Of a stretch of DNA of 64,000 bases, positions 1-64,000 are shown piece after piece. The translations under genes were made by a program, and so were the position numbers. The notes beneath the pieces are model-generated. The model worked only from the letters and a program-made list of their open reading frames with translations. It had not been told where the DNA came from and made no database searches. The stretch covers positions 83,680-147,679 of IMG/VR virus record IMGVR_UViG_3300045988_100686; one strand, given 5' to 3'. Positions within the stretch are counted from its first letter, which is position 1. Every line of letters starts with the position of its first letter. Source of the stretch: a virus.

Positions 1-1053
1 ATTTGATATAAACAACTCTCTGTCAAGGTTGCCATATCCGTCAGCCCTGTCTACATCAGCTCTAGTAAAATCTCTAAATGGTTCATTTACTGAGTCTGCC
101 TTGCGATCAGTTACGCCACCAGTAAAGGTACTAACATTTATGATAATACCTTTTACTCGTGTGCCATCTTTGAGATACGCGTTTGATATAGAAATGTTTG
201 GTACGCTACCTCTTCTGCTAGCCCTGAACATGTCGTCTTCATTGAATAAATCAAAGCTATCATCTGCTGCCAATGTTGTTAGCTCTTGTTCGCCAGGGAT
301 ATGAATAGCGGCAACTTTTTCGCGATAGTCTCTTACAAGTGGTACACCATTTAACAATGCAGTACGCTCATATTCTGTAGCGCCTGCTAGTTTACAAAAG
401 TCGCCAACTTGGGAGCCTGTCAGCTCCTCTCCATTTCCGAAGAATCTATCGCCATCTTTACTGATGATAATAAGATCTGGAATATCACTTGCTGCCATCT
501 TTTCTGTTGCTTGCGGCTCTTCTGTTGATCTTTCATATAATGCAGTAAGCAACTCTGGCGTATTATTTGCCATCCATGTTGCTACACTTGCACTCTTTTC
601 AATCTCACCAACTATCTTTTTTACGGAGTCTATACTTGCATACTTGACAGAATCTACAGTCTTTATGTGTTTGATGCGTCTGCCAGGGCCCTCGTAGTCT
701 TCATCTCTCTCTGTAGCGTTTTCTACGGGCTCACCAATTACGTTATCTGCATATATTTTTTGTAAAAAAATAGGAGACAGTGGATAAAATTTTGGTTCTC
801 CTGCTCCAATATCAGTTACCAGGATATCAATGGGTGCAAGTTTATTTGCACGGATAGTTACTGGTGCTGATGCAATGCCGCCAAGGAATTCAATGAGTGC
901 GTCTGCGTTGCCAGTAGACACGTCCATGTTGGACCATGTAATATTGGTTACATAAGATGTTGCCTCTGGTATGCTCTGAGCAAGTGTGCTCATTATTGCA
1001 CTATTCCATGATTGCATATCTGGAGGGAGCGGATACCATAAATCTGGATTCAT
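1..1053 (-). CDS. hypothetical protein, 3' end truncated by window edge (start codon at 1053)
   Basis: AAAGGAGG lies 8 nt upstream of ATG at 1053-1051 on the minus strand. Hand translation (MNPDLWYPLPPDMQSW...) stays open to position 1. It is absent from the ORF track only because no stop falls in the window. Confidence 0.45.
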   Translation of the reverse strand, partial: MNPDLWYPLPPDMQSWNSAIMSTLAQSIPEATSYVTNITWSNMDVSTGNADALIEFLGGIASAPVTIRANKLAPIDILVTDIGAGEPKFYPLSPIFLQKIYADNVIGEPVENATERDEDYEGPGRRIKHIKTVDSVKYASIDSVKKIVGEIEKSASVATWMANNTPELLTALYERSTEEPQATEKMAASDIPDLIIISKDGDRFFGNGEELTGSQVGDFCKLAGATEYERTALLNGVPLVRDYREKVAAIHIPGEQELTTLAADDSFDLFNEDDMFRASRRGSVPNISISNAYLKDGTRVKGIIINVSTFTGGVTDRKADSVNEPFRDFTRADVDRADGYGNLDRELFISN

Positions 1054-1098
1054 GGAGTAACCTCCTTTAACTTTATAAACATATTATACCTAAGGATG

Positions 1099-1611
1099 TC
1101 ATCCTTTTGGCATCTGTTTTACTGCGTCAGCAATTGTTTTATATAGAAGAGCTCCAGTTGCTACATTACCTGCAGTAGCTAGCGCTCCAGCGGCACGGGT
1201 CTCATTCTTTGTAATCCCAAGATCCCTAAAGTTTAATGTACCAGACCCATTCTGGATTCTTTGCTTGATTGTCTTGTAAGTGATTAAGAATGATGGTGCT
1301 GAAGCAATAAGTGATGCTACTTGTAGTAAATGTGGTTTTTGACGTGCACTAATAAGTTGTCCAATGTCAATCGTTGTTCTAATTGCACCTTTGATAGCCA
1401 AAGCAGCGACAAGAACAAAGATTTTACGAATAACAAGCTCTTTTTTGCTCAGCTGAAATCCATCTGTTATCTCTTCTTTTGACATTACTGTATGATCTGG
1501 GATTAAGTAAATAGCTGCTACACAGACTACTAGGGGAATACCCTTGCTTATTAAAAACCGTTTTACTTGTTCTCCAATTATATTTGCGAGCATTTGTTCG
1601 TCTCTGCCCAT
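1099..1611 (-). CDS. hypothetical membrane protein (170 aa)
   Basis: ORF track. The start ATG overlaps the TAA of the upstream RNAP gene (TAATG). Hydrophobic segments are present. Confidence 0.5.
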   Translation of the reverse strand: MGRDEQMLANIIGEQVKRFLISKGIPLVVCVAAIYLIPDHTVMSKEEITDGFQLSKKELVIRKIFVLVAALAIKGAIRTTIDIGQLISARQKPHLLQVASLIASAPSFLITYKTIKQRIQNGSGTLNFRDLGITKNETRAAGALATAGNVATGALLYKTIADAVKQMPKG

Positions 1612-4313
1612 TAGTACCTCCCGTCTTTACCTTTTCCGAATCCTGTTCCGCGTGCGTAGGAAGGAATAGGATTATAAGAGTGTAATGGACTACGTGATTG
1701 TGTAGCAGCGTTATCAATAAGCTTCTCTTTTAAGTATTTAAATCCAAAGTTAGCCATCCAATCATGTTTGTAGGTTGGGGCTTTATTGGTACCCTTCTGG
1801 AAGGGAACAAACTTTGGTGGACGCTTGCTAGGATTCTTGCGAATATCTGCTGCTAGCTGGTTATAGTCTACTACGTCTCCTTCAATGAGATCATCAAAAT
1901 CTCCCGGATCAATAATCTGTACGTAGTTTATTAATCCACGAGCGATTACCTCAAAGTTTTTCTTTACACTATCGAGTCCTGCACCATGGTACAGAGTATC
2001 AAGACTCTGAATAAACTGCTTGCGACCAGTATCTATGCCTTTGTAAGGTACAACCTTGCTAATGTTTAGAATACCGTCTGTTAATGGGTCGCCAGCTTCT
2101 ACTCTATCCCCAACCTTTACTTTCAGTGTTCTTGTTGGCGGTATGTAGTACTTCTTACGGCCTATGTATACGTTCTGTCCGCCTGCAGGTGCTGCCTGTA
2201 TGTTTGTGATTGTTCCAGATACTTCAGTAATAACTGCTGCACCACTAAACTTAGTGGACATATTAAAGAACGCCTTTACCGTGTTAAAACCAATTGCCTC
2301 ACCTGCTGCAGTACCTGCTGTATGTTTAGATGACAGGCCTAACTGTGTAAAAGGTTCTGAAATAGCGTGAGCAGATACTACACCTACATTTTCACCGATA
2401 TCAGGGAATTTCAATTTCTCGTTGTACCCGTAGCAATATTGGCATACACCATCATGTGCTTCACATGTAGCTGGGCTACGTACCTCAACCTGAGGAACTC
2501 CACGACGTTTTAATTGTTCATAATAGTTGGCATCGATAAACTTGTTTGTCTTCGCCTCAACACGGTTAATGATATTCTTAGTATCGTTAATGTCACGTAC
2601 TAAACCACGTTTACATCCGCAATCCTTTTTGGTAACTACGATATCAAGTACGTTGCCAATAAGTTCTTTTGCTAATGCGCCTGCAGGAGCTACGGATAGC
2701 TTTGCACCAACAGTACCTTTACGGGTGCCATAGGATGATACAAAGTAATCGGCAGGACTTAGACCCTCGTTGTATGATGTGTGAATCAAGGAAGGAATAA
2801 GTTTATCTTTAGGATCTGCTACTACTGTAGGACTAGTTATGATCTGCATTACTTGTCCTTTTGACCCCTTGGAGCCTGTATATGCCCACTGCTGGAATGT
2901 GTTGTCAGTTGCCTCATCTGTGAGTTTCTGTGCAAATGCCTGAGCTTTACGTAATATCTTGCCTTTTTCTGCATCGACTTGTTTGGGTGTAAGATCTTTG
3001 CGTTTGTCAATATCTGCCAGCTCTTGGTCAATCTTATTGAAGTATATGTTACGCTTTTTCTTCAACTCATCCATATCGAAGTCAGTTGCTTTGTAAGATA
3101 CACCTAATCTATAGGCAAATAATGCTCCCAACTCTTTTAGACCATCAGCAATCCTGGTATATTCTTTTGGCCATCTCTGTCCTACCTGGGTAAGAAGGCC
3201 GCTCATTACGGATTTATTCCACACTTTGTCATAATTACGCAATGGCATTGGGAATAGCTCATTGATAAGTACTGCACCTGCAGTTGTCTTAAACTGTCTG
3301 TATTGAACAGGGGCGTCTGGCTTAATCATTCCCATGCGGATATTTTCGTGAAGCTGTTTAACGTTTTGTACAGGAGTGAATCGTGTACTTTTATCAAACG
3401 TTGGGAGAGTCTTTGTTGCTGCAAATAATCCAAACACTGATTCCTGCTGTGGTAACATCATAGGTCCCATGTTGCGGGGTGAGAATAAGTTGTGACTTGG
3501 AGTCATTTTCTCCAGTGCTTCTAACCTTGCTTCTTCCGTTGCAGGTACATGAAGCTGCATGGTATCATAAACTAGAATACCGTTGGCTATGAAAAGTGGA
3601 AACTCCGGGACCGTGAAGTCGTAAGTTATTTCTTCTCGGTCAACTTCTTCTACAGAAGTCACCTCATCCCATACATATGGCAGGTTTAAATATGGATTTG
3701 CTGGGTTTACCTTAGCTACATCACTGATCTGTACTAGTGCGCCATTCTCTGGTATTCTTACTGCGTTGTAGTCCAAGTATAAACGTGTGTTTACTATTTT
3801 GCAAAAGATACCCTGACGTGCTAGTATTACTTTAGCTAATTCTAGCTCTTGCTTATCCTTTACCTTCCAGTACATACTAGGATTTTCTGTGTTATCTGTG
3901 GTATCAAAGTGGACCATTGCTAACAATGCCGTGCCAAGATCATCTGTTGATAAATTTAGCATATAATATGAAAACTTGTTTGGTTTAAAGTTATCCATTG
4001 CAAACTTACGCATAGCTTTTGCTTGTGCAGTTTTCTTTGGAATATATGATATCATACGCATTATAGGCACGAATTTACCAAGTGCATCCTGGGGAGGTAA
4101 TGGAGCAAAAAATGTTTCACTTCCGTTTGTTGCCAATGAGTGGTCATCGGTTACTGTGATCTCGTAGCCACAAGAGGTGCAGATTCTGTACATCTTCCCA
4201 TGCTCTGTGTGTACACTTCGCTCAGTGTAATCCATGAATTCATTGGTGTTTGTAGCAGGGCAATAGGTTAATACTTTTCCCTTAACTACAGTTGAGTTAC
4301 TTTGGGTACTCAT
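1611..4313 (-). CDS. RNA polymerase beta-prime C-terminal portion, preceded by a 250-aa split-intein C-fragment
   Basis: After residue 250 the protein reads TMQLHVPATEEARLEALEKM, which matches beta-prime QMAVHVPLSxEAQxEA directly after NADFDGD. The N-terminal 250 aa carry intein block B (ITVTDDHSLAT) and blocks F/G (ITYDFTVPEFPLFIANGILVYD). GGAGG lies 12 nt upstream of the ATG. Confidence 0.8.
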   Translation of the reverse strand: MSTQSNSTVVKGKVLTYCPATNTNEFMDYTERSVHTEHGKMYRICTSCGYEITVTDDHSLATNGSETFFAPLPPQDALGKFVPIMRMISYIPKKTAQAKAMRKFAMDNFKPNKFSYYMLNLSTDDLGTALLAMVHFDTTDNTENPSMYWKVKDKQELELAKVILARQGIFCKIVNTRLYLDYNAVRIPENGALVQISDVAKVNPANPYLNLPYVWDEVTSVEEVDREEITYDFTVPEFPLFIANGILVYDTMQLHVPATEEARLEALEKMTPSHNLFSPRNMGPMMLPQQESVFGLFAATKTLPTFDKSTRFTPVQNVKQLHENIRMGMIKPDAPVQYRQFKTTAGAVLINELFPMPLRNYDKVWNKSVMSGLLTQVGQRWPKEYTRIADGLKELGALFAYRLGVSYKATDFDMDELKKKRNIYFNKIDQELADIDKRKDLTPKQVDAEKGKILRKAQAFAQKLTDEATDNTFQQWAYTGSKGSKGQVMQIITSPTVVADPKDKLIPSLIHTSYNEGLSPADYFVSSYGTRKGTVGAKLSVAPAGALAKELIGNVLDIVVTKKDCGCKRGLVRDINDTKNIINRVEAKTNKFIDANYYEQLKRRGVPQVEVRSPATCEAHDGVCQYCYGYNEKLKFPDIGENVGVVSAHAISEPFTQLGLSSKHTAGTAAGEAIGFNTVKAFFNMSTKFSGAAVITEVSGTITNIQAAPAGGQNVYIGRKKYYIPPTRTLKVKVGDRVEAGDPLTDGILNISKVVPYKGIDTGRKQFIQSLDTLYHGAGLDSVKKNFEVIARGLINYVQIIDPGDFDDLIEGDVVDYNQLAADIRKNPSKRPPKFVPFQKGTNKAPTYKHDWMANFGFKYLKEKLIDNAATQSRSPLHSYNPIPSYARGTGFGKGKDGRY
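3564..4313 (-). other. split intein C-fragment (blocks B, F, G; about 250 aa)
   Basis: TxxH block B motif at aa 55-58. The C-terminal NGILVYD is followed by a +1 Thr. The extein resumes with exact beta-prime spacing. Confidence 0.65.
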
Positions 4314-4396
4314 TAAATTTCTAAACCTCCAATCTAATCTAGGTTTCTAAAGATCATTATACCGGGAAATTATGTAACAAAAAATCGTAAAAGTAA

Positions 4397-4440
4397 TGGT
4401 ATAAGTATTATGTAGAAGAATATAATTACGTATTCTTCTA
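4397..4440 (+). promoter_or_regulatory. sigma70-like extended -10 element (TGGTATAAG) followed by a 10-bp perfect hairpin (tagaagaata/tattcttcta)
   Basis: The motif family TGGTATAAGTAWTATGTAGA recurs at 56607 and 61523. It lies 55-75 nt upstream of ATG 4471, in the divergent region next to the RNAP-C gene. Confidence 0.45.
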
Positions 4441-4470
4441 TAAAAATTAAGGGGGGAGACGACTCTGTCA

Positions 4471-4830
4471 ATGATTCCTTTAAGTCAAATTTATAAGAGG
4501 GAGAAGATTATTCTTACAATAAAGAATAGTAAAGATCTTATTAAGGAAGTATCCATTAATGGAGTAAACTTACTTAGTAAGACTTTATCACTTATTGTTA
4601 ATCCTGATTTAAACTGTGACCTCTTCCTGTTGAGAACCACAAAGTCAGGAGGAATAGTCTTCGAGCAATCAACAAAAGGGAATATTAGAATTACGATCTC
4701 CTCTAATATTTCCCTTGAATCAACCACAGATAGACCTACAACAAATTTCATAAGGGTATCTCAACGAGAGAAAAAGAATAGGCAGTGGACAATCTGTGAG
4801 CGATTCTATACCTTGGAGATCAATAGTTAA
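4471..4830 (+). CDS. hypothetical protein (119 aa)
   Basis: ORF track. GGGGGGAG lies 9 nt upstream of the ATG. Confidence 0.4.
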   Translation: MIPLSQIYKREKIILTIKNSKDLIKEVSINGVNLLSKTLSLIVNPDLNCDLFLLRTTKSGGIVFEQSTKGNIRITISSNISLESTTDRPTTNFIRVSQREKKNRQWTICERFYTLEINS

Positions 4831-4849
4831 ACGAAAGAAGGATTTTATT

Positions 4850-5080
4850 ATGAACACTAATCTGACCCGCATTGTATTTATCTCTGGCCAAACTCAACCG
4901 TACGTATTCAGCCCGGACGACGGCGCAAATGATCTTACTGACGCTCAGATCTTGGAATGCATCGCTGCAACTGATCCGTCTGTTAACACTTCTGCTCGCC
5001 TGGCTTGGCAGCAAACCCAATACAATGGTGAGCAAGTTCTCTCCGCAACCTATGTGCCGCAAGCACAAACCAAAGGTTAA
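4850..5080 (+). CDS. small hypothetical protein (76 aa), high GC, ends in Gly; possible beta-grasp/ubiquitin-like
   Basis: GAAGGA lies 8 nt upstream of ATG 4850. Local GC is about 50% with ctg/ccg/cgc codons, unlike its neighbours. The C-terminus reads ...QAQTKG. Confidence 0.4.
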   Translation: MNTNLTRIVFISGQTQPYVFSPDDGANDLTDAQILECIAATDPSVNTSARLAWQQTQYNGEQVLSATYVPQAQTKG

Positions 5081-5280
5081 TCTGCTGGGTTTCTCTAATT
5101 AATTGATCTAGCCTTGTTAGGCTACGATTACTGTGTAGCATTTTCTGGTAAAAATTTAATATTGAATTAGAATATTATGATGGCATAATCGTTCTAAAGA
5201 CAATTGCATATTGAAAGACCTAGATAGTCGGTAATAGGTGAACAGAAAGACTTAATCTTCTACAAGTTATACGCAAGGGG

Positions 5281-5326
5281 TCTATGTAGTCTTCGGACTG
5301 CATAGATTCCCTAAAATTTTTTTTTA
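5281..5326 (+). terminator. possible intrinsic terminator (UUCG-loop hairpin with distal T9)
   Basis: The arms tctatgtagtc and gactgcataga flank a ttcg loop; a T-run follows 9 nt later. Confidence 0.3.
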
Positions 5327-5348
5327 GTACTTTGAAAGGAGGATAATA

Positions 5349-5633
5349 ATGGGTGTTCAGTCTGAAATAGATAAAGTTATAGGAGAACTTCCTGAGATTA
5401 AACCTCTCAGCTTTTATATTGAAGAGTTACGGAAGTATTTAGACACAACGACTCCTCTTGAGGAAATGTTTAAAAAGCCTTTCCCAGAAGAACTGATACG
5501 TAAATTTCTAGCTGCAAAACAAGATAATTCACAGAGAAGAAATGAGCTGCTCGTAAAGCAGGTCTGGGAGATTGTAGTTGATCTTCCTGTTGCACCTGTA
5601 CCAGAATCTAGTAAAAGGAGGAGAGTAATGTGA
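5349..5633 (+). CDS. hypothetical protein (94 aa), first gene of the plus-strand operon
   Basis: AAAGGAGG lies upstream. The stop overlaps the next start (ATGTGA). Confidence 0.5.
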   Translation: MGVQSEIDKVIGELPEIKPLSFYIEELRKYLDTTTPLEEMFKKPFPEELIRKFLAAKQDNSQRRNELLVKQVWEIVVDLPVAPVPESSKRRRVM

Positions 5634-7114
5634 GTAATGAAAATATGGCTTCAGGCTATATAAATTATATTGCTGATGCTAGTACCTCAGTAATTGGACG
5701 TAATAGAGGGAAGTGGGAATTGTCACAAAAGTATGTTCAGTATTTAGATGATACTACTGAATATGCACTTGGACTAATATTTGGACCTTATCAGCTTAAT
5801 CATTTTGGTTGCTACGTAGCAACTAGAATATTTTCTTCTATTCTTACTCCTGGTAAGAAAAACGGGTTAATGACACCCAATGAAGCTCGTGGAGCTATTG
5901 AAGATAATCTTTACTGTGATGTGAATTTGCCGACATTGTTTTTCAATGCCTTGGTGCTCTTAAAATTCATGCAGTTCGGAGACGATACTTTTGCTTCCCC
6001 TACAGCTTTCAAGTATATAAAACGAGTCCAGACAAGTGGATCCCGAGGAACTATTGTTAACATGAAAATTATTCCATTTGTATCTGGGCTTGTTACTCCA
6101 GAGACAATGCTTAAGGGAGTAAAGATCCTGTGTGCAATAGCTGCATTAAAACCAGAGGTATATGAAGCAGTTCAAGAAATATACAATGATATTAATAAAG
6201 AATTACTCAGAAATATAATGGTAAATGCATCTGAATTGCTTGACCTTAGGATAGAGAGTGGCAAAATTGCAATACCTATGTTTAAACTTGGTGCTCCTGG
6301 TATCCCGCTCGAACTTGTACTCGATGATTATAAGGAGTTTTCACTTAAGCTCGAAGAACTTGCCTCTAGAATTTTAGAGGCGTGCAATGGTAGCTTAGAA
6401 GATTTCCTTCAAGCTATATTTGCTCTTGACATTGATAATATAACTACCTATAAGGAGGAAAACACAATGATGGTTGTAACTGAAATACTGAGGAATCTGA
6501 TTAATAAAGGTATACTGATTACTCGTGATGGCAGACTGCTGTCCATCAACATTACTGATGAAGATACTGTTCAGGTTAATCCTTTCAATAATAATGATGC
6601 GGAACGCCCGACTATTGCAAATTTGACCATTGAACGTAACGGTACTACAGAGGAAATCATTACTCTGAAGGATGATAGATTAGAACATATTATTGATACC
6701 GCTCAAAACGTTCTGAATTCTAGTGTAAACAATGCTATCAACAATGACAGAAATGTCAGAGTACAGCGTGCTTCTATGGCATCTGCTACACCTGCTACAC
6801 CGGAAATGCGTAGAAATGCTGACGGGTCTATTTCTGTGCATAGAACAGTTGGCTCTTTCCGTATGTGGGCCCCAGCTACTCCTGCAGAGGCAGCTCAATT
6901 TGAGCGTACACAGCAACAACAAGCTCAACAAGATCAGCTTGCAGCTGGTGAGGATACAGAACGGGATGCCATTGTTGAAACCGTAGAAGATAGTCCTGAA
7001 GATATTGTCATGGTTTCTGTTGTGGAAAACAATAGTGTGCGTGTAAGACGTATGACTCGTGAAGAAGCTGAAGATCAAGAACTTGCTATCGTAAGTGTTA
7101 TTGAAAGACGGTGA
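5630..7114 (+). CDS. hypothetical protein (494 aa) with a Q-rich acidic C-terminus
   Basis: ORF track. It overlaps both neighbours, which suggests translational coupling. Confidence 0.6.
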   Translation: MSNENMASGYINYIADASTSVIGRNRGKWELSQKYVQYLDDTTEYALGLIFGPYQLNHFGCYVATRIFSSILTPGKKNGLMTPNEARGAIEDNLYCDVNLPTLFFNALVLLKFMQFGDDTFASPTAFKYIKRVQTSGSRGTIVNMKIIPFVSGLVTPETMLKGVKILCAIAALKPEVYEAVQEIYNDINKELLRNIMVNASELLDLRIESGKIAIPMFKLGAPGIPLELVLDDYKEFSLKLEELASRILEACNGSLEDFLQAIFALDIDNITTYKEENTMMVVTEILRNLINKGILITRDGRLLSINITDEDTVQVNPFNNNDAERPTIANLTIERNGTTEEIITLKDDRLEHIIDTAQNVLNSSVNNAINNDRNVRVQRASMASATPATPEMRRNADGSISVHRTVGSFRMWAPATPAEAAQFERTQQQQAQQDQLAAGEDTERDAIVETVEDSPEDIVMVSVVENNSVRVRRMTREEAEDQELAIVSVIERR

Positions 7115-7928
7115 TTATACAATGGCTATGAATATTAAAAAGATAGAATTTGAAGACAATTCTGCTGTAGTAACCATGAGGGATCCTGACGAACTTATTG
7201 GTCTTGTACGTAAAAGAGTGTCGATTGATGCTCTAATTCAAGCCCTTGGAAAGATTAGTACATCCCAATCTATGCTTATTCCTCCTAACTGCAGGGGCAT
7301 TTGGGAGACTAAAAACAATAAGTATTTCCTGTTTATCATCCCGGCACACATGGGCAAGACTGCCGTAGTGTGGTATAAAACTGACACTGATAACTATGGA
7401 GCTCCGGGTAGTAGTACTAAGTTGGAGAACCAGCCTGAACATATTCAGTCAATGTATGAAGACTCAGAAGACAGTGACTACATTAGAGTGTTCAACACTC
7501 CATTCCCAGATGCGTGTGTGTTGATTAAAATGACAAAGGCTGGTAGCAATAAACTTATGTTTAATGATATCAGAGCATGGTCTATTAAGAGTACTATGCT
7601 TCCTCTAGATAAAACAGCAGTATACCGCTGGCCGTTCTTTAATATGTATGGTGATGCAAGAGTATGCATTGGTGATATCCCCAGAGAGTATCCTAATGTA
7701 GAATCTGTTGCTAGTATTATTAATTACCTATATATTGGCGTAGGTAACCATGATCTTGATCATACTCCATATGTAATTCCTGATAATAAGTTTGGAATCA
7801 AAAATTCTTTTCAGTTGGTCAAATACCTTGATGAAAACAAGTTGACTGTATTTCCAAGGGAGTTACTGTGTAGTTTTGGTACATCGATCATTGAAACAGT
7901 AGAAAATATTGTTGCTAATGGAAATTAA
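7095..7928 (+). CDS. putative E2-like (UBC-fold) ubiquitin-conjugating-like protein
   Basis: FFNMYGDARVCIGDI resembles the UBC active site HPNIxxxGxICLDIL (Asn, Gly, Cys flanked by aliphatics, Asp). It directly precedes the JAB and E1 genes. Confidence 0.45.
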   Translation: MLLKDGDYTMAMNIKKIEFEDNSAVVTMRDPDELIGLVRKRVSIDALIQALGKISTSQSMLIPPNCRGIWETKNNKYFLFIIPAHMGKTAVVWYKTDTDNYGAPGSSTKLENQPEHIQSMYEDSEDSDYIRVFNTPFPDACVLIKMTKAGSNKLMFNDIRAWSIKSTMLPLDKTAVYRWPFFNMYGDARVCIGDIPREYPNVESVASIINYLYIGVGNHDLDHTPYVIPDNKFGIKNSFQLVKYLDENKLTVFPRELLCSFGTSIIETVENIVANGN

Positions 7929-9793
7929 TGGAGGTAAAAATAATGGCAGTTCCAAACCAATATAATAAATATGCTTCTTTATATACTGTGCCCAAAAAGC
8001 CAGAACTCACAGACGTCCAAAAACGTCTTATTGAACGTATGCAACGTAGTCGCTGCAAAATCTGGGAGTCCTATGCTGCGTATACTGCAGCTGATGAATC
8101 TGATAAGAAACCAGACAATTACTTCCCAACTAAAACTGGTTGGGGTATTGCGCGCAAGCGTGTTCTCAATGGTAATAGTGTGGAGTTCGTTACAACTGTT
8201 CCAGAATGTCCGCTGGTTGATGAAATCCAACCCAAAGTTGTTCTTGATATTCATAATAAAATCCCTGGATCTCTGCTCCAGGAGATTCTTGCAAACTTTA
8301 ACAAAGTATGCGAGGACTCTAATAATGAGTGTGCTGCTCAGATTTACCGTGAGCGAGATGGTGAAAGAAAGTATTTCATTTATTACCCTGAACAAAAGGT
8401 GTCTACTGCTCAAGTAACCTATACTCATGATCCACAGCTCATGGAACTCGCAAAGGCATATGACCTCATCATGGAGCTGCATTCCCATGATTCTATGGGT
8501 GCATTCTGGTCTGGCACAGATGACAGTAATGAGAACACTTGTGGATTCTACATGGTAATTGGCAGATTTAACTCTTCTGTAGTTGAGTACAAATGCCGTG
8601 CAAAACTTGATAAACTGTATGCTGATTTTAATTGCTCTGAAATCTTTGATTTCGGTGACACACCTGAAGAACAAATCCTTACTCGTGAAAACTTTATTGC
8701 TCCGAATGATGAACTGGATAAGAAGATCACAAAAGAAAGCCTTACTTATTATAATGGTGCGTATCAAGCTTGTTATGACATGTGGAACTATGGTGGTTAT
8801 TCTTATCAAGGATACAATGACTATAATTATGGTAAATCAACTAAGAAATCTCAGAGATACCTTGCTAAAACAGAACTGGCTGCACGTAAACGCTTGATGG
8901 CTAAATTGAAGAATGCTCCGGAATCCATCTTCCCGGAAGACGCTCTTTATAATGAGCTCTGGGATCATGCAGACTATATCAAAGCCAGAAAACGTTGGGA
9001 ATGCTGTGGGTACTATGATAACCAGGAGGCCATGAAGGAATGCTGGAAACGAATCCCAAAAAACCAGGCAGGCGCGGAAGAGGAGGTGAGTCAAGACGCC
9101 GTCGTTGCCTCTGATTATGTAACTCGTATGAGCAAGTGCTACTCTGCAGATGGGTTCCAAAATACCCATACAGCTGGTGGAGTTGCCACTGGCATTGAAA
9201 CTGCGGAATATCTTGCTGGTAATGGAGATGAGGCAGCTGCACGTTATGGCACGCTTCCGGGCAAGATTCAACAATACAGTAATTTTGATTTAGATCTTGG
9301 CACTGCTGATGTGAATGACCAAGACTACAATGATAATCTTAATATGGCTGTGGCTAGCAGAACTGAGTCCCAGTCTAACATTGAGACATTCTTGCAGGAA
9401 GGAATGGGCGGGGTCCGTGAAGAGACTGAAAACAAATTTATTGCTAATGTAATGAATATTGCGTTTCTTCACACCCCGTCAGCCAGTATCAACGTCGGAG
9501 TGTTCTGGGAGTTGCTTACACCGGTTGAGAAAACTAGACTGGCAAAAGCATTCCACTGCTCTGTTATGGATCTTGCTACTCTGCTTATTGGCAGCAGCGC
9601 TGTTGTTGCATCTCCTGATGTAGCAGAGTTCCTGTATAAGTGCATCCTTGGTGATGCTAAGTATGTAGAATGTAAGCTTGGTCTTATTACCAGTAAGGTC
9701 ATGGCTGAAAAGCCGTCTACTGCTGCTCAATTTGTAGCACTCATCCATGAGATGCTTGAGGTTGAAAGAGATGTTAAGGAGGCAAAGGAATGA
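7928..9793 (+). CDS. JAB/MPN (JAMM) metalloisopeptidase domain protein (621 aa)
   Basis: A complete JAMM motif is present: E...HSH-DSMGAFW-S-GT-D (HxHx7Sx2D). A large Cys/Trp-rich C-terminal extension follows. The start overlaps the E2-like stop (TAATG). Confidence 0.7.
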   Translation: MEVKIMAVPNQYNKYASLYTVPKKPELTDVQKRLIERMQRSRCKIWESYAAYTAADESDKKPDNYFPTKTGWGIARKRVLNGNSVEFVTTVPECPLVDEIQPKVVLDIHNKIPGSLLQEILANFNKVCEDSNNECAAQIYRERDGERKYFIYYPEQKVSTAQVTYTHDPQLMELAKAYDLIMELHSHDSMGAFWSGTDDSNENTCGFYMVIGRFNSSVVEYKCRAKLDKLYADFNCSEIFDFGDTPEEQILTRENFIAPNDELDKKITKESLTYYNGAYQACYDMWNYGGYSYQGYNDYNYGKSTKKSQRYLAKTELAARKRLMAKLKNAPESIFPEDALYNELWDHADYIKARKRWECCGYYDNQEAMKECWKRIPKNQAGAEEEVSQDAVVASDYVTRMSKCYSADGFQNTHTAGGVATGIETAEYLAGNGDEAAARYGTLPGKIQQYSNFDLDLGTADVNDQDYNDNLNMAVASRTESQSNIETFLQEGMGGVREETENKFIANVMNIAFLHTPSASINVGVFWELLTPVEKTRLAKAFHCSVMDLATLLIGSSAVVASPDVAEFLYKCILGDAKYVECKLGLITSKVMAEKPSTAAQFVALIHEMLEVERDVKEAKE

Positions 9794-11295
9794 AGAAAAC
9801 TGTGTTAGCTATCGGGCCTGCTAGTCCGTATGTGAATCTCTTGGCAACTGTTCAAGAGCATTTAAATGACTTAAGTGTCATTAAACCTAATTTTAATAAC
9901 CTTCATATCATTCAGCTCGGTGCTGGTGGTACTGGCGGTTATGTAGCGTATGAAATACTTCGTATGCTTGGTAATATTCCAGAGGTGTTAAAACCGTATA
10001 TCCATTATACACTGATAGATGGTGATACGTATGAGCCAAAGAATATTGGCAGACAACTTTGCTGTGAAGATGATATCGGTAAGTATAAAGCTCAGGTCCT
10101 CGTTGAAGAGTATGGAGAACTCTTTGGTGTTACTCCAGACCAAGCGTCTCATATCGATGAGTATTTTACTGCTATCAGCCAGCTGGCTGTTCTTCCAAAA
10201 TTCCCTCTGCCAATCTGGTCTGTATTTGTAGACGATGAAGTAGAAAAGTTCTTCAAAGACTCTGAAGCTGCAGTTGCACTTAATTCTAAACAGCCACATA
10301 TCAATGCAACAGCTACGTCATTTATCATTATTGACTGTGTTGACAAAAATGCTCCGCGTAAACTATTACATGATTACTTTACAGATATCTCCAGTTTGCC
10401 CAGTACTTTGGCGCGTCTGAACTATTGTTGCAATGCTGTTCCTGACTGTGATAAGATCACTGCTACTGGGCAGCAAATCATTGCACATAACAACGGTGGT
10501 AACAGCCTGCTTGGAAGTATGTACGGTGTCACCCCGATTCGTGATATCTACATCATCTCATCCGGCAATGGCAAGTATACTGGCCAAGTATCCTGGGGAA
10601 GAAAAAGCTTCCTTGGTAACTCCAGTGGTTCTATGCACTACAAGGATATCTTTGGTGACAAGGATGTATCTTCTATTATTGGACCTAAGATTAATACGAA
10701 TGATGAAGTAGAGGCTGTCGATATTACTCCGGGTATGACAGACGCTGATGTAAACCAGTTGCGGCTTAAAGCATTGGCTGAGGAGTATTTTACACCGTCT
10801 AATGTAAAGAGATTCCAGGATAATGTATTCCAAGAAATTGTGGATCCTGCTACTGGCAGATTGTCAAATGGTTACATTAAGTCTATCCCGATTCCAATTA
10901 CTAACCCAGAGGAACCTGAGCTTGAAACTGGACACCCGATGCTCAAAAACATGAATATGTTCATGTCTGCTTTTATGTCTACACCTACTCCGTATGACAG
11001 GTTCCCGGAGCTTACAGACCTTGAGATTGATGCAAGAGAAGAGGCGATGAGCTGCGCGGAGCGTGCAGAACATAATGTACAGTCTATCAATGCTAATAAA
11101 ACTGCTGCAGCTCTTGTAGTAAATTACTTCACATCTATCTTTAATGGTATGTATATGTTTGAAAAGGAAGTACCCGTTCTTACTACTGAGACTACACGTT
11201 TCAACATATTAACGGGCGAGTACTCTTCTGACCCGATTACTACGGATTCTCTGCGTATCCCTGTGGAAACACGCAAAAGAGTTCGCGCATTTTAA
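9790..11295 (+). CDS. E1-like ThiF/MoeB-family adenylyltransferase (501 aa)
   Basis: Motifs IIQLGAGGTGGYVAYEI (Rossmann GxGxxG), LIDGDTYEPKNIGRQL and EDDIGKYKAQVLVEEY match ThiF/MoeB/E1 signature blocks. ATGA overlap with the JAB gene. Confidence 0.7.
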   Translation: MKKTVLAIGPASPYVNLLATVQEHLNDLSVIKPNFNNLHIIQLGAGGTGGYVAYEILRMLGNIPEVLKPYIHYTLIDGDTYEPKNIGRQLCCEDDIGKYKAQVLVEEYGELFGVTPDQASHIDEYFTAISQLAVLPKFPLPIWSVFVDDEVEKFFKDSEAAVALNSKQPHINATATSFIIIDCVDKNAPRKLLHDYFTDISSLPSTLARLNYCCNAVPDCDKITATGQQIIAHNNGGNSLLGSMYGVTPIRDIYIISSGNGKYTGQVSWGRKSFLGNSSGSMHYKDIFGDKDVSSIIGPKINTNDEVEAVDITPGMTDADVNQLRLKALAEEYFTPSNVKRFQDNVFQEIVDPATGRLSNGYIKSIPIPITNPEEPELETGHPMLKNMNMFMSAFMSTPTPYDRFPELTDLEIDAREEAMSCAERAEHNVQSINANKTAAALVVNYFTSIFNGMYMFEKEVPVLTTETTRFNILTGEYSSDPITTDSLRIPVETRKRVRAF

Positions 11296-11335
11296 GCTAA
11301 CGGTGGGCTCTTTGTGAGTCCACCTTTTATTTTTT

Positions 11336-12325
11336 ATGGAGGTATGCTATATGCAAATCCCAAGTTGGTTTATGGATAAGTATTTTCCAGAAGGTAGCGC
11401 ACGCTCTGCTATAGTCTGTGATGACGGAGAATTAAAATCATTCTTACGAATGGAAGCAGATGATAAGAATGCTGGGTGCGAAATCTTTGGTGATTATAGC
11501 TACGTGGAAGATATCATGGCAGTAATGTGTGAACCTGTTGTGGCCCATGAATTATCACTGCCAGCGCTTGAAGACTTAGTTCCTGATAAATATCATATAT
11601 ATAGGGTTATTCCACCATATTATCTGCAGTTGTGGTACAAATATCAGCTGTCAAATAGGGGCATGACAAGTAGCTATACAGAAGATAAATTTAAGGTTGA
11701 TTTTATTACTGCGTATATCATTGAGTTCCCATGGGAACAGATGTCAAGTTGTAGCAGAAGAAAAACGAGATCAAAAAATGATGTAGACCACTGTATGTAT
11801 GACAAAAATTTATTTAATGCTTGGTGTTATCAAAAAGATACTATTGAGGCTGTAGCACAGTTTCTTAATATCTGTAGAATCCCTGCATCTGAGGAAGAGA
11901 TTGCGAAACTATTTATATCTAGGTTTATCTGGTATAGCTTTGTGACTCAATTGGATCTGCTGGATAGCATAGAAATAGGGGAATGGCTTGATTTTTATAA
12001 TGGAGCACCGTATAGATCAAGATGCGTTGATAGAAACTATGAGTTGAATTCTAGAAAAAGTTGTGGCCACTGGGGTGGTCTCATGGCTGCAGGGATTAAG
12101 ATAAGCCGTATCCTGGAATATCCTAGAAATGCTGATTCAGTAAAATCTAGAGTCTTGCAAAGGGCTAGGCTCTTAGTTGTAATGTTTTGTATGTCCCAGT
12201 CACCCAGAACGGTGAAGCTGATCATTGAAGGTCTTATGACGTTTTCTGCGTCAATATCAGGTACATGGATGTTAAGCATCATTGAACCACTGGTAAGGGA
12301 GGTGGAGCCTTCATGGCTAAAATAA
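11336..12325 (+). CDS. hypothetical Cys-rich protein (329 aa)
   Basis: ORF track, same operon. Confidence 0.55.
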   Translation: MEVCYMQIPSWFMDKYFPEGSARSAIVCDDGELKSFLRMEADDKNAGCEIFGDYSYVEDIMAVMCEPVVAHELSLPALEDLVPDKYHIYRVIPPYYLQLWYKYQLSNRGMTSSYTEDKFKVDFITAYIIEFPWEQMSSCSRRKTRSKNDVDHCMYDKNLFNAWCYQKDTIEAVAQFLNICRIPASEEEIAKLFISRFIWYSFVTQLDLLDSIEIGEWLDFYNGAPYRSRCVDRNYELNSRKSCGHWGGLMAAGIKISRILEYPRNADSVKSRVLQRARLLVVMFCMSQSPRTVKLIIEGLMTFSASISGTWMLSIIEPLVREVEPSWLK

Positions 12326-14145
12326 ATGAGTTTACTATAGTGAGTGAGCTGAATGATGAGTTTAGTCTACGGGTATTTATGGAGTCGGGACAAAAGGTTG
12401 CTCAAGTTAATAATGTCTCTCATGATTTCTTAAGAGAGGCAATGCCTACTAGCAGGCTTGGAATAAGAACTCCAGGACTTGCTCCCTGGCCATCTAAATT
12501 TAAGGAAAATCCAGTTCCTGATGGATACTCTATTGCACTAAGTCATAAGTATACATTTGGGTCGATGTGTCTTAAGATGCTCTTGAACAAGCAAGCCAGA
12601 CACAGATATTTTGCGTTATTACTCGCGTTGTTTGGTAATAATGAAAATACCAGGGAACTTCTCACTGTAATGTTGTTAAGAACGAAGTTTACTGATGAAT
12701 TACGATATTTATGTGAGCAGCTTGACATTTCTCGTATGTCTGTTAGAACCTGGGATAGTGTGGCTATAGACAACAAGCCTGGCAGTGTAAAGTTTAATGA
12801 TGTTAGAAATTCTCCATGTAGTTGGTCGAGTGCACTTAGAAATGGATGTCTTGCTGACGGATATGTACCTCATCCGAACATATGGTTCAGAGATGTGAAA
12901 AATAAAAGTTTGTTTACTAAGATATCCGCTTGTGAGATGTTCCCTAATCTTGCTCCAAAGATCCTGGCAAGCATCCCTAAGTACCCTAAAGGAGGCAAGG
13001 TAGATAGAATTGTAGATATAAGGACTCAGATTCTGTTCAATATGCTGAGAAATGCATATGGACTCAAGTATGAGGATATCATTGTTGATAAGCAGCTAGA
13101 TCTTAATACATATGAAGTTCTATCTTCTCTCTGTGCTATTCTTACTGCTGCTGCAGGATTAGGCGGCAGGGTTTCTATTACTGATATCAGAGGAGTTGAT
13201 CCAGACTTAGATGTAAAATTAAGGTTTAGTCTCTGGTATCGTAATGTAAGATCAAGGATACTGACACTTCAAGGGAATTATGGTGTGGCAGGTGATGCCT
13301 GGCTTATGGACAAACTGCTTACTTCATTAGCTGTTGTAATGAATGCGGGGGATAAACAGGAAAGTGAATTGCTAACGTCGTGTGTACGAGCTGCAGTTGA
13401 TGAAAATGATCTCCAGGAAACCCTTGAGGGATGGGTGTCTAAGAGGAATATCAATATGTATCTTGGTGATACGAATACTTTAAACGCGGTGAATGTTCCC
13501 GCATCTACCTTGAGGAGCATTGAAGATGGGATAGATGACATTGTACAATCACTGTCTGACAAGGATAACATTGTTAAATGCCTAAAAGAACTGGTGCAGC
13601 TTCAGGAGTCTTCTATTAGTGGGAAGGCATTTGATCCTGTCACTACTACTAACTATACAAATATACAGTATAACAACAATGGACTTGTAACTGCGAGCCT
13701 GATTCCAATGATTACAAACAGATTCCAACTACTGGACTACATTTATAGAATGAGTACGTATAGAGAAAACGAGTTTATCTATGATACTATGGGAATCGTA
13801 AACAGATGCTCTAGGACTATAAGTTCCCATGTAAGTTCTTATGAATATAGTATAGGTATTTTGAAGAAATGGGAAGAGTTGCGGGATATTGCACTTGATC
13901 AGGTCTCACACAACGGTTCCGGGTATTTTTCAACTGAAATGTTGTATTGGAGTGCACTGGCTAGAGTTCTGGTAACCGACTGGCAACACTTCTGCAGAAT
14001 CAATGCAGGGAAATCCAGAGATGAGCTGTTTGAGATGTCAGTACTTACGGATAATCCATTCGCTGATATTGAGAACAGTGTCTGCCAAGAAATTGATGAG
14101 TATAAATCTGGATATGCAAGATGGCGTGAAAACAGGTTTAAATGA
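12313..14145 (+). CDS. hypothetical protein (610 aa), last gene of the operon
   Basis: ORF track. The ATGGCTAAAATAAATG overlap suggests coupling. A terminator follows. Confidence 0.6.
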   Translation: MAKINEFTIVSELNDEFSLRVFMESGQKVAQVNNVSHDFLREAMPTSRLGIRTPGLAPWPSKFKENPVPDGYSIALSHKYTFGSMCLKMLLNKQARHRYFALLLALFGNNENTRELLTVMLLRTKFTDELRYLCEQLDISRMSVRTWDSVAIDNKPGSVKFNDVRNSPCSWSSALRNGCLADGYVPHPNIWFRDVKNKSLFTKISACEMFPNLAPKILASIPKYPKGGKVDRIVDIRTQILFNMLRNAYGLKYEDIIVDKQLDLNTYEVLSSLCAILTAAAGLGGRVSITDIRGVDPDLDVKLRFSLWYRNVRSRILTLQGNYGVAGDAWLMDKLLTSLAVVMNAGDKQESELLTSCVRAAVDENDLQETLEGWVSKRNINMYLGDTNTLNAVNVPASTLRSIEDGIDDIVQSLSDKDNIVKCLKELVQLQESSISGKAFDPVTTTNYTNIQYNNNGLVTASLIPMITNRFQLLDYIYRMSTYRENEFIYDTMGIVNRCSRTISSHVSSYEYSIGILKKWEELRDIALDQVSHNGSGYFSTEMLYWSALARVLVTDWQHFCRINAGKSRDELFEMSVLTDNPFADIENSVCQEIDEYKSGYARWRENRFK

Positions 14146-14155
14146 TTTGTACTTA

Positions 14156-14188
14156 GACGAGAGTGAAATACCTCTCGTCGTTTTTTTT
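14156..14188 (+). terminator. rho-independent terminator
   Basis: The arms gacgagag and ctctcgtc flank a 9-nt loop, followed by T8. It lies 11 nt after the stop at 14145. Confidence 0.75.
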
Positions 14189-14189
14189 A

Positions 14190-15335
14190 GTTATCTAGAA
14201 TTTAAAGGTTGGACAATGTTGAACATGCTTCTCTCAGAGCCTACAGTGTACCTAGATTTGATTTTTATGTAGGGGTGTATGTAGTTATATACCCTGTTGT
14301 AAAAAGTCTCTCAAAGTTAATCCTAGGAGCTCTGAGATATATGTGTGCATTTTAAGCAGAATATGGAGGCTGTTTGAGCACTGGATAACAAGGTCATAAA
14401 GTACCTAAAAACCAGTGTAACCTCTGCAGCCCTTACATAGCAAGGGTTTCAAGCTCTGGTTACACTTGTCTACTTATCAGACAATTTAAAGTGTAACCAC
14501 AAAAATCTCGATAGACTGGGGCCTCAGATACCTCAAAATATACTGGTTACACTTTCTACACTAAAAAATATATATATATTATATACGATATACGATACGC
14601 GCACCCGCGCCTTAGGGGATTATTTATATAATAAATATATAAAGATACACACATAATTATATATATATTATATGTCTATCCAAAAAGGTGTAGAAAGTGT
14701 AACCAGGGCCTTTTTGTAGTCATACGCCCCCAGTTCATCGAGGTTCACGCGGTTACACCTTTTCAAAAAATAGGTGTAGAAAGGTGTAGATAAGTGTAGA
14801 GAGTTGTCAGACAATTTTAAAAGGCACCATAAATCCAGGTAAACGTCGTTAGTCCCAGTACTGTCCTTGTAAAACTATGATTTTCGTAGTACTCAACATA
14901 CGAGTGTCCATTAGTTCAAACTTTTGACACACTCTGATTTTTCTGAAAATTATTACCTATCTTGCTACTATGTTTATAAAATATAAAATAGTATGCAACA
15001 TATAAATTAACTTTTAACTTTAATAAACACATCCAAGCAGACTACGTTACACAAAGTTGTGACACTTAAGTGACATTGTAATATATCTTTCAATTCTAAC
15101 AAATCAGATAATTAAGATTTTTCATAGTTTATAATAAAATTCAGACAGCTATCCATGTCAGTCTTTGTCTTTCATAGCTAAACATAACTAACCATAGCTA
15201 ACAAGCATACATAGCTCTCAGAGCATATAGAGTACCTACATTCATTTTTTTAAATCATCTCCTATACAATATACTAATAGCAAACAAAGTCTTCTCAAAA
15301 CTAATTCTAGAGCCTCTCAGACATATATGAACATA
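14190..15335. other. 1.1-kb non-coding AT-rich region with iteron-like repeats; candidate replication origin or regulatory hub
   Basis: No ORF of 60 aa or more. It is flanked by convergent terminators. Repeated GGTTACAC/GTGTAACC (6 copies), GTGTAGA(A/T)A (5 or more copies), CAGACAATTT (2 copies) and (TA)n tracts are present. Confidence 0.45.
14543..14706. repeat. 19-bp perfect inverted repeat (CTGGTTACACTTTCTACAC ... GTGTAGAAAGTGTAACCAG) flanking a 126-bp (TA)n-rich core
   Basis: Arm 14543-14561 is the exact reverse complement of arm 14688-14706. The core contains tatacgatatacgatacg and a short GC hairpin cgcgcacccgcgc. Confidence 0.7.
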
Positions 15336-15370
15336 AAAGAGCACCAGACGGCCACAGTCGTCCAGTGCTC
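15331..15370 (-). terminator. rho-independent terminator ending the long minus-strand operon
   Basis: Two 6-bp stems are separated by a 2-nt bulge (gagcac..gtgctc). On the minus strand a UUUUA run follows. It lies 8 nt after the stop of 15378..16043. Confidence 0.55.
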
Positions 15371-15377
15371 TCATTGT

Positions 15378-16043
15378 TCACCATTGTATCATCTCATACG
15401 CTACACGTCCCTCAAGATGATTGTCACCATCAACACCCACCTGGTACGTCATACGGTTGTTACGGTAGTGGACACCGTAGCTCTTGCCAACACCTTCGTT
15501 GTAACCGACGTAGACACCAAGACCCACGGTTTTCTTTATATTTTTAATTGAATATATAGTGGTTCCGGGTTTGACATTGCTCTCTTTGTCCACAATAACC
15601 TTATCTCCATTACGGCGTTCAAGCTCTTTATCAATGTTTTCCTTTGAGCTCTCTTCAGGAGTAAAGTATGCGCGGTCATATCTCTTATCTAGCTTAAGAG
15701 TACTGGAGTTCAGGCTCTGATGAGACTTTAGTTCTTTAGAAATCTGTTCCGCCTCTTCCAGCTTCTTGATCTCAGTGATCTCCTTGTAGACTTCGTTCTT
15801 TTTGTTTCCCATGGCCTTGTCCACAGTTTCCTGCGTAACTCCACCGTTAACCACCATTATTTTGCCTCTGCTTGTATACCAGTTCCACAATAGCAGGTAA
15901 AAAATAAGCAGCAGAGTGATAAACAGGATCAGCATTGATATGAAGCGGTGTTCACTACACCATTCATAGACTTCCTTTAGTTTCCCGTTTGCCATCTTCA
16001 GTAATGTCTTTATCTTTGTCAACATATTGTAAGTGCTCCTCAC
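15378..16043 (-). CDS. membrane-anchored protein (221 aa, N-terminal TM); lysis-cassette candidate
   Basis: ORF track. The hydrophobic stretch ISMLILFITLLLIFYLLLW is present. Confidence 0.5.
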   Translation of the reverse strand: MRSTYNMLTKIKTLLKMANGKLKEVYEWCSEHRFISMLILFITLLLIFYLLLWNWYTSRGKIMVVNGGVTQETVDKAMGNKKNEVYKEITEIKKLEEAEQISKELKSHQSLNSSTLKLDKRYDRAYFTPEESSKENIDKELERRNGDKVIVDKESNVKPGTTIYSIKNIKKTVGLGVYVGYNEGVGKSYGVHYRNNRMTYQVGVDGDNHLEGRVAYEMIQW

Positions 16044-16533
16044 TAATATCTTCTAAATTGAGTTTTTCTCGTCTGGTCACAGATACCCATACGTTTGTCC
16101 ATGTTCTCACAGCCTTTTCCATGCCCCATGCACCTAGTGTGTGTGTAACAATAAGCACCACAACGGAGATAAAGCATATAGCTGAGAAATCATGGTTGCC
16201 AAGCATCATTACAGCGAGCATCGGGGTTACCGCACAGTTCACGATACCTGATGCCATTGCCACACGCCATTTGAATACGTATTTCTTTGATTGACGTCGA
16301 TCAGATAGCATATTTCGTTGCAGATTGATATACGCTATATATAGAATCATGCCAAGAATAAAGCATATCATGTGCGCTATCACTGTTAGCACCGATTCAA
16401 CCGTAAGATACTCATGAACAAGTGCCTCACTGACCAGCACTGTTATACTATTTTCCGGTATCTGATTCAAGCTCACCACCCATCCTTGCTGCGAGTTTTC
16501 GTTGCCTGGATCTGAGTACCGTGTAGGTAACAC
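15964..16533 (-). CDS. polytopic small membrane protein (holin-like candidate); true start uncertain
   Basis: ORF track. It has 3-4 hydrophobic helices and overlaps the downstream gene by 80 nt. Confidence 0.4.
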   Translation of the reverse strand: MLPTRYSDPGNENSQQGWVVSLNQIPENSITVLVSEALVHEYLTVESVLTVIAHMICFILGMILYIAYINLQRNMLSDRRQSKKYVFKWRVAMASGIVNCAVTPMLAVMMLGNHDFSAICFISVVVLIVTHTLGAWGMEKAVRTWTNVWVSVTRREKLNLEDISEEHLQYVDKDKDITEDGKRETKGSL

Positions 16534-17404
16534 CCAGGATGACCATGAGACCTACCGTAAATCCAATATTCACAAGGCCTCTAGCTATGATTGAACTAGT
16601 TTCCTTCAAATGGTCCTTTCCTAAAGCAGCACTAAAATCGTTTATTCTATGTATAGTCTCTGTTGACAGCGGCTGGACAGCGACAATCACAGCCAACGTA
16701 GAGTTTGCTGACTGCGTACCATCAGGGTTAGTATTGGCATTCCCGAACATATCAGCGTGATCATAGATATACGCAGGAGTAAGCAGATACACAGCCGACA
16801 GGTCTTTAACGCTGTTTACTACTTCTCCCGGCTGCATGACACTGATATCCCCTGTAACCTTGTCAATCATTGCTACACTCCCCTGTGGCATATTGAACAA
16901 CTGCGTCAGGTTTCTTTGAATACGTATAGGGTCAGAGCTGTCAGATGTAAAGTAAACACGCGTTTTGCTTATTACTGCCAAACGCACGTTCATACCTCCA
17001 GAGCACCATTTGTCAATATACTCATAGCAAGCCTTGGAAATATCCTTGTAAACTACATTATTATTGTTATCCAGAACAAAATAGTTATCAATGTCTTTAC
17101 GCAGCTGTCCTTGATTACCTGCATAATCACGTTCCAATTGCTCTGACACATCATCCCGTAGATTCCTGGAGTGGACAACTGAAAGTCTGATACTACTTTC
17201 TACAAGCTCGTTCTGGTAGTACTTACTAGCAGTCATAGCCTGAGCTTGCAGCTCTTTGTAATCCTCGTTTGTATGCTCAAGCTCAGACATCATTGTGTAC
17301 GCTGCAAACACTGCCACTACTGCAGTCATAAGCAACAAATATAAACAGTTACGGCGAATACCTACATTATGCCTATCAATATACTTCAATATATAACCTT
17401 TCAT
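16448..17404 (-). CDS. two-TM protein with a roughly 240-aa extracytoplasmic domain (sensor-like topology)
   Basis: TM segments lie near aa 21-39 and 278-298. The function is unknown. Confidence 0.5.
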   Translation of the reverse strand: MKGYILKYIDRHNVGIRRNCLYLLLMTAVVAVFAAYTMMSELEHTNEDYKELQAQAMTASKYYQNELVESSIRLSVVHSRNLRDDVSEQLERDYAGNQGQLRKDIDNYFVLDNNNNVVYKDISKACYEYIDKWCSGGMNVRLAVISKTRVYFTSDSSDPIRIQRNLTQLFNMPQGSVAMIDKVTGDISVMQPGEVVNSVKDLSAVYLLTPAYIYDHADMFGNANTNPDGTQSANSTLAVIVAVQPLSTETIHRINDFSAALGKDHLKETSSIIARGLVNIGFTVGLMVILGVTYTVLRSRQRKLAARMGGELESDTGK

Positions 17405-17416
17405 AGTCTCATCCCC

Positions 17417-18373
17417 TTAAGTCATAGCTTTCTTTGCCATAGATACTACCTTAGTGTCCTCATATACATACATTATTACATCCTCAGAAGACCGCTTATC
17501 ATTGATGTAGATTCCATCTGCAACATATGCTTTAGGGTTATTCACTGACATACTTAGTATTAACTGACTGCCCTTGTTTACTTTGTATATCCCTGGTTTA
17601 CCAAGGTTTGACTGAATAATAGTACCTTCTCCTGCTTCTATACTAACAGTACATGTTTCTCGTTTTCCTCCCTGTGAACTAGGGAGTCTCATAATATAAT
17701 ATTTGCATACATACGGTGTGATTACATTGAATTGTACCACTGATTGGCTAGCCGTACCAGTTTCTGATGAATCTTCCTTGTAACAGTACATCTGCCCACC
17801 AGTACCCGTAGGATAAATTTCTTTATCCCACTGTCCGAATTTTTTATATGCTTCATACCTGCCATTGCTAGAATACACACCAACAATATTGTGAAATTTA
17901 TGTACATGGTTTCTCATAATCGCTGTGGAGTTTACACTATGTACAAATGAGCCACCTTCTTTTCCTATTGGACATGCTCCACTCCAGCAAACAGCAATCC
18001 TCTGGCGTAGGTCCGGTGTTCCATTAACACCATCACAGATAACCCAGTTAGTTGGTACATCACCTAGTTCACCCGCCCATATAGCTATAGAATAGGGAGG
18101 AAAATCATCTTCGCTTAACAAGGATTCTATAAGATCTAGCTCTTTTATATATCCATCAATGAGATCTAGGAGCTCTGGGTAAAAAAATCCATTTTCCGTA
18201 GTTGTTACCCTTGCATGTTCATGGTCTCCCCTTGTACCAGCATGGCGATCCAGCGCTGTAACAGTAGTCTGTACATTGTCTCTCAGTTCTGTAACAAATT
18301 CTTTCTTGATCAGGATATTGTGATACAGTGTTTTATCTGTGTACTCATTGAGTACTACGTCTGAATTTGCCAT
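17417..18373 (-). CDS. tail fiber protein with phage tail-collar domain
   Basis: WVICDGVNGTPDLRQRIAV matches the tail-collar consensus (CDG...tPDLRGR). Confidence 0.6.
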   Translation of the reverse strand: MANSDVVLNEYTDKTLYHNILIKKEFVTELRDNVQTTVTALDRHAGTRGDHEHARVTTTENGFFYPELLDLIDGYIKELDLIESLLSEDDFPPYSIAIWAGELGDVPTNWVICDGVNGTPDLRQRIAVCWSGACPIGKEGGSFVHSVNSTAIMRNHVHKFHNIVGVYSSNGRYEAYKKFGQWDKEIYPTGTGGQMYCYKEDSSETGTASQSVVQFNVITPYVCKYYIMRLPSSQGGKRETCTVSIEAGEGTIIQSNLGKPGIYKVNKGSQLILSMSVNNPKAYVADGIYINDKRSSEDVIMYVYEDTKVVSMAKKAMT

Positions 18374-19947
18374 TACTGACTCACTCCTATTTCTCTAACC
18401 TGCACAGTTCCTCCAATTATTTGAGCTACTAGTGACGCTGAGGCCGCTGTTGCCTCAAGCTTAATAGTAACCAAATGTTTACCTTTATTTAAAGTCATAG
18501 ATGAATACACAGAATTAACCAGCATTTCCCCACTATCTACGTAAGAAAGAGTGTTCGATGCTTCTGTATGTCCATCCAACAGAACATCAACGTTAACTTC
18601 TGCGTCGTCTCTACGATATCCATAGAAATTACTAAAGACTTTCGGTGTGATTTTTACTCTATACGTACCAGATGAAGGTATTTCAAAGTTTACATTGGTC
18701 AAAACATACTTTGTATCCTTGCTCTTTACCTCAACAGTCTCAGAGAAAGGGATAGATATATTGACAATAGGTCCTGGGTCTACACCTATAGATTGAACAG
18801 CACCATTACTACGTGGATCATAAACCCTTCCTGACCATCCACGTTCGGTCACCGTGTAGTCAAGCACTTGCATACCAGGTATGTCATGATCGCTATCAAC
18901 AGTTAGCTTCGTACCATACAAGTAATCCTCATCAGTTACATACTCACCATCGATATAAGTTTTAACTAATTCATTCTGGTTGACTTTAACATTGATGATC
19001 TTGATACCTGTAACACCCACAACGTCCATATCGTCGTAAACCCTGACATAACATGGTGTACCACGACTTTCGCCAGCTACTGTTAGGCTGAGCATCTCAT
19101 GTGCTTCATCAGCACTGAATTCAATAAGTATTATCGTTCCAGATTTAACAGTCTTAGACTCTACTACAGCTCCGTCGATACTGATCTGCCCACCCTCTGT
19201 AGGCTGGTGAACTGTGATAACACAATCTTTGATATTATCATCCCCGCGCATGATAAACGGGACTTTGATGGTTCTAGGAAGCAACTTGTCAATGGTAAAG
19301 CTTGCATTGCCACCAACATAGTCAAACTCATCTTCAAAGTAGCAACTAGAGTTATCCCAGTCCCATGAGCTCAAACGAAGATCATTTGGGATTGGGTTTC
19401 TAAAACCTTCTCCCTTTTCTGTATCATTTGGATAACAGCACCAGCAATTATAAAACGTATGATGATGTGGGACAATTCCTGATGATTTTGCAAGAGTTTC
19501 ATTTATATTTGTTTCACCATTGGAGGAAGAATGGAGGGGATATGTCGCTGTAACACTACCACCTAATACATATTTACCACGTATATCAGGGGTTCCATTT
19601 TGGCCATTACAATAAAACCACTTATCAGGAGGAGCACTCGGCAGTCCATCATACATAACTATAATCCTAGCAGGTACACGTTGATCAACCCTGGATTCTA
19701 GCTCTGATAGCCTATTTTCTATATCACTGATTTCCTTGACTATCTCTGGAGTAATAAATCCAGGCTGCGTGAGAGTTACAGCTTTATGCGCTTCATAGCT
19801 CTCTAGGTTACGGTGATACTCAAGGTCTACATCAATTAATTTTATGTTATTTTCTAATTCAACAAAATGTTTTTCTGATACGGGAGTTTCACCCGAATAT
19901 ATTGGGTTGTCTATCCAGGTGACAACACCAGATATTTGTCTTGCCAT
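18373..19947 (-). CDS. tail fiber protein with tail-collar domain (524 aa)
   Basis: The sequence WFYCNGQNGTPDIRGKYVLGG is present. It is a paralog of its neighbours. Confidence 0.6.
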   Translation of the reverse strand: MARQISGVVTWIDNPIYSGETPVSEKHFVELENNIKLIDVDLEYHRNLESYEAHKAVTLTQPGFITPEIVKEISDIENRLSELESRVDQRVPARIIVMYDGLPSAPPDKWFYCNGQNGTPDIRGKYVLGGSVTATYPLHSSSNGETNINETLAKSSGIVPHHHTFYNCWCCYPNDTEKGEGFRNPIPNDLRLSSWDWDNSSCYFEDEFDYVGGNASFTIDKLLPRTIKVPFIMRGDDNIKDCVITVHQPTEGGQISIDGAVVESKTVKSGTIILIEFSADEAHEMLSLTVAGESRGTPCYVRVYDDMDVVGVTGIKIINVKVNQNELVKTYIDGEYVTDEDYLYGTKLTVDSDHDIPGMQVLDYTVTERGWSGRVYDPRSNGAVQSIGVDPGPIVNISIPFSETVEVKSKDTKYVLTNVNFEIPSSGTYRVKITPKVFSNFYGYRRDDAEVNVDVLLDGHTEASNTLSYVDSGEMLVNSVYSSMTLNKGKHLVTIKLEATAASASLVAQIIGGTVQVREIGVSQ

Positions 19948-19959
19948 GTGTTGTCCTCC

Positions 19960-21540
19960 TTAACATCCTGTAATATAATAAGTTATCGTATCTGTACTAA
20001 GATGATCACCGAGATTAACAACGATAGACTCCAGAGTAAACGACTTAATTGTTGGCTGATCGCTGTCTGGATTAGTATTCCGCAGTTTAACATTGAGTAT
20101 CTTTGTTTTCATCGCTCTAGGTAACACGATTGTTTCAGAAACACCCTGGCTTCCCCATACACTAAGCGTACCATCAGAGTTCTCTACCCAGTTATCACCT
20201 ATAGAATCAGGATCCGATGATATCGTAGCAGCTGCTTTGGTAGTCATTGCAGAAAGTGCAATAACTGTGTTTTCAGCTTCAGCATCAATTGTCACATATT
20301 CTGGGTGATATGCACGAATAGCGAATGTGAGGTTATTCGTATCACATACTTTCCCATTACCAGGATTTCCAATATCTATATTTTCCGATGTAATACACTG
20401 CCCCACCGTTGGCGGGTCTCCAGAACCCGGGCCATAATTATTTCCGCTACCATTCCACCCAATCCCAGTACTACCTGTAGGATATGTTGCATTAGAGTAA
20501 TCGAACCAGCCCCAAGTACCATTGTTGTTTGACCAGCTTCCAATTGCATGATAATGTTTAGAAACTTTCTGCTCAGTAGTACTTAGTTCACCATAGATCT
20601 CATTCACCGCCATACAGCTATTCTGTATAACAGGTAATCGTATCATTCCAGCAGTAGATGATTCTCCAAAGTACGGTACACTGCCATACTTGTTTTTATA
20701 CGAAGTCCATGCAGACTCAGATATTACGAGGTTTGTATTCATTGCATACTGATACAGGCCTCTGTATAACTTTTTTGATACAAGTGACCCATTAAGCTCC
20801 AATAGTCCTTCAGGGGTATTCTTAGACAATACAATGTGTATAGTGCCAACACCATCAGTAACTTCAGGTGCAATCTGTGATGTTTTCTTTATAACTGCAA
20901 GTGACTTATACGGTGGCACAATGTCTACAGATTTTTGACCTCCATTAACATAAGGTATTACAGTCGTCACCGTAGAATCATAATACGCTGACGGCCATAC
21001 TGGAGTTGACCTATCTGAATCAGTTCCAAGTCTATTGCCATAGTATTTTAGTTGCACACCTGTATAACCTGAAATTTCTTTCCAACTTTCTGAGAAAACA
21101 TAGTTATTAAAAGAATGTGTATGTCTTGGGACAGGGAATTCTGTAATATCAACAGAATCCCTGCCAGATACCTCAGTGTACTCACTGTCAGACTTTGCTT
21201 CCATGACGAATTTCCCACGCATATCCAGGGTATCATTACTGCCGTTACAAAGCACAAACCCCTCTGGAATTTCAGTCTCACTTTTTGACCAGTACAACAT
21301 AGAACCTTCTGGTAGCACAGCCTCTTCAGTTCGTTTACGCAGGTCTGCTATTTGCAGCTTGAATCCTAGCAGCTTGTTATACAAGTCTTTATCCATGAAT
21401 CCTGGGTGCTCCGTAGTTCCTACCACATGAGCATCACCCCCGGAACCAATGTGGTCACGTATCTTTTGTGCGATGCCTTCAAGGCTGTTTCGTAGTTCAG
21501 GTATTTTCTCCTTGATAACTACCTTGTCTTTCACTGTCAT
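19960..21540 (-). CDS. tail fiber protein with tail-collar domain (526 aa)
   Basis: The sequence FVLCNGSNDTLDMRGKFV is present. It shares a 60-aa near-identical block with 45483..46445. Confidence 0.6.
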   Translation of the reverse strand: MTVKDKVVIKEKIPELRNSLEGIAQKIRDHIGSGGDAHVVGTTEHPGFMDKDLYNKLLGFKLQIADLRKRTEEAVLPEGSMLYWSKSETEIPEGFVLCNGSNDTLDMRGKFVMEAKSDSEYTEVSGRDSVDITEFPVPRHTHSFNNYVFSESWKEISGYTGVQLKYYGNRLGTDSDRSTPVWPSAYYDSTVTTVIPYVNGGQKSVDIVPPYKSLAVIKKTSQIAPEVTDGVGTIHIVLSKNTPEGLLELNGSLVSKKLYRGLYQYAMNTNLVISESAWTSYKNKYGSVPYFGESSTAGMIRLPVIQNSCMAVNEIYGELSTTEQKVSKHYHAIGSWSNNNGTWGWFDYSNATYPTGSTGIGWNGSGNNYGPGSGDPPTVGQCITSENIDIGNPGNGKVCDTNNLTFAIRAYHPEYVTIDAEAENTVIALSAMTTKAAATISSDPDSIGDNWVENSDGTLSVWGSQGVSETIVLPRAMKTKILNVKLRNTNPDSDQPTIKSFTLESIVVNLGDHLSTDTITYYITGC

Positions 21541-21552
21541 CCTAATCCCTCC

Positions 21553-23514
21553 TTAGTAATACAGGGCATACCCTGCACCAGAGTCATCAGAGAACAGCGT
21601 TGCATCACCCATCTCAAACTTAAGTTTGCTCCATGTAAGACGTAGCGTGTTCAGGTTCGGCATCACATACATAAACACCTTTGCACTTACAGCGTTAGAC
21701 GGAGCAACTGCAGCTGTAGACACGTATTTCGGCTGATATACATGTGTTATGTTAGCTTTAGTCGTAGAAATTTCAGCGCCTTCAGAGTTATACCATGTTA
21801 TACCAATACCTGCTTCTCCAGAAGAGCCTTCCTGAGAGTACATTACCGCACGGAACGTATACAGTTGTGATGGCTTGATGCCTATAGTATCAGAGTACAC
21901 TCTTGATTCTTCAGGAGGCGTACCAACCCACAGGAAACAGTTACCAGCATACGTATCATTATGCACTGGGCTAAAAAACTCTTTATTATAATCATTCCAG
22001 CCAATATATGCCAACCTAGCAGTAGGATTGAGAATAAGATTAACACCAACCTTGTCTAACACATCTTGCACTGACTCACCTGCGTCAGCTGCACCGAGGT
22101 CGTTAGACTTTTTAAAGCTAAATGCTTTTTTAGCTAGTGAAATGATATACAACTCAATATCATTAATCCATTCCCGATCATAGCGTACTTCAGTTACAGG
22201 TCCATTAAAGTAATCGGCGTTAATACGATCGGTACCAAGTATAATATCACCCTTGATAATCTTTGAAGTATCTATGAGCAGCTGAGCTGAATAGATTTTA
22301 GGTCCAGCAACGATTGCATATTCTACAATGCTTTTCTCTGGATTCTCTTCCTGAGGGCGTATACGCAGGCAGTTAAGCAAATACTCGCCCATATACTTAT
22401 CAGGAACAGTAAACTCATCACTATATGTAACAGTACCATCATCATAGATATACAATGAGAAAACAAGGTTTGTACCATCCTTACTACGGTGTACACCGCC
22501 AATCTTGACATTTCCCATACTGATAAACGCTGGCCCAATCGGTCCAGAATGTGTAGCAAGGGAATACGGTTTATATATTGACCAATTAAGCAAACTAATG
22601 TTTCCTAGGTCTGGTTGAATAATATTTTTATATTCACAAGTACACTGCTGACGTGTTGTCATAGTATACGGGGATAAAATTCCGCCAGCCTGAATCATAA
22701 CATTTTTAAACGTAAACAAAGCACGACTCTCTGACTCTTTAAACCGAACAGCTATTTGTACTTGAAAATACTTGCCAGAGCTTGGTACATCAATGTTCTC
22801 TATGCCTACAACGCCATCATAGCTACCCTTGATAACCGAGGTATCATGAGAAGCCACCTGGGTTGTTTGGTCACTGGCAAGGATTTTAAATCTATACTGA
22901 ACTTCAGTAGCAGTGGAAACCATGTTTGATGAAGTTGTAAGTGTAAGTCCGCCAGAAACTTTGTTTAAAGCGTTTTCAATGCCAGTCAATGGGATTATTG
23001 GAGAAGTAATAGTAACATCACCTGGAACAACACCATCATAGATATCCATTGTTGATACCTGTAAATACGTATCAGCAGACGCCATTACACTAGCCTCTAG
23101 GCCATCAGTCACATTAACAGTCCAGCCAGTCAGCGTCTTCAATGAGGAATCCGCGGATCCGTAGCTCATCATATTAGTAGCAGCACGTTGCGGCCATGCT
23201 GCACCGATAAACGTAGAATCAGCTAGGAATACATCTTCTGGACTTGTTGTAAGCTCAGGAGCTTGCAGACCTATTACATCAATACCTTTTCCTTCACAAT
23301 GTGACAGAAATCGTGTGTTATTAGTAGTAAACAAGGAAGAACTGCGAGCCATGTAGGTCATCGCTGCTTCCATTTTAATGTCCCTGTTAATTGAGTCCAC
23401 AACAGATCTATTAAAGTTTTCCGTAGTGGCTGCTTCACCACTTTTTATCTTAATTTTATCATAGTCAGTTGCTGTAATTACAGGGGTATTACTTGAAAAA
23501 TCTTCAAATGCCAT
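21553..23514 (-). CDS. virion structural protein (653 aa; fiber or baseplate)
   Basis: ORF track. Call based on context only. Confidence 0.5.
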   Translation of the reverse strand: MAFEDFSSNTPVITATDYDKIKIKSGEAATTENFNRSVVDSINRDIKMEAAMTYMARSSSLFTTNNTRFLSHCEGKGIDVIGLQAPELTTSPEDVFLADSTFIGAAWPQRAATNMMSYGSADSSLKTLTGWTVNVTDGLEASVMASADTYLQVSTMDIYDGVVPGDVTITSPIIPLTGIENALNKVSGGLTLTTSSNMVSTATEVQYRFKILASDQTTQVASHDTSVIKGSYDGVVGIENIDVPSSGKYFQVQIAVRFKESESRALFTFKNVMIQAGGILSPYTMTTRQQCTCEYKNIIQPDLGNISLLNWSIYKPYSLATHSGPIGPAFISMGNVKIGGVHRSKDGTNLVFSLYIYDDGTVTYSDEFTVPDKYMGEYLLNCLRIRPQEENPEKSIVEYAIVAGPKIYSAQLLIDTSKIIKGDIILGTDRINADYFNGPVTEVRYDREWINDIELYIISLAKKAFSFKKSNDLGAADAGESVQDVLDKVGVNLILNPTARLAYIGWNDYNKEFFSPVHNDTYAGNCFLWVGTPPEESRVYSDTIGIKPSQLYTFRAVMYSQEGSSGEAGIGITWYNSEGAEISTTKANITHVYQPKYVSTAAVAPSNAVSAKVFMYVMPNLNTLRLTWSKLKFEMGDATLFSDDSGAGYALYY

Positions 23515-23637
23515 AAGGGCAATACCTCCTCTCTATGTCTACTCATATTATACCTGGGATATAAGAAAACCTCCCCAGAAATCCAGGGAGGTTATAGTTA
23601 AGCCAGGTCAGACAAGGAGAGACGGTACTGCCACTAC

Positions 23638-24444
23638 TTACGGAGTAGTGGTGGTAGTAGTTGTCTTTGCAGCAATAGCTGCCAGTACTTCTTGAGTAGA
23701 CAGGCGGTTCTTGAGGTCAGAGATCTCACTGTTTTGACGGTCAATAATACGAGACTGCTCACGCATCTCCAGTTGACAGAATTTATCATTGATAATCTGA
23801 GTCTGTGCATCAATCTTAGCACCAAGAATGTTGGTTTGCTGTTGCATCTGAGTGCTCAGAGCATTAGTTTGATTGATTATCTGCAGCTGATTTTCATAGT
23901 TAGATGTGGTAATCGCATTTTTAATTTCGCAGCAGCAAGCCTGCATACGGCTCATCATATCTGCATTTCCAGACTGAATAGCATTGACAACCTGTTGAGT
24001 AGACATACCTACTTGTCCAGCAACTTTATCAATACCACATTGGATAGCATTAAGTGCAGTAGGTACAGAGTTCATATCACAGTTAAGAGCTGAGCTGATA
24101 CGTTCAATAGCTTCTTTGTTGCCATTAACAGCTTGGAGCATTAACTGGTCACTTACTCCGGCAGCTTGAGCCTTAGCTATAGCAGTTTCTACTGCGCCGG
24201 TAATAGCTGCGTCATTAATTGCTGCACCAGCGGCATTCTGACCTCTGTTTCCAAACAGTCCACCATTACCGTAGCCAAATAGCAGAAGCAGGAAAATCCA
24301 TAAGAAGCCGTTGTTTCCACCAATTCCATTGTTGTCATTGTTTTTCACTGCATTTTGCAAAAAGTTCGCCAGGTCAAGGGACATATTCTCATTCATAGTC
24401 AGTTTCCTCCTATACGTAGACGATAGTGCACTGGATCCATTCAC
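23638..24444 (-). CDS. hypothetical protein with Gly-rich N-terminal TM segment, Q/N-rich coiled coil and poly-Thr tail
   Basis: ORF track. The true start is probably the internal MNENMSL. Confidence 0.45.
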   Translation of the reverse strand: MNGSSALSSTYRRKLTMNENMSLDLANFLQNAVKNNDNNGIGGNNGFLWIFLLLLFGYGNGGLFGNRGQNAAGAAINDAAITGAVETAIAKAQAAGVSDQLMLQAVNGNKEAIERISSALNCDMNSVPTALNAIQCGIDKVAGQVGMSTQQVVNAIQSGNADMMSRMQACCCEIKNAITTSNYENQLQIINQTNALSTQMQQQTNILGAKIDAQTQIINDKFCQLEMREQSRIIDRQNSEISDLKNRLSTQEVLAAIAAKTTTTTTTP

Positions 24445-24586
24445 TTTATGAGTCTAGTATAGCATACAAAGAGTACCAAAGTTGACTATTAAATCACCTG
24501 GTTTTCATCACTGGTCACAGTTAAAACATTCTTAACCTTTGAAATAATAAAAAGCCCGTTACCCCAGGAGAGGGCAACGGACTTCT

Positions 24587-24862
24587 CTATAGATTTGACA
24601 TACATAGCAGCTTTTGCGCAAATTTGTCAATCCGCTTTAACAATGATTTGACATGCCTGTCAAGTGTCGAGGGCGACATTCCCAGTTCTTCTGCTACAAA
24701 TTCTCTCGTAGGCTTGAAATCACGTTGACGGTAGCGTAGCTCTAGAATCTTACGCTCCTCTGGTACCATACCCAGAAAGTTGCATAGACTTTCATAGTCT
24801 AGCTGTGGGATTTCCCTGAGCATCTGCTCAATTGCCTTACGATTTTGTTTTGTTAAGGCCAT
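24587..24862 (-). CDS. small sigma-70 region-4-like HTH protein (putative late transcription regulator, ArpU/RinA-like)
   Basis: ELRYRQRDFKPTREFVAEELGMSPSTLDRHVKSLLKRI resembles sigma-70 region 4 / ECF HTH. Confidence 0.5.
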   Translation of the reverse strand: MALTKQNRKAIEQMLREIPQLDYESLCNFLGMVPEERKILELRYRQRDFKPTREFVAEELGMSPSTLDRHVKSLLKRIDKFAQKLLCMSNL

Positions 24863-24863
24863 T

Positions 24864-25154
24864 TTAAGCCTCCTTGAACGCGGCTTCCAGAGGTTTCAGT
24901 AATACATTTTCCAGTCTGCTAACACGTTTTTCTAAAACGACCACCGGGTCTTCACTACCTGCATGTATATTCTGTGTTGTCTGTGATACATAAACGTATT
25001 CTTGCCCACCTAAGAATAGATGCAGGCTGTCATTCTCCTTACAATGATAGCCTTGTGGAGCTGTGAAACTTGATTGTCTAGCCGTTTGAGGGATAAGAGT
25101 TTCATTGTTAACTGTAAAAATTGTTAGGGTTTGAGGCCCTGTAAGATTAAGCAT
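24864..25154 (-). CDS. hypothetical protein (96 aa)
   Basis: ORF track. Tightly packed with neighbours. Confidence 0.45.
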   Translation of the reverse strand: MLNLTGPQTLTIFTVNNETLIPQTARQSSFTAPQGYHCKENDSLHLFLGGQEYVYVSQTTQNIHAGSEDPVVVLEKRVSRLENVLLKPLEAAFKEA

Positions 25155-25199
25155 ACGGAATCACACTCCTTAATGGATGTATGTCCCAGTTGACCCAGC

Positions 25200-26267
25200 T
25201 TAACGGTCTAATTTCACTTCATCAAACTTCAGTTTTACAGTGTCAACATTGAGTCCCTCAGGAATCTCAATATTAACGGTAGGATAAGCGGATAAATCTA
25301 TGTGAACAGTGCTAATATCAACGCTCTCTGCCTCCTGTAGAGCGCTTCCAGAAACACTGTCATTTGCTATGATGCAATCTGCATATTTTTTAACTACTGA
25401 GCTGTAGTCTAAATCGTCTACAACATCAGAATATGGGAATTTAAAGGACAACGTATACCCGGACTCAGGGTCTAGCCCTTCGATTTCCATGATAACCTCT
25501 GCCCCTACCACGTTTAACTCAGTTACACTGAATTTCCATGGTATTTCAAGGTCAGGTATGTCTTCATTCTTAGTATTATCGTGTATTTTTACCGGGATTT
25601 CAGTAGCATATACTGTAGGAGTACTCTTGGATAACTCGTCAAAATCAGCTTGAAGGTTTTTAACCATTGTCTGATAAAGGAAATACACATCATATGACTT
25701 GAGTTTGGGCCAGTCAATAGGCCTAATCCCTGTGTCATACACGCGTAAATCGAGAGCTTCCGTTGTAATTACTGAGTAGTCACCTGTTCTTGCTACTGCA
25801 ATAGCGGAGCACTTAACTAATCCAGGTAGTAAGATGTCTGCAGGTATTGGCACTGGTTTACCAAGTTTGATAACTGGGACCATAGCTTGTCGTCCACTTG
25901 CTGCATGTTGGAAAATAATAGAAACATCTCTGTTTCTCCATGCTTCATCAAGTGAATCTAGTTGTACGTAAAACGAGTTAATCTGATGTGCAAGAAGCTT
26001 GACATACTCTTGGTTAGTCAAGATAGTTCGTTGTACAACAAGTTTTAAGATGCGCTCGGGGGATATTTCTGCGGTTGTCTGTGCAGACTGTGCAGATATC
26101 TCTTCTTGACGTTTTTTCTCAGCTGCCTGACGATTTTGTTCCCACACGGGGAGTTCAATCTCATTAGAATCAGGACTTTCATATTGAGGTAAATATGGGC
26201 GGGGATCAATAAATTTCTCAATGCCAGTCACACACTGACAGTCAGAACTGCTATACGGCCATGTCAC
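25200..26267 (-). CDS. hypothetical protein (355 aa)
   Basis: ORF track. Confidence 0.55.
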   Translation of the reverse strand: MTWPYSSSDCQCVTGIEKFIDPRPYLPQYESPDSNEIELPVWEQNRQAAEKKRQEEISAQSAQTTAEISPERILKLVVQRTILTNQEYVKLLAHQINSFYVQLDSLDEAWRNRDVSIIFQHAASGRQAMVPVIKLGKPVPIPADILLPGLVKCSAIAVARTGDYSVITTEALDLRVYDTGIRPIDWPKLKSYDVYFLYQTMVKNLQADFDELSKSTPTVYATEIPVKIHDNTKNEDIPDLEIPWKFSVTELNVVGAEVIMEIEGLDPESGYTLSFKFPYSDVVDDLDYSSVVKKYADCIIANDSVSGSALQEAESVDISTVHIDLSAYPTVNIEIPEGLNVDTVKLKFDEVKLDR

Positions 26268-26680
26268 CTATCATTCCCTCCCATGTTATTTGTTTTCTTT
26301 ACTACAGTGTTAAGTACTGCAACTACCTTTTCATTGGGCTCTGCTGGTCCAAGAGGTTTACCAGGAGCACCAGGGTCTGTGTTATACTTAGAATTAGTTA
26401 TCTTATTACCTGTAAGCCATGTAGCACATATACCAACCGCAGTCATATATGCAGTACATAGCTCCCCATATCCAGACCACGCACTAGGTGTAATCTTAGA
26501 TGAAACAAGGTACAGGGTAACTCCAATAAATAACACTGTTAAAATGATGATTAATCCGCCAGGTAATACACGATTAATACTATATACCCCGGCTTCTTTA
26601 AACATCTCCAATAACTTATTGAAACTTTTATTTAAGCTTTTCCACATCTTTTCTATAGTCTTCACAAATTGTAACTCCAT
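26264..26680 (-). CDS. small membrane protein (about 2 TM; holin-like candidate)
   Basis: The hydrophobic stretch GGLIIILTVLFIGVTLYLV is present. The start is possibly the internal Met. Confidence 0.4.
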   Translation of the reverse strand: MELQFVKTIEKMWKSLNKSFNKLLEMFKEAGVYSINRVLPGGLIIILTVLFIGVTLYLVSSKITPSAWSGYGELCTAYMTAVGICATWLTGNKITNSKYNTDPGAPGKPLGPAEPNEKVVAVLNTVVKKTNNMGGNDR

Positions 26681-27002
26681 AATCTACAGCAGCTTGATGC
26701 TCTAGTCTACATCCACGAGCATTTTCCCAGCCATCTGCAAAGTAAGCAAAGTCACACCCTGAAAGTACTTGAAGTGAGTAGCCTAAGCAGTAGAGCCCTG
26801 ATGACTTAATAAACGTAGGTACATCATCGTGCATAACAGAATCTGCAACATGAAACTCTGGCAGCACAGTATGACCTGTGTCTACCAAGAACTGCTTAGC
26901 AGACTCAATAGCTTGTTCTTTTAGCCCTTCAAACTTAGTCTCTATTTCCTCACTCGTCATACCATTCATGGGCATGGAAATGAAAATAAAGTAATGGTTC
27001 AA
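26628..27002 (-). CDS. DUF4406 / nucleoside 2-deoxyribosyltransferase-like fold protein (124 aa)
   Basis: The N-terminus MNHYFIFISMPMNGMTSEE fits the DUF4406 pattern I(S/Y)ISGPMTG. Call from memory, moderate confidence. Confidence 0.4.
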   Translation of the reverse strand: MNHYFIFISMPMNGMTSEEIETKFEGLKEQAIESAKQFLVDTGHTVLPEFHVADSVMHDDVPTFIKSSGLYCLGYSLQVLSGCDFAYFADGWENARGCRLEHQAAVDYGVTICEDYRKDVEKLK

Positions 27003-27024
27003 ATTATTTCCTTCTTTCTATATA

Positions 27025-27339
27025 CTACTTTGCGAATCCAAATACAGTCCAGAACCCAGTAGCACTACCCTTATAGCTGCTTCCGCCTTGTCCCCATGCA
27101 CATATGTCAAACGACGTATTCTTTTTGTTATATGTATTTATCGAGACTGAGCTACTATCATAGCTATCAGTATTTTTACTGGTTAATATCGTGTAATTAG
27201 TATCCTTCATTGGAACTAAAAGCTCAACTGTAGCGTCTCGTGCACCAGATACATAACCACCTTGTTCTACCCAGCCATTGGAATACTTTCTATACCATTT
27301 TCTGTTTTCAGAATAAGTATCGGTTATATAAATATTCAT
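27025..27339 (-). CDS. small fiber-tip paralog with WYRKYSNGWVEQGGY domain
   Basis: It shares the W-x-R-x-(W/Y)S-(D/N)GW-x-EQGG motif with 27350, 35720 and 37544. Confidence 0.5.
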   Translation of the reverse strand: MNIYITDTYSENRKWYRKYSNGWVEQGGYVSGARDATVELLVPMKDTNYTILTSKNTDSYDSSSVSINTYNKKNTSFDICAWGQGGSSYKGSATGFWTVFGFAK

Positions 27340-27349
27340 AGATTAATAA

Positions 27350-27877
27350 TCACTCCACCGTCATAGTAATAGAACGTAGTTTTTCAACTCCAGGCTTAGG
27401 TACTGCTTCTACTTTCAGCTTTGTATTAACAAGTTTTACGTACTCACCAGCAGGTACAGCAACATCATTTACTTGCCATACATAATCTGCAGAATCCTTG
27501 AGGGTTAATGTATACTGTGCCATCCAACCACATACATACCAGTGTCCAGTTGCATTAGAACCATAACCCTTGCCACCTTGACCCCGACCATTTACAACAA
27601 AGTTCCTAGAAGTTTTTGTATATGTATTGATAACATAGGAGCTACTATCATAGCTACTAGTATACTTAGATGTAAACAATGCATACTTCTCATCTCTCAT
27701 AGGTATAGGTAACGTTACAGTTCCATCATATAGTCCTTTAAAGTAGCCGCCTTGCTCAACCCAGCCATCTGACCATATTTTCCACCATTCAGTGCCATTC
27801 TGGGTAATCTCAATGATATACGGTGATAATACTGGAGTTATGGTTATATCTTGTTTAGGAATTAGTACTGTACTCAT
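27350..27877 (-). CDS. fiber-tip paralog with WWKIWSDGWVEQGGY domain (175 aa)
   Basis: Same motif as above. Tandem duplicate of 27025..27339. Confidence 0.5.
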   Translation of the reverse strand: MSTVLIPKQDITITPVLSPYIIEITQNGTEWWKIWSDGWVEQGGYFKGLYDGTVTLPIPMRDEKYALFTSKYTSSYDSSSYVINTYTKTSRNFVVNGRGQGGKGYGSNATGHWYVCGWMAQYTLTLKDSADYVWQVNDVAVPAGEYVKLVNTKLKVEAVPKPGVEKLRSITMTVE

Positions 27878-27887
27878 CTAGCACTTA

Positions 27888-28070
27888 TCATGCCTCTGTT
27901 TTTACCTTTGGCTTACGCTGATGTTTCTTTTTAAGCTCAAGGATCTGAGCCTTGAGTTCTTTGTTTTCTTTAATTAAACGTTTAACCTGGTCTTGCATAG
28001 AAAGAAACTTTTTAGTAACTTCTGAACCAAGGTTAAACATCTGTTTTCTTTTATCTGCCCAGTTGTTCAT
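27888..28070 (-). CDS. small coiled-coil protein (60 aa)
   Basis: ORF track. Heptad-like K/E-rich sequence. Confidence 0.35.
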   Translation of the reverse strand: MNNWADKRKQMFNLGSEVTKKFLSMQDQVKRLIKENKELKAQILELKKKHQRKPKVKTEA

Positions 28071-28108
28071 TTCATATCACCATCTTTATCAACTGACTAT
28101 ATAAACAT

Positions 28109-28483
28109 TTATTGTTCCTGTTTTCTATTAAGATTCCAGGGATATACAAGCAAACTGTTAGAGTTGCGTTGATTAATCCCAGTTATCTCAGTTTGTCGCT
28201 GTTGTACTCCGTTATCTGTAGCTCCACTTCCTACACCGTGCTCATTATTTTCCTCAACCACATCTTGCAGTATAGCCTTGATATAGCTAAGTTTTCTTGT
28301 TAACTCACGGATAGTATCATCATAACGCAGCTCATTCATTTGGAGCTCAAAGTTTTCATTTTCTAACTTTGCAGCTTTTACTTTCCAGTCATTCAGATCT
28401 CTTTCTAGTTGATCCTGTTTAACTATGTGTGACCCAAATGCCTTGTCTATCCACTTCCCAATCATTGCCCTCATAACAGACAC
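28109..28483 (-). CDS. coiled-coil protein (124 aa)
   Basis: ORF track. A canonical promoter lies immediately upstream. Confidence 0.45.
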   Translation of the reverse strand: MSVMRAMIGKWIDKAFGSHIVKQDQLERDLNDWKVKAAKLENENFELQMNELRYDDTIRELTRKLSYIKAILQDVVEENNEHGVGSGATDNGVQQRQTEITGINQRNSNSLLVYPWNLNRKQEQ

Positions 28484-28509
28484 ACCTTTCCATTTTTATT
28501 TCTACTATC

Positions 28510-28539
28510 ATTATACCTCATTGTAGACATGGTCGTCAA
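28510..28539 (-). promoter_or_regulatory. canonical sigma70-type promoter TTGACG-N18-TATAAT (internal to the late operon)
   Basis: On the minus strand: tcTTGACGaccatgtctacaatgaggTATAATgatag. It lies about 25 nt upstream of ATG 28483. Confidence 0.55.
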
Positions 28540-28618
28540 GAGAAAATTAAATTTATTTCTTAGTAATCTTCTACATCTACAGCGTGAGCATTAATTTCAT
28601 TAGAATATGTACTAGAGG

Positions 28619-28840
28619 TTATACCGGGATCTGATTCAATAATTTCAGCAAATAATATACTTTTACTACATTGACTCCCCTTGGTATTGTGAGATTTATG
28701 AACTTTATGTTAAGCCACTCATCAGCCTCATAGAGTATAGTTTCTTTATCTGGAAAAACAGTGTTTATCGTTGTACTGAACGAAACATTGTTATCAATAT
28801 TAAAGGTATAGGGGTTAGATACTATTGTTTTATTAGCCAT
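28619..28840 (-). CDS. small protein (73 aa) with NPYTFNIDNNVSF motif
   Basis: ORF track. The motif recurs in the out-of-frame 5' leader of the next gene. Confidence 0.35.
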   Translation of the reverse strand: MANKTIVSNPYTFNIDNNVSFSTTINTVFPDKETILYEADEWLNIKFINLTIPRGVNVVKVYYLLKLLNQIPV

Positions 28841-28897
28841 AGTTAGTCATTAGCTATGACCTAAGTTTATTCTAAGTTAATCCATATAAATATACAT

Positions 28898-29708
28898 TTA
28901 GATGCCTTCACCATAAGCTATCAAGACAAACCCGCTGGTTCCTTTATAACCTGTAAGATTTCTGCTCCTTCCAGGAACGCCTCCACTTCCAACTACTACT
29001 TTATAAGATTTTCCAGCAGTTACGTTAACATATGTACTATTATATCCTCCCGAATCTCCAACTGTATTAAGACTGCCGCCATAACCGCCTTTCCCATAAT
29101 TTCCATTAGAAGCGGTAAAAGAAAGGGCAAAACCAGTATTATTGTTTTTGCCATTTGGCGTACCTCCCTTTCCTCGTTCATACCAACAATACGGAGTTTC
29201 AGTTTCGCCTTCTATAGTTTTTCCACTCGAGTAGTCTCCCGCCGTTCCACCAGTTGCAGAAACTCCATTAAAAGATGATGGGTCACCATCATCCTCAATA
29301 TAATATCTACTATTGCCACCCCAATCTTCTCCTGGGAAATTACAGCCTGTGCCACCGCCACCACAAACTGCCACACGAACTCTAGTAATTCCTACAGGGG
29401 CAGTCCATGTATAAGTTCCGGGGGTAGTATAAGAATTCTCTGTATACATTAGTGTAGGATCAGCACTAAAAGATGTATTTCCTTGAATACTGAAAGTATA
29501 AGGATTAGTTACGTTAGTGCTCGCATGGAGCTGTAGATTTAAATCCTTGAATTGACTTGATAGAAGAGGAAAGTCTATGTCTGAGTTGTTGAAACAGTTG
29601 TCTAAACCAGTTAACCCAGATGTCTTTCCTCCTCTTTGTAATTTTGTGGAATTCTCCGAGTACCCACCCTGTATGGGGGGGGGCAGCGGCTAGTAATTTT
29701 TTATTCAT
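28898..29708 (-). CDS. glycine-rich fiber-like protein; the N-terminal 87 codons (ATG 29708) are out of frame with the main ORF (ATG 29449) because of a C9 tract
   Basis: ATG 29708 is coupled (ATGAATAA) to the upstream gene stop and has GGAGG 13 nt upstream. With C9 it reads MNKKLLAAAPPHTGW... and stops at 29514. The main-ORF frame is open from 29689 and encodes NPYTFSIQGNTSF upstream of Met29449. ATG 29449 has no SD. Confidence 0.5.
29675..29683. repeat. G9/C9 homopolymeric tract (slippage-prone)
   Basis: It is the only G/C run of 9 or more in an AT-rich window. It sits between the start codon and the body of the glycine-rich fiber gene. Confidence 0.9.
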
Positions 29709-30192
29709 GACTTTCAGGTTCCTCCGTGTCTGACATTGTAAGACTAGGATATAACTTGTCATTCTTATCATAAACAGCGACAGTTACAGGAGTTCCTTTT
29801 AATAGCTGAATACAGTCATCTTCAATGACCTGGCCATTAATAACGACCTTATCACCGGTTTCCCTACGAACAAACAGGTCAACAATGTGTTTATCCTGTT
29901 TCATATCGTTCAACTCAGCTTGCAGCTTTTCGATAACCTCTCGTGCTGCAACTAAGTCTTTCTTATACTCCTCAACCTGTTTACGTGCATAATCACGTTC
30001 AGCTTCCAGAAACATAATTTTAGATTTAGGCACACCGCCTAACCATGAAAGTATAGTATGTTTGAGAGACATTACATCATCGTTCCTTTCCAAAAAAAAC
30101 ATATCACAAGCAAATTTAATGAGTAACATGGAAGATACTAAGTATGCAATCCCTGCCAATAATTCCGTTCCAAATCTTATATCAGTAAACAT
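29701..30192 (-). CDS. hypothetical protein (163 aa) with central coiled coil
   Basis: ORF track. Confidence 0.45.
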   Translation of the reverse strand: MFTDIRFGTELLAGIAYLVSSMLLIKFACDMFFLERNDDVMSLKHTILSWLGGVPKSKIMFLEAERDYARKQVEEYKKDLVAAREVIEKLQAELNDMKQDKHIVDLFVRRETGDKVVINGQVIEDDCIQLLKGTPVTVAVYDKNDKLYPSLTMSDTEEPESHE

Positions 30193-30365
30193 TATTTTTA
30201 CCTATACTGAATTTAATATAATTTTTGCTAAACTTTTGCTTGGTATCAAAATGTTTTTACCGCATATTTCACGCTATATCTATATTTTCGTTACCACTAT
30301 CATGTTGTTCTGAGAATAGATGCTAGGTAAGTAGTAAAAACACGAAGAATCATGGCCTTAACTAT

Positions 30366-30701
30366 TTATACACTTAAGGTAATAGCTTCAACTTCAGCAG
30401 TAGTTGTTGTAGCCTCAACCTTATTCTTAGCTACTCTATAAGCAACATGAAGAGCATTAGATCTTTGAGCTACAGAAGCAATAACCATACAAAGATCATC
30501 TGCAGTAACTTTTACGTCCTTGTTATCTGCAGTAGTCCAATCTATAGAAGCTATTGATTTAGCTAAATTAGATTGAACGTCTAAAGCAATAATGGCCGCA
30601 TTAATGCGGTCACGTGCTTTTTCATCGTAGTCAAAGCTATTATGTGGGGATAAAATGTCCCCACCAACTATTTGCCCTTGCAGCCGCCTTTTTCTTTTCA
30701 A
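30366..30701 (-). CDS. DUF4376-like tail fiber assembly/chaperone protein
   Basis: DYDEKARDRINAAIIALDVQ...WTTADNKDVKVTADDL...AQRSNALHV is shared with 33091..33639 and the C-terminus of 37018..37539. Confidence 0.5.
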   Translation of the reverse strand: MKRKRRLQGQIVGGDILSPHNSFDYDEKARDRINAAIIALDVQSNLAKSIASIDWTTADNKDVKVTADDLCMVIASVAQRSNALHVAYRVAKNKVEATTTTAEVEAITLSV

Positions 30702-30829
30702 AAGTCATCATCTACACCCTCTTCTAATAAACAGCATCAGCAGGAAAAGCACCTAATTCTTTCATGGCATGAACAGGAGTACCAGAAGTATCAGCTAATA
30801 AATTGGGTATTACCACTCCAATTTAAACA

Positions 30830-32008
30830 CTATTTTCTCCCGTCATAACCCAAAGCCGGGATTAACAACGCAAGCACAGTAAATATCCAATTACCGCCGC
30901 TTACAATGAATCCCAATGGCGCAACAGTAACTGATAATATGGTTGAATACAGTAATCGTTGCGGATTATATCTGTTTAAAATGATTAGTATTGTCGGTAG
31001 TGCCACACAAGTACGTATAGTGCCATAAATCAAGAACATATCTGTAATGCCTAAGTTTGTCATAACCATTACGGCAGATGCTACAACAAGCAATGCTATC
31101 ATAGATAATCTGCCAATGCTGATTGACTGTTTCATATCAGCACAAACAATAGATGACAAGGCGCATAGATTACTGTCAAGTGTCGAAACCAAGGCACATA
31201 ATACACATATAGCAAGAATGACTTTCAACGGAAATGACTGAAAAGCCGTCGCAATCGACCATTCTGTACCACCAACACTACAAAAACCAATTAAACCAAA
31301 AATGGCAGGGATGATGCCGAACATCAACGCACTACTGATAAAAGTAGATTTTATTTTTTCGTTGTCTATACTGAAAACTCTCTGCCAGAAAGTCTGGTCA
31401 ACATACGGTGCTGACAACAAACCGATAATAGTAGGTATACCGAATGCCCCTAACAGCTCCATGAAAGGTATGGGTTTTCTGCCCATAATATTCAAAGAAC
31501 CGCCGTCTGCCAGCACTGCCGCAAGCAATATCAGCCCACCAAAAAGCATTAGGAAATACTTGTTGTAATCAGCAAGAATACTGCCCTTGATGCCATCACG
31601 CCAAACCATAGCCAACGCCATAATTGACACAGTGAGTGCTGACAGCCATTTCGGTATATCACCCCACGCCACAAACAGCGTATGCAGTCCCATAAGTTGG
31701 ACGCACGTCGAGCAAATCAGTATAGTACATGATACTGCAAGGTGTAACCTCTGTTGCCCTTTTCCAGCACCTTTGATAGCATCTGTAAGAGTAAATCCAT
31801 CAGTCTTTTGTCTTACCACCGATGCAAAATATGCAAATAGCATAAGCGCAAGGATGTTAGGGATAAGGAACAGCAGGAATCCACCTAAGCCACTGTAATA
31901 TGCTTTCTCACTGCTGACGAATATAGCGGGAGTCCATATCCACGTAGCAGCTATGGATGATGCGTAAAATAATGTTTTAGCGTTTTTCCATAGTAAAAAA
32001 TCTTTCAC
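30830..32008 (-). CDS. polytopic inner-membrane protein (392 aa, about 11-12 TM; transporter/permease-like)
   Basis: It is hydrophobic throughout and has no phage structural signature. Confidence 0.55.
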   Translation of the reverse strand: MKDFLLWKNAKTLFYASSIAATWIWTPAIFVSSEKAYYSGLGGFLLFLIPNILALMLFAYFASVVRQKTDGFTLTDAIKGAGKGQQRLHLAVSCTILICSTCVQLMGLHTLFVAWGDIPKWLSALTVSIMALAMVWRDGIKGSILADYNKYFLMLFGGLILLAAVLADGGSLNIMGRKPIPFMELLGAFGIPTIIGLLSAPYVDQTFWQRVFSIDNEKIKSTFISSALMFGIIPAIFGLIGFCSVGGTEWSIATAFQSFPLKVILAICVLCALVSTLDSNLCALSSIVCADMKQSISIGRLSMIALLVVASAVMVMTNLGITDMFLIYGTIRTCVALPTILIILNRYNPQRLLYSTILSVTVAPLGFIVSGGNWIFTVLALLIPALGYDGRK

Positions 32009-32059
32009 GATATTTTCTACTTCCTAACTAAAGTTTAAAGAAATTTTTCTTAAATAGAT

Positions 32060-33100
32060 TTACAATATTTTTGCTTTAGTTGGAACTTTTTTTACTCCGT
32101 CATGATAGAAGCTTATAGACAGGCTAGGCTCTTTTAGTTTACTGTTCATATAATGATCGTCACCTAAGAACTTGTAAATGTATTCCTTAAAAGGCATTTT
32201 ATAATCTGTCTCTTTAATATAAGCACAGTTTTCTTTATAGTGGCTCATAGACCATTGCTGGAATTTGACTGTATTATAAAAATGATATGTATTTTGTCTA
32301 TCGCCTGTGAAATAGAGACCTACTTGGTGTAATCTCAACAAAACTAACATATACTTAAATATAAAATTTAATGCCCACAAAAATTCTGATAGAGTAGTAT
32401 TCTTCCTATTAGTGCCTAAAAATTCGTAGATAGATTTTTCGCAAAATTTTATAGCAGATTCGGTACCGTTCATTTTGCCTGTAAGGATAGGCTTATATTT
32501 ATTTTCATATTCTGGCTTCTCATAAGGCTTCATGAACAAATCTTTTTCTATGACTTCCTGCATCATAATATTTCTTTGCTCATAGGTAAACCTCATTGTA
32601 ACCATACTACCAGTAAGTTGGTCACCTATTTCTCCTGTGACAAACAGAATATCTTTATCATCTTTTAATGACAATAAGTCAACTAGCCCACGCTCATTAA
32701 ATAGTCTATAATCACAGTTGAACTCCTTGTTTACTATTTTGTCATATAGCATGGGATATTCATTACGAGAATTATTATCCATGAAGACGTAGAAGAAGAT
32801 ACCGGATTTTACTAAAGCACAGAATACTAGAGTAGAGTCAATGCCTCCACTCCATAGCAGACATACTTTTTTGCCTTTGCTTTGTTCAAGCAATTGTTTA
32901 AGTGAATCATTAAATGCATCTTCTAGCGTTACGTCAGCTTTTTCTGGAATAGGTATAATATATGGCGATTTATGGGATTCCTTAAAACGGTCTATTGTTC
33001 TACGTTGTACTCCTGTAAATCTTTCTAAGTTTTCTTCATCTACAGATATACTCTTCATTCTAAATATATGAAGAATAAGATTATCTAAACTTACTCCCAT
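32060..33100 (-). CDS. PP-loop ATP pyrophosphatase superfamily protein (adenine-nucleotide alpha-hydrolase-like), 346 aa
   Basis: KVCLLWSGGIDSTLVFCAL matches the SGGxDS PP-loop (QueC/AsnB/TilS-type). Confidence 0.6.
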   Translation of the reverse strand: MGVSLDNLILHIFRMKSISVDEENLERFTGVQRRTIDRFKESHKSPYIIPIPEKADVTLEDAFNDSLKQLLEQSKGKKVCLLWSGGIDSTLVFCALVKSGIFFYVFMDNNSRNEYPMLYDKIVNKEFNCDYRLFNERGLVDLLSLKDDKDILFVTGEIGDQLTGSMVTMRFTYEQRNIMMQEVIEKDLFMKPYEKPEYENKYKPILTGKMNGTESAIKFCEKSIYEFLGTNRKNTTLSEFLWALNFIFKYMLVLLRLHQVGLYFTGDRQNTYHFYNTVKFQQWSMSHYKENCAYIKETDYKMPFKEYIYKFLGDDHYMNSKLKEPSLSISFYHDGVKKVPTKAKIL

Positions 33101-33639
33101 GATACACTCTCCACCTCTTCCTTACTTGTAGCAGACAAAACATTATCTCTAAGCTGTCTATACTTTACATGAAGAAGATTAGAACGCTGTGCTACGCACC
33201 CTACTATATTCTTTAAGTCTTGGGCGGAAAGTTCTACATTACAATCATCAGCAGTTGTCCAAGGGATTGTAGCATCTGCCCCCTGTAGTTCAAGTGCGAT
33301 AATTGCCGCATTTATTCTATCTCTTGCTCGCTCGTCATAATCATAGATGTTAAAATCGTATTCAATAGGTTTTGTTTCTTCTGTATTTCTGTCGTTTTTA
33401 AGAAGAGTGATTTTATGCTCCTTAAATTTTTCGAGCGTCATTTCTCCTGTGTCAGCCGCAATGATAGTTAAGCCGACACCTTCTTGAAATTTAATAACGT
33501 CTCCTACTTTACACTCAATATTAGTAACGTCTATCCAATAGATTTCTGGTGAGTGGATATTTTTCCAATTGGAAAAAGACATTGTCTCTTCATAAATTGC
33601 TTTTATCTGACCGTATAATACTTCTGCATATCTGTTCAT
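33091..33639 (-). CDS. DUF4376-like tail fiber assembly/chaperone protein (182 aa)
   Basis: DYDERARDRINAAIIALELQ...WTTADDCNVELSAQDL...AQRSNLLHV is present. Confidence 0.55.
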   Translation of the reverse strand: MNRYAEVLYGQIKAIYEETMSFSNWKNIHSPEIYWIDVTNIECKVGDVIKFQEGVGLTIIAADTGEMTLEKFKEHKITLLKNDRNTEETKPIEYDFNIYDYDERARDRINAAIIALELQGADATIPWTTADDCNVELSAQDLKNIVGCVAQRSNLLHVKYRQLRDNVLSATSKEEVESVSWE

Positions 33640-33657
33640 TCTTTTATCTTCCTTTTG

Positions 33658-35739
33658 TCATAAACAGGGGGTCTGATTATTTATATTATAATCCCAACTA
33701 ATAAGTGGTAGAGAAGCCATACTAGAAGAATTAACTGTTAACGAATATGTTTCTCCAGAATTTACTCTAATATAATTATTTACTGTACTCGTTACCCAAT
33801 TAGTACTTTCACTATCTCCATTATCCCACATAGCAGCAGAGCACCAAGTGTTACTTGTTTCTGTATTTACAACAGATTGAGATTGGCTTCTGCTACTATT
33901 ATAGCCACCTGCTTGTACATAAATAACTTTTACACCTTTAGGTACTGTAAATGTAATATTGCCTGTAGACGTAAATCTGTAACTTCCTGCGGTCAACGGT
34001 CTCAATAATAGTCTGTCATACTCAACAACTGCTTTTGTATGGTCTGATGCAGTCCCAGTAGTTAACTGAGTTGCAGTTATAGCTAGTTCTGTACAGTGAG
34101 CTTGGGCTGAAGTCATACACTTAACTTCTACTTTATAGTATTTGTAAAACTCTGTGTTAGAAGACAAGTCTATATCCCAAGAAGCTTTACTTGTATAGTT
34201 AGTATTTCTTACAATTTTTATAGGAACCCATGTATTATTATTGTAACTACCGTACACAGCTACTAGAATAGGATATACGGTCCAATTTTTGTAAGAAATC
34301 TTTGTTACTTTTAGCGGATTAGGATTATAAAATATTAAGTATCCACTGCCAGTATTAGCAGCCCAGTATTTAGTATCTGTTCCATCAAAAGCCATCCAAG
34401 GCATATATGAAGTGCTGTATTGAGCAGATGCTGATACCGCAAATGAACTACCACCAAGAGTTCCATTAGCAGTTAGTGTAGGTTGCGTCCAAGCTGTTTC
34501 TTTATAATATTTAGTAGAATATAATTTTGTAGGTACTTTACAGTTAATAGTAGATGCAAAAGGATTTTCTCTATTTGCATATACTCCGTATACATTTCTT
34601 TTTGAATGCTTAATAGGAGCACCATTATTAGATAAATTTTTAATAATTACCCAACCATCCTGCCCTTTTTTACCATTGGCGGCTTCATTAGTATAATTAT
34701 AAGATGCACCACCTACGCCTCCTATACCTCCAAGACCATAGGATTTGCATGGAGAACCGCCATATGCTCCATAGGAAACCGAGTGTGCTTTTGTTCCACC
34801 ATCTCCTCCTTGAGCCTCTATCCCAAAGAATGAAGAAGTTCCACCTTTTGAACCAGGTTTTGAATCACAATCTGAGCCATTTCCATAAACACCTGGACTT
34901 CCTGCACCACCCTCTCCTACTACTATTTGATAGGTTCCAGCAGGAACATAAATTATTGAATTTATTAATGCACCTCTACCTCCAGACCCCCCACCTGCTG
35001 ATTTATCTCCAGCTTTTTGTGCAGCACCTGAACCTCCGCCACCGGCTCCTGCTATTTCTACCTCTAGATATTTATCAGAACTTAAAGTTAATGTGTATGT
35101 TCCAGGGGAATCATAATATTTATCAACTAACTCTTCACTATTTTCAGTTAATAACTCTGGGTCGCTTGTTCTGGTATAGAGAGGAATTTCTACAGTTTCT
35201 GGATTTCTCCATATACCGTTAATAGTTAAGAATCCCATAGATGCATAAGTCTGACTATTTGTAGAAGTAATCTTATAACGATAATATCTATACCATCCTT
35301 GCTTAGTAGACGGTATATATACTGTCCACATCGCATTGACAGTATCATTTGTATTTTGATACGTTGTAAGTGTAGTCCAATGGGAATCGTCATTAGAGCC
35401 TTGCAATTCTAAGTCTTTAGCCATACCCATATGCTGACTTCTATTTCTATGAGTTATAGAATATAATTTTGCCCCTTTAGGGAAATACATAGTATAGTAA
35501 TAAGGGTCAGACGTAGTTGGCGCAGAATTTTTTGAAATAGCACAATTTGTTCCCTCAAAATACTGGAAAGAATGGTGTGCATAATAATCTCCATTATAAT
35601 AGCTACTAGCTCTTACGGCGAATTTATCTCCGCCTACTGTTCCGTCCTCTGTAAGAATAGGCTGTATAAATACTTCCTCTCTACCAGAGTAGTGCATAGC
35701 ATTTCTAAATTCTGGCATATTACCATACCTCCAAACCAC
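33658..35739 (-). CDS. glycine-rich tail fiber protein (693 aa)
   Basis: It carries a Gly-rich block AGAGGGGSGAAQKAG..GGSGGRG...GGAGSPG similar to 28898..29449, plus a large C-terminal beta-rich region. Confidence 0.55.
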   Translation of the reverse strand: MVWRYGNMPEFRNAMHYSGREEVFIQPILTEDGTVGGDKFAVRASSYYNGDYYAHHSFQYFEGTNCAISKNSAPTTSDPYYYTMYFPKGAKLYSITHRNRSQHMGMAKDLELQGSNDDSHWTTLTTYQNTNDTVNAMWTVYIPSTKQGWYRYYRYKITSTNSQTYASMGFLTINGIWRNPETVEIPLYTRTSDPELLTENSEELVDKYYDSPGTYTLTLSSDKYLEVEIAGAGGGGSGAAQKAGDKSAGGGSGGRGALINSIIYVPAGTYQIVVGEGGAGSPGVYGNGSDCDSKPGSKGGTSSFFGIEAQGGDGGTKAHSVSYGAYGGSPCKSYGLGGIGGVGGASYNYTNEAANGKKGQDGWVIIKNLSNNGAPIKHSKRNVYGVYANRENPFASTINCKVPTKLYSTKYYKETAWTQPTLTANGTLGGSSFAVSASAQYSTSYMPWMAFDGTDTKYWAANTGSGYLIFYNPNPLKVTKISYKNWTVYPILVAVYGSYNNNTWVPIKIVRNTNYTSKASWDIDLSSNTEFYKYYKVEVKCMTSAQAHCTELAITATQLTTGTASDHTKAVVEYDRLLLRPLTAGSYRFTSTGNITFTVPKGVKVIYVQAGGYNSSRSQSQSVVNTETSNTWCSAAMWDNGDSESTNWVTSTVNNYIRVNSGETYSLTVNSSSMASLPLISWDYNINNQTPCL

Positions 35740-37015
35740 TAGGTAAAATTAAGTGATTGTCAGTAGTCAATAGTCCTCCTATTTTTTCGGACATATCAGA
35801 TACATCTATTGCAGACTTATTAGTTATACCTGTAGCTGTTAATTTGTATCCCCATACTCTACGGGGATAAACTTTACTATTAGACTTTCTAATCCAAGTA
35901 GTTTCTGAAGATGTATTAAAATTAAAATTCCAGTACCACCCATCTACTCCAGTGTTGACATAAAAATAATAACTAGTTACTCCTGAGTCTTTTGATTTTT
36001 GTATTTCTTCTTGTAATTTCTTAGTATTTATATAGTCTGTATAACACATTACACCACTTACATCATAAGTAGTAGCAAATTCTATTTTTAAGAAATCATA
36101 ATTTCTCCAAGAATCACTGAATGTAATATCTCCAGTCCAACCAGAACTATTTCCTAAGACATCAAATAATTTCGTTTCCGTCATTTGGTCAGCAAAGTAA
36201 CTCTGCATCTTAGCGATAGCAGTAGCATGAGTATTAAGAGTACCCGCTACAAAGTTGTCTACTTTTGTATTAAGGGCTGTACTATTGTTTACTACATTGG
36301 TAACGTTTGTGCTGCCAGTAGTTTCTTCAATATTACCAAAAGCTTTTACGCACCATAGTGGTCTAGTAACGTGTGGAGTATTTGCTCCTTGCCCGCAAGC
36401 GTACCAACTAGCATATCCATTAGTATTACGGGTATTAGTAAATGTAGCAGACGACTCATTTCTAGTAGCAAGAGTAGCTGCAGAAAGATTGCCATCATAT
36501 GATTGTGTAAATTCTACATGATATAGTGTATTCTTAAATCGTTTTGGAAATGCAATAGTTTTCTTAGTATAAGCATTATAAGCGTCTAATCTACCACCTT
36601 GTTCTACCCAGCCACTTTTCCAAATTCTCCACCAATTATAGCTGTCTTTGCCTTCGTCTATTACGAAGTCCATAGTCATAGTATCCCGACCTAGATTTAA
36701 GCAAGTAGGAACACGGAAATTAGTAGAGCCATCTCCGTCTGAGTAGTAGGGAACATGACCGTTGTTTTTTAGGTATTTAGTCTGCCAAGCAGATTCACTT
36801 AATAATTGCTCAGAGTGAGTATTTACATAATTCCAAAGGTCGGAATAAGTGCTTCTAGAATAAAGTAAGCCAGTCAAAGGCAGACTGCCTGAAGGCGCTG
36901 TACTACCCATAGTAATATAGACATGACCTACTGGCAATAATCCATTACCACTACTAGTTTGAGGAGTAGTTACACTTAGCACCTCCCATTTAGCTGTATT
37001 ATCTGTAATAGCCAT
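35720..37015 (-). CDS. tail fiber protein with WWRIWKSGWVEQGG tip domain (431 aa)
   Basis: Shared tip motif. Confidence 0.55.
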   Translation of the reverse strand: MAITDNTAKWEVLSVTTPQTSSGNGLLPVGHVYITMGSTAPSGSLPLTGLLYSRSTYSDLWNYVNTHSEQLLSESAWQTKYLKNNGHVPYYSDGDGSTNFRVPTCLNLGRDTMTMDFVIDEGKDSYNWWRIWKSGWVEQGGRLDAYNAYTKKTIAFPKRFKNTLYHVEFTQSYDGNLSAATLATRNESSATFTNTRNTNGYASWYACGQGANTPHVTRPLWCVKAFGNIEETTGSTNVTNVVNNSTALNTKVDNFVAGTLNTHATAIAKMQSYFADQMTETKLFDVLGNSSGWTGDITFSDSWRNYDFLKIEFATTYDVSGVMCYTDYINTKKLQEEIQKSKDSGVTSYYFYVNTGVDGWYWNFNFNTSSETTWIRKSNSKVYPRRVWGYKLTATGITNKSAIDVSDMSEKIGGLLTTDNHLILPSGLEVW

Positions 37016-37017
37016 AC

Positions 37018-37539
37018 TTAATTCTCCTTGTTAAATAATGCGTCTAATTCTTCTACTGTTGTGCAGTTATTAACCTGTTCTTGCATTGTCCACCCCTCTT
37101 GCTTGCAGAGACCGATATGCATAGATAAATCAGCGCACCATTGCATTACCTGTTCAGCAGATAGCATAAAAATAGATTTATTAATAGCCCCATCTGCATA
37201 ACCTCGCACAGGACAACCATCTGGATATTTTTCAGCGAACAAAGAAGTATTTACGTTAAGAGCAATACCTTGCATAGTAAGTTGGGTATCTTTGTCAGAA
37301 TCATATTTTACAGATTCTCCGCTAGCAGTACTCGTAAATCCACCTACTATTTTATCAGCGGTTAATTTATCTACTAATTTGAGTTTTTCTGCTTTTAATT
37401 CATCAAGTGTAGGGCTAGGAATGGCTACTACTTCATAGTAATTACCTTTATCCTGTATAGTAGCATTATTAGAATTACACCATACTGCAAGGTCAGCATA
37501 TTTACTCATATCATTTTTATAAATTTTAGTGCCTAACAT
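37018..37539 (-). CDS. tail fiber assembly/chaperone-like protein (173 aa)
   Basis: The C-terminus ...CTTVEELDALF resembles the DUF4376 tail. It lies immediately downstream of a fiber gene. Confidence 0.45.
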   Translation of the reverse strand: MLGTKIYKNDMSKYADLAVWCNSNNATIQDKGNYYEVVAIPSPTLDELKAEKLKLVDKLTADKIVGGFTSTASGESVKYDSDKDTQLTMQGIALNVNTSLFAEKYPDGCPVRGYADGAINKSIFMLSAEQVMQWCADLSMHIGLCKQEGWTMQEQVNNCTTVEELDALFNKEN

Positions 37540-37543
37540 TTAT

Positions 37544-38935
37544 TTACGCTCCTTGTCCTTCAACTTTCCAAAACAGTGTTTTATATCCTCCAGCACTATT
37601 GTACACAGAAAAACTTGTAGTTGTTGGGACTGAATTTATCCATACATTTTCATTGTTGGAGTCAGTTGTAATATTATCTGCACGTTCTGTAAAAATAATT
37701 GTGTAGTCAATATTCTTCATAGGTTGATGAAGAGTTATTGTTGTTGTAACATTGTCTGGAAGTATTTTAGAAATATATCCGCCTTGTTCTAACCATCCGT
37801 CAGACCATTTTCTATACCAATTGGCTCTGTTTTGATAGGTTTTTACTACGAATTTACTATTACTCTCGTGAGTATTCATTCTAGTAGAGATACTTTCAAT
37901 TCCGGTCAATACGTTTTTTAAGTCTGTATTGTTGCTATTTACTATAGTACCGAATGCTTTAATTACCCATACACCATTCATTGTGTCTGGATTAATTGCA
38001 ATAGTTCCTGAAACACTACTTCCGCTAGCACTTAAAGGCATAGAGGTTATCATATTACCAACATAAGAAGTTACGTCTCCTGAGTAGCCACCGCCCCCAC
38101 CAGAACCATTCCAACTACGAGAGCCAGATGTAGGTTTCAATGGGAAAGATTGTAGGGCACTTGTAGCTAAGAATGAACCTGAATTATTAGCAGTATTGTA
38201 ACCGAAACCGTGATAGTGATTACTAATTAAATCAGCAACACCAGCAGAAGAGTCTGCTTTAAATGTTCCAATCTTACTATTATCTGTGTTTCCTTTTGCG
38301 TATCCTGCTAGTAACGGAGTTCTAAACGTAGAAGAACCGTCGCCGCTGGAATAGTAAGGTACAAATTTACCTCCAGACGCTGTATATTTCTTCTGCCACT
38401 CTGTTTCTGTAATAACTAAGCCAGACTTACTTTGAGCATAAGCCCATAAAGCAGAGTATGTAGAGCGACTATACGCAACACCCGTAGCTAAAATTTCGTC
38501 CTCGTCTTTTTCTGCTATATTATAAATCCATCTTACGGCGCCTATTCTATACACAGAAGAAAAATCAGCCAAAATTGCATCAGAAGTTATAGAAGGTTGA
38601 GAAGAACCTGTGGTACCAGCTTGTACACATTTTAATATTTTGCCTGTATTAGCTCTACCTGCCGGAATTCTAATATCTCCTACTTTAACAGCTTCGCTAG
38701 CTTTCCAGTAAAATTCTCCTGTATCAAAGGAAAAGGGACCCCACGAACTATCTGTCCGTTTAATTAGAAACTCACTGGAGTCTGAAGAACTTCCTGCCTC
38801 ACTAGGGTTAATCCAGATAGCGTTAACCGGCAGGTTTGCTGGAGGATTCGTACCCACATAAACATAATTAGAGAATTTTGATTTTAGCTTCCCATAGAAA
38901 TATGAGAGACCGTTTTCATCTAAAAATTTAGCCAC
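37544..38935 (-). CDS. tail fiber protein with WYRKWSDGWLEQGG tip domain (463 aa)
   Basis: Shared tip motif. The N-terminus MAKFLDENGLSYFYGKLKSKF is like that of 39386..40591. Confidence 0.55.
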   Translation of the reverse strand: MAKFLDENGLSYFYGKLKSKFSNYVYVGTNPPANLPVNAIWINPSEAGSSSDSSEFLIKRTDSSWGPFSFDTGEFYWKASEAVKVGDIRIPAGRANTGKILKCVQAGTTGSSQPSITSDAILADFSSVYRIGAVRWIYNIAEKDEDEILATGVAYSRSTYSALWAYAQSKSGLVITETEWQKKYTASGGKFVPYYSSGDGSSTFRTPLLAGYAKGNTDNSKIGTFKADSSAGVADLISNHYHGFGYNTANNSGSFLATSALQSFPLKPTSGSRSWNGSGGGGGYSGDVTSYVGNMITSMPLSASGSSVSGTIAINPDTMNGVWVIKAFGTIVNSNNTDLKNVLTGIESISTRMNTHESNSKFVVKTYQNRANWYRKWSDGWLEQGGYISKILPDNVTTTITLHQPMKNIDYTIIFTERADNITTDSNNENVWINSVPTTTSFSVYNSAGGYKTLFWKVEGQGA

Positions 38936-39385
38936 GTTTTGCTCCTTTTCTTCGTCAGCAGTACCTGCCAGACGAGATTTAATTATAGTTTATACTTCAT
39001 GAGAATAGACTATCTCTTTACATTCCTGATAAAGCTTTTCCATTCCATCATTTACCTTTAGTCTGTTCTTTATTACTGCATCATGAATCTGGCGTATAGC
39101 AAACCAGTTGTGTTCAAAACCATGAGTAAGCAGCCACCACATAGCCAAATTAAGGCGCATCCAGGTGTGGTTGCTCTGTTAATTCAGCTTTTGGTTTAAG
39201 AATACTCGTATAGGCATTAATTATTGATGCTAACATAGTTTATAATCGCCTCTACTTTCACTAAATATTATACCTTACTGTATTAACCCGTGGTTCATCT
39301 TCTAATTTTTTATACCTAAGCCAAAAATATAGAGCCTAAGCAGTTTGAAATAAACCACCAGACTCTATATAATATCTATACCAGA

Positions 39386-40591
39386 TTAAGCAAGCAAACC
39401 ATCAATAGTGTCATTATCAATAACACTTGTTTCATTTACCGGGGTATAACCTAATGCTGCTACTACATTAGCTTTAGTTAAGCTAATAGTACCAGAAGAC
39501 ACAGTTAAGTTAGAGCCAATTTTTACACCACCTTTAACAGATGCTGTAGCATCAGGCAAAGAATATGCAGCTGGAATTGTCGGTTTATTAGTTAAATCGT
39601 TATAACTGCCGCTAGTAGCAACAGTTGATAGACCTGTAATCATAGAAGCTGGATGATTAGTAGGATGCGTATAGACTGTATCCGTAAATTTAGCGTTTTT
39701 GGGTACGGACGTTTCTACTGTTAAATTGTTTACCTTTGAAGCATTTACTGCCGTATCGTTTTTACCTAATTTACCATCTAAGGCTACTTTGATAACCTTG
39801 TTCTGTACAGGGTTAGTAGAGGATGAGGACAGCTCACTGTCCACCGTCGATGGTGCAGGTATTGTCGGTTTGTCTGTAAGGTCATTATAACTTCCGCTTG
39901 TTGCCACACTTGCAAGACCTGTAATCATGCTTGCCGGGTGCGTTGACGGATGTATATACACGGTATCTGTAAATTTAGCTCCGCTTGGAACAGAAGTACC
40001 CAATGTATATGTTGTAGCAACAGGGATACCATTATTAAAGTATACTGGCTGTGTAGCAGAGCCAGCATTGGTGTTCAACTTGTTTGCACTTGTAGCAGCA
40101 GCAGTTTTACCCAAGTATGTAGTAGATGCATCAGTTTTAGTCAGGTAGTCACTCATGTCCATCTTTTGGGTGCCAAGAGTTTCCCACTTACTGTCTACAT
40201 AGATATATTCTGTGTATAGGTTGTTAGTTTCACTACCAGTTTTCAGCAGATATATAGTTGTATTAGATATATCAGACGTTGGTAGCGCGTCAACTACTAA
40301 AATTGCAAATTTAGGAATCGCAGATACCCTACTATCAACTTCAGTCTTTGTATAATAATTGTCTAAGGATTGGTGGCTTGTTAAGGGTGTAATTGTTGTG
40401 CTACCCAACGTAATTACGCCATTACTAATCTTAGCATCAGTGATACCATATCCATCTATGGTATTAGCTTTATCAGCTTTATTTGAAACCTTAGTATCAA
40501 TAGCTGTACTAACCTGAGCAGACGTAGTAAAGTTCGCCTTAATATTTGCGACCAACCTTTCAAGTCCTGTTTGGTCTAGATAAGTTGTCAT
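39386..40591 (-). CDS. tail fiber protein with tandem Phage_fiber_2-type repeats (401 aa)
   Basis: Two units of roughly 100 aa each contain KFTDTVY(I/T)HP..HPASMITGL..VATSGSYNDLT(D/N)KPTIP, a near-exact internal duplication. Confidence 0.6.
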   Translation of the reverse strand: MTTYLDQTGLERLVANIKANFTTSAQVSTAIDTKVSNKADKANTIDGYGITDAKISNGVITLGSTTITPLTSHQSLDNYYTKTEVDSRVSAIPKFAILVVDALPTSDISNTTIYLLKTGSETNNLYTEYIYVDSKWETLGTQKMDMSDYLTKTDASTTYLGKTAAATSANKLNTNAGSATQPVYFNNGIPVATTYTLGTSVPSGAKFTDTVYIHPSTHPASMITGLASVATSGSYNDLTDKPTIPAPSTVDSELSSSSTNPVQNKVIKVALDGKLGKNDTAVNASKVNNLTVETSVPKNAKFTDTVYTHPTNHPASMITGLSTVATSGSYNDLTNKPTIPAAYSLPDATASVKGGVKIGSNLTVSSGTISLTKANVVAALGYTPVNETSVIDNDTIDGLLA

Positions 40592-40611
40592 ATTAAGTAT
40601 CCATTCTTCAC

Positions 40612-40839
40612 TTATTTTTGTATGTCTGCAAACAACGCATCAATTGTTTCATCCGAAATAATTGGGACGCCTGTGTAAGGGAGAAGGCGCCAAGGAGTGG
40701 CACCATCTCCTAGTTTGGAAAACCCAGTATTAGTTTCATATCCTGTTTGTCCATCCTCTAATACTGGATTTTTTGCTCCCCAATTATCGGCAGTATCCCT
40801 GCGTTGTTGCATAATGACATTGAGCACATGTGTAGTCAT
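40612..40839 (-). CDS. stand-alone copy of a fiber N-terminal domain (75 aa; HylP-like N-terminal motif)
   Basis: RRDTADNWGAKNPVLEDGQTGYETNTGFSKLGDGATPWRLLPY parallels the N-terminus of 40855..42030. Confidence 0.4.
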   Translation of the reverse strand: MTTHVLNVIMQQRRDTADNWGAKNPVLEDGQTGYETNTGFSKLGDGATPWRLLPYTGVPIISDETIDALFADIQK

Positions 40840-40854
40840 TATGCCACTCCTTTA

Positions 40855-42030
40855 TTAGAGGGAAGCTGTGCCACCCTCTAGAACTAGAGTATCTCCAGCT
40901 GGAACAAAGAGTTTAGTTGTACTGAGGCTTGCAGCTGCAATTTTATCATCAGTTACAGCTCCAATAGCCAATTTTGCAGTGTTCACAGCTTCATTAGCCA
41001 ATTTTGCAGTGTTCACGGCTCCGTCAGTCAGTTTATCAGTGTTCACAACTCCAGCAGCAATACTTGGTGCAGCTACAGTGCCGGTCAAATCACCTGTAAG
41101 AACATCTTCTTTCTTTGCATATGGGGTGAGATCTGCTGCATCCGTTACACTAATAGTACCATCATCAGTGACAGTTATATTCTTACCAATCTTCACGCTG
41201 CCAAGAGTATCCGCGGAAGCAGCTGGCAGAGTGTAACGCTCACTTGCAAGGACTACCTTATCTTCTACTTTTTTCAGAGCAGCATTAAGGGAGTCTGTTT
41301 CCTCAAAGTAGGTACCAGTATAACCAGTCATTGCAGTGACATCACTGGATTTGTGTGTATGTGCCTCAGGTCTAAACTCAGTTGGCTTATTTTCTACTCC
41401 AGACCAGTCAATAGCAGTTGCACGGCCAGCAGTGTATTCAGTGAACGCTTCAGCAGTACCAAGTTTAGTCTCATCAGAAACAAGGTACAGGATACCTGTC
41501 TCAGTTACTTTTACAGTATCACCATTCTGTACATCTTTAGTAGTTAGTGCAAATCTTCCAGCATCATTAGTTACCAATACCAAATTATCCAGTGCACCCT
41601 TTGGCAGACGTGCAATATCAATAGTACCAGTAGTAATCTTTGAAGCATCCAAATTTGCCAGAGTAGCATTGATTTCAATGTTTTTAGAGCCATCAAAAGT
41701 TGCAGCGCCAGTAACAGCACCACTCAATGCAATATTTCTAGCAACAGCAAGTTTATCTGCAGTCTCTGCAGCATTAGCTTTACCGCCGTCGAACTTAGCT
41801 TCCAGTGCTGCAATAGCGTCCTCAAGACGTTTATCTACATATGGAAGGCCATTCCACGCAGTTGTACCATCACCGAATTTTACTCGGTTGGTATCTGTTT
41901 CTCTACCTGCTTCATTTTGCAGTAGGACAGGATTTACGTTTCTCCAATTTTCAGCAGTGTCACCACGGAACGTAAATCTAATTTTCAGGTTGTTTAAAGC
42001 CACTAGCATTTCCTCCTTGAATGACCTCAA
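40855..42030 (-). CDS. tail fiber protein (391 aa) with HylP-like N-terminal domain and (A/G)VNT(A/D)KL repeats
   Basis: RGDTAENWRNVNPVLLQNEAGRETDTNRVKFGDGTTAWNGLPY is present. Repeats AVNTAKLANEAVNTAKLAIGAV are also present. Confidence 0.55.
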   Translation of the reverse strand: MRSFKEEMLVALNNLKIRFTFRGDTAENWRNVNPVLLQNEAGRETDTNRVKFGDGTTAWNGLPYVDKRLEDAIAALEAKFDGGKANAAETADKLAVARNIALSGAVTGAATFDGSKNIEINATLANLDASKITTGTIDIARLPKGALDNLVLVTNDAGRFALTTKDVQNGDTVKVTETGILYLVSDETKLGTAEAFTEYTAGRATAIDWSGVENKPTEFRPEAHTHKSSDVTAMTGYTGTYFEETDSLNAALKKVEDKVVLASERYTLPAASADTLGSVKIGKNITVTDDGTISVTDAADLTPYAKKEDVLTGDLTGTVAAPSIAAGVVNTDKLTDGAVNTAKLANEAVNTAKLAIGAVTDDKIAAASLSTTKLFVPAGDTLVLEGGTASL

Positions 42031-42508
42031 TGGAATTTAAGATTTCTTCAACTTGATTAGTAATTTTATATTCTAATTCCTCAGCGCTCAAACCTGGAGC
42101 GCAAGGAACATAAGAAACAGCATCATCGCTCCACCTGTACAGCTCATTGGTTTCCTTGATTATATATAACCCATTTTCAATACCAATAGCTGGAAGGTTA
42201 GCCTTTGTTTCTACCGCATTAACACTACTATTATCACCTGTGACAGGAGAATACTCATTATCAACAAACGCATATAGACAACCATTAGATTTGTCTAAAT
42301 ATAAGTACCGAGGGTCACCCGTTAGCGGAAACTTATCAAAGCTTTCCGCAATAATCAACTGAGTAGTGTTACCCTGTTCACTGAGCCACTCTGTTAGGGT
42401 TTTGCCCGTTCGGTGATTTATGACCACCTTATCTGCGCTAATTGCATTGAGATAGTTTTTCTTATTTAATGCGGAGAATGTGATATTTAATGTAGAAGTC
42501 AACCTCAA
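41978..42508 (-). CDS. virion-associated protein (176 aa)
   Basis: ORF track. It overlaps its neighbours. Confidence 0.45.
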   Translation of the reverse strand: MRLTSTLNITFSALNKKNYLNAISADKVVINHRTGKTLTEWLSEQGNTTQLIIAESFDKFPLTGDPRYLYLDKSNGCLYAFVDNEYSPVTGDNSSVNAVETKANLPAIGIENGLYIIKETNELYRWSDDAVSYVPCAPGLSAEELEYKITNQVEEILNSIEVIQGGNASGFKQPEN

Positions 42509-43368
42509 CCCTCCGCAACTATTCTGTCTATAGTAGCAGTATCTATAGCTGTATTTACAGTTTCCCCACTGCCGCCACTTCCTGGTGTACCAACATATAC
42601 CTTTCCAGTGCCAAGTATTTCGAGTGTTAGAGCATTAACTTTACCTATAGCTAGGTTTATATTATTCTCAACAACTTCTAATGTGCCACCAACAACAGTT
42701 GCAGTGATTGCAGCAGATACACTACGTAAATCGATATACACACGCACTAAACGACTATACCCACTAACATATACACAGCCACTTACATCAATAGTTAAGT
42801 TTCCTGTTGGTGTTACATAATATACTGACGTAGTATCATTTACAGCCAACGTGTTATTAACTGATGTTAACTTATCATGCAATGGCGCATCTACCATTAT
42901 GTATGAACTTATTGGAGAAAGTGTATTTATTTTGATAGTACTTATAGAATTACCAAACTCTTCAGTACCCTTGTAGAAAGTGTCAGTTTGAGGTGGCTTA
43001 GGTGTACCATACACAGTAATATCCCCGTTATCATCCGGGGACTTTCCACAGATAGTTCTAACAATGCCTTTAAGTGTGCCACCTAGATCATCCCAAGTGG
43101 TACCATTCCAGGTAAAGTTCATACCTGCAGCGTGAGTACCGTCACCATTTGTTACAGAATAGGTCCATCCAACAGCTGGATTCTCAGGGAGGTCAGAGTA
43201 GTTTTCAACCACTCCCTTCCAAACAAGCACAGACGCCAATCCTAGTTGAGCAGCTGTAACTTCATGCGGATTCTCAGTGTTAGCAGCGTGGGACTTTAAA
43301 ACCTCAATAACTTCATCTACAGTGTGAACAGTGACTGCTTGTGTAGGAGTGCTTGTAAACTTATCCAC
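42505..43368 (-). CDS. virion structural protein (287 aa)
   Basis: ORF track. Confidence 0.5.
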   Translation of the reverse strand: MDKFTSTPTQAVTVHTVDEVIEVLKSHAANTENPHEVTAAQLGLASVLVWKGVVENYSDLPENPAVGWTYSVTNGDGTHAAGMNFTWNGTTWDDLGGTLKGIVRTICGKSPDDNGDITVYGTPKPPQTDTFYKGTEEFGNSISTIKINTLSPISSYIMVDAPLHDKLTSVNNTLAVNDTTSVYYVTPTGNLTIDVSGCVYVSGYSRLVRVYIDLRSVSAAITATVVGGTLEVVENNINLAIGKVNALTLEILGTGKVYVGTPGSGGSGETVNTAIDTATIDRIVAEG

Positions 43369-43379
43369 ATTATCACCCC

Positions 43380-44897
43380 TTAGTTAAGCTTAACTGCCAA
43401 AACAAGTACATTTCCGCCAGATTTGATTGTATTTGCATCAAACCATAGTACGCAACTAGTATCTGTCTGATCCATGCGTTCCATCGCTAACGGTTTGTAC
43501 ACATTGGTATTTGCTACATACAGTATGTTAACCGGCATTATGACTGCGTTTATTTGCATTCCGAGCAGATTATCCTGCGCAGAATCTACCTTCCAGAAAT
43601 CTTTATTACTATTATACCTGGGTCCAGAATACATTTGCATAACAGGTATACGCGCAACATTTTCTGCGAGCGAGTTAACCTGTTCCTGCATATCAGCTAC
43701 TGCTAGTTCTATATGACCATCAGAAAGCTTGTTTAGATATTTCTGCAAATCAAACTCTGCAGAAAAATTAAACAAATTAGCCATATATTCGGTCTGATTC
43801 TTTGTGTAGAAAACCCTCAAATATGAATTTTCCGCTACAACAGGACCAGGAACAGTTGATACTATTTTAGTATATTCCTCTGCTAATGGATATGCTACCT
43901 CAATGTTTGCAAGTATAGTTGCATCTATATGTTCTGGGAAAGTAAATGTAAGCCTATCATTTAATGCTGATGATATTACTGTACCAACATTTGTCTGAAT
44001 GTAATCACGTTTTGCAAGGTCTATTGGTGGCACAGTGATCATAGATGCCACATAGGTTATATCGTCTGCCCAGTATCCATCAAGATCTCCCACCTTGACT
44101 GAATGAATACACTTTTTAAGTGTAGCTCCGTGTCTATTTACAATTATCTGGTCACAAAGATTACCCAGTCTGTATAGCTTAAACCCAGTATATCCGATAT
44201 TGGTAGCTACGCCTTTGCAATCCTTGATATTGATACGAATAGCTTCAACAGGATCAAAGATTGCAGGGTCAGACAGCGTGCCACTGTTCATATTCACTTC
44301 ATACGCAGAAAATATGATTTCAGGAGCATCCCCAGTAATAACATTCGACATGTCCATACATTTTTCTACTGTAGTGGAGAGTGTGAAACGCTTCATGTAG
44401 CGCTCGTCACTTTCAGCCTTAGTGTATGAACCAGCTGCATTTTCTTCAAGATACTTTGCTGCCGCTTCCGCACGATTTGCAGCATCGTTTACTAGGCTAA
44501 CATACTGGGCATAGGCGTCACTGTCATACGCATTGTCATCTTTGACTGGATAGGGAGTAGGACGGAGAATGTCCATAGCATTGTTTTCTACTGTAAATGC
44601 TAGTGTTTGTGTTGTAGCAACAGTATCAGCGTCTTTGCATCCTATCAAGCTAACAAAGAATACCCCCGGGTTTCCAAGAATGTTAGTTGGAATAGGGACG
44701 TACACGTCTGGTTGAATATGTGTGCGATACGCTACTCTGTCTGTGCGAGTAAATACCGCTGTAATCTCCAATCCTTCCCAGCCGTACCCTGGATCAAAGA
44801 TAAACTTCATGAATGCATCATTGCGACTTCCAGCAGGTATTAAACAGGAAGCCTGTGTGCTAATCTGTCGATCTTTGACATTTATATCAATATTCAT
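43380..44897 (-). CDS. baseplate/tail structural protein (505 aa)
   Basis: ORF track. Call based on context only. Confidence 0.5.
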   Translation of the reverse strand: MNIDINVKDRQISTQASCLIPAGSRNDAFMKFIFDPGYGWEGLEITAVFTRTDRVAYRTHIQPDVYVPIPTNILGNPGVFFVSLIGCKDADTVATTQTLAFTVENNAMDILRPTPYPVKDDNAYDSDAYAQYVSLVNDAANRAEAAAKYLEENAAGSYTKAESDERYMKRFTLSTTVEKCMDMSNVITGDAPEIIFSAYEVNMNSGTLSDPAIFDPVEAIRINIKDCKGVATNIGYTGFKLYRLGNLCDQIIVNRHGATLKKCIHSVKVGDLDGYWADDITYVASMITVPPIDLAKRDYIQTNVGTVISSALNDRLTFTFPEHIDATILANIEVAYPLAEEYTKIVSTVPGPVVAENSYLRVFYTKNQTEYMANLFNFSAEFDLQKYLNKLSDGHIELAVADMQEQVNSLAENVARIPVMQMYSGPRYNSNKDFWKVDSAQDNLLGMQINAVIMPVNILYVANTNVYKPLAMERMDQTDTSCVLWFDANTIKSGGNVLVLAVKLN

Positions 44898-45481
44898 TAC
44901 TCAGTACCTCTATGTTTAACAATGTAATTCTGGAGCTCCTCAGGAGTGCGCTCTTGTGAAGTGACGTATTCTTGTTCTTTCCAGCCATCACGACGAATTT
45001 CGTCAATATACTTCGCACAAGCATTTTGTACGAGTTTTACCTCTTCAGCATTCAGTGTAAACAGATGCCGCTCAGGATTCTTTTGATATCTACCGCGTAA
45101 TTGCCACGTTCTATCAGGATTATCAATACTCTCATTGTAATACGTATTTAGATTAATCTGATCTTCAAGCTCACAGTTAAAAATAATATAACTGTCCTTG
45201 AGTTTTACAACGAATCCAGCCAAGATCTTTGCACGAGTCTCTTCACGGACAATCTCTTGAGCACGACATCTCAGTTCTACTAGTGAAGCTCGTTGAAGCC
45301 ATGTTTTATACTCGATTTTCTTTGTATTCCAATTGTATACCCAGTTATGATCTCTGGATACTAAAACAAAATCATTTTTACTGAGTTCTACAGCCTCAGG
45401 CGGAACTGTCTGATATTCTTGTATGTAACACCCCTGACACTCACCAGAGGTAGCATCAAATAGGCAAAAATAATGATTCAT
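44897..45481 (-). CDS. hypothetical protein (194 aa)
   Basis: ORF track. Confidence 0.5.
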   Translation of the reverse strand: MNHYFCLFDATSGECQGCYIQEYQTVPPEAVELSKNDFVLVSRDHNWVYNWNTKKIEYKTWLQRASLVELRCRAQEIVREETRAKILAGFVVKLKDSYIIFNCELEDQINLNTYYNESIDNPDRTWQLRGRYQKNPERHLFTLNAEEVKLVQNACAKYIDEIRRDGWKEQEYVTSQERTPEELQNYIVKHRGTE

Positions 45482-45482
45482 A

Positions 45483-46445
45483 TTATACCCTCCCCTGGAT
45501 TGACCACATTACATAAGAATCTACTGCTAAATTGGAGCATTCATAGGAAAAACCCTTGTTAGTAAAAGCTGTTACAGATACACTCCCAGACATCGTAGTT
45601 GGTTCAACCAGTGTTGTAGATATATTAAAAGGGGTAGTAGAATCTGCAAGAGCTACAGGAAAAATAATTTCTCCCTTCAACTTACCTACAGGAGTAGTTC
45701 CCCATTCTGATACAAGACCATCTTTAGTAATACTATACCCAGTAGGTTCTAGCAGAGTATCTTGAGCATAAGTGTCACTTGCGACATTAACTGCCTCAGT
45801 TAGCTCTTGGGCAGCCTCCATTACCTGCGCAGATGTAATTTTTGTTGCAGTTTCTTGTAGTCCTGCAGTATATCTGATGCATAACGTGAAATTCACGGTT
45901 GCAGGACGTGGAGAAGACGCTGTAGCAGAGTTGTTTGTGGTATACATTTCATTACTTGTAATACATTGACCTTTTGTTGGTGGATTTCCAGAACCTGGGC
46001 CCCAGTTACCTCCTCTGCCATTCCACCCAATCCCAGTACTACCTGTAGGATATGTTGCATTTGTGTAGTTTAACCAACCCCAAGTACCATTGTTGGTTGA
46101 CCAGCTTCCAATTGCATGATAGTGAACATTAGAATATGTGGCCTTGGTAAACGTAGTATTACTACTCAGACTAGTTCCTGCTATGATTCCAATAATTTTA
46201 GGCAGTCTAAATGTAGAAGATCCATTTCCAGAACTAAATTTTGATACAGAACCATTAGTAGATAATTCGTTTTGCCAATTTGCGTCTGTTAAAACAGTAG
46301 TATTAGCTGATGCCCACTCCCATAACTCCGAATATTGTGTGCGGCTAACCTCAGTACCGTCAGAGATAGAAATGAACCCAGGTGGGATAATATTGCCTAA
46401 TGCTATCTTTACTTCCCCAACTCTTCCGGGTAATACTTCCGCCAT
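45483..46445 (-). CDS. tail fiber protein (320 aa) sharing a recombined block with 19960..21540
   Basis: YHAIGSWSTNNGTWGWLNYTNATYPTGSTGIGWNGRGGNWGPGSGNPPTKGQCITS is near-identical to the block in 19960..21540. The collar-like TFRLPKI is also present. Confidence 0.55.
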   Translation of the reverse strand: MAEVLPGRVGEVKIALGNIIPPGFISISDGTEVSRTQYSELWEWASANTTVLTDANWQNELSTNGSVSKFSSGNGSSTFRLPKIIGIIAGTSLSSNTTFTKATYSNVHYHAIGSWSTNNGTWGWLNYTNATYPTGSTGIGWNGRGGNWGPGSGNPPTKGQCITSNEMYTTNNSATASSPRPATVNFTLCIRYTAGLQETATKITSAQVMEAAQELTEAVNVASDTYAQDTLLEPTGYSITKDGLVSEWGTTPVGKLKGEIIFPVALADSTTPFNISTTLVEPTTMSGSVSVTAFTNKGFSYECSNLAVDSYVMWSIQGRV

Positions 46446-46684
46446 TAGTCTAGCTCCTTTCCTTGACTAAAATTTGCATCTACAAAATCTTCAGGATCAT
46501 AACATGGATTTTCTAATGCTAATTCTATGCTTGCCCAGTCATGAAAAATATAATTAGGATCATCTGCAGTAGCTGCGGTACTACCATCCTCTACTCCACG
46601 AAGATATACTTCACGAAGCAGTCTAAACAAGTAGTCATCCGAAGACCTTAGTGCTTCATAAATATTATCAAACATCTTACTCAC
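46445..46684 (-). CDS. small hypothetical protein (79 aa)
   Basis: ORF track. Confidence 0.4.
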   Translation of the reverse strand: MSKMFDNIYEALRSSDDYLFRLLREVYLRGVEDGSTAATADDPNYIFHDWASIELALENPCYDPEDFVDANFSQGKELD

Positions 46685-47222
46685 CTATTGCCTCTGGGTG
46701 ATAATGGAACCAAATTGCCATTCCACGAATGACATTACCGCCAGCTTTCAATTCACCATCGCTATCTTTTAGAAGCATAAGATCCCAACGGCAGTCAGGG
46801 TCAGGTCCTCCAAGCCCATACCCATCTTCATCTGCTATTTCACCGTGAGTCATAACATCTGGAACTGACATATCAAACCCTAATTCCTCGCATAAGATAC
46901 ATACAACTTTAGCCATTGCACTTATTTGTTCATCAGTAGGAGGTTCATGTCCAAAATCCACGTTTGATCTACTATATGCGACTGCGTCATAGCAACACAT
47001 AATGGATACTGCGATTGATCCTGTATTGTGCTGCCATGTGGCCGCGAGTCTATCAGTAAACGGGTGCATTACATGAACATCTCCATGTTTGCCAATGCTA
47101 ATATGATACGCTGATTCAATATTATCATATCTACCAGCAGACCAATGCAAAAATATCCGTTTTAAACCCTCATGTCTATATTGTCTAGCAATCTCACGAA
47201 GTTTAGAATAACTTACTTTCAT
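46677..47222 (-). CDS. N-acetylmuramoyl-L-alanine amidase (amidase_2/PGRP fold), single-domain T7-lysozyme-like endolysin
   Basis: IFLHWSAG, AYHISI and ATWQHNTGSIAVSIMCC parallel T7 gp3.5 IFVHCSAT, GYHFII and GSHAKGYNHNSIGVCLVGG. No cell-wall-binding domain is present. Confidence 0.65.
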   Translation of the reverse strand: MKVSYSKLREIARQYRHEGLKRIFLHWSAGRYDNIESAYHISIGKHGDVHVMHPFTDRLAATWQHNTGSIAVSIMCCYDAVAYSRSNVDFGHEPPTDEQISAMAKVVCILCEELGFDMSVPDVMTHGEIADEDGYGLGGPDPDCRWDLMLLKDSDGELKAGGNVIRGMAIWFHYHPEAIGE

Positions 47223-47233
47223 ATTATATCACC

Positions 47234-49162
47234 TTATTCAAATGGATTTTCTCCAGTAGCAGCTACAACAAGTTTTCCATCAAATGCTGTCTTTGCTACT
47301 AATTTTATTGTATTTTCATTAAATAATACTGTAGCCATTGTTGACTCATAGAATCCGTCAGCACGTAGTCTATACGGGTTACCAACAGGGTATCGAAAAG
47401 GTAGACTCAGTACAAGCTCGCTATACCCTTCAGGATTCGCCTGCCATGAAGCAGAAACAAAGTCTACTGTAAGCAGTTTCGCCGGAATAGTAGCATCCGT
47501 CTTAATTTTTGGGACACGAATCTGCAGATCAGTTGCCTCAGTAATAACACCACTTGTAACTTTTATAAGTGTCAATGGATAATCACTGTCATCTGCTAGT
47601 TTTGCCAGTTCAGTGATGATAGGCTGTGAAGAATATGATGCATACCATACATCCCCGAGTTCAGTAACAACTGGCACAATAAAACCAGAATTTACAACTG
47701 AAAGGGTATATGTATCACCTACAGCAAACGGGCCATATATAAGTCTAAATGTTACACCATCTACAGTTACAGGATTTGAATTTGAAATACCTTCAAGTGT
47801 GCGTCCGTCAGATGTAACACTATATATGATATCAAGATCAGTTACCTCAGTAATAGTTACTACAAAAGTATCTCCAATATCAAAAGTAGCAACGCCGCTT
47901 TGATCACATCCTATAAACCCTTGGCCAGTTTTAGCTGTTTGTACCAGGATTTTAGCATAATCATGGGTGAAGTTCCTTGCGTACATACTTGTACGGACAT
48001 CTGTACCATTTATGTAGCATACACCAGTAACATACTCTCCGACACTTGGACCAGTAACTCCATAATTGAAGTCCAAACCGTCATAAGTCCAGTTTCCGTA
48101 GAGAGTCTTTGCACTTACTGAATTTACTGAGTCCCCGGGATCGCCTTTCTCACCCTGCGGACCCTGCGGGCCGCGAGGACCAATAGGGCCCTGTGGACCT
48201 TGCTCACCTTGTGGACCGGTGTCTCCACGGTCGCCCTTATCACCCTTCTCACCTTTTTCACCTTGAGGTCCTACTGGACCTTGAATAACTGTGAGTCCGA
48301 TAACATCATCAACACTATGAGTATGACCAACGTTAGACTTATTATCTAATGCGGCTTGCAAAGAGAGTACATCTGAGATACTATGATTATGTTTCAGAGG
48401 ATTACGTGCATCAGAAAGACGTGGATCTTGATCTGTAACAAATCTATTTAGGGCACCAGGTGTACCCGCAGTACCCTTCATAGCCTCAACATATTGGCTA
48501 ACGTCTTTTAAAATTGCAGAAACATTTGCGCGAAACTCTATTTTGTTGTTATCAACTACTACTGGAGTGACAGTATCAGTTTCTAGGAACTCAATGTTCC
48601 CACCCCAAGTAAGCGGATATGCACTCTCACCCTGAGCAGTAAGACCACCAACAGCCTTTACCTGTGTAGGATGAGGAATCATATCTAGCTTCTGTTTATC
48701 ATCCTTGGATAATAGTCCATCGGAAGAAATAGTAGCAAGTCTAGGTCTTCCTTTAATTACTCCCCAGTCAATGACTTCCCCAGTTGCAGCGTCTAACAGT
48801 TCAGATTTAGTCCATACATTGCCATCAATATAGTTACCTACTCTGATTAGTTCATTAATAGTTGAAGCATCTACTCTTGATGCAACAGGAATATATCTAG
48901 CGTGAAATGAGCCTCCCACGTCGTTTGCTGCAAAGATAAGAATACCTTTAGCAGCAACGTAATCGTAGTCTGCACGATAATCAAAGAGTGCTTGGCCTGT
49001 AAGCGGTTCTCCTGAGAAGATCAGAGTAATCCCAGTAATAGCTAAAGTATCTTTCTTTGGTATGTGGTCTAAGTATACCTTTCTAGTACTTGGGACGGTA
49101 AAATCTTGTTCGTAAACAGAAGTACGTGACTCGTCCAAATTATATAGAGGAGACAGGTTCAC
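47234..49162 (-). CDS. tail fiber protein with collagen-like G-X-Y repeat (642 aa)
   Basis: [50 protein letters not shown] gives about 17 uninterrupted GXY triplets. AAAGGAGG lies upstream. Confidence 0.65.
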
Positions 49163-49189
49163 TATTTCAACCTCCTTTGTTAATCTCTA

Positions 49190-49240
49190 AAATGTATTAT
49201 ACCTGACATGTATAGGTATAATAGTATTATCAGATGAATG
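49190..49240. promoter_or_regulatory. divergent promoter region (GGTATAAT on both strands)
   Basis: The plus strand carries taGGTATAATag about 40 nt before ATG 49269. The minus strand carries GGTATAATac about 30 nt before ATG 49162. Confidence 0.4.
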
Positions 49241-49268
49241 AAACCCTTGATAAATTGGAGGTATTTTA

Positions 49269-50126
49269 ATGCTAAACCCGAATTTATATGCTGAACAATT
49301 AGTAGATATTAGTAACGATACAAACTTTGAGAAACTCGCGTCTTTTGTAAACTCTGGAAAGCTTTCTGCAGAAGACATGAACACTGATATCTCTGGTTTG
49401 ATTGAGAAACAAGCATATGCAGAAGACTCTACCTTTGCGGATGACATGAATCGTATGTTTTCTATTGCATCACCTATTGAAACAAAACTTTCTGCTTTGT
49501 ATGCTGAAAAATGCGCTTCTATCCTCCCTGAAGAAGTAGTTAATAGAATCAACAACGCTTGTCAAGTGTATGGCATCAATGAAGAAGTACCCGTAGTAAA
49601 TAAGGTAGCTAGCGTGCTTGATGACCCCAAAATTCTTCAAGAGATCCAGTTGTTTGATGAGCAATATGTAGACCCTGAAGAAGTTATGGAAGTAAATAAG
49701 TATGCTGGTGCAGAAGAGTATGGAACAGAGTTAGATAAATGTCTGGCCGCACGTGCATTCTATGCAGAAGAGCCTGAAGATGTAGAAGCCATTGAAGGGC
49801 TTGCAAAGATGGCTTCATCTATTGCTCCAAATGACATGGTAAATATCATTGAGGCTATTGATTCCCACCTTGGACTTGATACCCCTGCAATGCAAAATCG
49901 TGTTGGAACACCGGAGTATGCAGTTTATGAAAAAGTAGCGTCTGAAAACATGGTTAACCTTGGCGACAAGTCTGTTCCTTTTGATGTAGTATCTAACTAT
50001 CAAGACGAAATTAAAGACCTTGGTGTAGACCTTGATTGGGATGGAGAATCAGCAGATGCTTTGACTCTTCAACTAGAGAATTTGCCTTCACAAATTAAAT
50101 CTGAAATTGGAAGCTGGTGTAAATAA
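49269..50126 (+). CDS. acidic hypothetical protein (285 aa)
   Basis: ORF track. GGAGG lies upstream. Confidence 0.5.
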   Translation: MLNPNLYAEQLVDISNDTNFEKLASFVNSGKLSAEDMNTDISGLIEKQAYAEDSTFADDMNRMFSIASPIETKLSALYAEKCASILPEEVVNRINNACQVYGINEEVPVVNKVASVLDDPKILQEIQLFDEQYVDPEEVMEVNKYAGAEEYGTELDKCLAARAFYAEEPEDVEAIEGLAKMASSIAPNDMVNIIEAIDSHLGLDTPAMQNRVGTPEYAVYEKVASENMVNLGDKSVPFDVVSNYQDEIKDLGVDLDWDGESADALTLQLENLPSQIKSEIGSWCK

Positions 50127-50629
50127 TGTATGTAGGAGCTGAAATTTTTAAGCTCTATAACGCTGCAAAAAAAGAATTTCCTGATTTTGATTCCTGGGTT
50201 GCAGAAGCTGTTAGTTCTGAGTTTGGTTATGATAAACTTGGTCCACTCATGGCTGCAAAGATTTGTAAAACCACAAGAGGAACATGGGAAAAACCGGATG
50301 TTTTTGAACGGATCGTGTTAGTACTAAACGGACGCGAAGTTATTCCTGATGTTGACCAAGATGTGTCAATCAAAGAAATCGTTTTCGCAGTAAGAGTACT
50401 ACGAAAAGAATTCCCCAACGACGAGTTTAATGATTCCGTCTGTCAGTACTTTGCAGCAGAAGCGGGTGAAGAAGGAATGCTAATTCTCCCGCCTGAACTA
50501 AAAGCTGCGCAGCGTTATATGCCTGTACTATTTTTGAACAAAGAGCAACAGTCTATTCAAAATGCGTACTTAGAAGAATGCAAGGTGTATGCAGATTACA
50601 TGGAGAAGGTGTCTGGGGGTGGTAAATAA
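50126..50629 (+). CDS. hypothetical protein (167 aa)
   Basis: ORF track. ATGTAA-type coupling to neighbours. Confidence 0.5.
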   Translation: MYVGAEIFKLYNAAKKEFPDFDSWVAEAVSSEFGYDKLGPLMAAKICKTTRGTWEKPDVFERIVLVLNGREVIPDVDQDVSIKEIVFAVRVLRKEFPNDEFNDSVCQYFAAEAGEEGMLILPPELKAAQRYMPVLFLNKEQQSIQNAYLEECKVYADYMEKVSGGGK

Positions 50630-52266
50630 TGGCCGATATGGTCGATTATTCCACAATAAGTGGATCTGGTGCCTCTACTAACCTAAATAACCCAACATTC
50701 CGTTACATGATGTCAGATGCTCGCTGGCGCATGTTATATCCTGCTCCGTACTTTGATCCTATAGCGATGCAAACGCTGATGGATCCGAAGATTCTGATGC
50801 ATTGGGGTCGCTATATGTACGACTGGCAGCCAATTTTTCACGCTGCTATCAACAAAATGGTAAGTTATCCTATCACTGATTTTATCTTTGATACAGACGA
50901 CGCTAATGTTGAAAATTATTATAAAAACCTATTTGAAAAACTCAACGTGAGAAGCATTCTGGTACGTATGGGGCTAGATTATTTTGTTAGTGGCAATGCC
51001 TACTTCTCTATGATTATGCCCTTTAAGCGTATGCTGGAGTGCCCAGAGTGCAACACTGCAACTGCAGCGGACCACCCAGATATTGAGTTTAAACTACGAA
51101 ACAATCAACTAATATATACTTGTCCAAAGTGTCATAAAGAAGTTGCAGGATGCATTAAAGACACTCCCGTAACAAACCCTGAAGACATCAAGCCTATTCT
51201 ATGGGATCCACTTAATATGAAAGTTGAGTATGATGAAGTACTTGGAAATTATGAGTATTTCTATTCTCTTCCAGGAAGTGTTGCATCTAGTCTTGATAAA
51301 GCCGAAAAACGTTCTTGGTCAACATATCCGATGTACATGATTAAAGCTGCACGTCAGAAGAAGTTGATTCGACTATTCAAGGGTAAAGTACTGCACTTAC
51401 GTAGAGACTCTCACTCTTCTACATATCACAAGGGATATGGACAGTCTATTGTTTCCCCTGTTTTAAAGTATATTTTCCACTTATTGGTATTACTTCGTGC
51501 ACAAGATGCAATGGCGATTGACCAAATCATGCCTTGGACAATCATTTCACCATCCTCTAATGGCTCGGTTGATCCTAGTGGTGAACTAGATTTAGGCCAA
51601 TTCCGATCCAATCTTGAAAATGAGTATAAAGAGTGGAAATCTAATCCTCTCCGGAAATCAATCATGCCTATTCCTGTGAATGCGCAGATTGTAGGAGCTC
51701 AAGGTAAGGCACTAATGCTTACCAATGAGATTCAAGAAGTTACAAACCAGATCCTTGCTGGAATGGGAGTACCTAATGAATTTGTATATGGTGGATTACA
51801 GTGGTCTGGAGCTAATGTTTCTCTGCGTATGCTGGAAAATCAGTTCATCAATTATCGCAATATGATGCAACAGGTTATTGATTATATTGTAGATCAGTGT
51901 CACGCGTACTTTAACATGCCAAAGATCGCAGTAAGAATGCAGAGCTTCAAAATGGCTGATGATGTTGCACAGAAGGATATCCTTATGCGAATGGTTGATT
52001 CCGGAGTTATGTCTAAACATACTATGCTTAAGGAGCTTTTCCCTGGAATTGATTATGATAAAGAACAAGAATACATCAGGAAAGAACAGGCTGACGCACA
52101 GAAAGCTCAGATTGATCAACAAATGATTGCTCAAAATGCGCAAACAATGTATGGCATCCCTCCACAAATGCCTAATGACCCTAACCAGTCCCTGGGGGAT
52201 CAACAACATGGAGATCTACCAGAACAGAATCCACCGCGAGCAGAAGGAGGAAACGCTCAAGTATGA
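50629..52266 (+). CDS. hypothetical protein (545 aa) with inserted CPECN..CPKCH zinc ribbon
   Basis: ORF track. A portal assignment was considered but is unsupported. Confidence 0.55.
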   Translation: MADMVDYSTISGSGASTNLNNPTFRYMMSDARWRMLYPAPYFDPIAMQTLMDPKILMHWGRYMYDWQPIFHAAINKMVSYPITDFIFDTDDANVENYYKNLFEKLNVRSILVRMGLDYFVSGNAYFSMIMPFKRMLECPECNTATAADHPDIEFKLRNNQLIYTCPKCHKEVAGCIKDTPVTNPEDIKPILWDPLNMKVEYDEVLGNYEYFYSLPGSVASSLDKAEKRSWSTYPMYMIKAARQKKLIRLFKGKVLHLRRDSHSSTYHKGYGQSIVSPVLKYIFHLLVLLRAQDAMAIDQIMPWTIISPSSNGSVDPSGELDLGQFRSNLENEYKEWKSNPLRKSIMPIPVNAQIVGAQGKALMLTNEIQEVTNQILAGMGVPNEFVYGGLQWSGANVSLRMLENQFINYRNMMQQVIDYIVDQCHAYFNMPKIAVRMQSFKMADDVAQKDILMRMVDSGVMSKHTMLKELFPGIDYDKEQEYIRKEQADAQKAQIDQQMIAQNAQTMYGIPPQMPNDPNQSLGDQQHGDLPEQNPPRAEGGNAQV

Positions 52267-52442
52267 GTAACTGGATAATCAAAGAACTAGAGAAAAAGGC
52301 TTGGGCTGAAGCTGTCTTTCCAGAGATTGACAAATTTTATGCCAAAATGCTAGAGCGTGGCACAAGAAGATTTGTCATGACGGGAGTGCAAGAAGGCGCA
52401 ACTTACGCAAGCAAACAAAACAAGAGAAAGGATGGTAAATAA
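52263..52442 (+). CDS. small basic protein (59 aa) translationally coupled between the 545-aa gene and the RNAP gene
   Basis: ATGA overlaps the upstream stop and TAATG overlaps the RNAP start. MSNWIIKELEKKAWAEAVF... It falls below the 60-aa track cutoff. Confidence 0.4.
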   Translation: MSNWIIKELEKKAWAEAVFPEIDKFYAKMLERGTRRFVMTGVQEGATYASKQNKRKDGK

Positions 52443-55400
52443 TGTATCTTAATACAGCACAAAAATGGCAAGCCATTCTTAAAAAAGTAGAAGAAGGCGT
52501 AAAATCCATCTTCCCAATAGAGGCCAAAACCGGCAAAATTGAATTAATAAAGGTAGAAATACCAAATAATACTAATGCATCTATCTCAGCACAAAAAGAT
52601 AGACTTCTTACTGGAACCACCTTAGGCACACCAGTATATGGAACATTCAGACTTGTAAAAAATGATGGAAAGACTGAGACTAATAGAGTTAAACTTATAG
52701 ACCTGCCGATCCTTACTGATCGTGGTACATTTATTGTACAAGGTAAGGATTACTCAGTATTTAACCAAGTCCGTCTGCGTCCAGGATGTTTTGTACGTAA
52801 GACTAACGATTCCGACGAAGTTTTTGCTCAGTTCAACTTAGCTAAAGGATTAGGATTTAAGCTATACATGGATAACAATGGTGTATTCTATGTACGTTTT
52901 GATAAATCAGCGTTATCAAAGTCCTCCAAGCGTATTCCTTTGTATTCTCTGCTTCATGCACTTGGCACATCTGATGGAGAAATTCAAGGTCGCTGGGGAG
53001 ACACTGTATTTAAAAACAACGTAGCTAAATCCAGCCCAGATGACGTTAAAGCCATAATAGCTCAGTGCGTATATCCAACCAAGCGTACAGGTAATGATAA
53101 CAAGGATCTTCAAGAATACTTTAAAGGAAACATTCTCAACGAAGAAACAACCAGAGTAACACTTGGTCATGCATACCAAACTGTTACACCACAGGCCATC
53201 CTAGATGCTACTGTTAAAATGGTTCGGGTATATAATAACAAAGCAGATGAGGATGACCTAGACTCACTATTATTTAAGGAAGTTTTGGGTGTTGAAGATC
53301 ACTTGATGCTTAGAATTGAAAAGAAGGCTAAGGAAGAAGGTCTCATTTATAAGGTGATGAATAGAATTGATGCTGGGTATCCGCTGAAATCTATTATTCT
53401 ACCAAATTTCTTAACTAAGCTTATTGAAGGATTCTTTACAAAATCATCACTCTCTGCTCCACAAACAGAGATTAACCCAATCGAAATCCTAGAAACTGGT
53501 CACAAGATTACTGCAATGGGTGAAGGCGGCATTGGAAGTGACCGCGCGATTCCTATGTCTGCACGCAACCTCCATCCTTCTCACTTTGGATACCTTGATC
53601 CAGTCCGTACTACAGAATCTGAACGTGTAGGTGTTGACTTACGTACTACACTGCCAACAGTAATAAAGAACCGCAATATCTACTCTGAATTCATTGATAG
53701 ATCAGGCAAAAAAGTCATGTTAAAACCAATGGATCTTGTAGACAAAGTAATAGCATTTCCAGGGCAGGAACAAAAGCAAACTGTACGTGTACTGTTAAAT
53801 GGTCATTTAAAAGAAATGTCAAGAAATAAAGTAGACTATTGGGTTCCAAAATCCTCTAACATGTTTACTGTAACTACCAATTTGGTACCATTTCTTCATA
53901 ATGACCAAGGTAACCGTGTAACAATGGCCGGACGTATGGTTACTCAGGCAGTTCCGCTTGTACATCGTGAGGCTCCTTTGGTACAAATTCGTGACCAATC
54001 TGGTGAGTATAACACCATACAGGAACGATATGGCAAGGAGTACTTTGTTCCTAAGTCCCCAGAAGACGGTACCGTAACTGAAGTTACTAAGGACTACATT
54101 AAGGTTAACAATACTAAAGTAGAAATTTACAATAATTTCCCGCTTAACTTAAAGACATTTTTGACAATGTACCCACTCGTCAAGGTTGGTGACAAGGTTA
54201 AAAAAGGTCAAGTACTAGCTGATTCCAACTTTACTAAGGGTGGAGAGTTGGCCCTTGGAACAAACCTTAACGTAGCATATATTCCGTATAAAGGATACAC
54301 CCACGAGGACTCTATTGTAATCAGTGAATCTACAGCTAAAAAATTGACCAGCCAGCATATGTACACCTGTGAGTTTGAAACAGATGTAGACACACTGGTT
54401 GATAAAGGTGTGTTTATTAAGTGGTTTCCTACAAAAATTACACCTGCAAACATTGCTAAACTAAGTGACGACGGTGTTATTAAAAAAGATAGTAAAGTAA
54501 TCCGCGGAGATGTACTTATTGCAGGTATGCGTTATAAAACACTGACTAGCTCTGACAATATGTTGCGTAGACTTCGTGGAAACTTGGTTAACCCATATAA
54601 AGACGCTTCTGAAAAATGGGAACATGATGCTGAAGGAACTGTTGTAGAAGTAGTCCGCAAAGGAAAACTAATCCGCGTAGTAGTTGTAACAGAAGACTCT
54701 GCTAAGCGTGGTGATAAAATTTCTGGCTTACACGGCAATAAAGGTACTATCGGCCTAATCCTTCCAGATGATGAGATGCCTGTTGATAAAAATGGCAAAC
54801 CTGTTGATGCAATGTTGAACCCTGCATCTGTTCCGTCTCGTGTAAATCCAGGACAAATGTATGAAGCCTTGGAAGGTAAACGTGCACTTGCAGAGGGACA
54901 CAAGGTAGTCATTGATAACTTTGATTCAGCAGATTCTAGCAAGAAAGTATTGAATCAGTTGAAGCAAGAAGGCATAGACGTTGAAGAGACACTATATGAC
55001 CCGAAAACTAAACGTCCTCTAGGAAAAGTGTTTACTGGTACTCCGTATTTCATTAAACTGCACAAACAAACAGAAGGCAACTTCTCTAGTCTATACAGAG
55101 GTGCATACGACGCAAATAACCAGCCTATTAAAGGTGGAGAGGAAGGTTCTAAAGGTGTTGGCCAACTTGATGTTTACGCTTTACTTGGACATAATGCGAG
55201 GAACAACCTGGCAGAAATGGCTACATATAAGTCAGATAAAAACGATGATTTCTGGAACAGCCTTGAAGCTGGCATTGCTCCTGCGCCAGCAAAAGAGCCT
55301 TTTGCGTTCAAGAAGTTCAAATCGTTAGTTACCGCAGCAGGTATTGGCATAAAGTCAGATGACAACGCCATGACATTAGCTCCTCTGAATGACAAAATGA

Positions 55401-56557
55401 TCATGGATATGTCAGCAGGTGCAATACGAAAAGGTGCAATACTAGAAAACCACATGGGTAAAGACAGACCTGAATCCGGCGGTATCTTTGACCCTGTGGT
55501 TACAGGTGGTTTGAAAGGACAACAGTGGTCACATGTAAACCTAGCTGCACCTATCGTCAATCCGCTGTTTGAAGGCGTAGTAAGCACGCTTCTGCACAGG
55601 GATATATCAGGTGAAAATGGCAAAAAAATCCAAAAAGAACTTGCAGCAATAAATGTACCTAAACGTATTGGTGAAGTTAGTGCAGCTCTTAAGGTAGCAA
55701 CAGGAAGTAATCGCAACAAGCTTCTAAAAGAACTCAAGTATCTGACAGCGCTAAGAAAAGCTAACATGAACCCTGCAGACTATGTATTAACTAAATTCCC
55801 GATCATACCTCCGCAATTCCGCCCGATTTACAATTCGCAAACTGGTGGTCTTCCGATGGTAGCAGATGTTAACTACCTTTATAAAGACCTATTGAATGTA
55901 AATGAGAAACTAGAGAATATGAAAGACTACCCAGATTCTGAAAAAGGGGCATTACTCAAGGATCTTCGTCAGTCTGCACAGGCCATAGTTGGACTTATGG
56001 CTCCTGTTAACAAGCAAAATGAAAAACGTGGCGTAACAGGCTTCCTTCCTCAACTAACAGGCTCCAATTATCAAGGCCAGGGAACCAGCAAAGAGTCGTT
56101 CTTCCATAGAAAAATTTTAAAACGTCAACAAACGCTGACCGGTCGTGGCACAATCGGACCTGACCCGACGCTTAATGTTGATAATATCAAGATTCCTTGG
56201 GAAATGGCATGGAAGATTTATCAACCATTTGTTATTGCAGAGTTCCGCAAACGTGGCATCAACATCTTGAAGGCTAGAGAAGAAATCAAAAATCGCACTC
56301 CTGTAGCGAAACAACTTCTTGAGATTCAGATGAGAAAACGTCCAGTATTATTAAACCGTGCTCCGACCCTGCACAAGTATAATATTATGGCGTTTACTCC
56401 ACTTGGAACAGAAGGTAAAACAATTTATGTACCGCCTCTGGTAATCAAAGGTTTCGCAGCGGACTTTGATGGTGACTCCGTTGCTGGAGATACTCAAGTA
56501 CTAGTGCAAGATTTGCATGGAAATATTACCCTTAAACAAATAAAAGATGTAGAATAA
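52442..56557 (+). CDS. fused RNA polymerase beta + beta-prime N-terminal half, ending in a 26-aa split-intein N-fragment
   Basis: Beta motifs: TDRGTFIVQGKDYSVFNQVRLRPGCF, ISGLHGNKGTIGLILPDDEMPVD..LNPASVPSRVNPGQ and GQLDVYALLGHNARNNLAEMATYKSD. Beta-prime motifs: FPIIPPQFRP, LLNRAPTLHKYNIMAF and ADFDGD. Then comes SVAGDTQVLVQDLHGNITLKQIKDVE (intein block A) and stop. Confidence 0.85.
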   Translation: MYLNTAQKWQAILKKVEEGVKSIFPIEAKTGKIELIKVEIPNNTNASISAQKDRLLTGTTLGTPVYGTFRLVKNDGKTETNRVKLIDLPILTDRGTFIVQGKDYSVFNQVRLRPGCFVRKTNDSDEVFAQFNLAKGLGFKLYMDNNGVFYVRFDKSALSKSSKRIPLYSLLHALGTSDGEIQGRWGDTVFKNNVAKSSPDDVKAIIAQCVYPTKRTGNDNKDLQEYFKGNILNEETTRVTLGHAYQTVTPQAILDATVKMVRVYNNKADEDDLDSLLFKEVLGVEDHLMLRIEKKAKEEGLIYKVMNRIDAGYPLKSIILPNFLTKLIEGFFTKSSLSAPQTEINPIEILETGHKITAMGEGGIGSDRAIPMSARNLHPSHFGYLDPVRTTESERVGVDLRTTLPTVIKNRNIYSEFIDRSGKKVMLKPMDLVDKVIAFPGQEQKQTVRVLLNGHLKEMSRNKVDYWVPKSSNMFTVTTNLVPFLHNDQGNRVTMAGRMVTQAVPLVHREAPLVQIRDQSGEYNTIQERYGKEYFVPKSPEDGTVTEVTKDYIKVNNTKVEIYNNFPLNLKTFLTMYPLVKVGDKVKKGQVLADSNFTKGGELALGTNLNVAYIPYKGYTHEDSIVISESTAKKLTSQHMYTCEFETDVDTLVDKGVFIKWFPTKITPANIAKLSDDGVIKKDSKVIRGDVLIAGMRYKTLTSSDNMLRRLRGNLVNPYKDASEKWEHDAEGTVVEVVRKGKLIRVVVVTEDSAKRGDKISGLHGNKGTIGLILPDDEMPVDKNGKPVDAMLNPASVPSRVNPGQMYEALEGKRALAEGHKVVIDNFDSADSSKKVLNQLKQEGIDVEETLYDPKTKRPLGKVFTGTPYFIKLHKQTEGNFSSLYRGAYDANNQPIKGGEEGSKGVGQLDVYALLGHNARNNLAEMATYKSDKNDDFWNSLEAGIAPAPAKEPFAFKKFKSLVTAAGIGIKSDDNAMTLAPLNDKMIMDMSAGAIRKGAILENHMGKDRPESGGIFDPVVTGGLKGQQWSHVNLAAPIVNPLFEGVVSTLLHRDISGENGKKIQKELAAINVPKRIGEVSAALKVATGSNRNKLLKELKYLTALRKANMNPADYVLTKFPIIPPQFRPIYNSQTGGLPMVADVNYLYKDLLNVNEKLENMKDYPDSEKGALLKDLRQSAQAIVGLMAPVNKQNEKRGVTGFLPQLTGSNYQGQGTSKESFFHRKILKRQQTLTGRGTIGPDPTLNVDNIKIPWEMAWKIYQPFVIAEFRKRGINILKAREEIKNRTPVAKQLLEIQMRKRPVLLNRAPTLHKYNIMAFTPLGTEGKTIYVPPLVIKGFAADFDGDSVAGDTQVLVQDLHGNITLKQIKDVE
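56477..56554 (+). other. split intein N-fragment (block A only; Ser1)
   Basis: SVAGDTQVLV fits block A C/S-[LV]-[AS]-x-D-T-x-V directly after NADFDGD. Confidence 0.65.
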
Positions 56558-56567
56558 CTTTATTGCT

Positions 56568-56596
56568 CCCCTAGGATTAACCTAGGGGATTTTTCT
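56568..56596 (+). terminator. rho-independent terminator after the RNAP gene
   Basis: The arms cccctagg and cctagggg flank an attaa loop, followed by aTTTTTc. Confidence 0.7.
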
Positions 56597-56606
56597 TATC
56601 CAAATT

Positions 56607-56650
56607 TGGTATAAGTAATATGTAGTACAGACATTTACGTCTGTTTTTTA
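56607..56650 (+). promoter_or_regulatory. TGGTATAAGTAATATGTAG element followed by a hairpin (acagac/gtctgt) and T6
   Basis: Second copy of the conserved extended -10-like motif. The hairpin plus U-run also behaves as a tandem terminator. Confidence 0.45.
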
Positions 56651-56717
56651 ATAAACTGTAGCAGAGTTTATCTATACTACAAAATTTAGAGAATAATAAG
56701 ACACTGGAGGGTTAAAG

Positions 56718-56906
56718 ATGAAGACAATAACTTTACAATTCAATAACAGTGGAAACCAAGTGGTTAGCAATGTGTTACAAAAGGACGAAACTACTGAAAT
56801 GTATGCAAATGGCTGTAAATACTGCGGATTTCAAGAAATCCAAGGCAAAATCCTGGTTTTAGAGTCAAAATACGGTAAAATTGTAAAAATCGTCTTAAAT
56901 GAGTGA
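56718..56906 (+). CDS. small protein (62 aa) with C-x2-C pair
   Basis: ORF track. GGAGGG lies upstream. Confidence 0.4.
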   Translation: MKTITLQFNNSGNQVVSNVLQKDETTEMYANGCKYCGFQEIQGKILVLESKYGKIVKIVLNE

Positions 56907-56916
56907 AAAAAGTACA

Positions 56917-57017
56917 AAAGTTGTGGGATAAGTATGGTGTAGAAAAGATTTAGTCCATTTCTACAAAAATTTAATTGTCTATCACACGACGTAAAACTGT
57001 GAGAAAGAGGTTTTATC
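56917..57017 (+). repeat. about 100-nt intergenic repeat, copy 1 (GTGGGATAAGTATGGTGTAGAA-hairpin-AATTGTCTATCACACGACGTAAAACTGTGAGAAAGAGG)
   Basis: About 90% identical to 58446..58546. Each copy ends at the RBS/ATG of a small membrane-protein gene. Confidence 0.7.
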
Positions 57018-57230
57018 ATGGAAATGAACGAAATGAACAATGTAGTGGGTTCTGTAGAGATGAGCACTCCTGTTGTAGCACAAGATACCTCTGTGTCTAA
57101 TACTGGCATCAATCTGAAAACTGTAGGCCTGGCGGGTCTGGCAGCTGTAGTCGCTGGTGCAGCTTTGTACTACGGTTACAAAAAGTACAAAGATCATAAA
57201 GCTACAGCAACAGCAGAAGAATCCAAATAA
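57018..57230 (+). CDS. small single-pass membrane protein (70 aa), Met/acidic N-terminus, TM, YGYKKYK tail
   Basis: Paralog of 58928..59137 (GLAGLAAVVAGAALYYGYKKYKDHK vs LIGFIVGAAAAYGYHKYKQRK). Confidence 0.5.
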   Translation: MEMNEMNNVVGSVEMSTPVVAQDTSVSNTGINLKTVGLAGLAAVVAGAALYYGYKKYKDHKATATAEESK

Positions 57231-57236
57231 TCTTTT

Positions 57237-57313
57237 GTCCTGAGCATGACGTTAAAAGGCTCAAAGTGATTCGTCTATCACACGACGTAAAATTGTGAGA
57301 AAGAAGGTTTACT
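57237..57313 (+). repeat. intergenic repeat family 2, copy 1 (GTCCTGAGCATGACGTTAAAAGGCTCAA ... TCTATCACACGACGTAAAATTGTGAGAAAGAAGG)
   Basis: The 28-nt core is identical at 57537..57564. The leader half is shared with family 1. Confidence 0.6.
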
Positions 57314-57526
57314 ATGAAAACTATTCAAACTGCCTTATTCAATATGCTAATGTGGTTGGCAACATGCAAAACCTATATGAGAATTATGTTTGTGGTTTCC
57401 TTGGTGTGGAACATCGTGATCCTGCCAGTACATATGATTTTCGCTGTTGCATCCCGTCATCCAAAAACATATTTTCAGAACCTCTGGTGGTCTGTAAAAA
57501 CCACCTGGGAGTGGTTCGTTCGCTAG
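57314..57526 (+). CDS. small membrane protein (70 aa)
   Basis: ORF track. The RBS is gagaaagaagg. The protein is hydrophobic. Confidence 0.45.
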   Translation: MKTIQTALFNMLMWLATCKTYMRIMFVVSLVWNIVILPVHMIFAVASRHPKTYFQNLWWSVKTTWEWFVR

Positions 57527-57617
57527 TATTCTCTCGTCCTGAGCATGACGTTAAAAGGCTCAATTATTTTTTTAGTGTCAAGCTCGTGACGAAAACTAGA
57601 GCGTAGGAGGTAATATT

Positions 57618-57740
57618 ATGTATTTAATTGGTTGTATTTTAAAAGGATTAGTAAGTATCGTCACAATGCTAACTATAATGGTTGGCTGTATTGGGATAAT
57701 CCTAGGCATATTACTGACCAAGATACTCCTTGGATGTTAA
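57618..57740 (+). CDS. 40-aa hydrophobic peptide
   Basis: AGGAGG lies 7 nt upstream. MYLIGCILKGLVSIVTMLTIMVGCIGIILGILLTKILLGC. Confidence 0.4.
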   Translation: MYLIGCILKGLVSIVTMLTIMVGCIGIILGILLTKILLGC

Positions 57741-57759
57741 TACACAGGAGGAATAACTC

Positions 57760-57879
57760 ATGTACTTAGTAGTAAGCTTAACAGGGTTAGCTACGTTGCT
57801 TTCCCTGCTTTCAGGATTTTTACAAGGTTTAATTGTTTTTGGCCTTGTGTTCATACTTGTTTATATAAATTTGGAATAA
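57760..57879 (+). CDS. 39-aa hydrophobic peptide
   Basis: AGGAGG lies 9 nt upstream. MYLVVSLTGLATLLSLLSGFLQGLIVFGLVFILVYINLE. Confidence 0.4.
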   Translation: MYLVVSLTGLATLLSLLSGFLQGLIVFGLVFILVYINLE

Positions 57880-57906
57880 GATTGAGAAGGGAGGTATATC
57901 GTAGTT

Positions 57907-58113
57907 ATGACTATTGGACCCACCTCTGCATATGCCTTTAGCAATAAAGGAAATATAATTAGACTAATTAGGACCAGCAGAAAATCCATGGATGAATTTC
58001 AACATCAATGGATGCTGGTCCTCTATAAGGATGGTGCCCCTATAAAATATAAGGGGTTTACAATGAAATCCTCTGCTCTGCGTGTTTTAGAGGAATGGAA
58101 GGAAGAATATTAA
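57907..58113 (+). CDS. small hypothetical protein (68 aa)
   Basis: ORF track. GAAGGGAGG lies upstream. Confidence 0.45.
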   Translation: MTIGPTSAYAFSNKGNIIRLIRTSRKSMDEFQHQWMLVLYKDGAPIKYKGFTMKSSALRVLEEWKEEY

Positions 58114-58155
58114 TGTCTAGCTCATGACATTAAATTGAGCAGAAAGGAAACAAAA

Positions 58156-58470
58156 ATGGCTGAAATAACAACAAAAGTAAACCTTACTGGACTCCCAATT
58201 GATATCCTTAAATTTTATCGCGGTACTACATTAATCTGCAGCATGTACACCATTAAAGATCCGAAGAAGCAAAAGGAATACTTTACTTACTCTGGAGATG
58301 GAGATGTTAATGCTTTTCCAGTAGTTTCTAGAAGAACATCTACTAAAATCACATCTGGCGAAGGTACACTGTTGTATGGTAAGTACCTTACGTCTGGTGA
58401 ATTTATCATGGAAAACGGGGATGTCTTTTCCAAAAAAATCCTGCAAACTTGTGGGATAAGTATGGTGTAG
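58156..58470 (+). CDS. hypothetical protein (about 104 aa; start chosen at MAEITTK)
   Basis: AAAGGAAACAAAA lies before ATG 58156. The track gives an alternative start at 58135. Confidence 0.45.
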   Translation: MAEITTKVNLTGLPIDILKFYRGTTLICSMYTIKDPKKQKEYFTYSGDGDVNAFPVVSRRTSTKITSGEGTLLYGKYLTSGEFIMENGDVFSKKILQTCGISMV

Positions 58471-58546
58471 AAGAAATTTAGTTGTTTCTCTACAAAAATT
58501 TAATTGTCTATCACACGACGTAAACTTGTGAGAAAGAGGTACTAAC
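58446..58546 (+). repeat. about 100-nt intergenic repeat, copy 2
   Basis: See 56917..57017. Confidence 0.7.
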
Positions 58547-58756
58547 ATGAAAAAGTTTAAACAAAGTGTTGAAAGAGCGCTCATTATTTTGTCTGTAGTA
58601 ATTATTGCTACATCTATCGTATTCGCAGCAGCAATACTCGCGTTGCTCGCTGTCGCAGCTGTCGTAGGTCTCACGTATAAGCTGTATGAAGAGGATAAAA
58701 AGGAAAAGGAGGCTGAAGAAAAAGAAAAGGAGAAGGAGGAGAGCGAAAATGAATAA
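58547..58756 (+). CDS. small single-pass membrane protein (69 aa) with EK-rich tail
   Basis: ORF track. The TM segment is ALIILSVVIIATSIVFAAAILALLAVAAVVGL. Confidence 0.5.
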   Translation: MKKFKQSVERALIILSVVIIATSIVFAAAILALLAVAAVVGLTYKLYEEDKKEKEAEEKEKEKEESENE

Positions 58757-58913
58757 ACATAAAGTACTCTTAGGTTCTGAGGTACTCTTCGAGGGAACTA
58801 AAGAACAATGCGAAGCCTTCGTTCGTTCCATGGAATGGGACTTCGATGGTGAGTACCAAGGTTTACCTGCTGCGGATGCTGCAGCTAGTGCAATTGTTGT
58901 AGAGAATAATTAA
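58749..58913 (+). CDS. small protein (54 aa)
   Basis: ATGAATAA overlaps the upstream stop. MNKHKVLLGSEVLFEGTKEQCEAF... Confidence 0.45.
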   Translation: MNKHKVLLGSEVLFEGTKEQCEAFVRSMEWDFDGEYQGLPAADAAASAIVVENN

Positions 58914-58927
58914 GGAGGAAAATTATA

Positions 58928-59137
58928 ATGGATAACATGGATATGAACACAATGGATACTAATATGGCAATGGATACCACTCCGGAAGTTGTTACCCCGG
59001 AAGTAATGCCGGAAACTACGAGCGGGTTTGGTGATGTTCTCAAAGGTTCTGCACCTGGATTGATTGGCTTTATTGTTGGTGCTGCCGCAGCTTATGGTTA
59101 TCATAAGTATAAACAAAGAAAAGAGGAGAAGAAATGA
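58928..59137 (+). CDS. small single-pass membrane protein (69 aa), paralog of 57018..57230
   Basis: AAGGAGG lies upstream. It has a Met/Asp-rich N-terminus, a TM segment and YGYHKYK. Confidence 0.5.
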   Translation: MDNMDMNTMDTNMAMDTTPEVVTPEVMPETTSGFGDVLKGSAPGLIGFIVGAAAAYGYHKYKQRKEEKK

Positions 59138-59268
59138 AGGAATCAGAGAACGCTATTGCGGCGCTTGATGCGCTGCTGCGCGGCCTGAAAGAGGCCGGAA
59201 CTGATGGCTGGTACTATGATGAGTATCAGCTCATCAAGGAATTCATTGAGTCCCATAGGGACTCTTGA
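59134..59268 (+). CDS. small protein (44 aa)
   Basis: ATGA overlap with the upstream stop. MKESENAIAALDALLRGLKEAGTDGWYYDEY... Confidence 0.4.
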   Translation: MKESENAIAALDALLRGLKEAGTDGWYYDEYQLIKEFIESHRDS

Positions 59269-59316
59269 ATACCTACATGTAACTAATCTCAGTAGACAAG
59301 TTAAGGAGGAAATATT

Positions 59317-59820
59317 ATGTTAATTCCAGTATTAAGATTAGTAGCAGGTGCAGTATTCGGATATATTGTTTCTAGCACATCCTGTGAAGAATCCCAAAAC
59401 GTAAAGGAAATGAGAGCGGAGGTGAAAGATCTCCGTACCCAAATCTCCAACATTAGCGAACAAGCTTCTGCAGGAGCAACTGCAGCATATGAGGAGGCAA
59501 ATGCTGCTATGGATGAAGTCCTGAAGCAACAAGAACAGCTTGCAAAAGACTGGGATGATGCTCAGAAAACATTTAGAAATAGCTGTGATGCTATGCAAAA
59601 ACGTCATGATGACTTCCAGAGATATGCTCAGGAAGTCCAGGAGCGCATGGAAGCTAGAAGTAAAAGAATTACTCAAATTAAACAAGACATGCAAGCACTT
59701 AACAAAGAGATTGACGAGAGTCTTCAAAGTTTAGAAAACATGATAGCTGAGGAAAAAGAGCCTTCTGAAGAGTCTTTAAAGGACTTAAAGGAGAAACTTG
59801 AATCCAATAACGCAAAATAA
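59317..59820 (+). CDS. N-terminally anchored coiled-coil protein (167 aa)
   Basis: AAGGAGG lies upstream. The TM segment LIPVLRLVAGAVFGYIV is followed by a long helical E/K/Q-rich region. Confidence 0.55.
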   Translation: MLIPVLRLVAGAVFGYIVSSTSCEESQNVKEMRAEVKDLRTQISNISEQASAGATAAYEEANAAMDEVLKQQEQLAKDWDDAQKTFRNSCDAMQKRHDDFQRYAQEVQERMEARSKRITQIKQDMQALNKEIDESLQSLENMIAEEKEPSEESLKDLKEKLESNNAK

Positions 59821-59826
59821 AAAATG

Positions 59827-59882
59827 GGGCTACCTTCGGGTAGCCCAATTCTATTCATTCTTTTTTTTTACATAGGTATAAT
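59827..59882 (+). promoter_or_regulatory. GGGCTACC-TTCG-GGTAGCCC hairpin with distal T9, followed by a GGTATAAT -10 upstream of terL
   Basis: Perfect 8-bp stem with UUCG loop. TATAAT at 59877-59882 lies 24 nt before ATG 59906. Confidence 0.4.
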
Positions 59883-59905
59883 GAGACTACTGGGGGAATA
59901 TATCT

Positions 59906-61522
59906 ATGTTAAAACTTTCTACAAAACCTTCTGATTTTGCACAGAAGTTAATATACCTTGATGGTAAACCATTTAGTCTTAAAGGACTCCCATATATGGT
60001 TGATATCATGGATACTGAAACAGAACGAATGCTTCTTATGACTGGACGCCAGGTTGCTAAGTCTACTACCGTTTCAGCTACTGCTACTACAGAGTTAGCT
60101 AGTCATCCTTTTTGGCGCGCATTGTATGTAGCTCCACGTAATGACCAGGTTTCACAATTTGTAAATGATAAACTATCACCAATGTTACATAATTCTCCAC
60201 TCATTAAGAGATGGTATTTGAATTCTGCATGTAAAGATCAAACAATGGCAAAAGAACTACTTAATGGTTCTATGATTTACATGCGTTCATGTTACCATAA
60301 CGCTGACGGAATCCGTGGTATATCTGCGAACTCTGTGTATATAGATGAAGTGCAAGATATCATCCTAGATAATATTCCTGTTATTGAAGAGTGCACAGCA
60401 CGCAAAAATCCTAAACGGATGACGTTCTGTGGTACTCCTAAGACATTTGATAATTGCATTCAACAACTCTGGGATCAAACAACTCAGCATTATTGGGCAA
60501 TGAAATGCGAGGGATGTGGTCTATGGAATGTCCCAATTCTTGTAGAAAATCTTGGTCCAGACGGGGTTATATGTAAGCACTGTGGAAAGCGCCTTAACGT
60601 TGCTGGAGGACAGTATGTAGCTAAATACCCTGGACGCCCATTTATTGGCTACCATATTTCTCAGGCAATGATTGCAGGAGTACCAGCAACCGGAATTCCG
60701 TGGTCACGTTTGTTAGAGAAACTGAACAACCCATTATATGGAGAATCTAAGTTTTACAACGAATGTCTAGGTTTTTCCTATGATAACGGTGCAAAGCTTT
60801 TAGTTGAATCAGATTTGCGAGCTTGTTCTGACGATGATATAGAGGAGTGGACTACCAATCGCAAGGCTGAATGGGGAATATATAACCTTGTAGCTTCTGT
60901 AGACTGGGGAGTTCTTGGTGGAAATACTCATACAGTGTTAACGATGGGAGGTATCGATAAGAACGGAAAACTTAGGGTTATCTTTTCAAAAAAGTATCCT
61001 GTTGACCAAGACCCATTGAGTCAGATTGAGGATATCGTTAAAATTGTTTACCCAGCTAATCCCGCAATCCTTGTATGTGATCGTGGTGGTGGATCATTAG
61101 CCAACTCTGTTCTACGCCGTCACTTCCCAAAGAAACCTTTATATGAGGTAGAGTACAAGGCTAAAGTCAATGATGGTATGCATTATAGTGCAGATTCCAA
61201 GTCATGGATTACTGATCGCACTCGTGCTATGGCAGGTGTTGTTCTAGATATAAAGGCACAAAAAATAATATTTCCTAATTATAATAAGATTATGAAAGAC
61301 CAGTTCGCACCGGATTTGCTAACTCTTTCATGTGAATACAACGAAAAAATACGTGCTTTTCAGATTATTAGAGATATAGGAACTCCTGATGACTTCGCAC
61401 ATACCTTAGTATATCTTAGATTAGGCGCAAAATTTTTTGCACCTTCTCCAAAACGACTTGTTCACAATTTGGAACAATTTGATCCACCAAGTAAGCCTCA
61501 AGAAAATACATTCGATGATTAA
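59906..61522 (+). CDS. terL: terminase large subunit (T4 gp17-type ATPase + nuclease)
   Basis: Walker A TGRQVAKSTT (compare T4 SRQLGKTT) and Walker B SVYIDEVQD are present. Length is 538 aa. Confidence 0.75.
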   Translation: MLKLSTKPSDFAQKLIYLDGKPFSLKGLPYMVDIMDTETERMLLMTGRQVAKSTTVSATATTELASHPFWRALYVAPRNDQVSQFVNDKLSPMLHNSPLIKRWYLNSACKDQTMAKELLNGSMIYMRSCYHNADGIRGISANSVYIDEVQDIILDNIPVIEECTARKNPKRMTFCGTPKTFDNCIQQLWDQTTQHYWAMKCEGCGLWNVPILVENLGPDGVICKHCGKRLNVAGGQYVAKYPGRPFIGYHISQAMIAGVPATGIPWSRLLEKLNNPLYGESKFYNECLGFSYDNGAKLLVESDLRACSDDDIEEWTTNRKAEWGIYNLVASVDWGVLGGNTHTVLTMGGIDKNGKLRVIFSKKYPVDQDPLSQIEDIVKIVYPANPAILVCDRGGGSLANSVLRRHFPKKPLYEVEYKAKVNDGMHYSADSKSWITDRTRAMAGVVLDIKAQKIIFPNYNKIMKDQFAPDLLTLSCEYNEKIRAFQIIRDIGTPDDFAHTLVYLRLGAKFFAPSPKRLVHNLEQFDPPSKPQENTFDD

Positions 61523-61572
61523 TGGTATAAGTAATATGTAGAGATATGAGATTTCTCATGTCTCTTTTTTTT
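61523..61572 (+). terminator. TGGTATAAGTAATATGTAGAGA element followed by a 12-bp hairpin and T8 (terminator after terL)
   Basis: Third copy of the conserved motif. The arms agagatatgaga and tctcatgtctct flank a ttc loop, followed by T8. Confidence 0.6.
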
Positions 61573-61593
61573 ATTATAGAAAGGAGTGATTAG

Positions 61594-62253
61594 ATGTATT
61601 TGTACGGCATCTACCCAACTGGGAATTCTGATGTAATACCAGTAGCATTAAGTTCTACCTTAGTGATTTCTCACATGTATGTATCAGATGAACCAATTCA
61701 AAAAATTGCAACACGTATGGAGTTCCGGATTCCATATCAGCAAGCAGTGGATATTCTAAAGGAGGTCAATGTTAGCATAGCTGAAACTATTGAAAATAAC
61801 CAGTCTGACTTTGTATACTTTGCGATTGCAATTAACCCAAAGTATGACCAAAGTAAACAGGTTATAGAACGTACATTAACCTTTAATGGACGGAGTATTC
61901 CTATAAAGAACGTTTCATTTGGAGCGATTATGGAGAGTCAGCAGGACTTTATCTATGATAGTGAAGTTGTATTGCTTCCTATCCGACCAAAATTAATCGT
62001 AGATGGACATGAAACTACACCTTGCAGCTTATGTGAATATTCAAACTTGAAACACGGTAAAAAATATTGTGTATACTATACAAGAGGATTTCAGTGTTTA
62101 TTTACGAGGAATAATGCCTTGCAAATTACATGTGAGGGTTTTGCTGAGGCATGTGTTCCTATTGCTCCAGAGCTACCTGATAATCTTCAGGATGATCCAC
62201 TTCAAACAGATTACGGAATCGATGTAGATGAAGAAACATGGGAGGTAGACTAA
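61594..62253 (+). CDS. hypothetical protein (219 aa), first gene of the RT operon
   Basis: AAAGGAG lies upstream. The 3' end overlaps the RT start by 16 nt. Confidence 0.55.
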   Translation: MYLYGIYPTGNSDVIPVALSSTLVISHMYVSDEPIQKIATRMEFRIPYQQAVDILKEVNVSIAETIENNQSDFVYFAIAINPKYDQSKQVIERTLTFNGRSIPIKNVSFGAIMESQQDFIYDSEVVLLPIRPKLIVDGHETTPCSLCEYSNLKHGKKYCVYYTRGFQCLFTRNNALQITCEGFAEACVPIAPELPDNLQDDPLQTDYGIDVDEETWEVD

Positions 62254-63857
62254 TGACAATCACATTCTATAATTTACCAAAGTATTTATCTGCTGTTGGT
62301 GCTAACGTTAATGATTTGTGCACCGTAACGAATGATCTTGAGTCATTTGAATTCAGTTCATCGAAGCCACAGAAAGTATGTCAAAACATTATCAATACGA
62401 CATACCCTTTCTGTGATATTTTTACATTATCTCAAGCACTTGATATTAGTCCAGGAGTATTAAGTAACCCTGATTTTATAGCTTCCGGTGTAGGATATAA
62501 AACATTTTATATTGACAAAGAAACTGGTAAGGTGTCTCGTTACCCTGTATTTGCAAAGTACAGACGCATTGATGCCCCTCCTCCGCTGTTAAAAGAGATC
62601 CAACGCCGTCTTGCATCTGCATTCACAGTTTTCCCTGCCCACCCAGCTAATTTTGCGTTTATACATAATAAATCAATAAAAGACGCGCTTGAGATGTTAA
62701 AGAACAGCCAAACAATTATACATGTGGACTTGAAAGATTTTTTCGATAGTCATAGCGAGGTGTATTTAAATAAAAAAATTGGTAAACTCATTTATGCTAA
62801 AGAGACTCTGGAAGAGTATCAATGGAAGTTTGTACGGGCTATCACTAGGTGGGTAACTCTTAAACACTCCCTTCCTCAAGGAGCTCCAACGTCACCTATT
62901 ATTTCTGTAGTTGCTAACTATGAAATGGACTCCAAGCTAGCAGAAGCTGCTGATACACAAGATTTATCCTATGTTCGATACGCGGATGATTTGTTCTTTG
63001 GCGGTAATATATCTGCTGACGCAGCGCTGGATTTCATTGAATCGTTACCAGAAATGGTCCAGCCTTTTAGAATAAACCATAGTAAGGTTGGGGTTATGAC
63101 AGACTCCGTACGGCCAATCCCTACGGGGGTTATTATCAAGATAGCCCCCAAAAGGATTCCTCCGAGTCAGTCTGCTAAAATTTTATCTGAATGCCGACAA
63201 ACATTAGGTGACCAAACTGCAGAGTTGTTAGTAAATGATTATGAGCTTACAATAAAGACAAAGGTTCTCCGTGATACATCGGTATCTGATGCTACAATGT
63301 TATTAACTCCATTCATAACATGGTTGACAACGAAATATCCATCTTTAAATGCACACTGTAAATTACGCATATACCACCTTGCTAAAACAAAGGCAGTTTT
63401 AGGAGCACATATATATAATGGAGAGATTAAGTTTTCTCGAAAACAATATAATAATATGCGCTTACAAGCCATGCTGATAGGGATGCAAACTGCATTTAAA
63501 TATGCATCTAAGATCCTATCACCAACATTAGATGGATTACGTTCTGTGTATGTTATGAACTCCGTACATGAAGTAGCTGACTTAATTGACGGGGTAACTA
63601 TGTACCCATTTACTTCAGACGTTAGCCACAAACGTAACTTATTGCAGAAACCAATGTCCTATAAACAGTACAGGGGTAAAGTGAATTGGATTAATCAGAT
63701 TCAACCCGAGAAGGCTGCAAAACTAAAACGTGTGGAAGTTAAATTCTTTAAGTCAACACTTTATAAAATTTGTGGATTTTTGGAGACCACTGAAGTGATC
63801 CAAGAAGCAGCTATTAACTCAATTATTGAACAGGCGGTTACACAGTATTATGAATAA
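62238..63857 (+). CDS. reverse transcriptase (539 aa; retron/Abi/DRT-like, non-DGR)
   Basis: RT motifs: KYRRIDAPPPLLKEIQRRL (motifs 1/2), IIHVDLKDFFDSHS (A), LPQGAPTSPIISVVAN (B') and YVRYADDLFFGG (C, YADD). A C-terminal extension of about 250 aa follows. Confidence 0.8.
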   Translation: MGGRLMTITFYNLPKYLSAVGANVNDLCTVTNDLESFEFSSSKPQKVCQNIINTTYPFCDIFTLSQALDISPGVLSNPDFIASGVGYKTFYIDKETGKVSRYPVFAKYRRIDAPPPLLKEIQRRLASAFTVFPAHPANFAFIHNKSIKDALEMLKNSQTIIHVDLKDFFDSHSEVYLNKKIGKLIYAKETLEEYQWKFVRAITRWVTLKHSLPQGAPTSPIISVVANYEMDSKLAEAADTQDLSYVRYADDLFFGGNISADAALDFIESLPEMVQPFRINHSKVGVMTDSVRPIPTGVIIKIAPKRIPPSQSAKILSECRQTLGDQTAELLVNDYELTIKTKVLRDTSVSDATMLLTPFITWLTTKYPSLNAHCKLRIYHLAKTKAVLGAHIYNGEIKFSRKQYNNMRLQAMLIGMQTAFKYASKILSPTLDGLRSVYVMNSVHEVADLIDGVTMYPFTSDVSHKRNLLQKPMSYKQYRGKVNWINQIQPEKAAKLKRVEVKFFKSTLYKICGFLETTEVIQEAAINSIIEQAVTQYYE

Positions 63858-64000
63858 GGAAATTATTATTGATAAACTATGGAGACTACGAGGGCTACTC
63901 AGCTATGGATATCTAGAATCCCCAACGTCAGCAATCCAACTCATTGATGGCATTCTGAAAGACATGTATACCGTGGAAGACATGGAAGACATGGAAGACA
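63850..64000 (+). CDS. hypothetical protein, 5' fragment (runs off the window), coupled to the RT stop
   Basis: ATGAATAAGG overlaps the RT TAA. MNKEIIIDKLWRLRGLLSYGYLESPTSAIQ...EDMEDMED. Confidence 0.4.
   Translation, partial: MNKEIIIDKLWRLRGLLSYGYLESPTSAIQLIDGILKDMYTVEDMEDMED

Follow-up and report, generated by a model that had tools for sequence, protein, structure and literature searches.

How does a virus that encodes the beta-prime subunit of its multisubunit RNA polymerase in two separate genes bring the parts together, when the break falls inside the catalytic loop? This question is raised by a 64,000-nucleotide stretch of viral DNA (IMG/VR record IMGVR_UViG_3300045988_100686, positions 83,680 to 147,679), called the window here. 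In its predicted translations, beta-prime is interrupted where the catalytic DFDGD motif ends with its third Asp, and the two halves are encoded 52 kb apart on opposite strands. An initial annotation had proposed that the 900-residue minus-strand protein begins with the C-terminal fragment of a split intein. Both fragments are present in the window, and they quite probably form a naturally, atypically split intein of class-1 type that would trans-splice beta-prime to DFDGD-TMQLHVP. The features concerned are as follows.

1611..4313, minus strand: C gene, an open reading frame of 900 amino acids with its ATG at 4313.
4326..4330, minus strand: GGAGG ribosome-binding site, 12 nt 5' of the C-gene ATG (direct sequence reading).
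3564..4313, minus strand: IntC, residues 1-250 of the C protein, with N2/NX, block B, N4, a putative endonuclease remnant and blocks F and G.
4128..4154, minus strand: block B, VTDDHSLAT, IntC residues 54-62, with Thr55 (B:7) and His58 (B:10), invariant in 13 non-identical family sequences.
3684..4058, minus strand: insert, IntC residues ~86-210 (about 110-125 residues), resembling a LAGLIDADG half-domain.
3564..3632, minus strand: blocks F and G, EITYDFTVPEFPLFIANGILVYD, IntC residues 228-250, placed by alignment to the Pho CDC21 intein, invariance and covariation.
3561..3563, minus strand: Thr251, the putative +1 nucleophile, with which the C-extein begins, invariant in the family.
1611..3560, minus strand: C-extein, residues 252-900 and the stop codon, beta-prime from just past the Mg-binding DFDGD loop to the C-terminus.
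52442-56557, plus strand: N gene, 1371 amino acids, fused beta/beta-prime-N part and IntN; stop codon at 56555-56557.
52442..56476, plus strand: N-extein, fused beta and N-terminal part of beta-prime, residues 1-1345, ending in ADFDGD (Pfam and homologues).
56477..56554, plus strand: IntN, 26 residues, SVAGDTQVLVQDLHGNITLKQIKDVE (SVAGDTQVLV...IKDVE), block A with the putative nucleophile Ser1 (sequence reading).
56567..56599, plus strand: intrinsic-terminator-like hairpin and T-run, 10 nt after the N-gene stop codon.

The C protein divides sharply into two parts. Its first 250 residues are an intein C-piece, as had been proposed; profile and predicted structure agree on this. The Pfam Intein_splicing profile matches residues 34-248 (E 9e-9; 35.7 bits, with a gathering score of 35.8) over profile positions 42-153 of 155, and since the match begins only at position 42, the block A end is absent from IntC. 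The segment GYEITVTDDHSLATNG (IntC residues 49-64) carries block B, and EITYDFTVPEFPLFIANGILVYD is directly followed by T251-MQLHVPATEEARLEA; the block B and F/G strings quoted in the initial annotation were found where it had placed them. The remainder of the protein contains the Pfam domains RNA_pol_Rpb1_3, _4 and _5, and tblastn matches to bacterial and phage beta-prime start at query residue 250. Together with the alignment across the junction, these matches place the beginning of beta-prime homology at residue 251 and not at residue 1.

In block F, which was aligned together with block G to the Pho CDC21 intein segment 'PEHHNFIANGIFVH', Asp232 occupies F:4 and Pro239 stands where the F:13 His is usual, and there is no His anywhere in the block. 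In block G, Tyr249 replaces the penultimate His and Asp250 the terminal Asn, both invariantly. The Asp terminus that had been singled out as unusual is therefore real, family-invariant and also present in contiguous inteins at the same site (below), but it comes with the loss of both the penultimate and the block F His. A candidate NX motif, HT[EKN]HG, lies ~20 residues upstream of block B; His35 and His38 are both invariant, and the residue before His38 is Lys in most family sequences and otherwise Glu or Asn. The NX motif of Ser1 inteins has been described (PMC10189870), and the cysteine-independent NX inteins have Ser1, Ser or Thr at +1, and a conserved His after Lys or Arg upstream of block B (Pasch et al. 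2023). IntC is not literally cysteine-less, because it holds C18, C45, C48 and C171, all of them non-conserved.

The complementary N-fragment, on the strand opposite the C gene, is the end of the beta/beta-prime-N gene. This protein carries Rpb2 domains 2, 3 and 6 and Rpb1 domains 1 and 2, and is 33-35% identical to Salmonella phage Arash gp206 and its Vibrio phage D69 counterpart across 97% of its length. Its DFDGD occupies residues 1341-1345 (nt 56462-56476) and is followed by SVAGDTQVLVQDLHGNITLKQIKDVE and the stop codon, so that the first intein residue is Ser1346, directly after the N-extein; this residue is Ser in every IntN tail read. IntN holds block A only and IntC the rest of the intein. 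Because the split follows block A and IntN measures only 26 residues (within the limit of about 40), the intein is an atypically split one; it had rightly been called split, but the break is not at the canonical position. Both genes bear normal expression signals: the C gene has its ribosome-binding site and ATG, and the N gene is followed by the terminator-like hairpin, the stem of which (56567-56589) has 9 bp including six G-C pairs. Three terminator-like sites occur in this 600-nt region, compared with 0.2 expected in shuffled sequences.

When residues 1-1345 of the N protein are joined to residues 251-900 of the C protein, no gap opens at the junction in the alignment with Escherichia coli beta-prime and the closest two phage RNA polymerases (RNAPs), which bears out the exact spacing that had been claimed. 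The excision product would read DFDGD-TMQLHVP, compared with DFDGD-QMAVHVP in E. coli. The predicted spliced beta/beta-prime chain has 1995 residues (about 225 kDa; ...GFAADFDGD-TMQLHVPATEEAR...), with the predicted junction peptide GFAADFDGDTMQLHVPATEEAR. At the +1 position E. coli has Gln, and the phages Arash and D69, which lack the intein, have Ala; the polymerase itself thus does not need Thr there. The intein break lies inside the Mg-binding loop, whereas the breaks in intein-less relatives lie elsewhere, about 86-95 residues downstream. A bacterial intein-like domain is ruled out by the presence of both junction nucleophiles and by the restored host sequence, and a class 3 intein by the presence of Ser1 and the lack of a WCT motif.

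Ser1, Thr55, His58, Asp232, Tyr249-Asp250 and Thr+1 are invariant among 13 IntC sequences at 38-57% identity and 16 IntN tails, and the insert between the splicing blocks diverges freely across the family. Modelling with AF2 of the fused IntN and IntC from the single sequence gave a pLDDT of only 37. The model was therefore built with a 23-row alignment, in which IntN and IntC from different contigs form separate rows. Its pLDDT is 91-93 over IntN, 79-80 in the linker and >90 on both sides of the linker, and profile and predicted structure agree on a Hint/intein fold. As the model is an artificial fusion and the alignment includes contiguous inteins, it indicates that the pieces are compatible with the fold, but not that they associate in trans.

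From the observed sequence anatomy, predicted fold, conservation pattern and gene arrangement, we infer that the two proteins associate and react as follows. They would associate through their intein pieces, jointly completing one Hint fold. Ser1 would undergo an N-O acyl shift, and Thr+1 would then take over the N-extein to form a branched ester. The terminal Asp250 would cyclise, releasing the intein, and an O-N shift would leave a normal peptide bond in the 1995-residue chain. The F:13 His, G:6 His and G:7 Asn that usually help the last step are absent, so that splicing could be slow or go no further than cleavage. A terminal Asp, Gln or Glu can nevertheless cyclise, and functional inteins include some with a residue other than His in the penultimate position: about 5% of inteins lack the G:6 His, and the F:13 position is called 'less conserved' (PMC4031507).

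Other inteins inserted at the same beta-prime site bear on whether such a terminus is competent. Many metagenomic phages have contiguous inteins or other splits there, contiguous examples being P0168, P0238 and P0129 and the IMG/VR loci L054, L056, L062-L065, L067 and L070. As far as we found, these are database sequences and not described entities. Their insertion point is identical, DFDG[D/N]|...|T, and P0168 has Ser1, block B xxDH, an aromatic-Asp terminus and Thr+1 in common with the split family. None is closely related to that family (27-46% identity over the splicing blocks), and they differ from it in being single chains, mostly with a LAGLIDADG endonuclease domain in which both motifs are recognizable. 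Five of the contiguous inteins at the site end in [Y/W/F]-Asp|Thr. The contiguous inserts place 277-537 residues in the active-site loop and presumably must splice out; the aromatic-Asp|Thr terminus is thus presumably competent. At this site the Asp-ending inteins always have an aromatic penultimate residue and never a block F His, whereas those ending in Asn or Gln all have a penultimate His and, in four of five, the block F His. In these alignments the covariation is the pattern of a co-adapted subtype and not of decay. That Asp250 is a sequencing error for Asn is ruled out, since all 13 sequences have Asp there and the residue covaries with others.

Could the two pieces merely dock, as the initial annotation had allowed, or only cleave? 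The intein pieces would then serve as a high-affinity module that heterodimerises the polymerase fragments and does not ligate them, or IntC would cut itself off, leaving beta-prime nicked after DFDGD. Replacement of the F:13 His, the penultimate His and the terminal Asn would accord with this, and jumbo-phage RNAPs, as well as those of the nearest relatives Arash and D69, function with split, non-ligated beta-prime fragments. Phage multisubunit RNAPs do function when their fragments are assembled non-covalently (PMC7598289), so that ligation is, in principle, no strict requirement. However, docking would need neither Ser1, the block B Thr and His, Asp at F:4, the terminal Asp nor Thr+1, all of which are invariant at 38-57% identity, and Thr+1 differs from the residue in intein-less homologues. 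Moreover, the same aromatic-Asp|Thr terminus occurs in the same-site contiguous inteins, where failure to splice would leave the whole insert in the catalytic loop, and the known non-covalent breaks are situated not in the loop but downstream of it. We consequently regard docking or cleavage alone as unlikely, and trans-splicing as the better reading.

The extra residues between blocks B and F are present as had been noted, although they number about 110-125 and not 130. The insert is probably one degenerate LAGLIDADG half-domain that lacks the conserved catalytic acidic residue. It has a single LAGLIDADG-like helix, DLGTALLAMVH, which contains no conserved Asp or Glu and is variable or deleted among relatives, and there is no Pfam LAGLIDADG match at E<=1. 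The two helices by which a LAGLIDADG endonuclease is recognized, each with a catalytic acidic residue, are not found in IntC. Support for a homing-endonuclease remnant, which the initial annotation had suggested as a degenerate endonuclease, is weak to moderate. Such an apparently dead half-domain would suggest that the ancestor was a contiguous intein with an endonuclease, broken after block A by a genome rearrangement.

Degeneration of the endonuclease part is clear, and it might extend to the whole system: both the intein and the split polymerase gene would be non-functional, and the phage would use the host polymerase. Some Logan assemblies indeed have the C gene divided into two called ORFs, one of 501 and one of 396 aa. 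Yet in the window the ORFs are intact over 1371 and 900 codons, and in at least eight IMG/VR genomes both are kept in length and sequence, the C gene there having 897-905 aa. All of the RNAP Pfam domains are retained, and the splicing motifs are much better conserved than the insert, which is a signature of purifying selection. A decaying remnant is accordingly very improbable.

The split itself recurs in relatives. The IntN tails of P0005-P0011 (52-99% identical) read SV[AS]G[DE]T and stop at the same point, except that P0008 stops one residue earlier; in IMG/VR loci IntN has the same length or is six residues longer. Stops of the P0005-P0011 type were seen in independent assemblies from ENA, JGI and MGnify, as well as in IMG/VR. 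Samples that contain relatives include ERR8218336/38/40, SRR21576089 and IMG 3300045988. Independent contigs of four relatives contain both halves on opposite strands, divergently oriented and 24-56 kb apart. In the window, genes for tail, E1/E2/JAB and other proteins lie between the halves. The shared stop point and repeated arrangement show that the split is not an assembly accident. It is therefore scarcely credible that a truly contiguous gene was divided by chimeric assembly or a frameshift, even in a metagenome-like sequence that has no closely similar reference genome, given that the stop after block A falls at one shared point, or no more than a few codons from it, in all four sources, that the N gene has its terminator and the C gene its own start signals, and that the long-range arrangement is repeated on the four contigs.

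Among isolates, Salmonella phage Arash and Vibrio phages D69, D181 and D148 come closest, with proteins 30-35% identical. A megablast comparison of 25 kb of the window with GenBank phages returned only a 54-bp, chance-like match to a crAss-like phage. A scan for the family across 185,579 genomes of bacteria and archaea yielded only matches at the block F/G level to unrelated inteins, and thus no clue to a host or prophage. Among all ORFs of the window, an HMM search from the intein alignment found no second intein; Rfam gave nothing at gathering scores over the whole window, and a sigma-70 promoter scan upstream of the C gene was not above chance.

In the literature searched, we found no description of an intein in a phage RNAP, in rpoC or at DFDGD: the Jug-phage paper names both RpoC and inteins but does not connect them, and inteins go unmentioned in the mReC paper on Caudovirales that encode RNAPs. 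The present case is most probably a mechanism of known type that operates at an undescribed site and by unusual chemistry. If trans-splicing does occur, the catalytic Mg-binding loop of the RNAP is absent until the products of two distant genes have been ligated, a post-translational step is added to production of the phage transcription machinery, and the DFDGD loop is a recurrent intein target across many uncultured phages. The pair would also be a natural test case for the last splicing step without Asn and without the two helper histidines, and would preserve an intermediate of intein evolution, a split intein still carrying half of a dead homing endonuclease. Among naturally split inteins, those with Ser/Thr in place of Cys are described as very rare and as sought after (PMC10189870). 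Semisynthesis becomes possible when IntN is short, and a 26-aa IntN combined with Ser1/Thr+1 and an Asp terminus would be new starting material. It is conceivable, though doubtful, that the aromatic-Asp-ending, His-less inteins at this site represent a distinct mechanistic subclass, in which Asp cyclisation without the F:13 and G:6 His would form an anhydride and so resolve the branched ester; the present pair would be its fast, naturally evolved, cysteine-independent split member and a temporal AND gate. IntN would then be a synthetically accessible 26-residue peptide, and active polymerase would appear only when both distant, separately transcribed genes are expressed.

The Ssp and Npu DnaE inteins show that an essential polymerase subunit can be encoded by two distant genes on opposite strands, trans-spliced and stably inherited in a cyanobacterial lineage. 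Their split is canonical (IntN about 102-123 aa, IntC about 36 aa), with Cys1/Cys+1 and a terminal Asn, and they are cellular. The present pair resembles them as a nucleic-acid polymerase subunit in two distant opposite-strand genes, but is viral. Known atypically split inteins have a terminal Asn, and the present pair differs from them in its Tyr-Asp terminus and in lacking a block F His. AceL-TerL, GOS-TerL, VidaL (PDB 6vgw) and PolB16 OarG (PDB 8cpo; PMC10189870) are likewise naturally atypically split with a short IntN; their IntC, however, is of the mini type (about 100-170 aa) with no endonuclease remnant, whereas the present IntC, of 250 aa with an apparently dead LAGLIDADG half-domain, is not the remainder of a mini-intein. 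Their hosts are terminase, UvsX or PolB, and not RNAP beta-prime. The cysteine-independent split inteins Aes123 PolB1 (PDB 9hth) and Neq Pol (PMC10189870) differ in split position, terminal residue and host protein. The Mja rPol A' and the Mja and Nph rPol A'' inteins also lie in the beta-prime homologue (COG0086), the largest catalytic RNAP subunit (PMC1635734, PMC4760082), but are contiguous and archaeal, while the present intein is split and from a phage. PI-PkoII (PDB 2cw7/2cw8), a 537-aa intein of an archaeal DNA polymerase, is only 18% identical to the present one; it is contiguous, and its LAGLIDADG endonuclease is active.

The 'fractured genes' gp41-1, NrdJ-1 and IMPDH-1 (Dassa et al. 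2009) are reported to be phage or metagenomic genes in which the break lies within an intein and is mended by trans-splicing, with a canonical split and with the halves as neighbours around a free-standing endonuclease gene. The present halves are 52 kb apart and inverted, and IntC itself contains the apparent endonuclease remnant. A relative at this beta-prime site, L068, has its halves adjacent on one strand, roughly in the fractured-gene layout.

A six-frame motif search found DFDGD, the catalytic Mg-binding motif, once in the window (nt 56462), on the strand opposite to that of the beta-prime C-terminal gene and in an ORF 52 kb away from it. The two genes and their signals in the sequence are as follows.

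52442–56557 (+): N gene, 1371 aa, DFDGD at residues 1341–1345
10 nt 3' of the N-gene stop: strong terminator-like hairpin
1611–4313 (−): C gene, 900 aa
12 nt 5' of the C-gene ATG (−): RBS-like GGAGG

The sequence indicates that these are genuine, separately expressed genes. According to Pfam, the N gene fuses beta (Rpb2 domains 2, 3 and 6) to the N-terminal part of beta-prime (Rpb1 domains 1 and 2). After DFDGD it reads SVAGDTQVLVQDLHGNITLKQIKDVE and stops; here SVAGDT.V.V agrees with intein block A, the Ser being the first-residue nucleophile. DFDGD-SV[AS]G[DE]T is read in all seven database proteins that are 52–99% identical to the N-gene end, six of which stop 26 residues past DFDGD and one (P0008) 25, and relatives in IMG/VR show the same tail pattern, three with a tail six residues longer. 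This tail of 26 residues is the N-piece (IntN) missing from the intein. Since it comprises block A only, and stops there in relatives, the intein is split after block A. A split there is called "atypical" and leaves a short IntN and a long C-piece (IntC); the canonical split comes after block B/N4.

The motif strings from which the initial annotation had recognized an intein are present in residues 1–250 of the C-gene translation, with GYEITVTDDHSLATNG at residues 49–64 and EITYDFTVPEFPLFIANGILVYD at 228–250, and TMQLHVPATEEARLEA begins at residue 251. Pfam Intein_splicing matches residues 34–248 (E 9e-9; 35.7 bits, just missing the gathering score of 35.8) over profile positions 42–153 of 155, so that the block A end is absent from IntC. 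Beyond IntC the gene matches RNA_pol_Rpb1 domains 3, 4 and 5 (Pfam), and phage and bacterial beta-prime matches (tblastn) start at query residue 250. Joining N[1–1345] to C[251–900] gives a 1995-aa chain whose junction aligns gap-free with E. coli beta-prime (DFDGD-QMAVHVP) and the nearest phage homologues.

Modeled from the single sequence, fused IntN and IntC gave a pLDDT of 37. AlphaFold2 with alignment A5, 23 rows of split-family members and distant contiguous inteins, gave a pLDDT of 91.1 and a pTM of 0.89, with 91–93 in IntN and a dip to about 80 at the artificial junction only. Foldseek searches of the PDB with the fused model returned inteins and Hint domains only, the top matches being endonuclease-bearing inteins (PhoVMA, 9e-9; TliVMA, query TM-score 0.73). 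This confident model and these matches bear out the intein fold that had been claimed for residues 1–250.

In a word-indexed search, 5.8 billion clusters yielded just four IntC relatives, and an exhaustive profile search covering 1.84 billion representatives gave seven matches at E below 1e-29, every one of the split type. In IMG/VR there are eight closely related C genes and the same number of N genes, and both halves lie on one contig in four cases, always on opposite strands, at the following distances.

151.7-kb contig: 56 kb
161.6-kb and 158.8-kb contigs: about 52–55 kb, counted across contig ends
69.7-kb contig, more distant: 24 kb

These genomes are ~150–160 kb. Among phages in culture the closest are Salmonella phage Arash and Vibrio phages D69, D181 and D148, which also have the beta/beta-prime-N fusion, without an intein; in them Ala follows A-D-Y-D-G-D, and beta-prime is broken ~86–95 residues downstream of the motif, whereas the intein break falls within the Mg-binding loop. 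In five intein-less IMG/VR loci (L050–L053 and L057) the empty site has the forms DFDGD-AMTVHVP, DYDGD-TMMVHVP and DFDGD-SVSVHLP, and some of these are potential homing targets because Thr or Ser is already at +1. The beta/beta-prime gene is unbroken in L050 and broken ~86–89 residues downstream in the other four. The beta-prime-C gene is a single ORF of 897–905 aa in the IMG/VR relatives; in three Logan assemblies (L003–L005, 10001–12693, +) it is called as two overlapping ORFs (501 + 396 aa), which a frameshift, a sequencing error or an additional genuine break would explain.

Among 13 non-identical IntC sequences, 38–57% identical to that of the window, and all IntN tails, Ser1, Thr55, His58, Asp232, Tyr249, Asp250 and Thr+1 are invariant, and these splicing residues stay fixed while the IntC insert drifts. 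Also invariant in the family is HT.HG, ~20 residues upstream of block B, whose histidine would agree with the "NX" histidine reported to be specific to Ser1 inteins (PMC10189870). The Thr+1 position is occupied by Gln in E. coli and by Ala in intein-less relatives; judged from these residues, Thr+1 differs from the polymerase's own preference. We regard the finding as real and the initial interpretation as supported; trans-splicing of the two proteins is the likely reading. A role of the pieces in docking or cleavage only keeps some probability, because three helper or terminal residues of IntC are non-canonical and phage RNAPs can function as non-covalent fragments (PMC7598289); however, a docking module needs none of the invariant splicing residues, and we consider such a role unlikely. 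A pseudogene is very improbable and an assembly artefact even more so, as the ORFs are intact and conserved, gene signals are present and the assemblies are independent.

The IntC insert of ~125 residues aligns on the second LAGLIDADG motif of contiguous inteins from the same beta-prime site, DLGTALLAMVHFDTTDN with their LLAGLLDGGSTV and LGIFCGLLDGDGTV, and in the next helix ELELAKVILARQGI with LKNDILLLTKFLGI. Pfam detected no LAGLIDADG domain in the C gene, and the split-family alignment contains no conserved catalytic acidic residue in the insert, which is the most variable region of the family and has indels. The case for a dead half-endonuclease, probably retained for folding reasons, is moderate rather than strong, and agrees with the "degenerate endonuclease" offered initially as one option.

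Distant profile-search matches are giant beta/beta-prime fusion proteins (2000–3000 aa) with contiguous inteins. Insertion is exactly after DFDG[D/N] in 13 of the 18 that bear the motif, with Thr resuming in all 13. P0134, P0238, P0242 and P0263 are contiguous inteins at this site, and IMG/VR contains the following.

L054, L056, L062–L065, L067, L070: contiguous inteins, same site
L071–L073, L075: short-IntN splits, 44 aa
L045, L046, L049: short-IntN splits, 32 aa
L068: canonical split, genes adjacent, IntN 134 aa, IntC ending VSVFD-C

The L068 halves lie on one strand, "fractured gene"-like. The IntN lengths (32, 44 and 134 aa) suggest that one intein allele was split several times independently.

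Ten inteins at the site with Ser or Cys as first residue were compared at their C-termini. Five end in Asp, all with an aromatic penultimate residue and none with a His in block F, as in the split family; in the other five the last residue is Asn or Gln, all of them having a penultimate His and four a His in block F. These linked changes resemble co-adaptation of a subtype rather than decay, and the unusual C-terminus characterizes the clade. Because a contiguous 277–537-residue insert in the catalytic loop presumably must splice out, the aromatic-Asp terminus is presumably splicing-competent. Asp, Gln or Glu termini are able to cyclise in step 3, and ~5% of the inteins that function lack a penultimate His (PMC4031507).

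Cys1 inteins ending in aromatic-Asp (P0134, P0238, P0242 and P0263) all have Asn, not Asp, at −1 (ADFDGN-C...[Y/W/F]D-T), and Glu where block B normally has His ([SC][DE]NES[LI]). Spliced canonically, they would leave DFDGN-T, without the third catalytic Asp, and with the register shifted by one residue DFDG-D-T; we know of no chemistry for the latter. Four further giant beta/beta-prime fusion proteins (P0129, P0139, P0245 and P0131) have non-canonical metal-binding motifs (ADFNGD, ADHNGD, ADYNGD and ADHDGD), the second catalytic Asp being Asn in three, and a second intein, Ser1, in the beta part (...N[AR]KS-V[ST]G[DN][ST]...VVHN-T), which gave the top match to the profile's N-terminal half.

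By analogy, the N/C pair would work like known naturally split inteins. It shares the atypical split position with AceL-TerL, GOS-TerL, VidaL and PolB16 OarG, its long-range, opposite-strand layout recalls cyanobacterial DnaE, and its chemistry groups with Ser1/Thr+1 oxyester inteins. It differs from known naturally split inteins in its host site, the RNAP beta-prime catalytic loop, in the probable endonuclease remnant kept in IntC, and in the Tyr-Asp terminus without block F His. Inteins are already known in the archaeal beta-prime homologue (PMC1635734, PMC4760082); the literature searched describes none at DFDGD or in the multisubunit RNAP of any phage, which does not prove absence elsewhere. 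The finding is moderately interesting for phage transcription, and for intein engineers its interest is practical.

Other genes in the window include the following.

7095–7928 (+): Prok-E2_D
7928–9793 (+): Prok-JAB
9790–11295 (+): ThiF/E1-like protein
59906–61522 (+): terminase large subunit (GpA_ATPase)
within 59906–63857 (+), between terminase and reverse transcriptase: 219-aa ORF
62238–63857 (+): reverse transcriptase, 539 aa (RVT_1, E 5e-16), ending near the window edge

The first three form a ubiquitin-like conjugation cassette (7095–11295, +) that adjoins the C gene, is transcribed divergently from it and is kept in related contigs L003–L006. Candidate identities for the reverse transcriptase are a group II intron protein, a DGR enzyme and a defence-type RT; a search of the window with Rfam detected no group II intron RNA. 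L003–L005 also encode, at about 18015–20445 (+), a Hint/Hom_end_hint protein of 777–809 aa; its gene is ~6.5 kb downstream of that for beta-prime-C and may be the second one there to bear an intein. The corresponding region lies past the left end of the window. The sole nucleotide-level match to GenBank phages in the first 25 kb is a 54-bp stretch (23774–23827), 94.5% identical to a "spike protein/glycoprotein" gene of crAss-like phage cr1_1 from human faeces.

Follow-up and report, generated by a model that had tools for sequence, protein, structure and literature searches.

Does a tailed phage carry a ubiquitin-like conjugation system of its own, and what would such a system do? The question is raised by three consecutive genes in a 64,000-nucleotide stretch of a viral genome (IMG/VR record IMGVR_UViG_3300045988_100686, positions 83,680 to 147,679; hereafter the window), in which an earlier note had recognised E2-like, JAB and E1-like proteins. 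To our knowledge, bacterial conjugation of ubiquitin-like modifiers (Ubls) has so far been shown for host defence only (CBASS Cap2, Bil/Bub). The replicon is a ~150-kb tailed gut phage that encodes its own RNA polymerase; its phage origin was confirmed, as was the placement of the module next to tail-fibre genes. Our analysis supports the view that the module is a phage-borne conjugation system, and we put at roughly 70% the probability that it is a complete cascade for Ubl conjugation, encoded by the phage and belonging to the PRTRC ('Prok_Ub - Prok-E2_D - Prok-JAB - ThiF') lineage.

Three adjacent enzyme genes

The three open reading frames, all on the plus strand, and every motif quoted for them were recovered at the positions originally given. 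The E2-like carrier (7095..7928) is of the Prok-E2_D/PRTRC_B type and probably starts at ATG 7122, in agreement with gene calls in relatives. It matched Pfam Prok-E2_D slightly above the curated cut-off (E 1.3e-5) and NCBIfam PRTRC_B with 25.4 bits (E 7.9e-6). An N-terminal beta domain is followed by a putative UBC-like core, and the motif FFNMYGDARVCIGDI (aa 181-195, nt 7635-7679) contains the candidate catalytic residue Cys191 (nt 7665-7667) within the pattern P-F-x-N-x(7)-C-x-G.

The second gene (7928..9793) encodes a predicted JAB/JAMM zinc isopeptidase. Its probable start, ATG 7943, is preceded by GGAGG 7 nt upstream, agrees with gene calls in relatives and gives a protein of 616 aa, in which a JAB core at about aa 110-230 is followed by a C-terminal extension of ~390 aa. 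The protein scored slightly above the curated cut-off of Pfam Prok-JAB (26.2 bits, E 8e-6) and matched NCBIfam PRTRC_A (41.0 bits, E 1.5e-10). The JAMM motif E...HxH...S..D is intact, being made up of Glu134 and HSHDSMGAFWSGTDD (aa 185-199, nt 8480-8524); E134, H185, H187, S195 and D198, together with K111-I-P113, are invariant in 10 sequences down to 20% identity.

The third gene (9790..11295) encodes a 501-aa E1-like adenylase of the ThiF family and PRTRC type, matching Pfam ThiF slightly above the curated cut-off (30.8 bits, E 2.1e-7) and NCBIfam PRTRC_ThiF more strongly (61.8 bits, E 6e-17). It carries two large insertions relative to forms of 256-300 aa. The blocks IIQLGAGGTGGYV (aa 40-52), IDGDTYEPKNIGRQL (aa 76-90) and EDDIGKYKAQVLVEEY (aa 93-108) were all found. 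In a PDB profile search, positions 30-108 matched MccB, UBA3, Cap2, Uba1 and BubCD, and the nucleotide-site residues aligned with those of MccB, UBA3, Cap2 and Uba1. PADLOC matched the Cap2 E1-E2 protein weakly (27.6 bits at most) and only over the ATP-binding region. Invariant positions are the GxGGxGG motif, D79, R88, Q89, K100, D185, R190 and S421-C422. The candidate catalytic cysteine is Cys422 (nt 11053-11055), part of the motif M-S-C-A-E-R-A, whose S-C pair also occurs in canonical PRTRC ThiF.

The JAMM and E1 residues singled out earlier align as invariants at catalytic positions, and the catalytic motifs of all three enzymes are invariant across homologues at only 25-35% identity.

Extent and transcription of the cassette

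The conserved cassette spans 4471-11295 and consists of two transcription units, a short one carrying the Ubl gene and one carrying the enzymes. They are parted by a terminator-like plus-strand hairpin with a T-run at 5277..5325 (stem of ~15 bp, UUCG loop; dG -25.8 kcal/mol, z -6.9, with none of 200 shuffled sequences equally stable), and stable hairpins occupy the equivalent position in three relatives (L001, L005 and L006). A second such plus-strand hairpin and T-run at 11302..11335 (dG -17.2, z -5.1) ends the enzyme unit immediately 3' of the E1 gene and is kept in L001; a third strong terminator hairpin lies at 14156-14187. The two genes 3' of E1 are conserved in the closest relative only, and for the genes at 11336-14145 no homologue could be detected at the equivalent position in L003, L005 or L006. 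With these hairpins and this restricted conservation, the region is not a single seven-gene operon at 5349-14145, as had been proposed. The terminators suggest that the Ubl and the enzymes are dosed separately.

Overlap between the enzyme genes, proposed for both junctions, holds for one. The JAB and E1 genes share ATGA at 9790-9793; given the likely starts at ATG 7122 and ATG 7943, the E2 and JAB genes do not overlap. In relatives with 25-37% identity in the enzymes, the cassette adjoins the gene for the RNA polymerase beta' subunit.

The modifier and the genes around it

The short unit opens with a conserved beta-rich protein of 119 aa (4471..4830, plus strand), which L001, L003, L005 and L006 have in the same place, with 29-92% identity (E 1e-16 to 1e-82). 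Next to it, on the same strand, is a 76-aa reading frame (4850..5080) that ends in ...AQTKG-stop and has a single lysine, K75. It had been offered merely as a candidate Ubl; with its conservation, its TKG end and a predicted beta-grasp model, it is a real and conserved gene whose product is, on that evidence, the Ubl of the cassette, with the conserved C-terminal Gly. It gave no direct match to Pfam Prok_Ub or TIGR03738 in profile searches, and hhalign related it to the PRTRC_C/Prok_Ub family with a probability of only 65% (E 6e-5); it shares with PRTRC_C the [TQ]KG end and the position in the cassette. The tail in the window and its relatives consists of KG plus 0, 1 or 2 residues. Like ubiquitin, the Ubl is much more conserved than the enzymes of its cassette.

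Two proteins of the enzyme unit precede the E2, both encoded on the plus strand. The first gene of the unit (5349..5633) encodes a helical protein of 94 aa whose position is kept in all relatives and whose sequence is weakly conserved (E 1e-7 to 0.02); a small open reading frame also fills this slot in PRTRC, Bacillus and Arash cassettes. The second (5630..7114) encodes a rapidly diverging protein of 494 aa whose C-terminal part is acidic and of low complexity. Its conservation is weak (~22% identity to L003 and L006, E 1e-8), its alignment has just 2 invariant columns, and profile searches of Pfam, PHROG, PADLOC and NCBIfam gave no family match. A mid-size open reading frame fills this slot in every related cassette, and we regard the protein as a candidate specificity or adaptor factor.

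Relationship to the PRTRC cassette

The earlier note held that the arrangement had not been described. The order Ubl, family D E2, JAB and E1 is, however, that of the PRTRC cassette, which appears in Iyer, Burroughs & Aravind 2006 (PMC1779556) as operon type 6d. PRTRC models were the best NCBIfam match for all three enzymes, and a match of three adjacent genes to the three enzyme models of one system is far beyond chance. The matches fall 2.3-5x below the NCBIfam equivalog cut-offs: 61.8 bits against 144.75 for ThiF (TIGR03736), 41.0 against 101.8 for PRTRC_A and 25.4 against 131.45 for PRTRC_B. Because the scores are below these cut-offs and yet hhalign placed the E2 family with PRTRC_B (probability 94%, E 1.3e-7), the E2 and JAB of the window are, as judged by profile comparison, homologous to PRTRC_B and PRTRC_A but not equivalogs. 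All four parts of the cascade are present and conserved, with their catalytic residues intact, and are akin to PRTRC.

Gene order points the same way. A Ralstonia plasmid has C, 75 aa, 295 aa, B, A and ThiF, with which the window (Ubl, 94 aa, 494 aa, E2, JAB, E1) is collinear. Both have the same four protein types (TIGR03735-03738; Prok_Ub, Prok-E2_D, Prok-JAB, ThiF), the Ubl tail [GQ]-[TQ]-K-G (PRTRC_C ends in GQKG or GTKG), the E2 motif P-F-F-N-x7-C-x-G and the S-C motif of the E1. They differ in enzyme size, with JAB and E1 2-3x larger in the window (JAB of 616-621 aa against ~196 in PRTRC, E1 of 501 aa against ~256), and the Ubl of the window, unlike the PRTRC modifier, escapes Prok_Ub. 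PRTRC cassettes are common on plasmids and ICEs, where they come with ParB, whereas the window cassette sits in a ~150-kb tailed phage and none of its open reading frames matched ParB in Pfam or NCBIfam. On these sequence comparisons, the phage carries a divergent version of the PRTRC cassette. A PRTRC cassette was seen in a Burkholderia prophage in 2026, in a report that calls the function of this type of system unstudied (PMC13366799). What is new here is a conserved, much-enlarged, ParB-less PRTRC-like module in large virulent-type phages.

Related cassettes in cultured phages

The cultured Salmonella phage Arash, reported to be without lysogeny genes (PMC10585845), has the same cassette, with its Ubl reading frame unannotated. 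The Bacillus phages vB_BceM_WH1 and Edson are further cultivable carriers. In vB_BceM_WH1 (gp211-gp216) and a 235-kb plasmid of B. thuringiensis israelensis, the same six-gene layout ending in E2-JAB-E1 is found on a large-phage replicon, with GTKG ends, but the modifier is a tandem polyprotein that would need cleavage, the Ubl of the window being single; the enzymes are short (E1 ~290 aa, JAB 400-460 aa), and the proteins are only 17-27% identical to those of the window. These poly-Ubl genes, which also occur on two metagenomic contigs, have 4-5 tandem repeats, each ending in GTKG, and adjoin E2-JAB-E1; that of vB_BceM_WH1 matched Prok_Ub five times (94.5 bits). They form a prokaryotic-virus parallel to eukaryotic polyubiquitin genes.

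Defence systems and phage lambda

The comparisons with CBASS, Bil and lambda made at the outset turned out to be analogies only: beyond the weak Cap2-E1 matches, PADLOC found no Bil or CBASS match for the E2, JAB or Ubl, and no CD-NTase. BilABCD resembles the window in having four parts (Ubl, E2, JAB deubiquitinase and E1). It differs in being a host-encoded defence whose E1 comprises IAD, AAD and CYS domains, and the window matched no PADLOC Bil model. In Bil Ubls a Gly is universally conserved and the short, non-conserved overhangs after it are cut off by the JAB deubiquitinase, and Bil E2 has a catalytic Cys without the canonical HPN (PMC10557695; 10.1101/2023.09.04.556158); the Ubl signature of the window family, a conserved Gly with short overhangs, agrees with that of Bil Ubls. 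Type II CBASS likewise combines E1 and E2 chemistry with a JAB protease (Cap2/Cap3), on a mobile defence island. Cap2 is a fusion of E2 and E1, and the CD-NTase itself takes the part of the conjugated 'Ubl'; the window cassette, unlike type II CBASS, has neither CD-NTase nor effector. Lambda gpI/gpK are beta-grasp and JAB-domain proteins, phage-encoded near tail genes as in the window (Iyer 2006), but come without E1 or E2, and gpK also has NlpC/P60; no sequence relationship was detected between them and the window proteins.

Proposed mechanism and role

The chemical steps and the biological role are inferred by analogy with characterised E1/E2 systems. A short transcript of its own, bounded by terminators, would supply the 76-aa Ubl. 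The E1 would bind ATP, adenylate the C-terminal Gly76 of the Ubl and hold it as a thioester on Cys422, from which it would pass to Cys191 of the E2-like protein and on to lysines of target proteins. Specificity would most likely reside in the 94-aa and 494-aa proteins, both of which evolve fast, and in the large extensions of the JAB and E1. Where extra residues are encoded (1-2 aa in relatives, poly-Ubl in Bacillus phages), the JAB may bare the terminal Gly, and it probably also strips the Ubl from conjugates. The Ubl of the window ends exactly at Gly and so leaves no processing job for the JAB, whose role here would be deconjugation.

As to what is modified, we prefer a core phage function, the modification of proteins inside infected cells, with targets that may be phage-made or host proteins, over a host-specific accessory counter-defence, because the cassette is syntenic, is retained across deep divergence within the family and turns up again in phages that infect Salmonella, Bacillus and gut anaerobes. 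Dedicated counter-defence against Bil or CBASS Cap2/Cap3, with the JAB deconjugating host marks or the phage Ubl capping or decoying target lysines, would fit the report that host Bil tags phage tail-tip proteins (10.1101/2023.09.04.556158), the adjoining tail-fibre genes, the weak similarity of the E1 to Cap2 E1 domains and the PRTRC relatives on plasmids and ICEs, which likewise must beat host defences. It is nevertheless unlikely: anti-defence genes are typically variable, whereas this core-like module is syntenic and conserved to 25-37% identity in phages of very different hosts; a deconjugase alone would be enough, yet the full E1/E2/Ubl set is kept with invariant catalytic residues; and PADLOC saw no similarity of the JAB, E2 or Ubl to Bil or Cap3.

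We consider it very unlikely that the system does not tag proteins at all, the Ubl and E1 serving instead in sulfur transfer or adenylation (ThiS/MoaD/MccB-like), say for thiolation of nucleic acids or cofactors or for peptide modification, with the 'E2' and JAB as accessories. MccB and ThiF-type adenylases were the best PDB matches of the E1 profile, and Gly-ended beta-grasp proteins also carry sulfur (Iyer 2006, PMC1779556), but Pfam and NCBIfam found no sulfurtransferase, rhodanese or biosynthetic gene in the cassette, an invariant-Cys E2-like protein and an intact JAMM motif are hallmarks of conjugation and deconjugation, and poly-Ubl precursors fit a stoichiometric tag rather than a catalytic carrier. 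Slightly more improbable still is plasmid-style maintenance or partition, relevant to a phage-plasmid lifestyle only. PRTRC is named after its ParB partner and has been described as a partitioning cassette (PMC13366799), and the 235-kb plasmid-prophage of B. thuringiensis and many non-mobilisable Bacillus plasmids carry related cassettes; against this, Pfam and NCBIfam searches turned up no ParB homologue in the window cassette or near it, Arash carries the cassette though reported without lysogeny genes (PMC10585845), and the enzymology gives no hint of DNA segregation.

Whether the core cascade covalently tags virion or infected-cell proteins throughout the large RNA-polymerase-encoding phages (a widespread human-gut family, Arash and the Bacillus jumbo phages) we consider an even bet. 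If it does, prokaryotic viruses would have their first 'viral ubiquitylation system', the long-orphan PRTRC cassette would gain a function, and the usual picture would be reversed, since the tagging machinery would come from the virus rather than the host. Since its prediction in 2006, the PRTRC-type cassette has never been assigned a function; cultured phages carry it, so the idea can be tested in the laboratory, and mutable isolates turn the question into an experiment. Trypsin cleavage after the penultimate Lys of the Ubl would leave modified lysines with just one Gly (+57.02 Da); this mass equals that of carbamidomethylation, and standard proteomics would therefore have missed such conjugates.

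A phage-borne form of the PRTRC system

The window encodes, in three adjacent plus-strand genes, an E2-like protein of 277 residues (7095-7928), a JAB protease of 621 residues (7928-9793) and an E1-like adenylase of 501 residues (9790-11295). The Pfam scores were 25.5 bits for Prok-E2_D (cut-off 25), 26.2 bits for Prok-JAB (cut-off 25) and 30.8 bits for ThiF (cut-off 28.1). The best NCBIfam matches were PRTRC_B for the E2 (E 7.9e-6), PRTRC_A for the JAB (1.5e-10) and PRTRC_ThiF for the E1 (6e-17); thus, three adjacent genes best match the three enzymes of one NCBIfam system, the ParB-Related, ThiF-Related Cassette (PRTRC) of plasmids and ICEs, with all three scores far under the equivalog cut-offs. 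A Cap2-like match given by PADLOC was confined to the ATP-binding part of the E1. No matches for the cassette proteins were found in PHROGs, the triad had no megablast match among 50,697 phage records, and PDB sequence-profile searches with the JAB and the E2 returned nothing meaningful. A match to AphA in the PDB profile searches (E 0.01) was discarded because it did not align the Cys; the long repetitive matches that the representative search gave (P0226, P0244 and others) were spurious repeats.

Judged by sequence, the window system is a homologue of PRTRC. The latter is operon type 6d, in which a ubiquitin-like modifier (Ubl) is combined with a JAB, an E1, an E2 without the HPN histidine and a helical protein that diverges rapidly (Iyer et al., 2006; PMC1779556). 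The arrangement, which an earlier note on this DNA had called undescribed, has therefore been on record since 2006. Compared with PRTRC, the window enzymes fall under the equivalog thresholds, the JAB and E1 are 2-3 times larger and ParB is missing from the cassette. No functional study of PRTRC was found in the literature, and the cassette goes unmentioned in a comparative review of jumbo phages from 2021 (PMC7824862). From this homology, these differences and the literature result, we therefore class the window cassette as a new, phage-borne form of a known but uncharacterised system.

Extent and transcription of the cassette

The plus-strand block opens with ORFs of 119 aa (4471-4830), 76 aa (the Ubl, 4850-5080), 94 aa (5349-5633) and 494 aa (5630-7114), followed by the enzyme triad and by two genes without family matches, of 329 aa (11336-12325) and 610 aa (12313-14145). 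Three strong terminator-like hairpins were identified, one each after the Ubl gene (5277-5325), the E1 gene (11302-11335) and the last gene of the block (14156-14187), and a stable hairpin 3' of the Ubl gene was present in four of six lineages. In BLASTP comparisons the 119-aa gene, Ubl, 94-aa gene, E2, JAB and E1 are kept across relatives, the 494-aa gene is weakly conserved, and the pair at 11336-14145 is conserved in the nearest relative only, with no homologue detected at the equivalent position in the others. This conservation pattern, together with the hairpins, delimits the functional cassette to 4471-11295 in two transcription units, replacing the single operon at 5349-14145 proposed earlier. 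With this layout, the modifier could be produced at a higher level than its enzymes. The plus-strand pair at 11336-14145 forms a lineage-specific insert between two terminators.

The E2 probably starts at 7122 and the JAB at 7943, with GGAGG upstream. Given these starts, the overlaps that had been described for the triad hold for JAB/E1 (ATGA), the sole true one, and not for E2/JAB. The 494-aa protein could not be shown to be homologous to the mid-size ORFs of Bacillus or PRTRC cassettes, and positional equivalence alone is claimed. A sigma-70 scan of the window was at background level (47 found versus 37.6 +/- 6.3), so no promoter is claimed; tRNA and Rfam elements were not found in the window.

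Catalytic residues of the three enzymes

Alignments covered homologues to about 20-25% identity, comprising metagenomic relatives, Bacillus phage vB_BceM_WH1, Salmonella phage Arash and canonical PRTRC proteins. The motifs quoted in the earlier note are all present at the expected residues, and those of the JAB and E1 fall on catalytic positions. The full JAMM signature of the JAB (E134, H185, H187, S195 and D198) is invariant, as are the GxGGxGG loop, D79, R88, Q89, K100, D185 and R190 of the E1, whose counterparts in MccB, UBA3, Cap2 and Uba1 form the nucleotide site. Also invariant is an S-C pair of the E1 (Cys422, in MSCAERA), including in the Ralstonia and Parabacteroides PRTRC ThiF proteins. 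Cys422 is predicted to follow the 'GQ' strand, the place of the reactive cysteine in ThiF, MoeB and Atg7 and of the inserted CYS domain in canonical E1s.

In the E2-like protein, P180, N183, C191 and G193 (P-F-x-N-x7-C-x-G) as well as L221 are invariant in 40 sequences. Its AF2 model (pLDDT 80, pTM 0.71) begins with an N-terminal beta domain, after which come a helix, a meander of four strands, the Cys loop and a set of three helices. An hhalign comparison placed its Cys motif in register with that of PRTRC_B (94% probability, E 1.3e-7). Foldseek of the model against the PDB gave insignificant matches only, apart from small beta-barrels that matched the N-terminal domain. On the alignment, model and hhalign evidence, the E2 assignment is good, yet the least secure of the four components.

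The 76-aa modifier

The 76-aa ORF ending in TKG, earlier named as the sole Ubl candidate, gained support from its homologues, which occupy the same position in every relative and invariably carry a C-terminal Q-[TNSV]-K-G. After K-G there is nothing, one Cys or two variable residues (AF, SL, SK or LF). Bil Ubls show the same tail pattern, the overhang being trimmed by the JAB DUB (PMC10557695; 10.1101/2023.09.04.556158). The window Ubl profile aligns to PRTRC C through the terminal KG (hhalign 65%, E 6e-5). The window and its relative L001 share a Ubl of 100% identity, the flanking genes being 71-92% identical, and the exact protein sequence is present on 140 contigs from many samples. Since the single lysine of the Ubl is the penultimate K75, tryptic digestion of Ubl conjugates would leave just one Gly (+57.02 Da), a remnant of the same mass as carbamidomethylation.

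Poly-Ubl cassettes and a cultured phage

Shorter E1 homologues led to cassettes in two metagenomic contigs (L008 and L009), in vB_BceM_WH1 (L010; gp211-gp216) and in the 235-kb plasmid of B. thuringiensis israelensis (L012). All four contain 4-5 tandem Ubl repeats followed by a small ORF, an ORF of ~530 aa, E2, JAB and E1. The repeat genes lie at L008:2-820, L009:2555-3430, L010:1778-2677 (gp211) and L012:1969-2718; the repeats are about 57 aa each and end in [AQ]-G-T-K-G, with a short non-repeat tail after the array. gp211 matches Pfam Prok_Ub in five stretches (94.5 bits), and no traceable basis or paper was found in the literature for its label 'virion structural protein'. These genes are predicted polyubiquitin-like precursors that would need an endoprotease cut after KG. 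A 66-aa upstream ORF of L009 was rejected as a Ubl, having no terminal Gly and no alignment; the real modifier is the neighbouring poly-Ubl gene. Canonical PRTRC, sampled from one Ralstonia and one Parabacteroides plasmid, has the order C (Prok_Ub, ending GQKG or GTKG), small, mid-size, B, A and ThiF; in the Parabacteroides stretch the JAB (protein A) is not annotated.

In Arash, the E2, JAB and E1 are gp248c, gp247c and gp246c. Directly upstream of gp250c-gp246c (mid-size ORF, small ORF, E2, JAB and E1) sits an unannotated ORF of 66 aa ending RRTGTKG (L011:107-307, plus strand of that stretch; complement of about 180513-180713 in OQ632216.1), in a frame overlapping the annotated 72-aa gp251c (L011:102-320), which looks like the wrong frame. 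A complete cassette, its Ubl missing from the annotation, is therefore present in this cultured phage. gp246 and gp248 are labelled 'structural protein', but these labels were set aside as virion evidence: the proteome lists 116 proteins, ribonucleotide reductases among them (PMC10585845).

Proposed mechanism and role

A Ubl conjugation cascade is the best-supported reading, to which we give a probability of roughly 70%, every chemical step being inferred. The JAB would expose the terminal Gly of the Ubl where needed; the E1 would adenylate this Gly and then form a thioester at Cys422; the Ubl would pass to Cys191 of the E2 and be joined to lysines of targets, and the JAB could undo the conjugation. 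Candidates for conferring specificity are the 94-aa and 494-aa proteins, both of which evolve fast, the JAB extension of 390 aa and the E1 insertions, which add up to roughly 200 aa.

The cassette is core-like and syntenic in phages of very different hosts, a distribution that favours a general role in phage biology over counter-defence tied to particular hosts; we regard counter-defence as an unlikely role. Sulfur-carrier chemistry appears improbable, and a plasmid-type maintenance function slightly more so. The conjugation cascade remains our preferred reading.

The window phage and its relatives

The phage origin and the tail-fibre genes reported earlier were confirmed: the window belongs to a tailed phage with RNA polymerase genes, a large terminase (59906-61522, plus strand) and several tail-fibre genes. 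The closest terminase among isolates is that of Arash, at 27.6% identity to the one of the window phage. Its relatives, contigs of 146-170 kb, come from human-gut and other metagenomes, and some are catalogued in IMG/VR. Close to the N-terminus of a 900-aa C-terminal fragment of RNA polymerase beta' (1611-4313, minus strand; Rpb1 domains 3-5) lies an intein-splicing domain; the fragment, intein included, is kept in distant relatives and always divergently adjoins the Ubl cassette. A 1371-aa protein (52442-56557, plus strand) is RNA polymerase beta/beta'-like, and a 539-aa protein (62238-63857, plus strand) matches a PHROG 'polymerase' family and, more weakly, one annotated as reverse transcriptase.

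Five consecutive minus-strand genes at 16448-23514 (318, 318, 524, 526 and 653 aa) form an array that resembles a set of paralogous receptor-binding proteins. The scan covered four of them, all but the gene at 16448-17404; three (17417-21540) have in common an N-terminal tail-fibre/tail-protein domain (phrog_5795, phrog_8469), and the 653-aa member gave no match. Near the cassette of a distant relative of the window phage lies a gene for a protein with an S-layer homology (SLH) domain (L007:16676-17956), a hint of a host whose cell wall anchors an S-layer.

Follow-up and report, generated by a model that had tools for sequence, protein, structure and literature searches.

What function is served by a kilobase of phage DNA that carries no genes? 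The question is raised by an island of 1.1 kb in the genome of an uncultured phage of ~150 kb, which lies within the 64-kb stretch that we analyzed (here called the window). The initial annotation had described the island as gene-free and as lying between convergent terminators, and both descriptions held. At its left boundary the early E2/JAB/E1 operon ends in an intrinsic terminator on the plus strand (14156 to 14190; stem at 14156 to 14179, followed by a T run) that is invariant in nine genomes, and at its right boundary the tail-fiber (late) operon ends in another on the minus strand (15337 to 15372), whose 14-bp stem and T-rich tail are also invariant. When ORFs in the island were compared across relatives, none was both intact and substituted in the manner of a coding sequence. 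The sole ORF intact in nine of nine genomes (14556 to 14654, minus strand) varied most at codon position 1 and had no ribosome-binding site, and it was rejected as a hidden small gene. ARAGORN predicted no tRNA in the island, and none of the families in Rfam 15 matched it at gathering score. Searching Rfam with E-value thresholds added nothing real; the best subthreshold match scored 31 bits, where the cutoff was 211, and we regard such matches as noise. A check for hidden noncoding RNA genes, proposed earlier, thus turned up nothing real in the island. Rather than a gene, it is a DNA element that acts in cis.

Megablast and blastn searches with the island against phages and plasmids returned no match, and scans of IMG/VR and GTDB genomes with the flanking proteins, a profile, and the repeat pattern found no relatives. 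Relatives came only from Logan, ENA, and JGI metagenome assemblies; the phage is carried by samples SRR6714125, SRR25448437, SRR31227267, SRR24884072, and ERZ1026868. The close set consisted of nine further genomes of the window's own clade (10 with the window), and a distant clade, L013, provided a deeper comparison.

The center of the island is crowded with copies of a short word. GTGTAACC and GTGTAGA proved to be members of one iteron family, A(A/G)GTGTA(A/G)(C/A)(C/A), and 12 GTGTA-family sites fall in a 431-bp core where 1.1 would be expected (P = 3e-9). Six copies of GGTTACAC/GTGTAACC had been reported around an inverted repeat, and indeed six of the eight copies in the window cluster at 14415 to 14758 (Poisson P of about 3e-11). 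The conserved iteron field (14408 to 14830) has start sites at 14415(+), 14458(−), 14491(+), 14545(−), 14554(−), 14688(+), 14697(+), 14751(−), 14774(+), 14784(+), and 14794(+), with a weaker one at 14646(−). Three tandem variants, GGTGTAGAAA/GGTGTAGATA/AGTGTAGAGA, were found as annotated on the plus strand at 14773 to 14803, spaced by 10 bp, or one helical turn, within a block (14745 to 14822) that is 91% invariant. Tandem spacings across the field are 9, 9, 10, and 10 bp, and other start-to-start distances (43, 33, and 54 bp) approximate whole turns, so that the repeats are phased with the DNA helix. A small palindrome, TTGTCT-N7-AGACAA, with the word TCAGACAATTT lies at 14465 to 14487, and its second copy, TTGTCAGACAATTT, at 14804 to 14817; both are in invariant blocks. 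The word does occur twice, as had been noted, at 14477 and 14807 rather than at 14466 and 14806, and the full 14-mer is not repeated exactly, there being an extra T in the second copy (TCAGACAATTTTAAA).

The iterons are arranged about a dyad. The perfect 19-bp inverted repeat that had drawn attention to this locus is present, with a left arm at 14543 to 14561 (plus strand; iteron doublet GGTTACAC plus TTTCTACAC, which aligns to the L013 doublet GGTTACACTAGTTACAC), a 126-bp spacer, and a right arm at 14688 to 14706 (plus strand; doublet GTGTAGAAA plus GTGTAACC, in a block, 14669 to 14704, that is 100% invariant). No other perfect spaced inverted repeat in the window is as long, the next being 14 nt, and none of 1,000 Markov-1 randomizations of the island reached 19 bp (maximum, 16). 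In five of the nine close relatives only 18 of the 19 positions pair, and the conserved arm is the 17-mer GGTTACACTTTCTACAC. This repeat (I3; 19 nt, 100%) has a common center with a second (I1; 34 nt, 76%), and a large imperfect palindrome with cruciform or hairpin potential spans 14488 to 14761 (arms, 14488 to 14561 and 14688 to 14761); as single-stranded DNA it folds with a ΔG of −64.5 kcal/mol (z = −8.3). Inverted iterons also occur close by, among them a perfect pair of 12 bp at 14488 to 14499 and 14544 to 14555.

Between the arms lies an AT-rich, asymmetric core (14562 to 14687; 86.5% invariant columns), a candidate DNA-unwinding element, in which we found the (TA)n runs, tatacgatatacgatacg, and GC mini-hairpin described previously (GCGC-ACCC-GCGC, 14599 to 14610), as well as a conserved 18-mer, GATTATTTATATAATAAA (14618 to 14635). 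The hairpin stands on one side of the center only, and the 18-mer is 3 to 10 bp off the dyad axis. The least stable 130-bp segment of the 64 kb coincides with this core (14556 to 14685), as does the least stable 60-bp segment (14619 to 14678; −54.9, versus a mean of −76.9 and a standard deviation of 4.6). The L013, L007, and L004 loci agree, each having its least stable 60- and 130-bp segments in the core between the repeats.

Conservation follows these features block by block. In the window clade, invariant columns made up 97 to 100% of the repeat and iteron blocks and 84% of the core (14408 to 14830), compared to 19 to 25% of the intervening patches. Invariant 4-fold codon sites amounted to 39% overall and to 25 to 29% in the two adjacent genes; an unconstrained spacer at 14345 to 14407, at 19%, is like or below these sites and served as a neutral yardstick. 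Across the 10 genomes there were zero indels in the core, even though spacer sequences vary. Strong purifying selection acts on the repeated words as well as on the AT core, and their spacing is fixed. The same architecture extends to L013, in which the neighboring proteins are 52% and 27 to 29% identical to those of the window. There, synteny is kept with a 1.5-kb gene-free gap, and 11 of the 12 copies of the identical octamer in the locus are in the island. The dyad layout is kept as a nested palindrome of ~600 bp (arms of 44 to 55 nt at 80 to 98%), together with part of the AT core, namely, the 18-mer GATTATTTATATAATAAA and ACGCGC, with the core in the same orientation in both clades. The GTGTAGA of the window's island stands as GTGTAACC in L013, and the AT core measures 126 to 142 bp. 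Given that the island is more conserved than the adjacent proteins, it appears to mark some essential DNA-protein machine.

Stems of such stability could also belong to RNA. Structured noncoding RNAs, in which GUGUAACC/GGUUACAC stems close the hairpins, would account for consensus folding energies that are strongly negative (z down to −7.8) and for a few one-sided, G-U-compatible changes in a repeated module at the left edge of the island. RNAalifold was applied to this left module and to 14 edge modules, and both strands were also scanned with it in sliding windows, with column shuffles. The folding signal was equal on the two strands, as DNA inverted repeats predict, and there were 0 compensatory pairs in the core. 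The stems are invariant while the "loops" that they enclose drift, the large AT "loop" is itself conserved, Rfam gave no match, and the 14 edge modules yielded no consensus structure. On the basis of the missing covariation and the same folding signal on both strands, we rejected this explanation as very unlikely.

A perfect inverted repeat around a 126-bp segment beside tail-fiber genes is also what an invertible DNA switch (inverton) would look like, and ACGCGC with (TA)n at the center is reminiscent of protelomerase targets, as at a hairpin-telomere resolution site. Either function is scarcely credible here. Across 11 assemblies from two clades (all 10 window-clade genomes and L013), the asymmetric core was seen in one orientation only, where an inverton should be seen in both orientations with an invertase nearby. 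The center lacks the dyad symmetry of a telRL-type target, and no recombinase or protelomerase was detectable near the island.

The anatomy fits a replication origin better. In OriS of herpes simplex virus (HSV), inversely oriented initiator boxes flank an AT-rich spacer of critical length, and extra boxes in inverse orientation can fold as a hairpin after the duplex has opened (PMC12543377). Like OriS and OriL, which are bound by the origin-binding protein UL9, the island has inverse boxes flanking an AT spacer within a palindrome: its iteron doublets (14545/14554, minus; 14688/14697, plus) are mirrored across a 126-bp AT core with zero indels. Unlike those origins, it belongs to a bacterial virus and is unrelated in sequence; its AT core is much longer (126 to 142 bp), asymmetric, and conserved in sequence; its boxes are more numerous (11 to 12) and include tandem 9- to 10-bp arrays; and the transcription units on its two sides converge rather than diverge. 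No candidate for a UL9-like protein or origin-binding helicase was found within the 64-kb window.

Among prokaryotic replicons, ori-lambda consists of iterons followed by an A+T-rich region, and iteron-type origins carry short, replicon-specific, helically phased repeats beside an A+T-rich region that opens on initiator binding (PMC5043065). The island resembles this type (ori-lambda and the P1, F, RK2, R6K, and pSC101 plasmids) in that its repeats, putative binding sites, are clustered and helix-phased and adjoin A+T-rich DNA that duplex stability marks as a likely unwinding element. Iteron-type origins, however, have mostly one-sided direct repeats of 17 to 22 bp, whereas the island has an 8- to 11-bp unit with dyad symmetry in a palindrome of 274 to 600 bp. 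In the ori of phage P4, the octamer TGTTCACC is repeated in both orientations. Known iteron origins usually lie inside or beside the gene for their initiator; unlike them, the island has no cognate initiator gene at or beside it.

The initial annotation had proposed an unwinding element between inverted iterons, fitting an origin or a packaging/partition site. The first part, the anatomy, was strengthened by the comparative data; the choice between an origin and a packaging or partition site is not one that sequence alone can make. About a dozen copies of one word are mirrored around the most easily melted DNA in the window and have stayed nearly unchanged in distant relatives, and we consider the island a strong candidate, though an unproven one, for the site where replication of the phage begins. 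The more specific reading that we tentatively favor, at somewhat under even confidence, is a bidirectional origin in which the initiator sites are mirrored across an unwinding element. Protein binding, unwinding, and the initiation of replication at the island are our inferences from this architecture.

Such an origin might work as follows. A phage initiator, encoded outside the window, would bind the iterons (10 to 11 bp), both A(A/G)GTGTAACC and the variants with GTGTAGA. The doublets and triplets, spaced by 9 to 10 bp, would act as mirror arrays flanking the 126-bp AT-rich core, and that core could melt once cooperative binding or wrapping is combined with negative supercoiling. The inverted iterons would next fold as hairpins or a cruciform and keep the region open, and two helicases or replisomes could load head to head, as the mirror symmetry would permit. 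Inside the core, the position of melting or priming would be set by the GC mini-hairpin together with the invariant GATTATTTATATAATAAA, and two modules of ~115 nt beside the terminators may be auxiliary protein sites. The AT core is conserved in sequence and not just in composition, which is more than a pure unwinding element would call for, and this counts against the reading.

Other observations count against an origin. Among the about 50 ORFs of the 64-kb window, we recognized no replication, initiator, helicase, or primase gene. Viral origins are usually found between divergent promoters, and the island lies where two transcription units converge, so that outgoing forks would meet both operons head-on. 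GC skew had been suggested as a check for an origin, and the cumulative curve has a local maximum at the island, which by bacterial convention signals a terminus and not an origin. This test is confounded within the 64 kb, because gene orientation flips at the island. The same maximum, the position between convergent operons, and the inverted arrays of putative binding-site repeats would suit a replication terminus or fork trap, or a site of concatemer or dimer resolution, at which opposed protein sites arrest or resolve forks; the inverted Ter sites of B. subtilis or R6K are a precedent for arrest. We nevertheless think this quite improbable, the skew maximum being accounted for by the switch in coding strand. 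Neither a dozen phased iterons nor the region's least stable duplex is needed at a terminus, termini, unlike the island, are as a rule poorly conserved and can be dispensed with, and no recombinase is encoded nearby.

Some other nucleoprotein assembly site would match the clustered inverted and tandem repeats around an AT center, their fixed spacing, and their strong conservation just as well. This could be a pac site bound by the small terminase or a centromere-like partition site, with the boxes bending or looping the AT center. The pac sites of P1 and SPP1 and parS of P1 have short repeated boxes on either side of an AT-rich or bendable center. They are located in or beside their own terminase or partition genes, and known pac sites lie in or beside the small-terminase gene; the island does not. 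The large terminase gene (59906 to 61522) is 45 kb away, which weakens the packaging option, and no ParA-, ParB-, or TubZ-like gene is adjacent to the island or within the window. In favor of such a site, several short assemblies (L001, L002, L005, and L014 to L018) stop within the island, but nine long contigs read straight across it. L014 ends inside a 44-nt, 98%-complementary repeat arm that is longer than the assemblers' k-mer, which we take to be about 31, and this would explain that break (only the L014 end was mapped to an arm). A packaging or partition site is, in our estimate, unlikely, though it is the rival that we take most seriously.

We also considered a transcriptional control region, that is, an enhancer-, operator-, or insulator-like array for a phage regulator, possibly an early-promoter factor, which may drive short transcripts from promoter-like sites in the repeat arms. 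The words of the island had been reported to recur in repeats at 56.9 and 58.5 kb, and they do so, GTGTAGAA at 56937 and 58465 and AGACAATT at 56973 and 58502 (opposite strand). The further proposal, that one DNA-binding protein links these repeats with the island, is weak, because the words there belong to a five-copy early-promoter-type motif, TGG(T/G)ATAAGTAnnnTGTAGA, of which GTGTAGAA is the start-site part. Early promoters of jumbo phages are phage-specific AT-rich motifs centered near −10 (PMC7598289). A regulatory role gains from the presence of GTGTAGA at the start-site end of this motif and from sigma-70-like pairs in the arms that face the core, TCTACA-16-TATTAT (+) and TCTACA-16-TATAAT (−). 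The island, however, holds no full copy of the promoter motif, and its GTGTAGA is a GTGTAACC iteron that has diverged, with GTGTAACC itself in its place in L013. Both flanking operons end at the island and neither starts there, −10-like hexamers are to be expected in any (TA)n-rich DNA, and the minus-strand hexamer is missing in L007 to L009. Control of transcription seems improbable to us as the island's function. Hexamers of this kind also invite comparison with oriF and oriG of the large lytic phage T4. Those origins are not close to its replication genes (oriG is in a tail-fiber gene), and they consist of a promoter and a downstream unwinding element at which R-loops prime synthesis. Candidate promoter-like hexamers in both arms of the island likewise face the AT core; these sites are putative and not fully conserved, and the T4 origins, unlike the island, are without iteron arrays or a palindrome.

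The outer parts of the island are organized as well. A left edge module of ~115 nt (14231 to 14345; CTCTCAGAGC ... GTACCTAGATT ... AATCCTAGGAGCTCTGAGA) is directly repeated by a right edge module (15215 to 15330; families D1/I2), and in the distant clade L013 such modules also stand at both island edges (109 nt, 79%). Likeness between modules was 0.79 to 0.84 within a genome, compared to 0.69 to 0.80 between clades. Their motifs are absent elsewhere in the window, and we rejected the modules as general promoters. An AT-rich right flank (14872 to 15125) is conserved at 81 to 86% of columns and includes the second and third least stable 60-bp windows, an isolated iteron, GTTACAC (15046 to 15052), and a 10-bp palindrome, CACTTAAGTG (15063 to 15072); it contains no consensus fold or conserved ORF.

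Because the edge modules are slightly more alike within a genome than between clades, the whole island would behave as a "replicator cassette." To our knowledge, replication origins are essentially uncharted in jumbo-type phages with multisubunit RNA polymerases of their own, and neither "origin of replication" nor "replication origin" occurs in the text of one 2026 review of jumbo-phage biology. We speculate, with less confidence than we place in a bidirectional origin as such, that the island may be the first identifiable origin of large phages with multisubunit RNA polymerases. It would be a self-contained cassette for its initiator, built as a eukaryotic-virus-like nested palindrome of 274 to 600 bp in which an 8- to 11-bp initiator word is mirrored around a sequence-conserved melting core. 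If the island is an origin, a mirrored-palindrome design like that of herpesviruses would exist in bacterial viruses, and the island could be used as bait for the initiator. If it is not, it is still among the most strongly constrained sequences of this phage group. Being sharply delimited (~420 bp), with a 10- to 11-bp word, a melting core, and natural variants, the element is a directly testable target.

The gene next to the island encodes a 610-aa protein, which we considered as an initiator, recombinase, or protelomerase and set aside after Pfam, PHROGs, NCBIfam, PADLOC, and PDB phmmer searches were all negative. In a HMMER search against 1.84 billion representatives, it had matches only in this phage group, in which two further deep clades are represented by proteins P0032 and P0033, and its AF2 model (pLDDT 33) was unusable. 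A diversity-generating retroelement, suggested by a reverse transcriptase gene and a tail-fiber repeat, was likewise rejected, since the mismatch spectrum was mixed and thus did not reflect adenine-directed mutagenesis. Elsewhere, three assemblies appear to end near position 25,030 of the window, where its sequence is unremarkable. As a probe or binding motif, the putative iteron word can be written AAGTGTAACC.

The gene-free, AT-rich island (14190-15335) is bounded by convergent intrinsic terminators that close both flanking operons (14156-14190, plus strand; 15372-15337, minus strand), as the initial annotation had described. Its other main features were also recovered, namely a perfect 19-bp inverted repeat (14543-14561 and 14688-14706) with a 126-bp AT-rich spacer, (TA)n runs and a GC mini-hairpin (14599-14610), six copies of GGTTACAC/GTGTAACC, and three GTGTAGA units in tandem. 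TCAGACAATTT does occur twice, at 14477 and 14807 rather than at the positions first assigned, and the longer 14-mer around it has no exact repeat, contrary to what had been claimed. No other perfect spaced inverted repeat in the 64 kb matches the 19-bp arms in length, and none of 1,000 Markov-1 randomisations of the island reached 19 (maximum, 16). Six of the eight window copies of GGTTACAC fall inside 340 bp (Poisson P ~3e-11). Just inside the terminators lie conserved direct repeats of ~115 nt (14231-14345 and 15215-15330), whose motifs are unique to the island; these edge modules were found in all three clades sampled, with only the right-hand one visible in the third (L015-L018).

We calculated duplex stability across the 64 kb from nearest-neighbour energies in 60-bp and 130-bp windows. 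The least stable 60-bp segment was 14619-14678 (-54.9 kcal/mol versus a mean of -76.9; SD, 4.6), all four least stable 60-bp windows fell inside the island, and the least stable 130-bp window (14556-14685) was exactly the core bracketed by the inverted repeat. Folded as single-stranded DNA, 14400-14830 gave a z of -8.3.

Close relatives were found through the flanking 610-aa protein, itself without a recognizable family, yielding nine further genomes (70-99% protein identity), all with a gene-free gap of ~1.23 kb. Invariance was scored in nine of the ten genomes (the window plus eight; L012 was left out). In this alignment, 39% of 4-fold degenerate codon sites were invariant overall and 25-29% in the genes immediately flanking the island on its two sides; the values were 71% for columns of the island, 84% for the iteron field (14408-14830), 86.5% for the AT-rich core (14562-14687) and 97-100% for blocks with repeated words. 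Two patches, 14345-14407 and 15031-15046, look neutral, since only 19-25% of their columns are invariant. The 423-bp iteron field contains no indel among the ten genomes, though spacers between its repeated words vary freely; indels do occur in the island outside it. Unchanging words separated by drifting, length-fixed spacers are the pattern that marks phased binding sites for protein on duplex DNA.

A distant clade, L013 (JGI 3300076244), was reached via homologues of the adjacent 221-aa gene (51-57% identity); its 610-aa neighbor shares only 27-29% identity with that of the window. Synteny is kept, with a gene-free gap of 1,517 bp. The octamer is identical, and 11 of the 12 GTGTAACC copies of the locus lie inside the island, many octamers forming 9-bp tandem doublets (e.g., GGTTACACTGGTTACAC). 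They sit within a nested palindrome of ~600 bp whose arms (44, 51 and 55 nt at 98, 96 and 80% complementarity) share one center, a 90-bp AT-rich asymmetric core. This core, too, is the least stable duplex of its locus; ACGCGC and GATTATTTATATAATAAA are both retained and oriented as they are in the window. A three-way alignment sets the second word of the window, GTGTAGAAA/TTTCTACAC, opposite a second GTGTAACC copy of L013; the island's two motifs are therefore one iteron family, A(A/G)GTGTA(A/G)(C/A)(C/A), with 12 sites in the 431-bp core of the window versus 1.1 expected (P=3e-9). That the island is an inverton or telomere-resolution site is scarcely credible, given a core orientation fixed in 11 assemblies, an asymmetric center and the lack of a detectable recombinase nearby.

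A 24- to 29-nt piece of the L013 AT core, TAA(A/T)TAGTGTATGCTTTATTATATAAATA, occurs three times in that island (9019-9047, 9545-9573 and 9862-9885), at the center, right flank and left flank, with weaker echoes in the window at 14340-14353 and 14642-14655. Locus L014 ends at L013 position 9359, within the 44-nt repeat arm (9327-9370); assembly k was presumably ~31, in which case such an arm would break de Bruijn assembly. The third clade (L015-L018) is represented solely by contigs that terminate within the island, short of the palindrome and its arms.

In line with its description as gene free, the island held no tRNA, nor did any Rfam family reach its gathering score there. The best sub-threshold match (31 bits versus a cutoff of 211) merely reflects the long hairpin, and such matches are noise. 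Among ORFs of at least 20 aa in the island, none both stayed intact across relatives and showed substitutions of a coding-like pattern. RNAalifold, run in sliding windows against column-shuffle controls, gave a strongly negative z in the core, both strands alike, and detected no compensatory pairs there; for the edge modules, no common fold was supported (left module; 14-sequence set, three clades). These results argue that the element acts as DNA, and a non-coding RNA is very improbable. The island is a genuine cis-acting DNA element that is under strong constraint and built like an origin, for which an origin role is a candidate only.

Among possible functions, we ranked a bidirectional replication origin first, at slightly less than an even chance, because the layout follows the plan on which replication origins are generally built. 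In ori-lambda, iterons are followed by a 40-bp A+T-rich region (PMC5043065); in herpes simplex virus OriS, inversely oriented initiator boxes flank an AT-rich spacer of critical length, and a third inverted box yields a hairpin after unwinding (PMC12543377). The island resembles both in this general design. Against an origin, no initiator or replication gene lies near the island or within the window, and transcription converges on it. A GC-skew check proposed for the origin went the other way, in that the cumulative maximum coincides with the island, the reverse of the expectation for a bacterial origin, which we attribute to gene orientation. A packaging or partition site is unlikely, with the terminase gene 45 kb off and partition genes absent from the window, and a terminus, fork trap or resolution site is less likely again.

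The initial annotation had also proposed that one DNA-binding protein serves both the island and repeats at 56.9 and 58.5 kb. Both GTGTAGAA and AATTGTCT recur there, but those copies belong to a promoter-plus-leader unit, in which TGG(T/G)ATAAGTAnnnTGTAGA is directly followed by a hairpin starting at GTAGA. Five copies (starting at 4401, 56611, 56928, 58456 and 61527) lie upstream of genes, always on the plus strand. The island has no full copy, and its GTGTAGA is a variant iteron; the two words are not oriented to each other there as they are at 56.9/58.5 kb. A single protein binding both is possible but not supported. A transcriptional control array at the island is improbable, ranking between a packaging site and a terminus. 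The TGG(T/G)ATAAGTAnnnTGTAGA unit is probably a phage early promoter, either of the virion RNAP or of the extended -10 type, that places a stem-loop at the 5' end of the transcript, and it fits the early promoters of RNAP-encoding jumbo phages, which are phage-specific, AT-rich and -10-centered (PMC7598289). A 65-nt leader (..TCTATCACACGACGTAAAACTGTGAGAAAGAGG..ATG) is found three times (56960-57024, 57256-57320 and 58489-58553), upstream of small, apparently membrane-protein genes, and GTCCTGAGCATGACGTTAAAAGGCTCAA is another repeat, with copies at 57228 and 57527; both may be shared 5'-UTR regulatory elements.

The source is an uncultured large phage encoding split multisubunit RNA-polymerase beta/beta' homologues (1611-4313, minus; 52442-56557, plus), a large terminase (59906-61522), a portal-like protein in the window and a long run of minus-strand tail-fiber genes. 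The terminase's best GenBank phage match reached only 27.6% identity, and a DNA search with the island found no match among phages or plasmids. The genome is probably ~150 kb, since the longest contigs across independent assemblies are 146-152 kb; jumbo-phage-type polymerase genes are thus carried by a phage whose genome falls well short of 200 kb. To the right of the island is the end of the tail-fiber operon. The operon to its left (4471-14145, plus) starts at an early-promoter-type motif and encodes Prok-E2, JAB and ThiF/E1 domain proteins; this E2/JAB/E1 set (5349-14145, plus) is joined by three or four proteins without a recognized family, adjoins the tail-fiber module and is kept even in the 27-29%-identity clade (L013 10118-16600, minus). 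Because such sets are known bacterial anti-phage systems, a phage copy is unusual; PADLOC gave weak matches, to E1 only.

Directly after the terminase gene and an early promoter lies a retron-type reverse transcriptase (62238-63857, plus; Pfam RVT_1, 5e-16; PADLOC RT_III-A, 6e-40), which scored 124 bits against the NCBIfam retron St85 family, short of the 235 cutoff. Neither msr/msd-like RNA nor a template/variable repeat pair was found within the window. Two tail-fiber genes share an internal 168-nt repeat at 85% identity (20389-20556 and 45957-46124), which we rejected as a diversity-generating retroelement pair on its mixed mismatch spectrum; two contigs, L008 and L009, have ends close to this repeat. 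Three independent assemblies (L003, L006 and L010; 114, 48 and 36.5 kb) apparently share an end at ~25,030, a position inferred from contig coordinates and lying ~10.9 kb past the 610-aa gene. The window sequence shows nothing remarkable at this point, and the shared end could reflect either a physical end or a junction that varies among strains. A 91-aa protein (24587-24862, minus) with sub-threshold HTH/sigma-70 region-4 matches is the sole DNA-binding candidate seen in the window.

Follow-up and report, generated by a model that had tools for sequence, protein, structure and literature searches.

A Length-Variable Poly-C Tract as a Candidate Phase-Variation Switch in a Modular Fibre-Like Gene of an Uncultured Phage

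Locus Organization

The stretch of DNA analyzed here (the window) comprises 64,000 nt of the IMG/VR virus record IMGVR_UViG_3300045988_100686 (positions 83,680 to 147,679). The gene of interest lies within a minus-strand block of about 30 kb that carries tail and tail-fibre-like genes, and its neighbours match tail-fibre PHROGs and DUF4376. Related contigs are about 147–151 kb in length, with about 40% GC and strong Shine-Dalgarno usage, the latter suggesting a host of a different kind from that of the Campylobacter phages considered below. The phage encodes multisubunit RNA-polymerase (beta)-like proteins; among isolates the closest is Salmonella phage Arash, with 35% identity in the RNA-polymerase-like protein. 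A megablast search of the region against the INPHARED phages returned nothing, protein scans and DNA-pattern scans of IMG/VR yielded no relatives, and a scan of GTDB genomes gave neither relatives nor any prophage or host clue.

The features of the locus are listed in Table 1. An initial annotation, made from the window alone, placed the start of a glycine-rich fibre gene at ATG 29708 and had it overlap the stop codon of the preceding gene. On the minus strand the two are indeed joined as ATGAATAA, followed by AAAAAATTACTAGCCGCTG, the C9 tract and ATACAGGGTGGG. The GGAGG that was offered as the ribosome-binding site is present, but it is poorly spaced: other genes of the window have AGGAGG 5–9 nt before their starts, so the 12 nt found here is unusually long. 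From ATG 29708 the frame reads MNKKLLAAAPPHTGW... and stops after 64 codons and not, as first stated, after 85; the 85-aa ORF starts at another in-frame ATG, at 29771. The long frame was described correctly. It is closed by a TAG shortly before the tract, is open from 29689 for 263 codons, and has Met 29449 as its first ATG, GTG or TTG, with no Shine-Dalgarno sequence before it. Computed products for the different tract lengths are 269 aa (C8), 64 aa (C9), 32 aa (C10) and 270 aa (C11), in agreement with the earlier prediction that either C8 or C11 would fuse the two parts.

Table 1. Features of the poly-C locus, in 5' to 3' order on the minus strand (window coordinates).
Feature	Coordinates	Strand	Remarks
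Upstream gene	29701..30192	-	TAA stop (29703-29701) overlaps the fibre-gene ATG
GGAGG, poorly spaced Shine-Dalgarno	29721..29725	-	12 nt before the ATG, within the upstream coding sequence
Fibre-gene start ATG	29706..29708	-	Kept in 12/12 related loci examined (L001-L012)
TAG closing the long frame	29690..29692	-	Just upstream of the tract; from frame reading
Conserved N-terminal module, long frame	29462..29689	-	PLPPPIQGGYSENSTKLQRGG...LQLHASTNVTNPYTFSIQGNTSFSA; homology with relatives runs to 29462
Poly-C tract, C9 (plus strand G9)	29675..29683	-	Frame-setting; C8/C11 = ON, C9/C10 = OFF
GGGTGGG, probably a decayed poly-G tract	29663..29669	-	Inferred from position and likeness to L013
Long hairpin, mRNA-sense strand	29562..29635	-	AGAGGAGGAAAG (29635-29624) pairs with CUUUCCUCUUCU (29573-29562)
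TAA ending the 64-codon out-of-frame product (at C9)	29514..29516	-	From frame reading
NPYTFSIQGNTSFSA junction	29462..29506	-	Common to all array fibre genes; joins module and glycine-rich domain
Glycine-rich, beta-rich C-terminal domain	28898..29461	-	Presumed receptor-binding part; stop codon 28900-28898; PF21722 (Gly_rich_2) in homologues
Met 29449, start in the public annotation (183 aa, P0001)	29447..29449	-	Internal residue of the domain
Truncated paralogue	28619..28840	-	MANKTIVSNPYTFNI...; ~170 nt shorter than the 149-153-aa gene of relatives

The C9 run lies nine codons after the ATG and is, as had been noted, the only G/C run of at least 7 nt in the 64-kb window; the next longest is 6, and chance alone would give about 0.03–0.06 runs of at least 9 nt per 64 kb. 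As a G/C run of this size inside coding sequence it qualifies as a simple sequence repeat of sufficient length (at least 7 nt) to slip. It is written in the rarest codons of the genome (CCC, 5.9% of Pro codons; GCC, 6.8% of Ala codons) and this choice, together with its being an outlier in the window, suggests that it is the repeat, and not the peptide, that has been selected.

Genome context, together with weak profile and fold matches, suggests that the protein is a fibre or receptor-binding protein. The gene's own profile match is weak (phrog_863 at 6e-4), and the Gly_rich_2 family is matched in homologues only. AlphaFold predicted a beta-rich fold with confidence at residues ~80–263 (pLDDT mostly >90), and returned the N-terminal module as low-confidence coil (pLDDT <50). 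A Foldseek search of the PDB gave no significant match, the top weak ones being phage tail-tip and receptor-binding proteins, and a sequence search of the PDB gave no relatives.

The Fused Protein in Related Phages

Protein homologues were sought with the C8-type fusion as query. One match was the annotated 183-aa protein P0001 (100% identity, 68% coverage), and many further matches share the first ~85 residues at 85–96% identity and differ in their C-terminal domains. The leader frame had been proposed to be real coding sequence, and this is well supported: it specifies a module of ~75 aa that recurs, at 85–96% identity, in dozens of metagenome proteins. Its reported similarity to the neighbouring gene 28619..28840 is also real, residing in a shared NPYTF motif. 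When the module alone was used as query, a word-index homologue search gave one match, and an exhaustive search gave a small lineage-specific family plus spurious matches to repeat proteins.

At least 13 protein clusters start MNKKLL..PP(P)IQGG, many of them as MNKKLLTAAPP(P)IQGG. N-termini of the C8 type (MNKKLLTAAPPIQGG...) and of the C11 type (...PPPIQGG...) both occur, which are the two fusions expected if the true gene spans 29708..28898, as was first suggested. The C8 equivalent, MNKKLLTAAPPIQGGY..., is found in at least eight clusters and the C11 equivalent, ...PPPIQGGY..., in P0006 and P0008, while in P0013 (...PPPYRVGTWRISTKLQRGG) the third frame rejoins the body frame via a second indel. 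Judged by these predicted proteins, the fused protein exists in relatives. For the exact allele of the window, OFF copies alone are on record in the protein database, the 183-aa call having five sources on three contigs; exact-protein look-ups of the window proteins P0001 and P0121 found no contigs.

A further set of about 19 clusters is called from internal TTG or GTG codons (MENST..., MGTWRIS..., MQRGG..., MNNSD...), as happens when a tract is out of frame. Such codons were considered as genuine alternative in-frame starts and rejected, as they vary from lineage to lineage and none precedes Met 29449 in the window.

Tract Length among Related Phages

Thirteen related loci (L001–L013) were compared. 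Since L009 and L010 are identical, L001–L011 count as 10 independent contigs. In L012 the run has been lost, and L013 serves as a distant outgroup. Across L001–L012 the sequence on either side of the tract hardly varies. Tract lengths were read from consensus metagenome contigs, in which assembled homopolymer lengths can carry errors, and are C8 in L002 and L004, C9 in the window, L001 and L009 (= L010), C10 in L003, L006, L007, L008 and L011, and C11 in L005. Close relatives are therefore polymorphic over the range C8–C11, within conserved flanks and across the 10 independent contigs. In the eleventh lineage, L012, the sequence is GCCCCACTC, and because the gene is in the ON frame without any run it shows which frame is functional.

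Repeat length toggles the predicted product between full-length (C8, C11) and truncated (C9, C10) forms. A T2/T3 difference 30 nt downstream of the tract alters the ON length, and the gene is ON where the C run plus the downstream T run equal 1 mod 3, the exception being L004, in which the body is in another frame. The poly-C gene is ON in L002, L005, L006 and, without a run, L012, and OFF in the window, L001, L003, L004, L007, L008, L009 and L011. All 18 OFF tracts with complete downstream sequence (eight poly-C and ten paralogous poly-G/C tracts; the OFF copies of L003 and L005 were left out, their sequence ending inside the gene) regain a reading frame, of 200–290 aa, by a change of 1–2 nt in the tract. 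OFF alleles thus keep the downstream frame, and reversibility is judged here from frames rather than from a reversal that was seen. With lengths of C8–C11, both ON and OFF states and intact frames behind OFF tracts, the relatives bear out the initial proposal that the C tract is a variable frame switch.

The most closely related contigs show where this variation falls. L001, L006 and L007 are 99.1% identical over 6.2–6.6 kb, and outside a swapped C-terminal domain their indels are confined to homopolymers (in that order, poly-C 9/10/10, T 3/3/2, poly-G 10/9/11, T 6/7/7 and A 9/8/7). L009 (ENA) and L010 (Logan) are 100% identical over 3.8 kb, with equal tract lengths, and may derive from one sample. 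Homopolymers are error-prone in sequencing and assembly, and since the relatives differ at other homopolymers too, the C9 of the window could in principle be an error for C8 in an ordinary, uninterrupted fibre gene. We consider this very improbable: lengths of 8, 9, 10 and 11 recur in independent assemblies with otherwise intact genes, the ENA and Logan sequences agree, the OFF-type 183-aa call is repeated in the several sources given above, and the combination of T3 with C10 in L006 makes a coherent ON allele.

Three of 12 unselected second tracts, those of the paralogous long genes described below, are ON, and there are 13 ON against about 19 OFF protein clusters. The ON fraction thus lies between a quarter and two fifths, as compared with the 1 in 3 expected at random, and nothing shows selection for the ON state. 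In four genomes, the window included, every tract is OFF.

A Recombining Array of Paralogous Fibre Genes

Homology between the window and its relatives extends from 30196 to 29462, at 90–93% nucleotide identity, stops exactly at the NPYTFSIQGNxSFSA junction and resumes at 28893. Between the junction and the last gene the relatives carry 3–5 extra small genes with the NPYTF motif (~2.7 kb), which are absent from the window. The genes of this array are of two kinds. Those of the "short" kind have their own Shine-Dalgarno sequence and ATG (M..VSNPYTF...), and those of the "long" kind have an N-terminal module laid out as an ATG, 8–13 codons and a homopolymer, mostly G5–G13 (C8 in L009). In the window the array has collapsed to one chimeric gene and the truncated neighbour 28619..28840.

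In L011 the homologue of the glycine-rich domain stands alone as a short gene (MSTSVSNPYTFNIQSNTSFSANPTLMYTEHS...), which starts 27 codons earlier than Met 29449, at its own Shine-Dalgarno and ATG. By homology on either side of the junction, the window gene is a recombinant in which a long module has been joined to the glycine-rich domain, and it follows from this fusion that Met 29449 is internal and that the tract governs expression of the domain. Compared with L011, its nearest DNA relative, the glycine-rich domain has a dN/dS of 0.47, a value that is uninformative on recent constraint as synonymous sites are saturated.

The distant homologue L013, from a different phage context, has a G7 run 40 nt after its ATG and reads ATACGGGGGGGTACT, which resembles ATACAGGGTGGGTACT of the window. 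Because of this likeness, the GGGTGGG beside the poly-C run looks like a decayed poly-G tract; it occupies the position of the poly-G tracts in paralogous modules, and it can pair with the C run across an ATACA loop.

The collapse of the array could also mean that the window holds a decaying remnant, in which a deletion between NPYTF junctions made the chimera and C9 is an inactivating mutation. Such decay would fit the loss of the ~2.7 kb (3–5 genes) that relatives retain, the ~170 nt missing from the neighbouring gene, the presence in the database of the 183-aa call and no ON copy of this allele, and a family ON fraction that is not above chance. However, there is no stop in the 263 codons past the tract, the C run is uninterrupted and the sole such run in 64 kb, the C-terminal domain is predicted with confidence by AlphaFold, and OFF copies are intact family-wide, so we regard decay as improbable.

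A Conserved Hairpin Downstream of the Tracts

A hairpin of ~60–80 nt follows every long-module tract and starts 22–40 nt downstream. Its base lies 39 nt after the tract in the window gene and 22–28 nt after it in the paralogues. In each case a Shine-Dalgarno-like purine arm pairs with a pyrimidine arm. Module class N1, which includes the window, has the arms given in Table 1; those of class N2 are GGAAAGGAGAAAU (purine) and AUUUCUCCUUCC (pyrimidine), and those of class N3 are GAAAGGAGAAGA and UCUUCUCUUCUUUC, respectively. Folding energies gave z-scores of -3.3 to -6.1 against shuffled sequence, scores that are flattered by pre-trimming to the hairpin. N3 reads homologous DNA in another protein frame than N1, which suggests conservation of the nucleic acid itself. 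In L012, where the run is lost, the arms have three disrupted base pairs. In the covariation alignment, MAFFT set the arms of the paralogues out of register, and there was too little variation within N1. No family matching the hairpin or the tract was found in Rfam.

We rejected the possibility that translation initiates internally behind the Shine-Dalgarno-like arm, as reading by eye found no conserved body-frame start codon after it. The codon that follows is ATC in both N1 and N3 (body-frame only in the latter), and in N2 an out-of-frame GTG/ATG heads an ORF of two codons.

A more elaborate and speculative idea, which we think doubtful, is that a composite nucleic-acid cassette and domain swapping at the NPYTF junction together form a dedicated combinatorial system for diversifying fibres. 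The cassette may consist of the start codon, ~10 codons that are free to vary, a mini-hairpin of C-run, short loop and G-run, either arm of which can be the expanded tract, and the ~75-nt hairpin. It may have been retained by all three classes of paralogous module, including those that read it in a different protein frame, and may actively raise slippage, at the DNA or RNA level, or tighten the OFF state.

Proposed Switching Mechanism

The uninterrupted run of rare codons near the 5' end, its hypervariability, the occurrence of ON and OFF states, the intact frames, the layout of the paralogues and the ON frame of L012 together make up the signature of a contingency locus. We consider it probable, at about 0.7, that the poly-C run is such a locus, switched by slipped-strand mispairing and OFF in the window. 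Translation would start at ATG 29708, probably in coupling with the end of translation of the upstream gene, and tract lengths of 8 or 11 alone would take the ribosome into the 263-codon frame. At C9 the gene would be OFF, and the 64-aa product, which is not conserved in relatives, presumably has no function. A single C gained or lost as the phage DNA is replicated would then give heritable, reversible ON/OFF switching, and phage populations would be mixed in the fibres carried by their virions. We infer that high-rate replication slippage within populations is the source of the length changes, and that the protein is a virion fibre, the switching of which would alter adsorption or host range.

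The frame could instead be corrected at the RNA level, through stutter of the phage or host RNA polymerase or a +1 slip of tRNA-Pro on CCC-C at the Pro-Pro stall, with the DNA length drifting neutrally. Some full-length fibre would then be made at any DNA length, as would fit an ON fraction of about 1 in 3 and frames that are intact even where all tracts are OFF. Runs as long as 8–13 nt, the phage's own multisubunit RNA-polymerase-like proteins and the conserved hairpin behind every tract are all compatible with RNA-level recoding, and CCC-C after Pro-Pro is prone to +1 slips, as is known from the literature on EF-P and m1G37. Several observations nevertheless make it unlikely. The frame relation is not fixed (in-frame, +1 and -1 in relatives, and L012 has no run), and the hairpin, 22–40 nt past the tract, is beyond the range of classical frameshift stimulators. 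The bacterial transcriptional slippage sites known to us are A/T runs. In L006 the frame is restored by the combination of C10 with a downstream T3 run, which is T2 in the closely related L007, and this suggests that the frame of the DNA matters. A programmed ribosomal frameshift site was rejected, since neither the length nor the frame relation is conserved and the hairpin is too distant (stimulator range 5–9 nt). As regards programmed transcriptional slippage, the out-of-frame arrangement is not conserved in relatives, and the near-random ON fraction is compatible with rescue at the RNA level.

Comparison with Known Systems

To our knowledge, phase-variable receptor-binding proteins have been shown experimentally in Campylobacter phages only. 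According to two sources, the receptor-binding proteins of Fletchervirus (Campylobacter) carry polyG tracts of 7–11 G (PMC12633550, citing Sorensen 2021, Cell Rep 35:109214; PMC10579305). As described there, these tracts resemble the candidate contingency locus in being G/C homopolymers (7–11 there, 5–13 here) that lie within coding sequence for receptor-binding or fibre proteins of phages, in occurring several to a genome (here in the relatives), and in having a length that toggles the frame ON and OFF. The phages here differ in being an unrelated lineage of ~147–151 kb and ~40% GC, with their own RNA-polymerase-like genes; their tracts always lie 8–13 codons from the start of small (~200–300 aa) modular fibre genes, consist of either C or G as read on the coding strand, and are followed in long modules by the conserved long hairpin.

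In T2, T4 and other phages, repeats at contingency loci give rise to frequent, reversible frameshifts by polymerase slippage, which have been read as bet-hedging (Gomez, Barrick and Waters, bioRxiv 2025, PMC12633550). The repeats of that study are mostly A/T runs of 6–9 in genes such as agt and rIIA, and in the tail-fibre genes of the BASEL coliphages they are under-represented, at 0.77 times expectation (PMC12633550). The present locus likewise has a simple sequence repeat in a phage gene but, unlike those loci, its G/C runs are concentrated in fibre genes. The poly-G/C contingency genes of bacteria (Campylobacter, Neisseria, Haemophilus, Bordetella) are similar in having the tract near the 5' end of the coding sequence, in their common OFF alleles with intact frames, and in lengths that vary between near-identical strains. 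They act in cell-surface or modification functions, whereas the gene here is viral and the tract would gate a putative virion component. Programmed frameshift and slippage sites (dnaX, prfB, IS elements, the tail chaperone G/GT of phages) share with it a slippery homopolymer, nearby RNA structure and two products from one start; however, they have a fixed length and frame relation and a stimulator at 5–9 nt, whereas here both length and frame vary and the hairpin is 22–40 nt away.

Contingency loci of phages in general have been proposed only recently, and the locus described here would extend the principle to an unrelated, uncultured clade of ~150-kb phages. It is distinctive in that the putative switch heads an entire array of fibre genes, small and modular, and has a companion hairpin. 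If the contingency-locus reading is true, the array would offer a natural and tractable case in which virion composition is hedged combinatorially. Gene callers start such genes internally (here giving 183 instead of 269 aa), so that the protein and the switch are both under-reported by automated annotation. The upstream gene 29701..30192 is called as 123 aa in relatives, from an internal MSLKH start.

Proposed domain shuffling at the fibre-gene junction

The homology between the window and the related metagenome loci that carry the same fibre array (L001–L012) stops precisely at the NPYTFSIQGNxSFSA junction that ends the N-terminal module, and beyond this point the C-terminal domains are highly divergent among the relatives, comprising glycine-rich, BspA/DUF285 leucine-rich-repeat, 'YYSKxINNTTPTVxDL' and other types. 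Each of L001–L011 also holds extra copies of the junction, and together these features of the sequences suggest domain shuffling by recombination at this motif. The window fibre gene is itself a recombinant of this kind, with about 2.7 kb deleted.

The array of the relatives includes one or two additional long fibre genes, each with its own 5' homopolymer, and these genes have been lost from the window. Their tracts are G5–G13, except for a C8 in L009, and lie 36–57 nt downstream of an ATG that is not preceded by a Shine-Dalgarno sequence. Three of 12 additional tracts are in frame, and the reading frame is intact in all additional copies that are switched off and have full downstream sequence (10/10). 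Two other runs, an intergenic A9/A8/A7 and a T6/T7, differ in length among L001, L006 and L007, which are 99% identical.

Locations of features in the window and in related loci
Feature	Location	Strand	Remarks
Junction	window 29462 (homology ends) and 28893 (homology resumes); L001–L011 ~3200–5900		
Additional homopolymer tracts	L001 4229; L002 4240, 5754; L004 4458; L005 4255; L006 4271; L007 4220; L008 4248, 5482; L009 4133, 5874; L011 4135; L012 ~7105		
Intergenic A run	L001 5526; equivalent sites in L006 and L007		
T6/T7 run	L001 4864		
Long hairpin	window 29562–29635; equivalent positions in L001–L012	minus	
Mini inverted repeat	window 29663–29683; L001–L012		
Truncated last gene of array	window 28619–28840	minus	
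Gene upstream of fibre gene	window 29701–30192	minus	
T8 run	window 30092–30099		
392-aa predicted membrane protein	window 30830–32008	minus	phrog_20720, E 6e-46
346-aa protein	window 32060–33100	minus	weak QueC-like match
RNA-polymerase beta-subunit-like protein, large	window 1611–4313	minus	match to phage families
RNA-polymerase beta-subunit-like protein, large	window 52442–56557	plus	match to phage families
P0080	L013 5001–5753		

Structures associated with the tracts

A long hairpin, formed by a Shine-Dalgarno-like purine arm and a pyrimidine arm, lies 22–40 nt past each tract. It is found with differing sequences in the three paralogous module classes, and in one of these (N3) the protein reading frame over it also differs. 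Its z-scores range from -3.3 to -6.1, values flattered by the trimming of sequences to the hairpin before folding, and it is weaker in L012, where the run is lost. A search of Rfam gave no match to it. Every tract is also one arm of a small inverted repeat (C-run, 5–7-nt loop, G-run), which reads C9-ATACA-GGGTGGG in the window fibre gene and CCCC-GCATA-G(n) in the paralogues. The expanded arm can be either the C or the G arm.

Neighboring genes and a distant homologue

Downstream of the window fibre gene lies a truncated version of the final array gene (MANKTTVSNPYTFNI...; 149–153 aa in the relatives), from which about 170 nt are absent and in which the conserved C-terminal peptide YSNEINAHAVDVEDY is out of frame. 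The upstream gene is annotated as 163 aa, compared with 123 aa in the relatives (from MSLKH), and its extra 5' part, which contains a T8 run, is probably non-coding. The 392-aa and 346-aa proteins are both encoded within the tail-fibre block; at this site the relatives carry different genes, whose products are a DUF4376 protein of 234 aa and another protein of 279 aa. Among isolates, Salmonella phage Arash gives the closest match to the polymerase-like proteins, with an identity of 35%; the phage is therefore a member of a poorly sampled lineage encoding its own predicted polymerase.

The outgroup locus L013 carries a distant glycine-rich homologue (P0080) with a G7 run encoding RGG 40 nt past the ATG. 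It looks like an inserted gene, because it adjoins an ISL3-family transposase and is surrounded by replication genes on the opposite strand.
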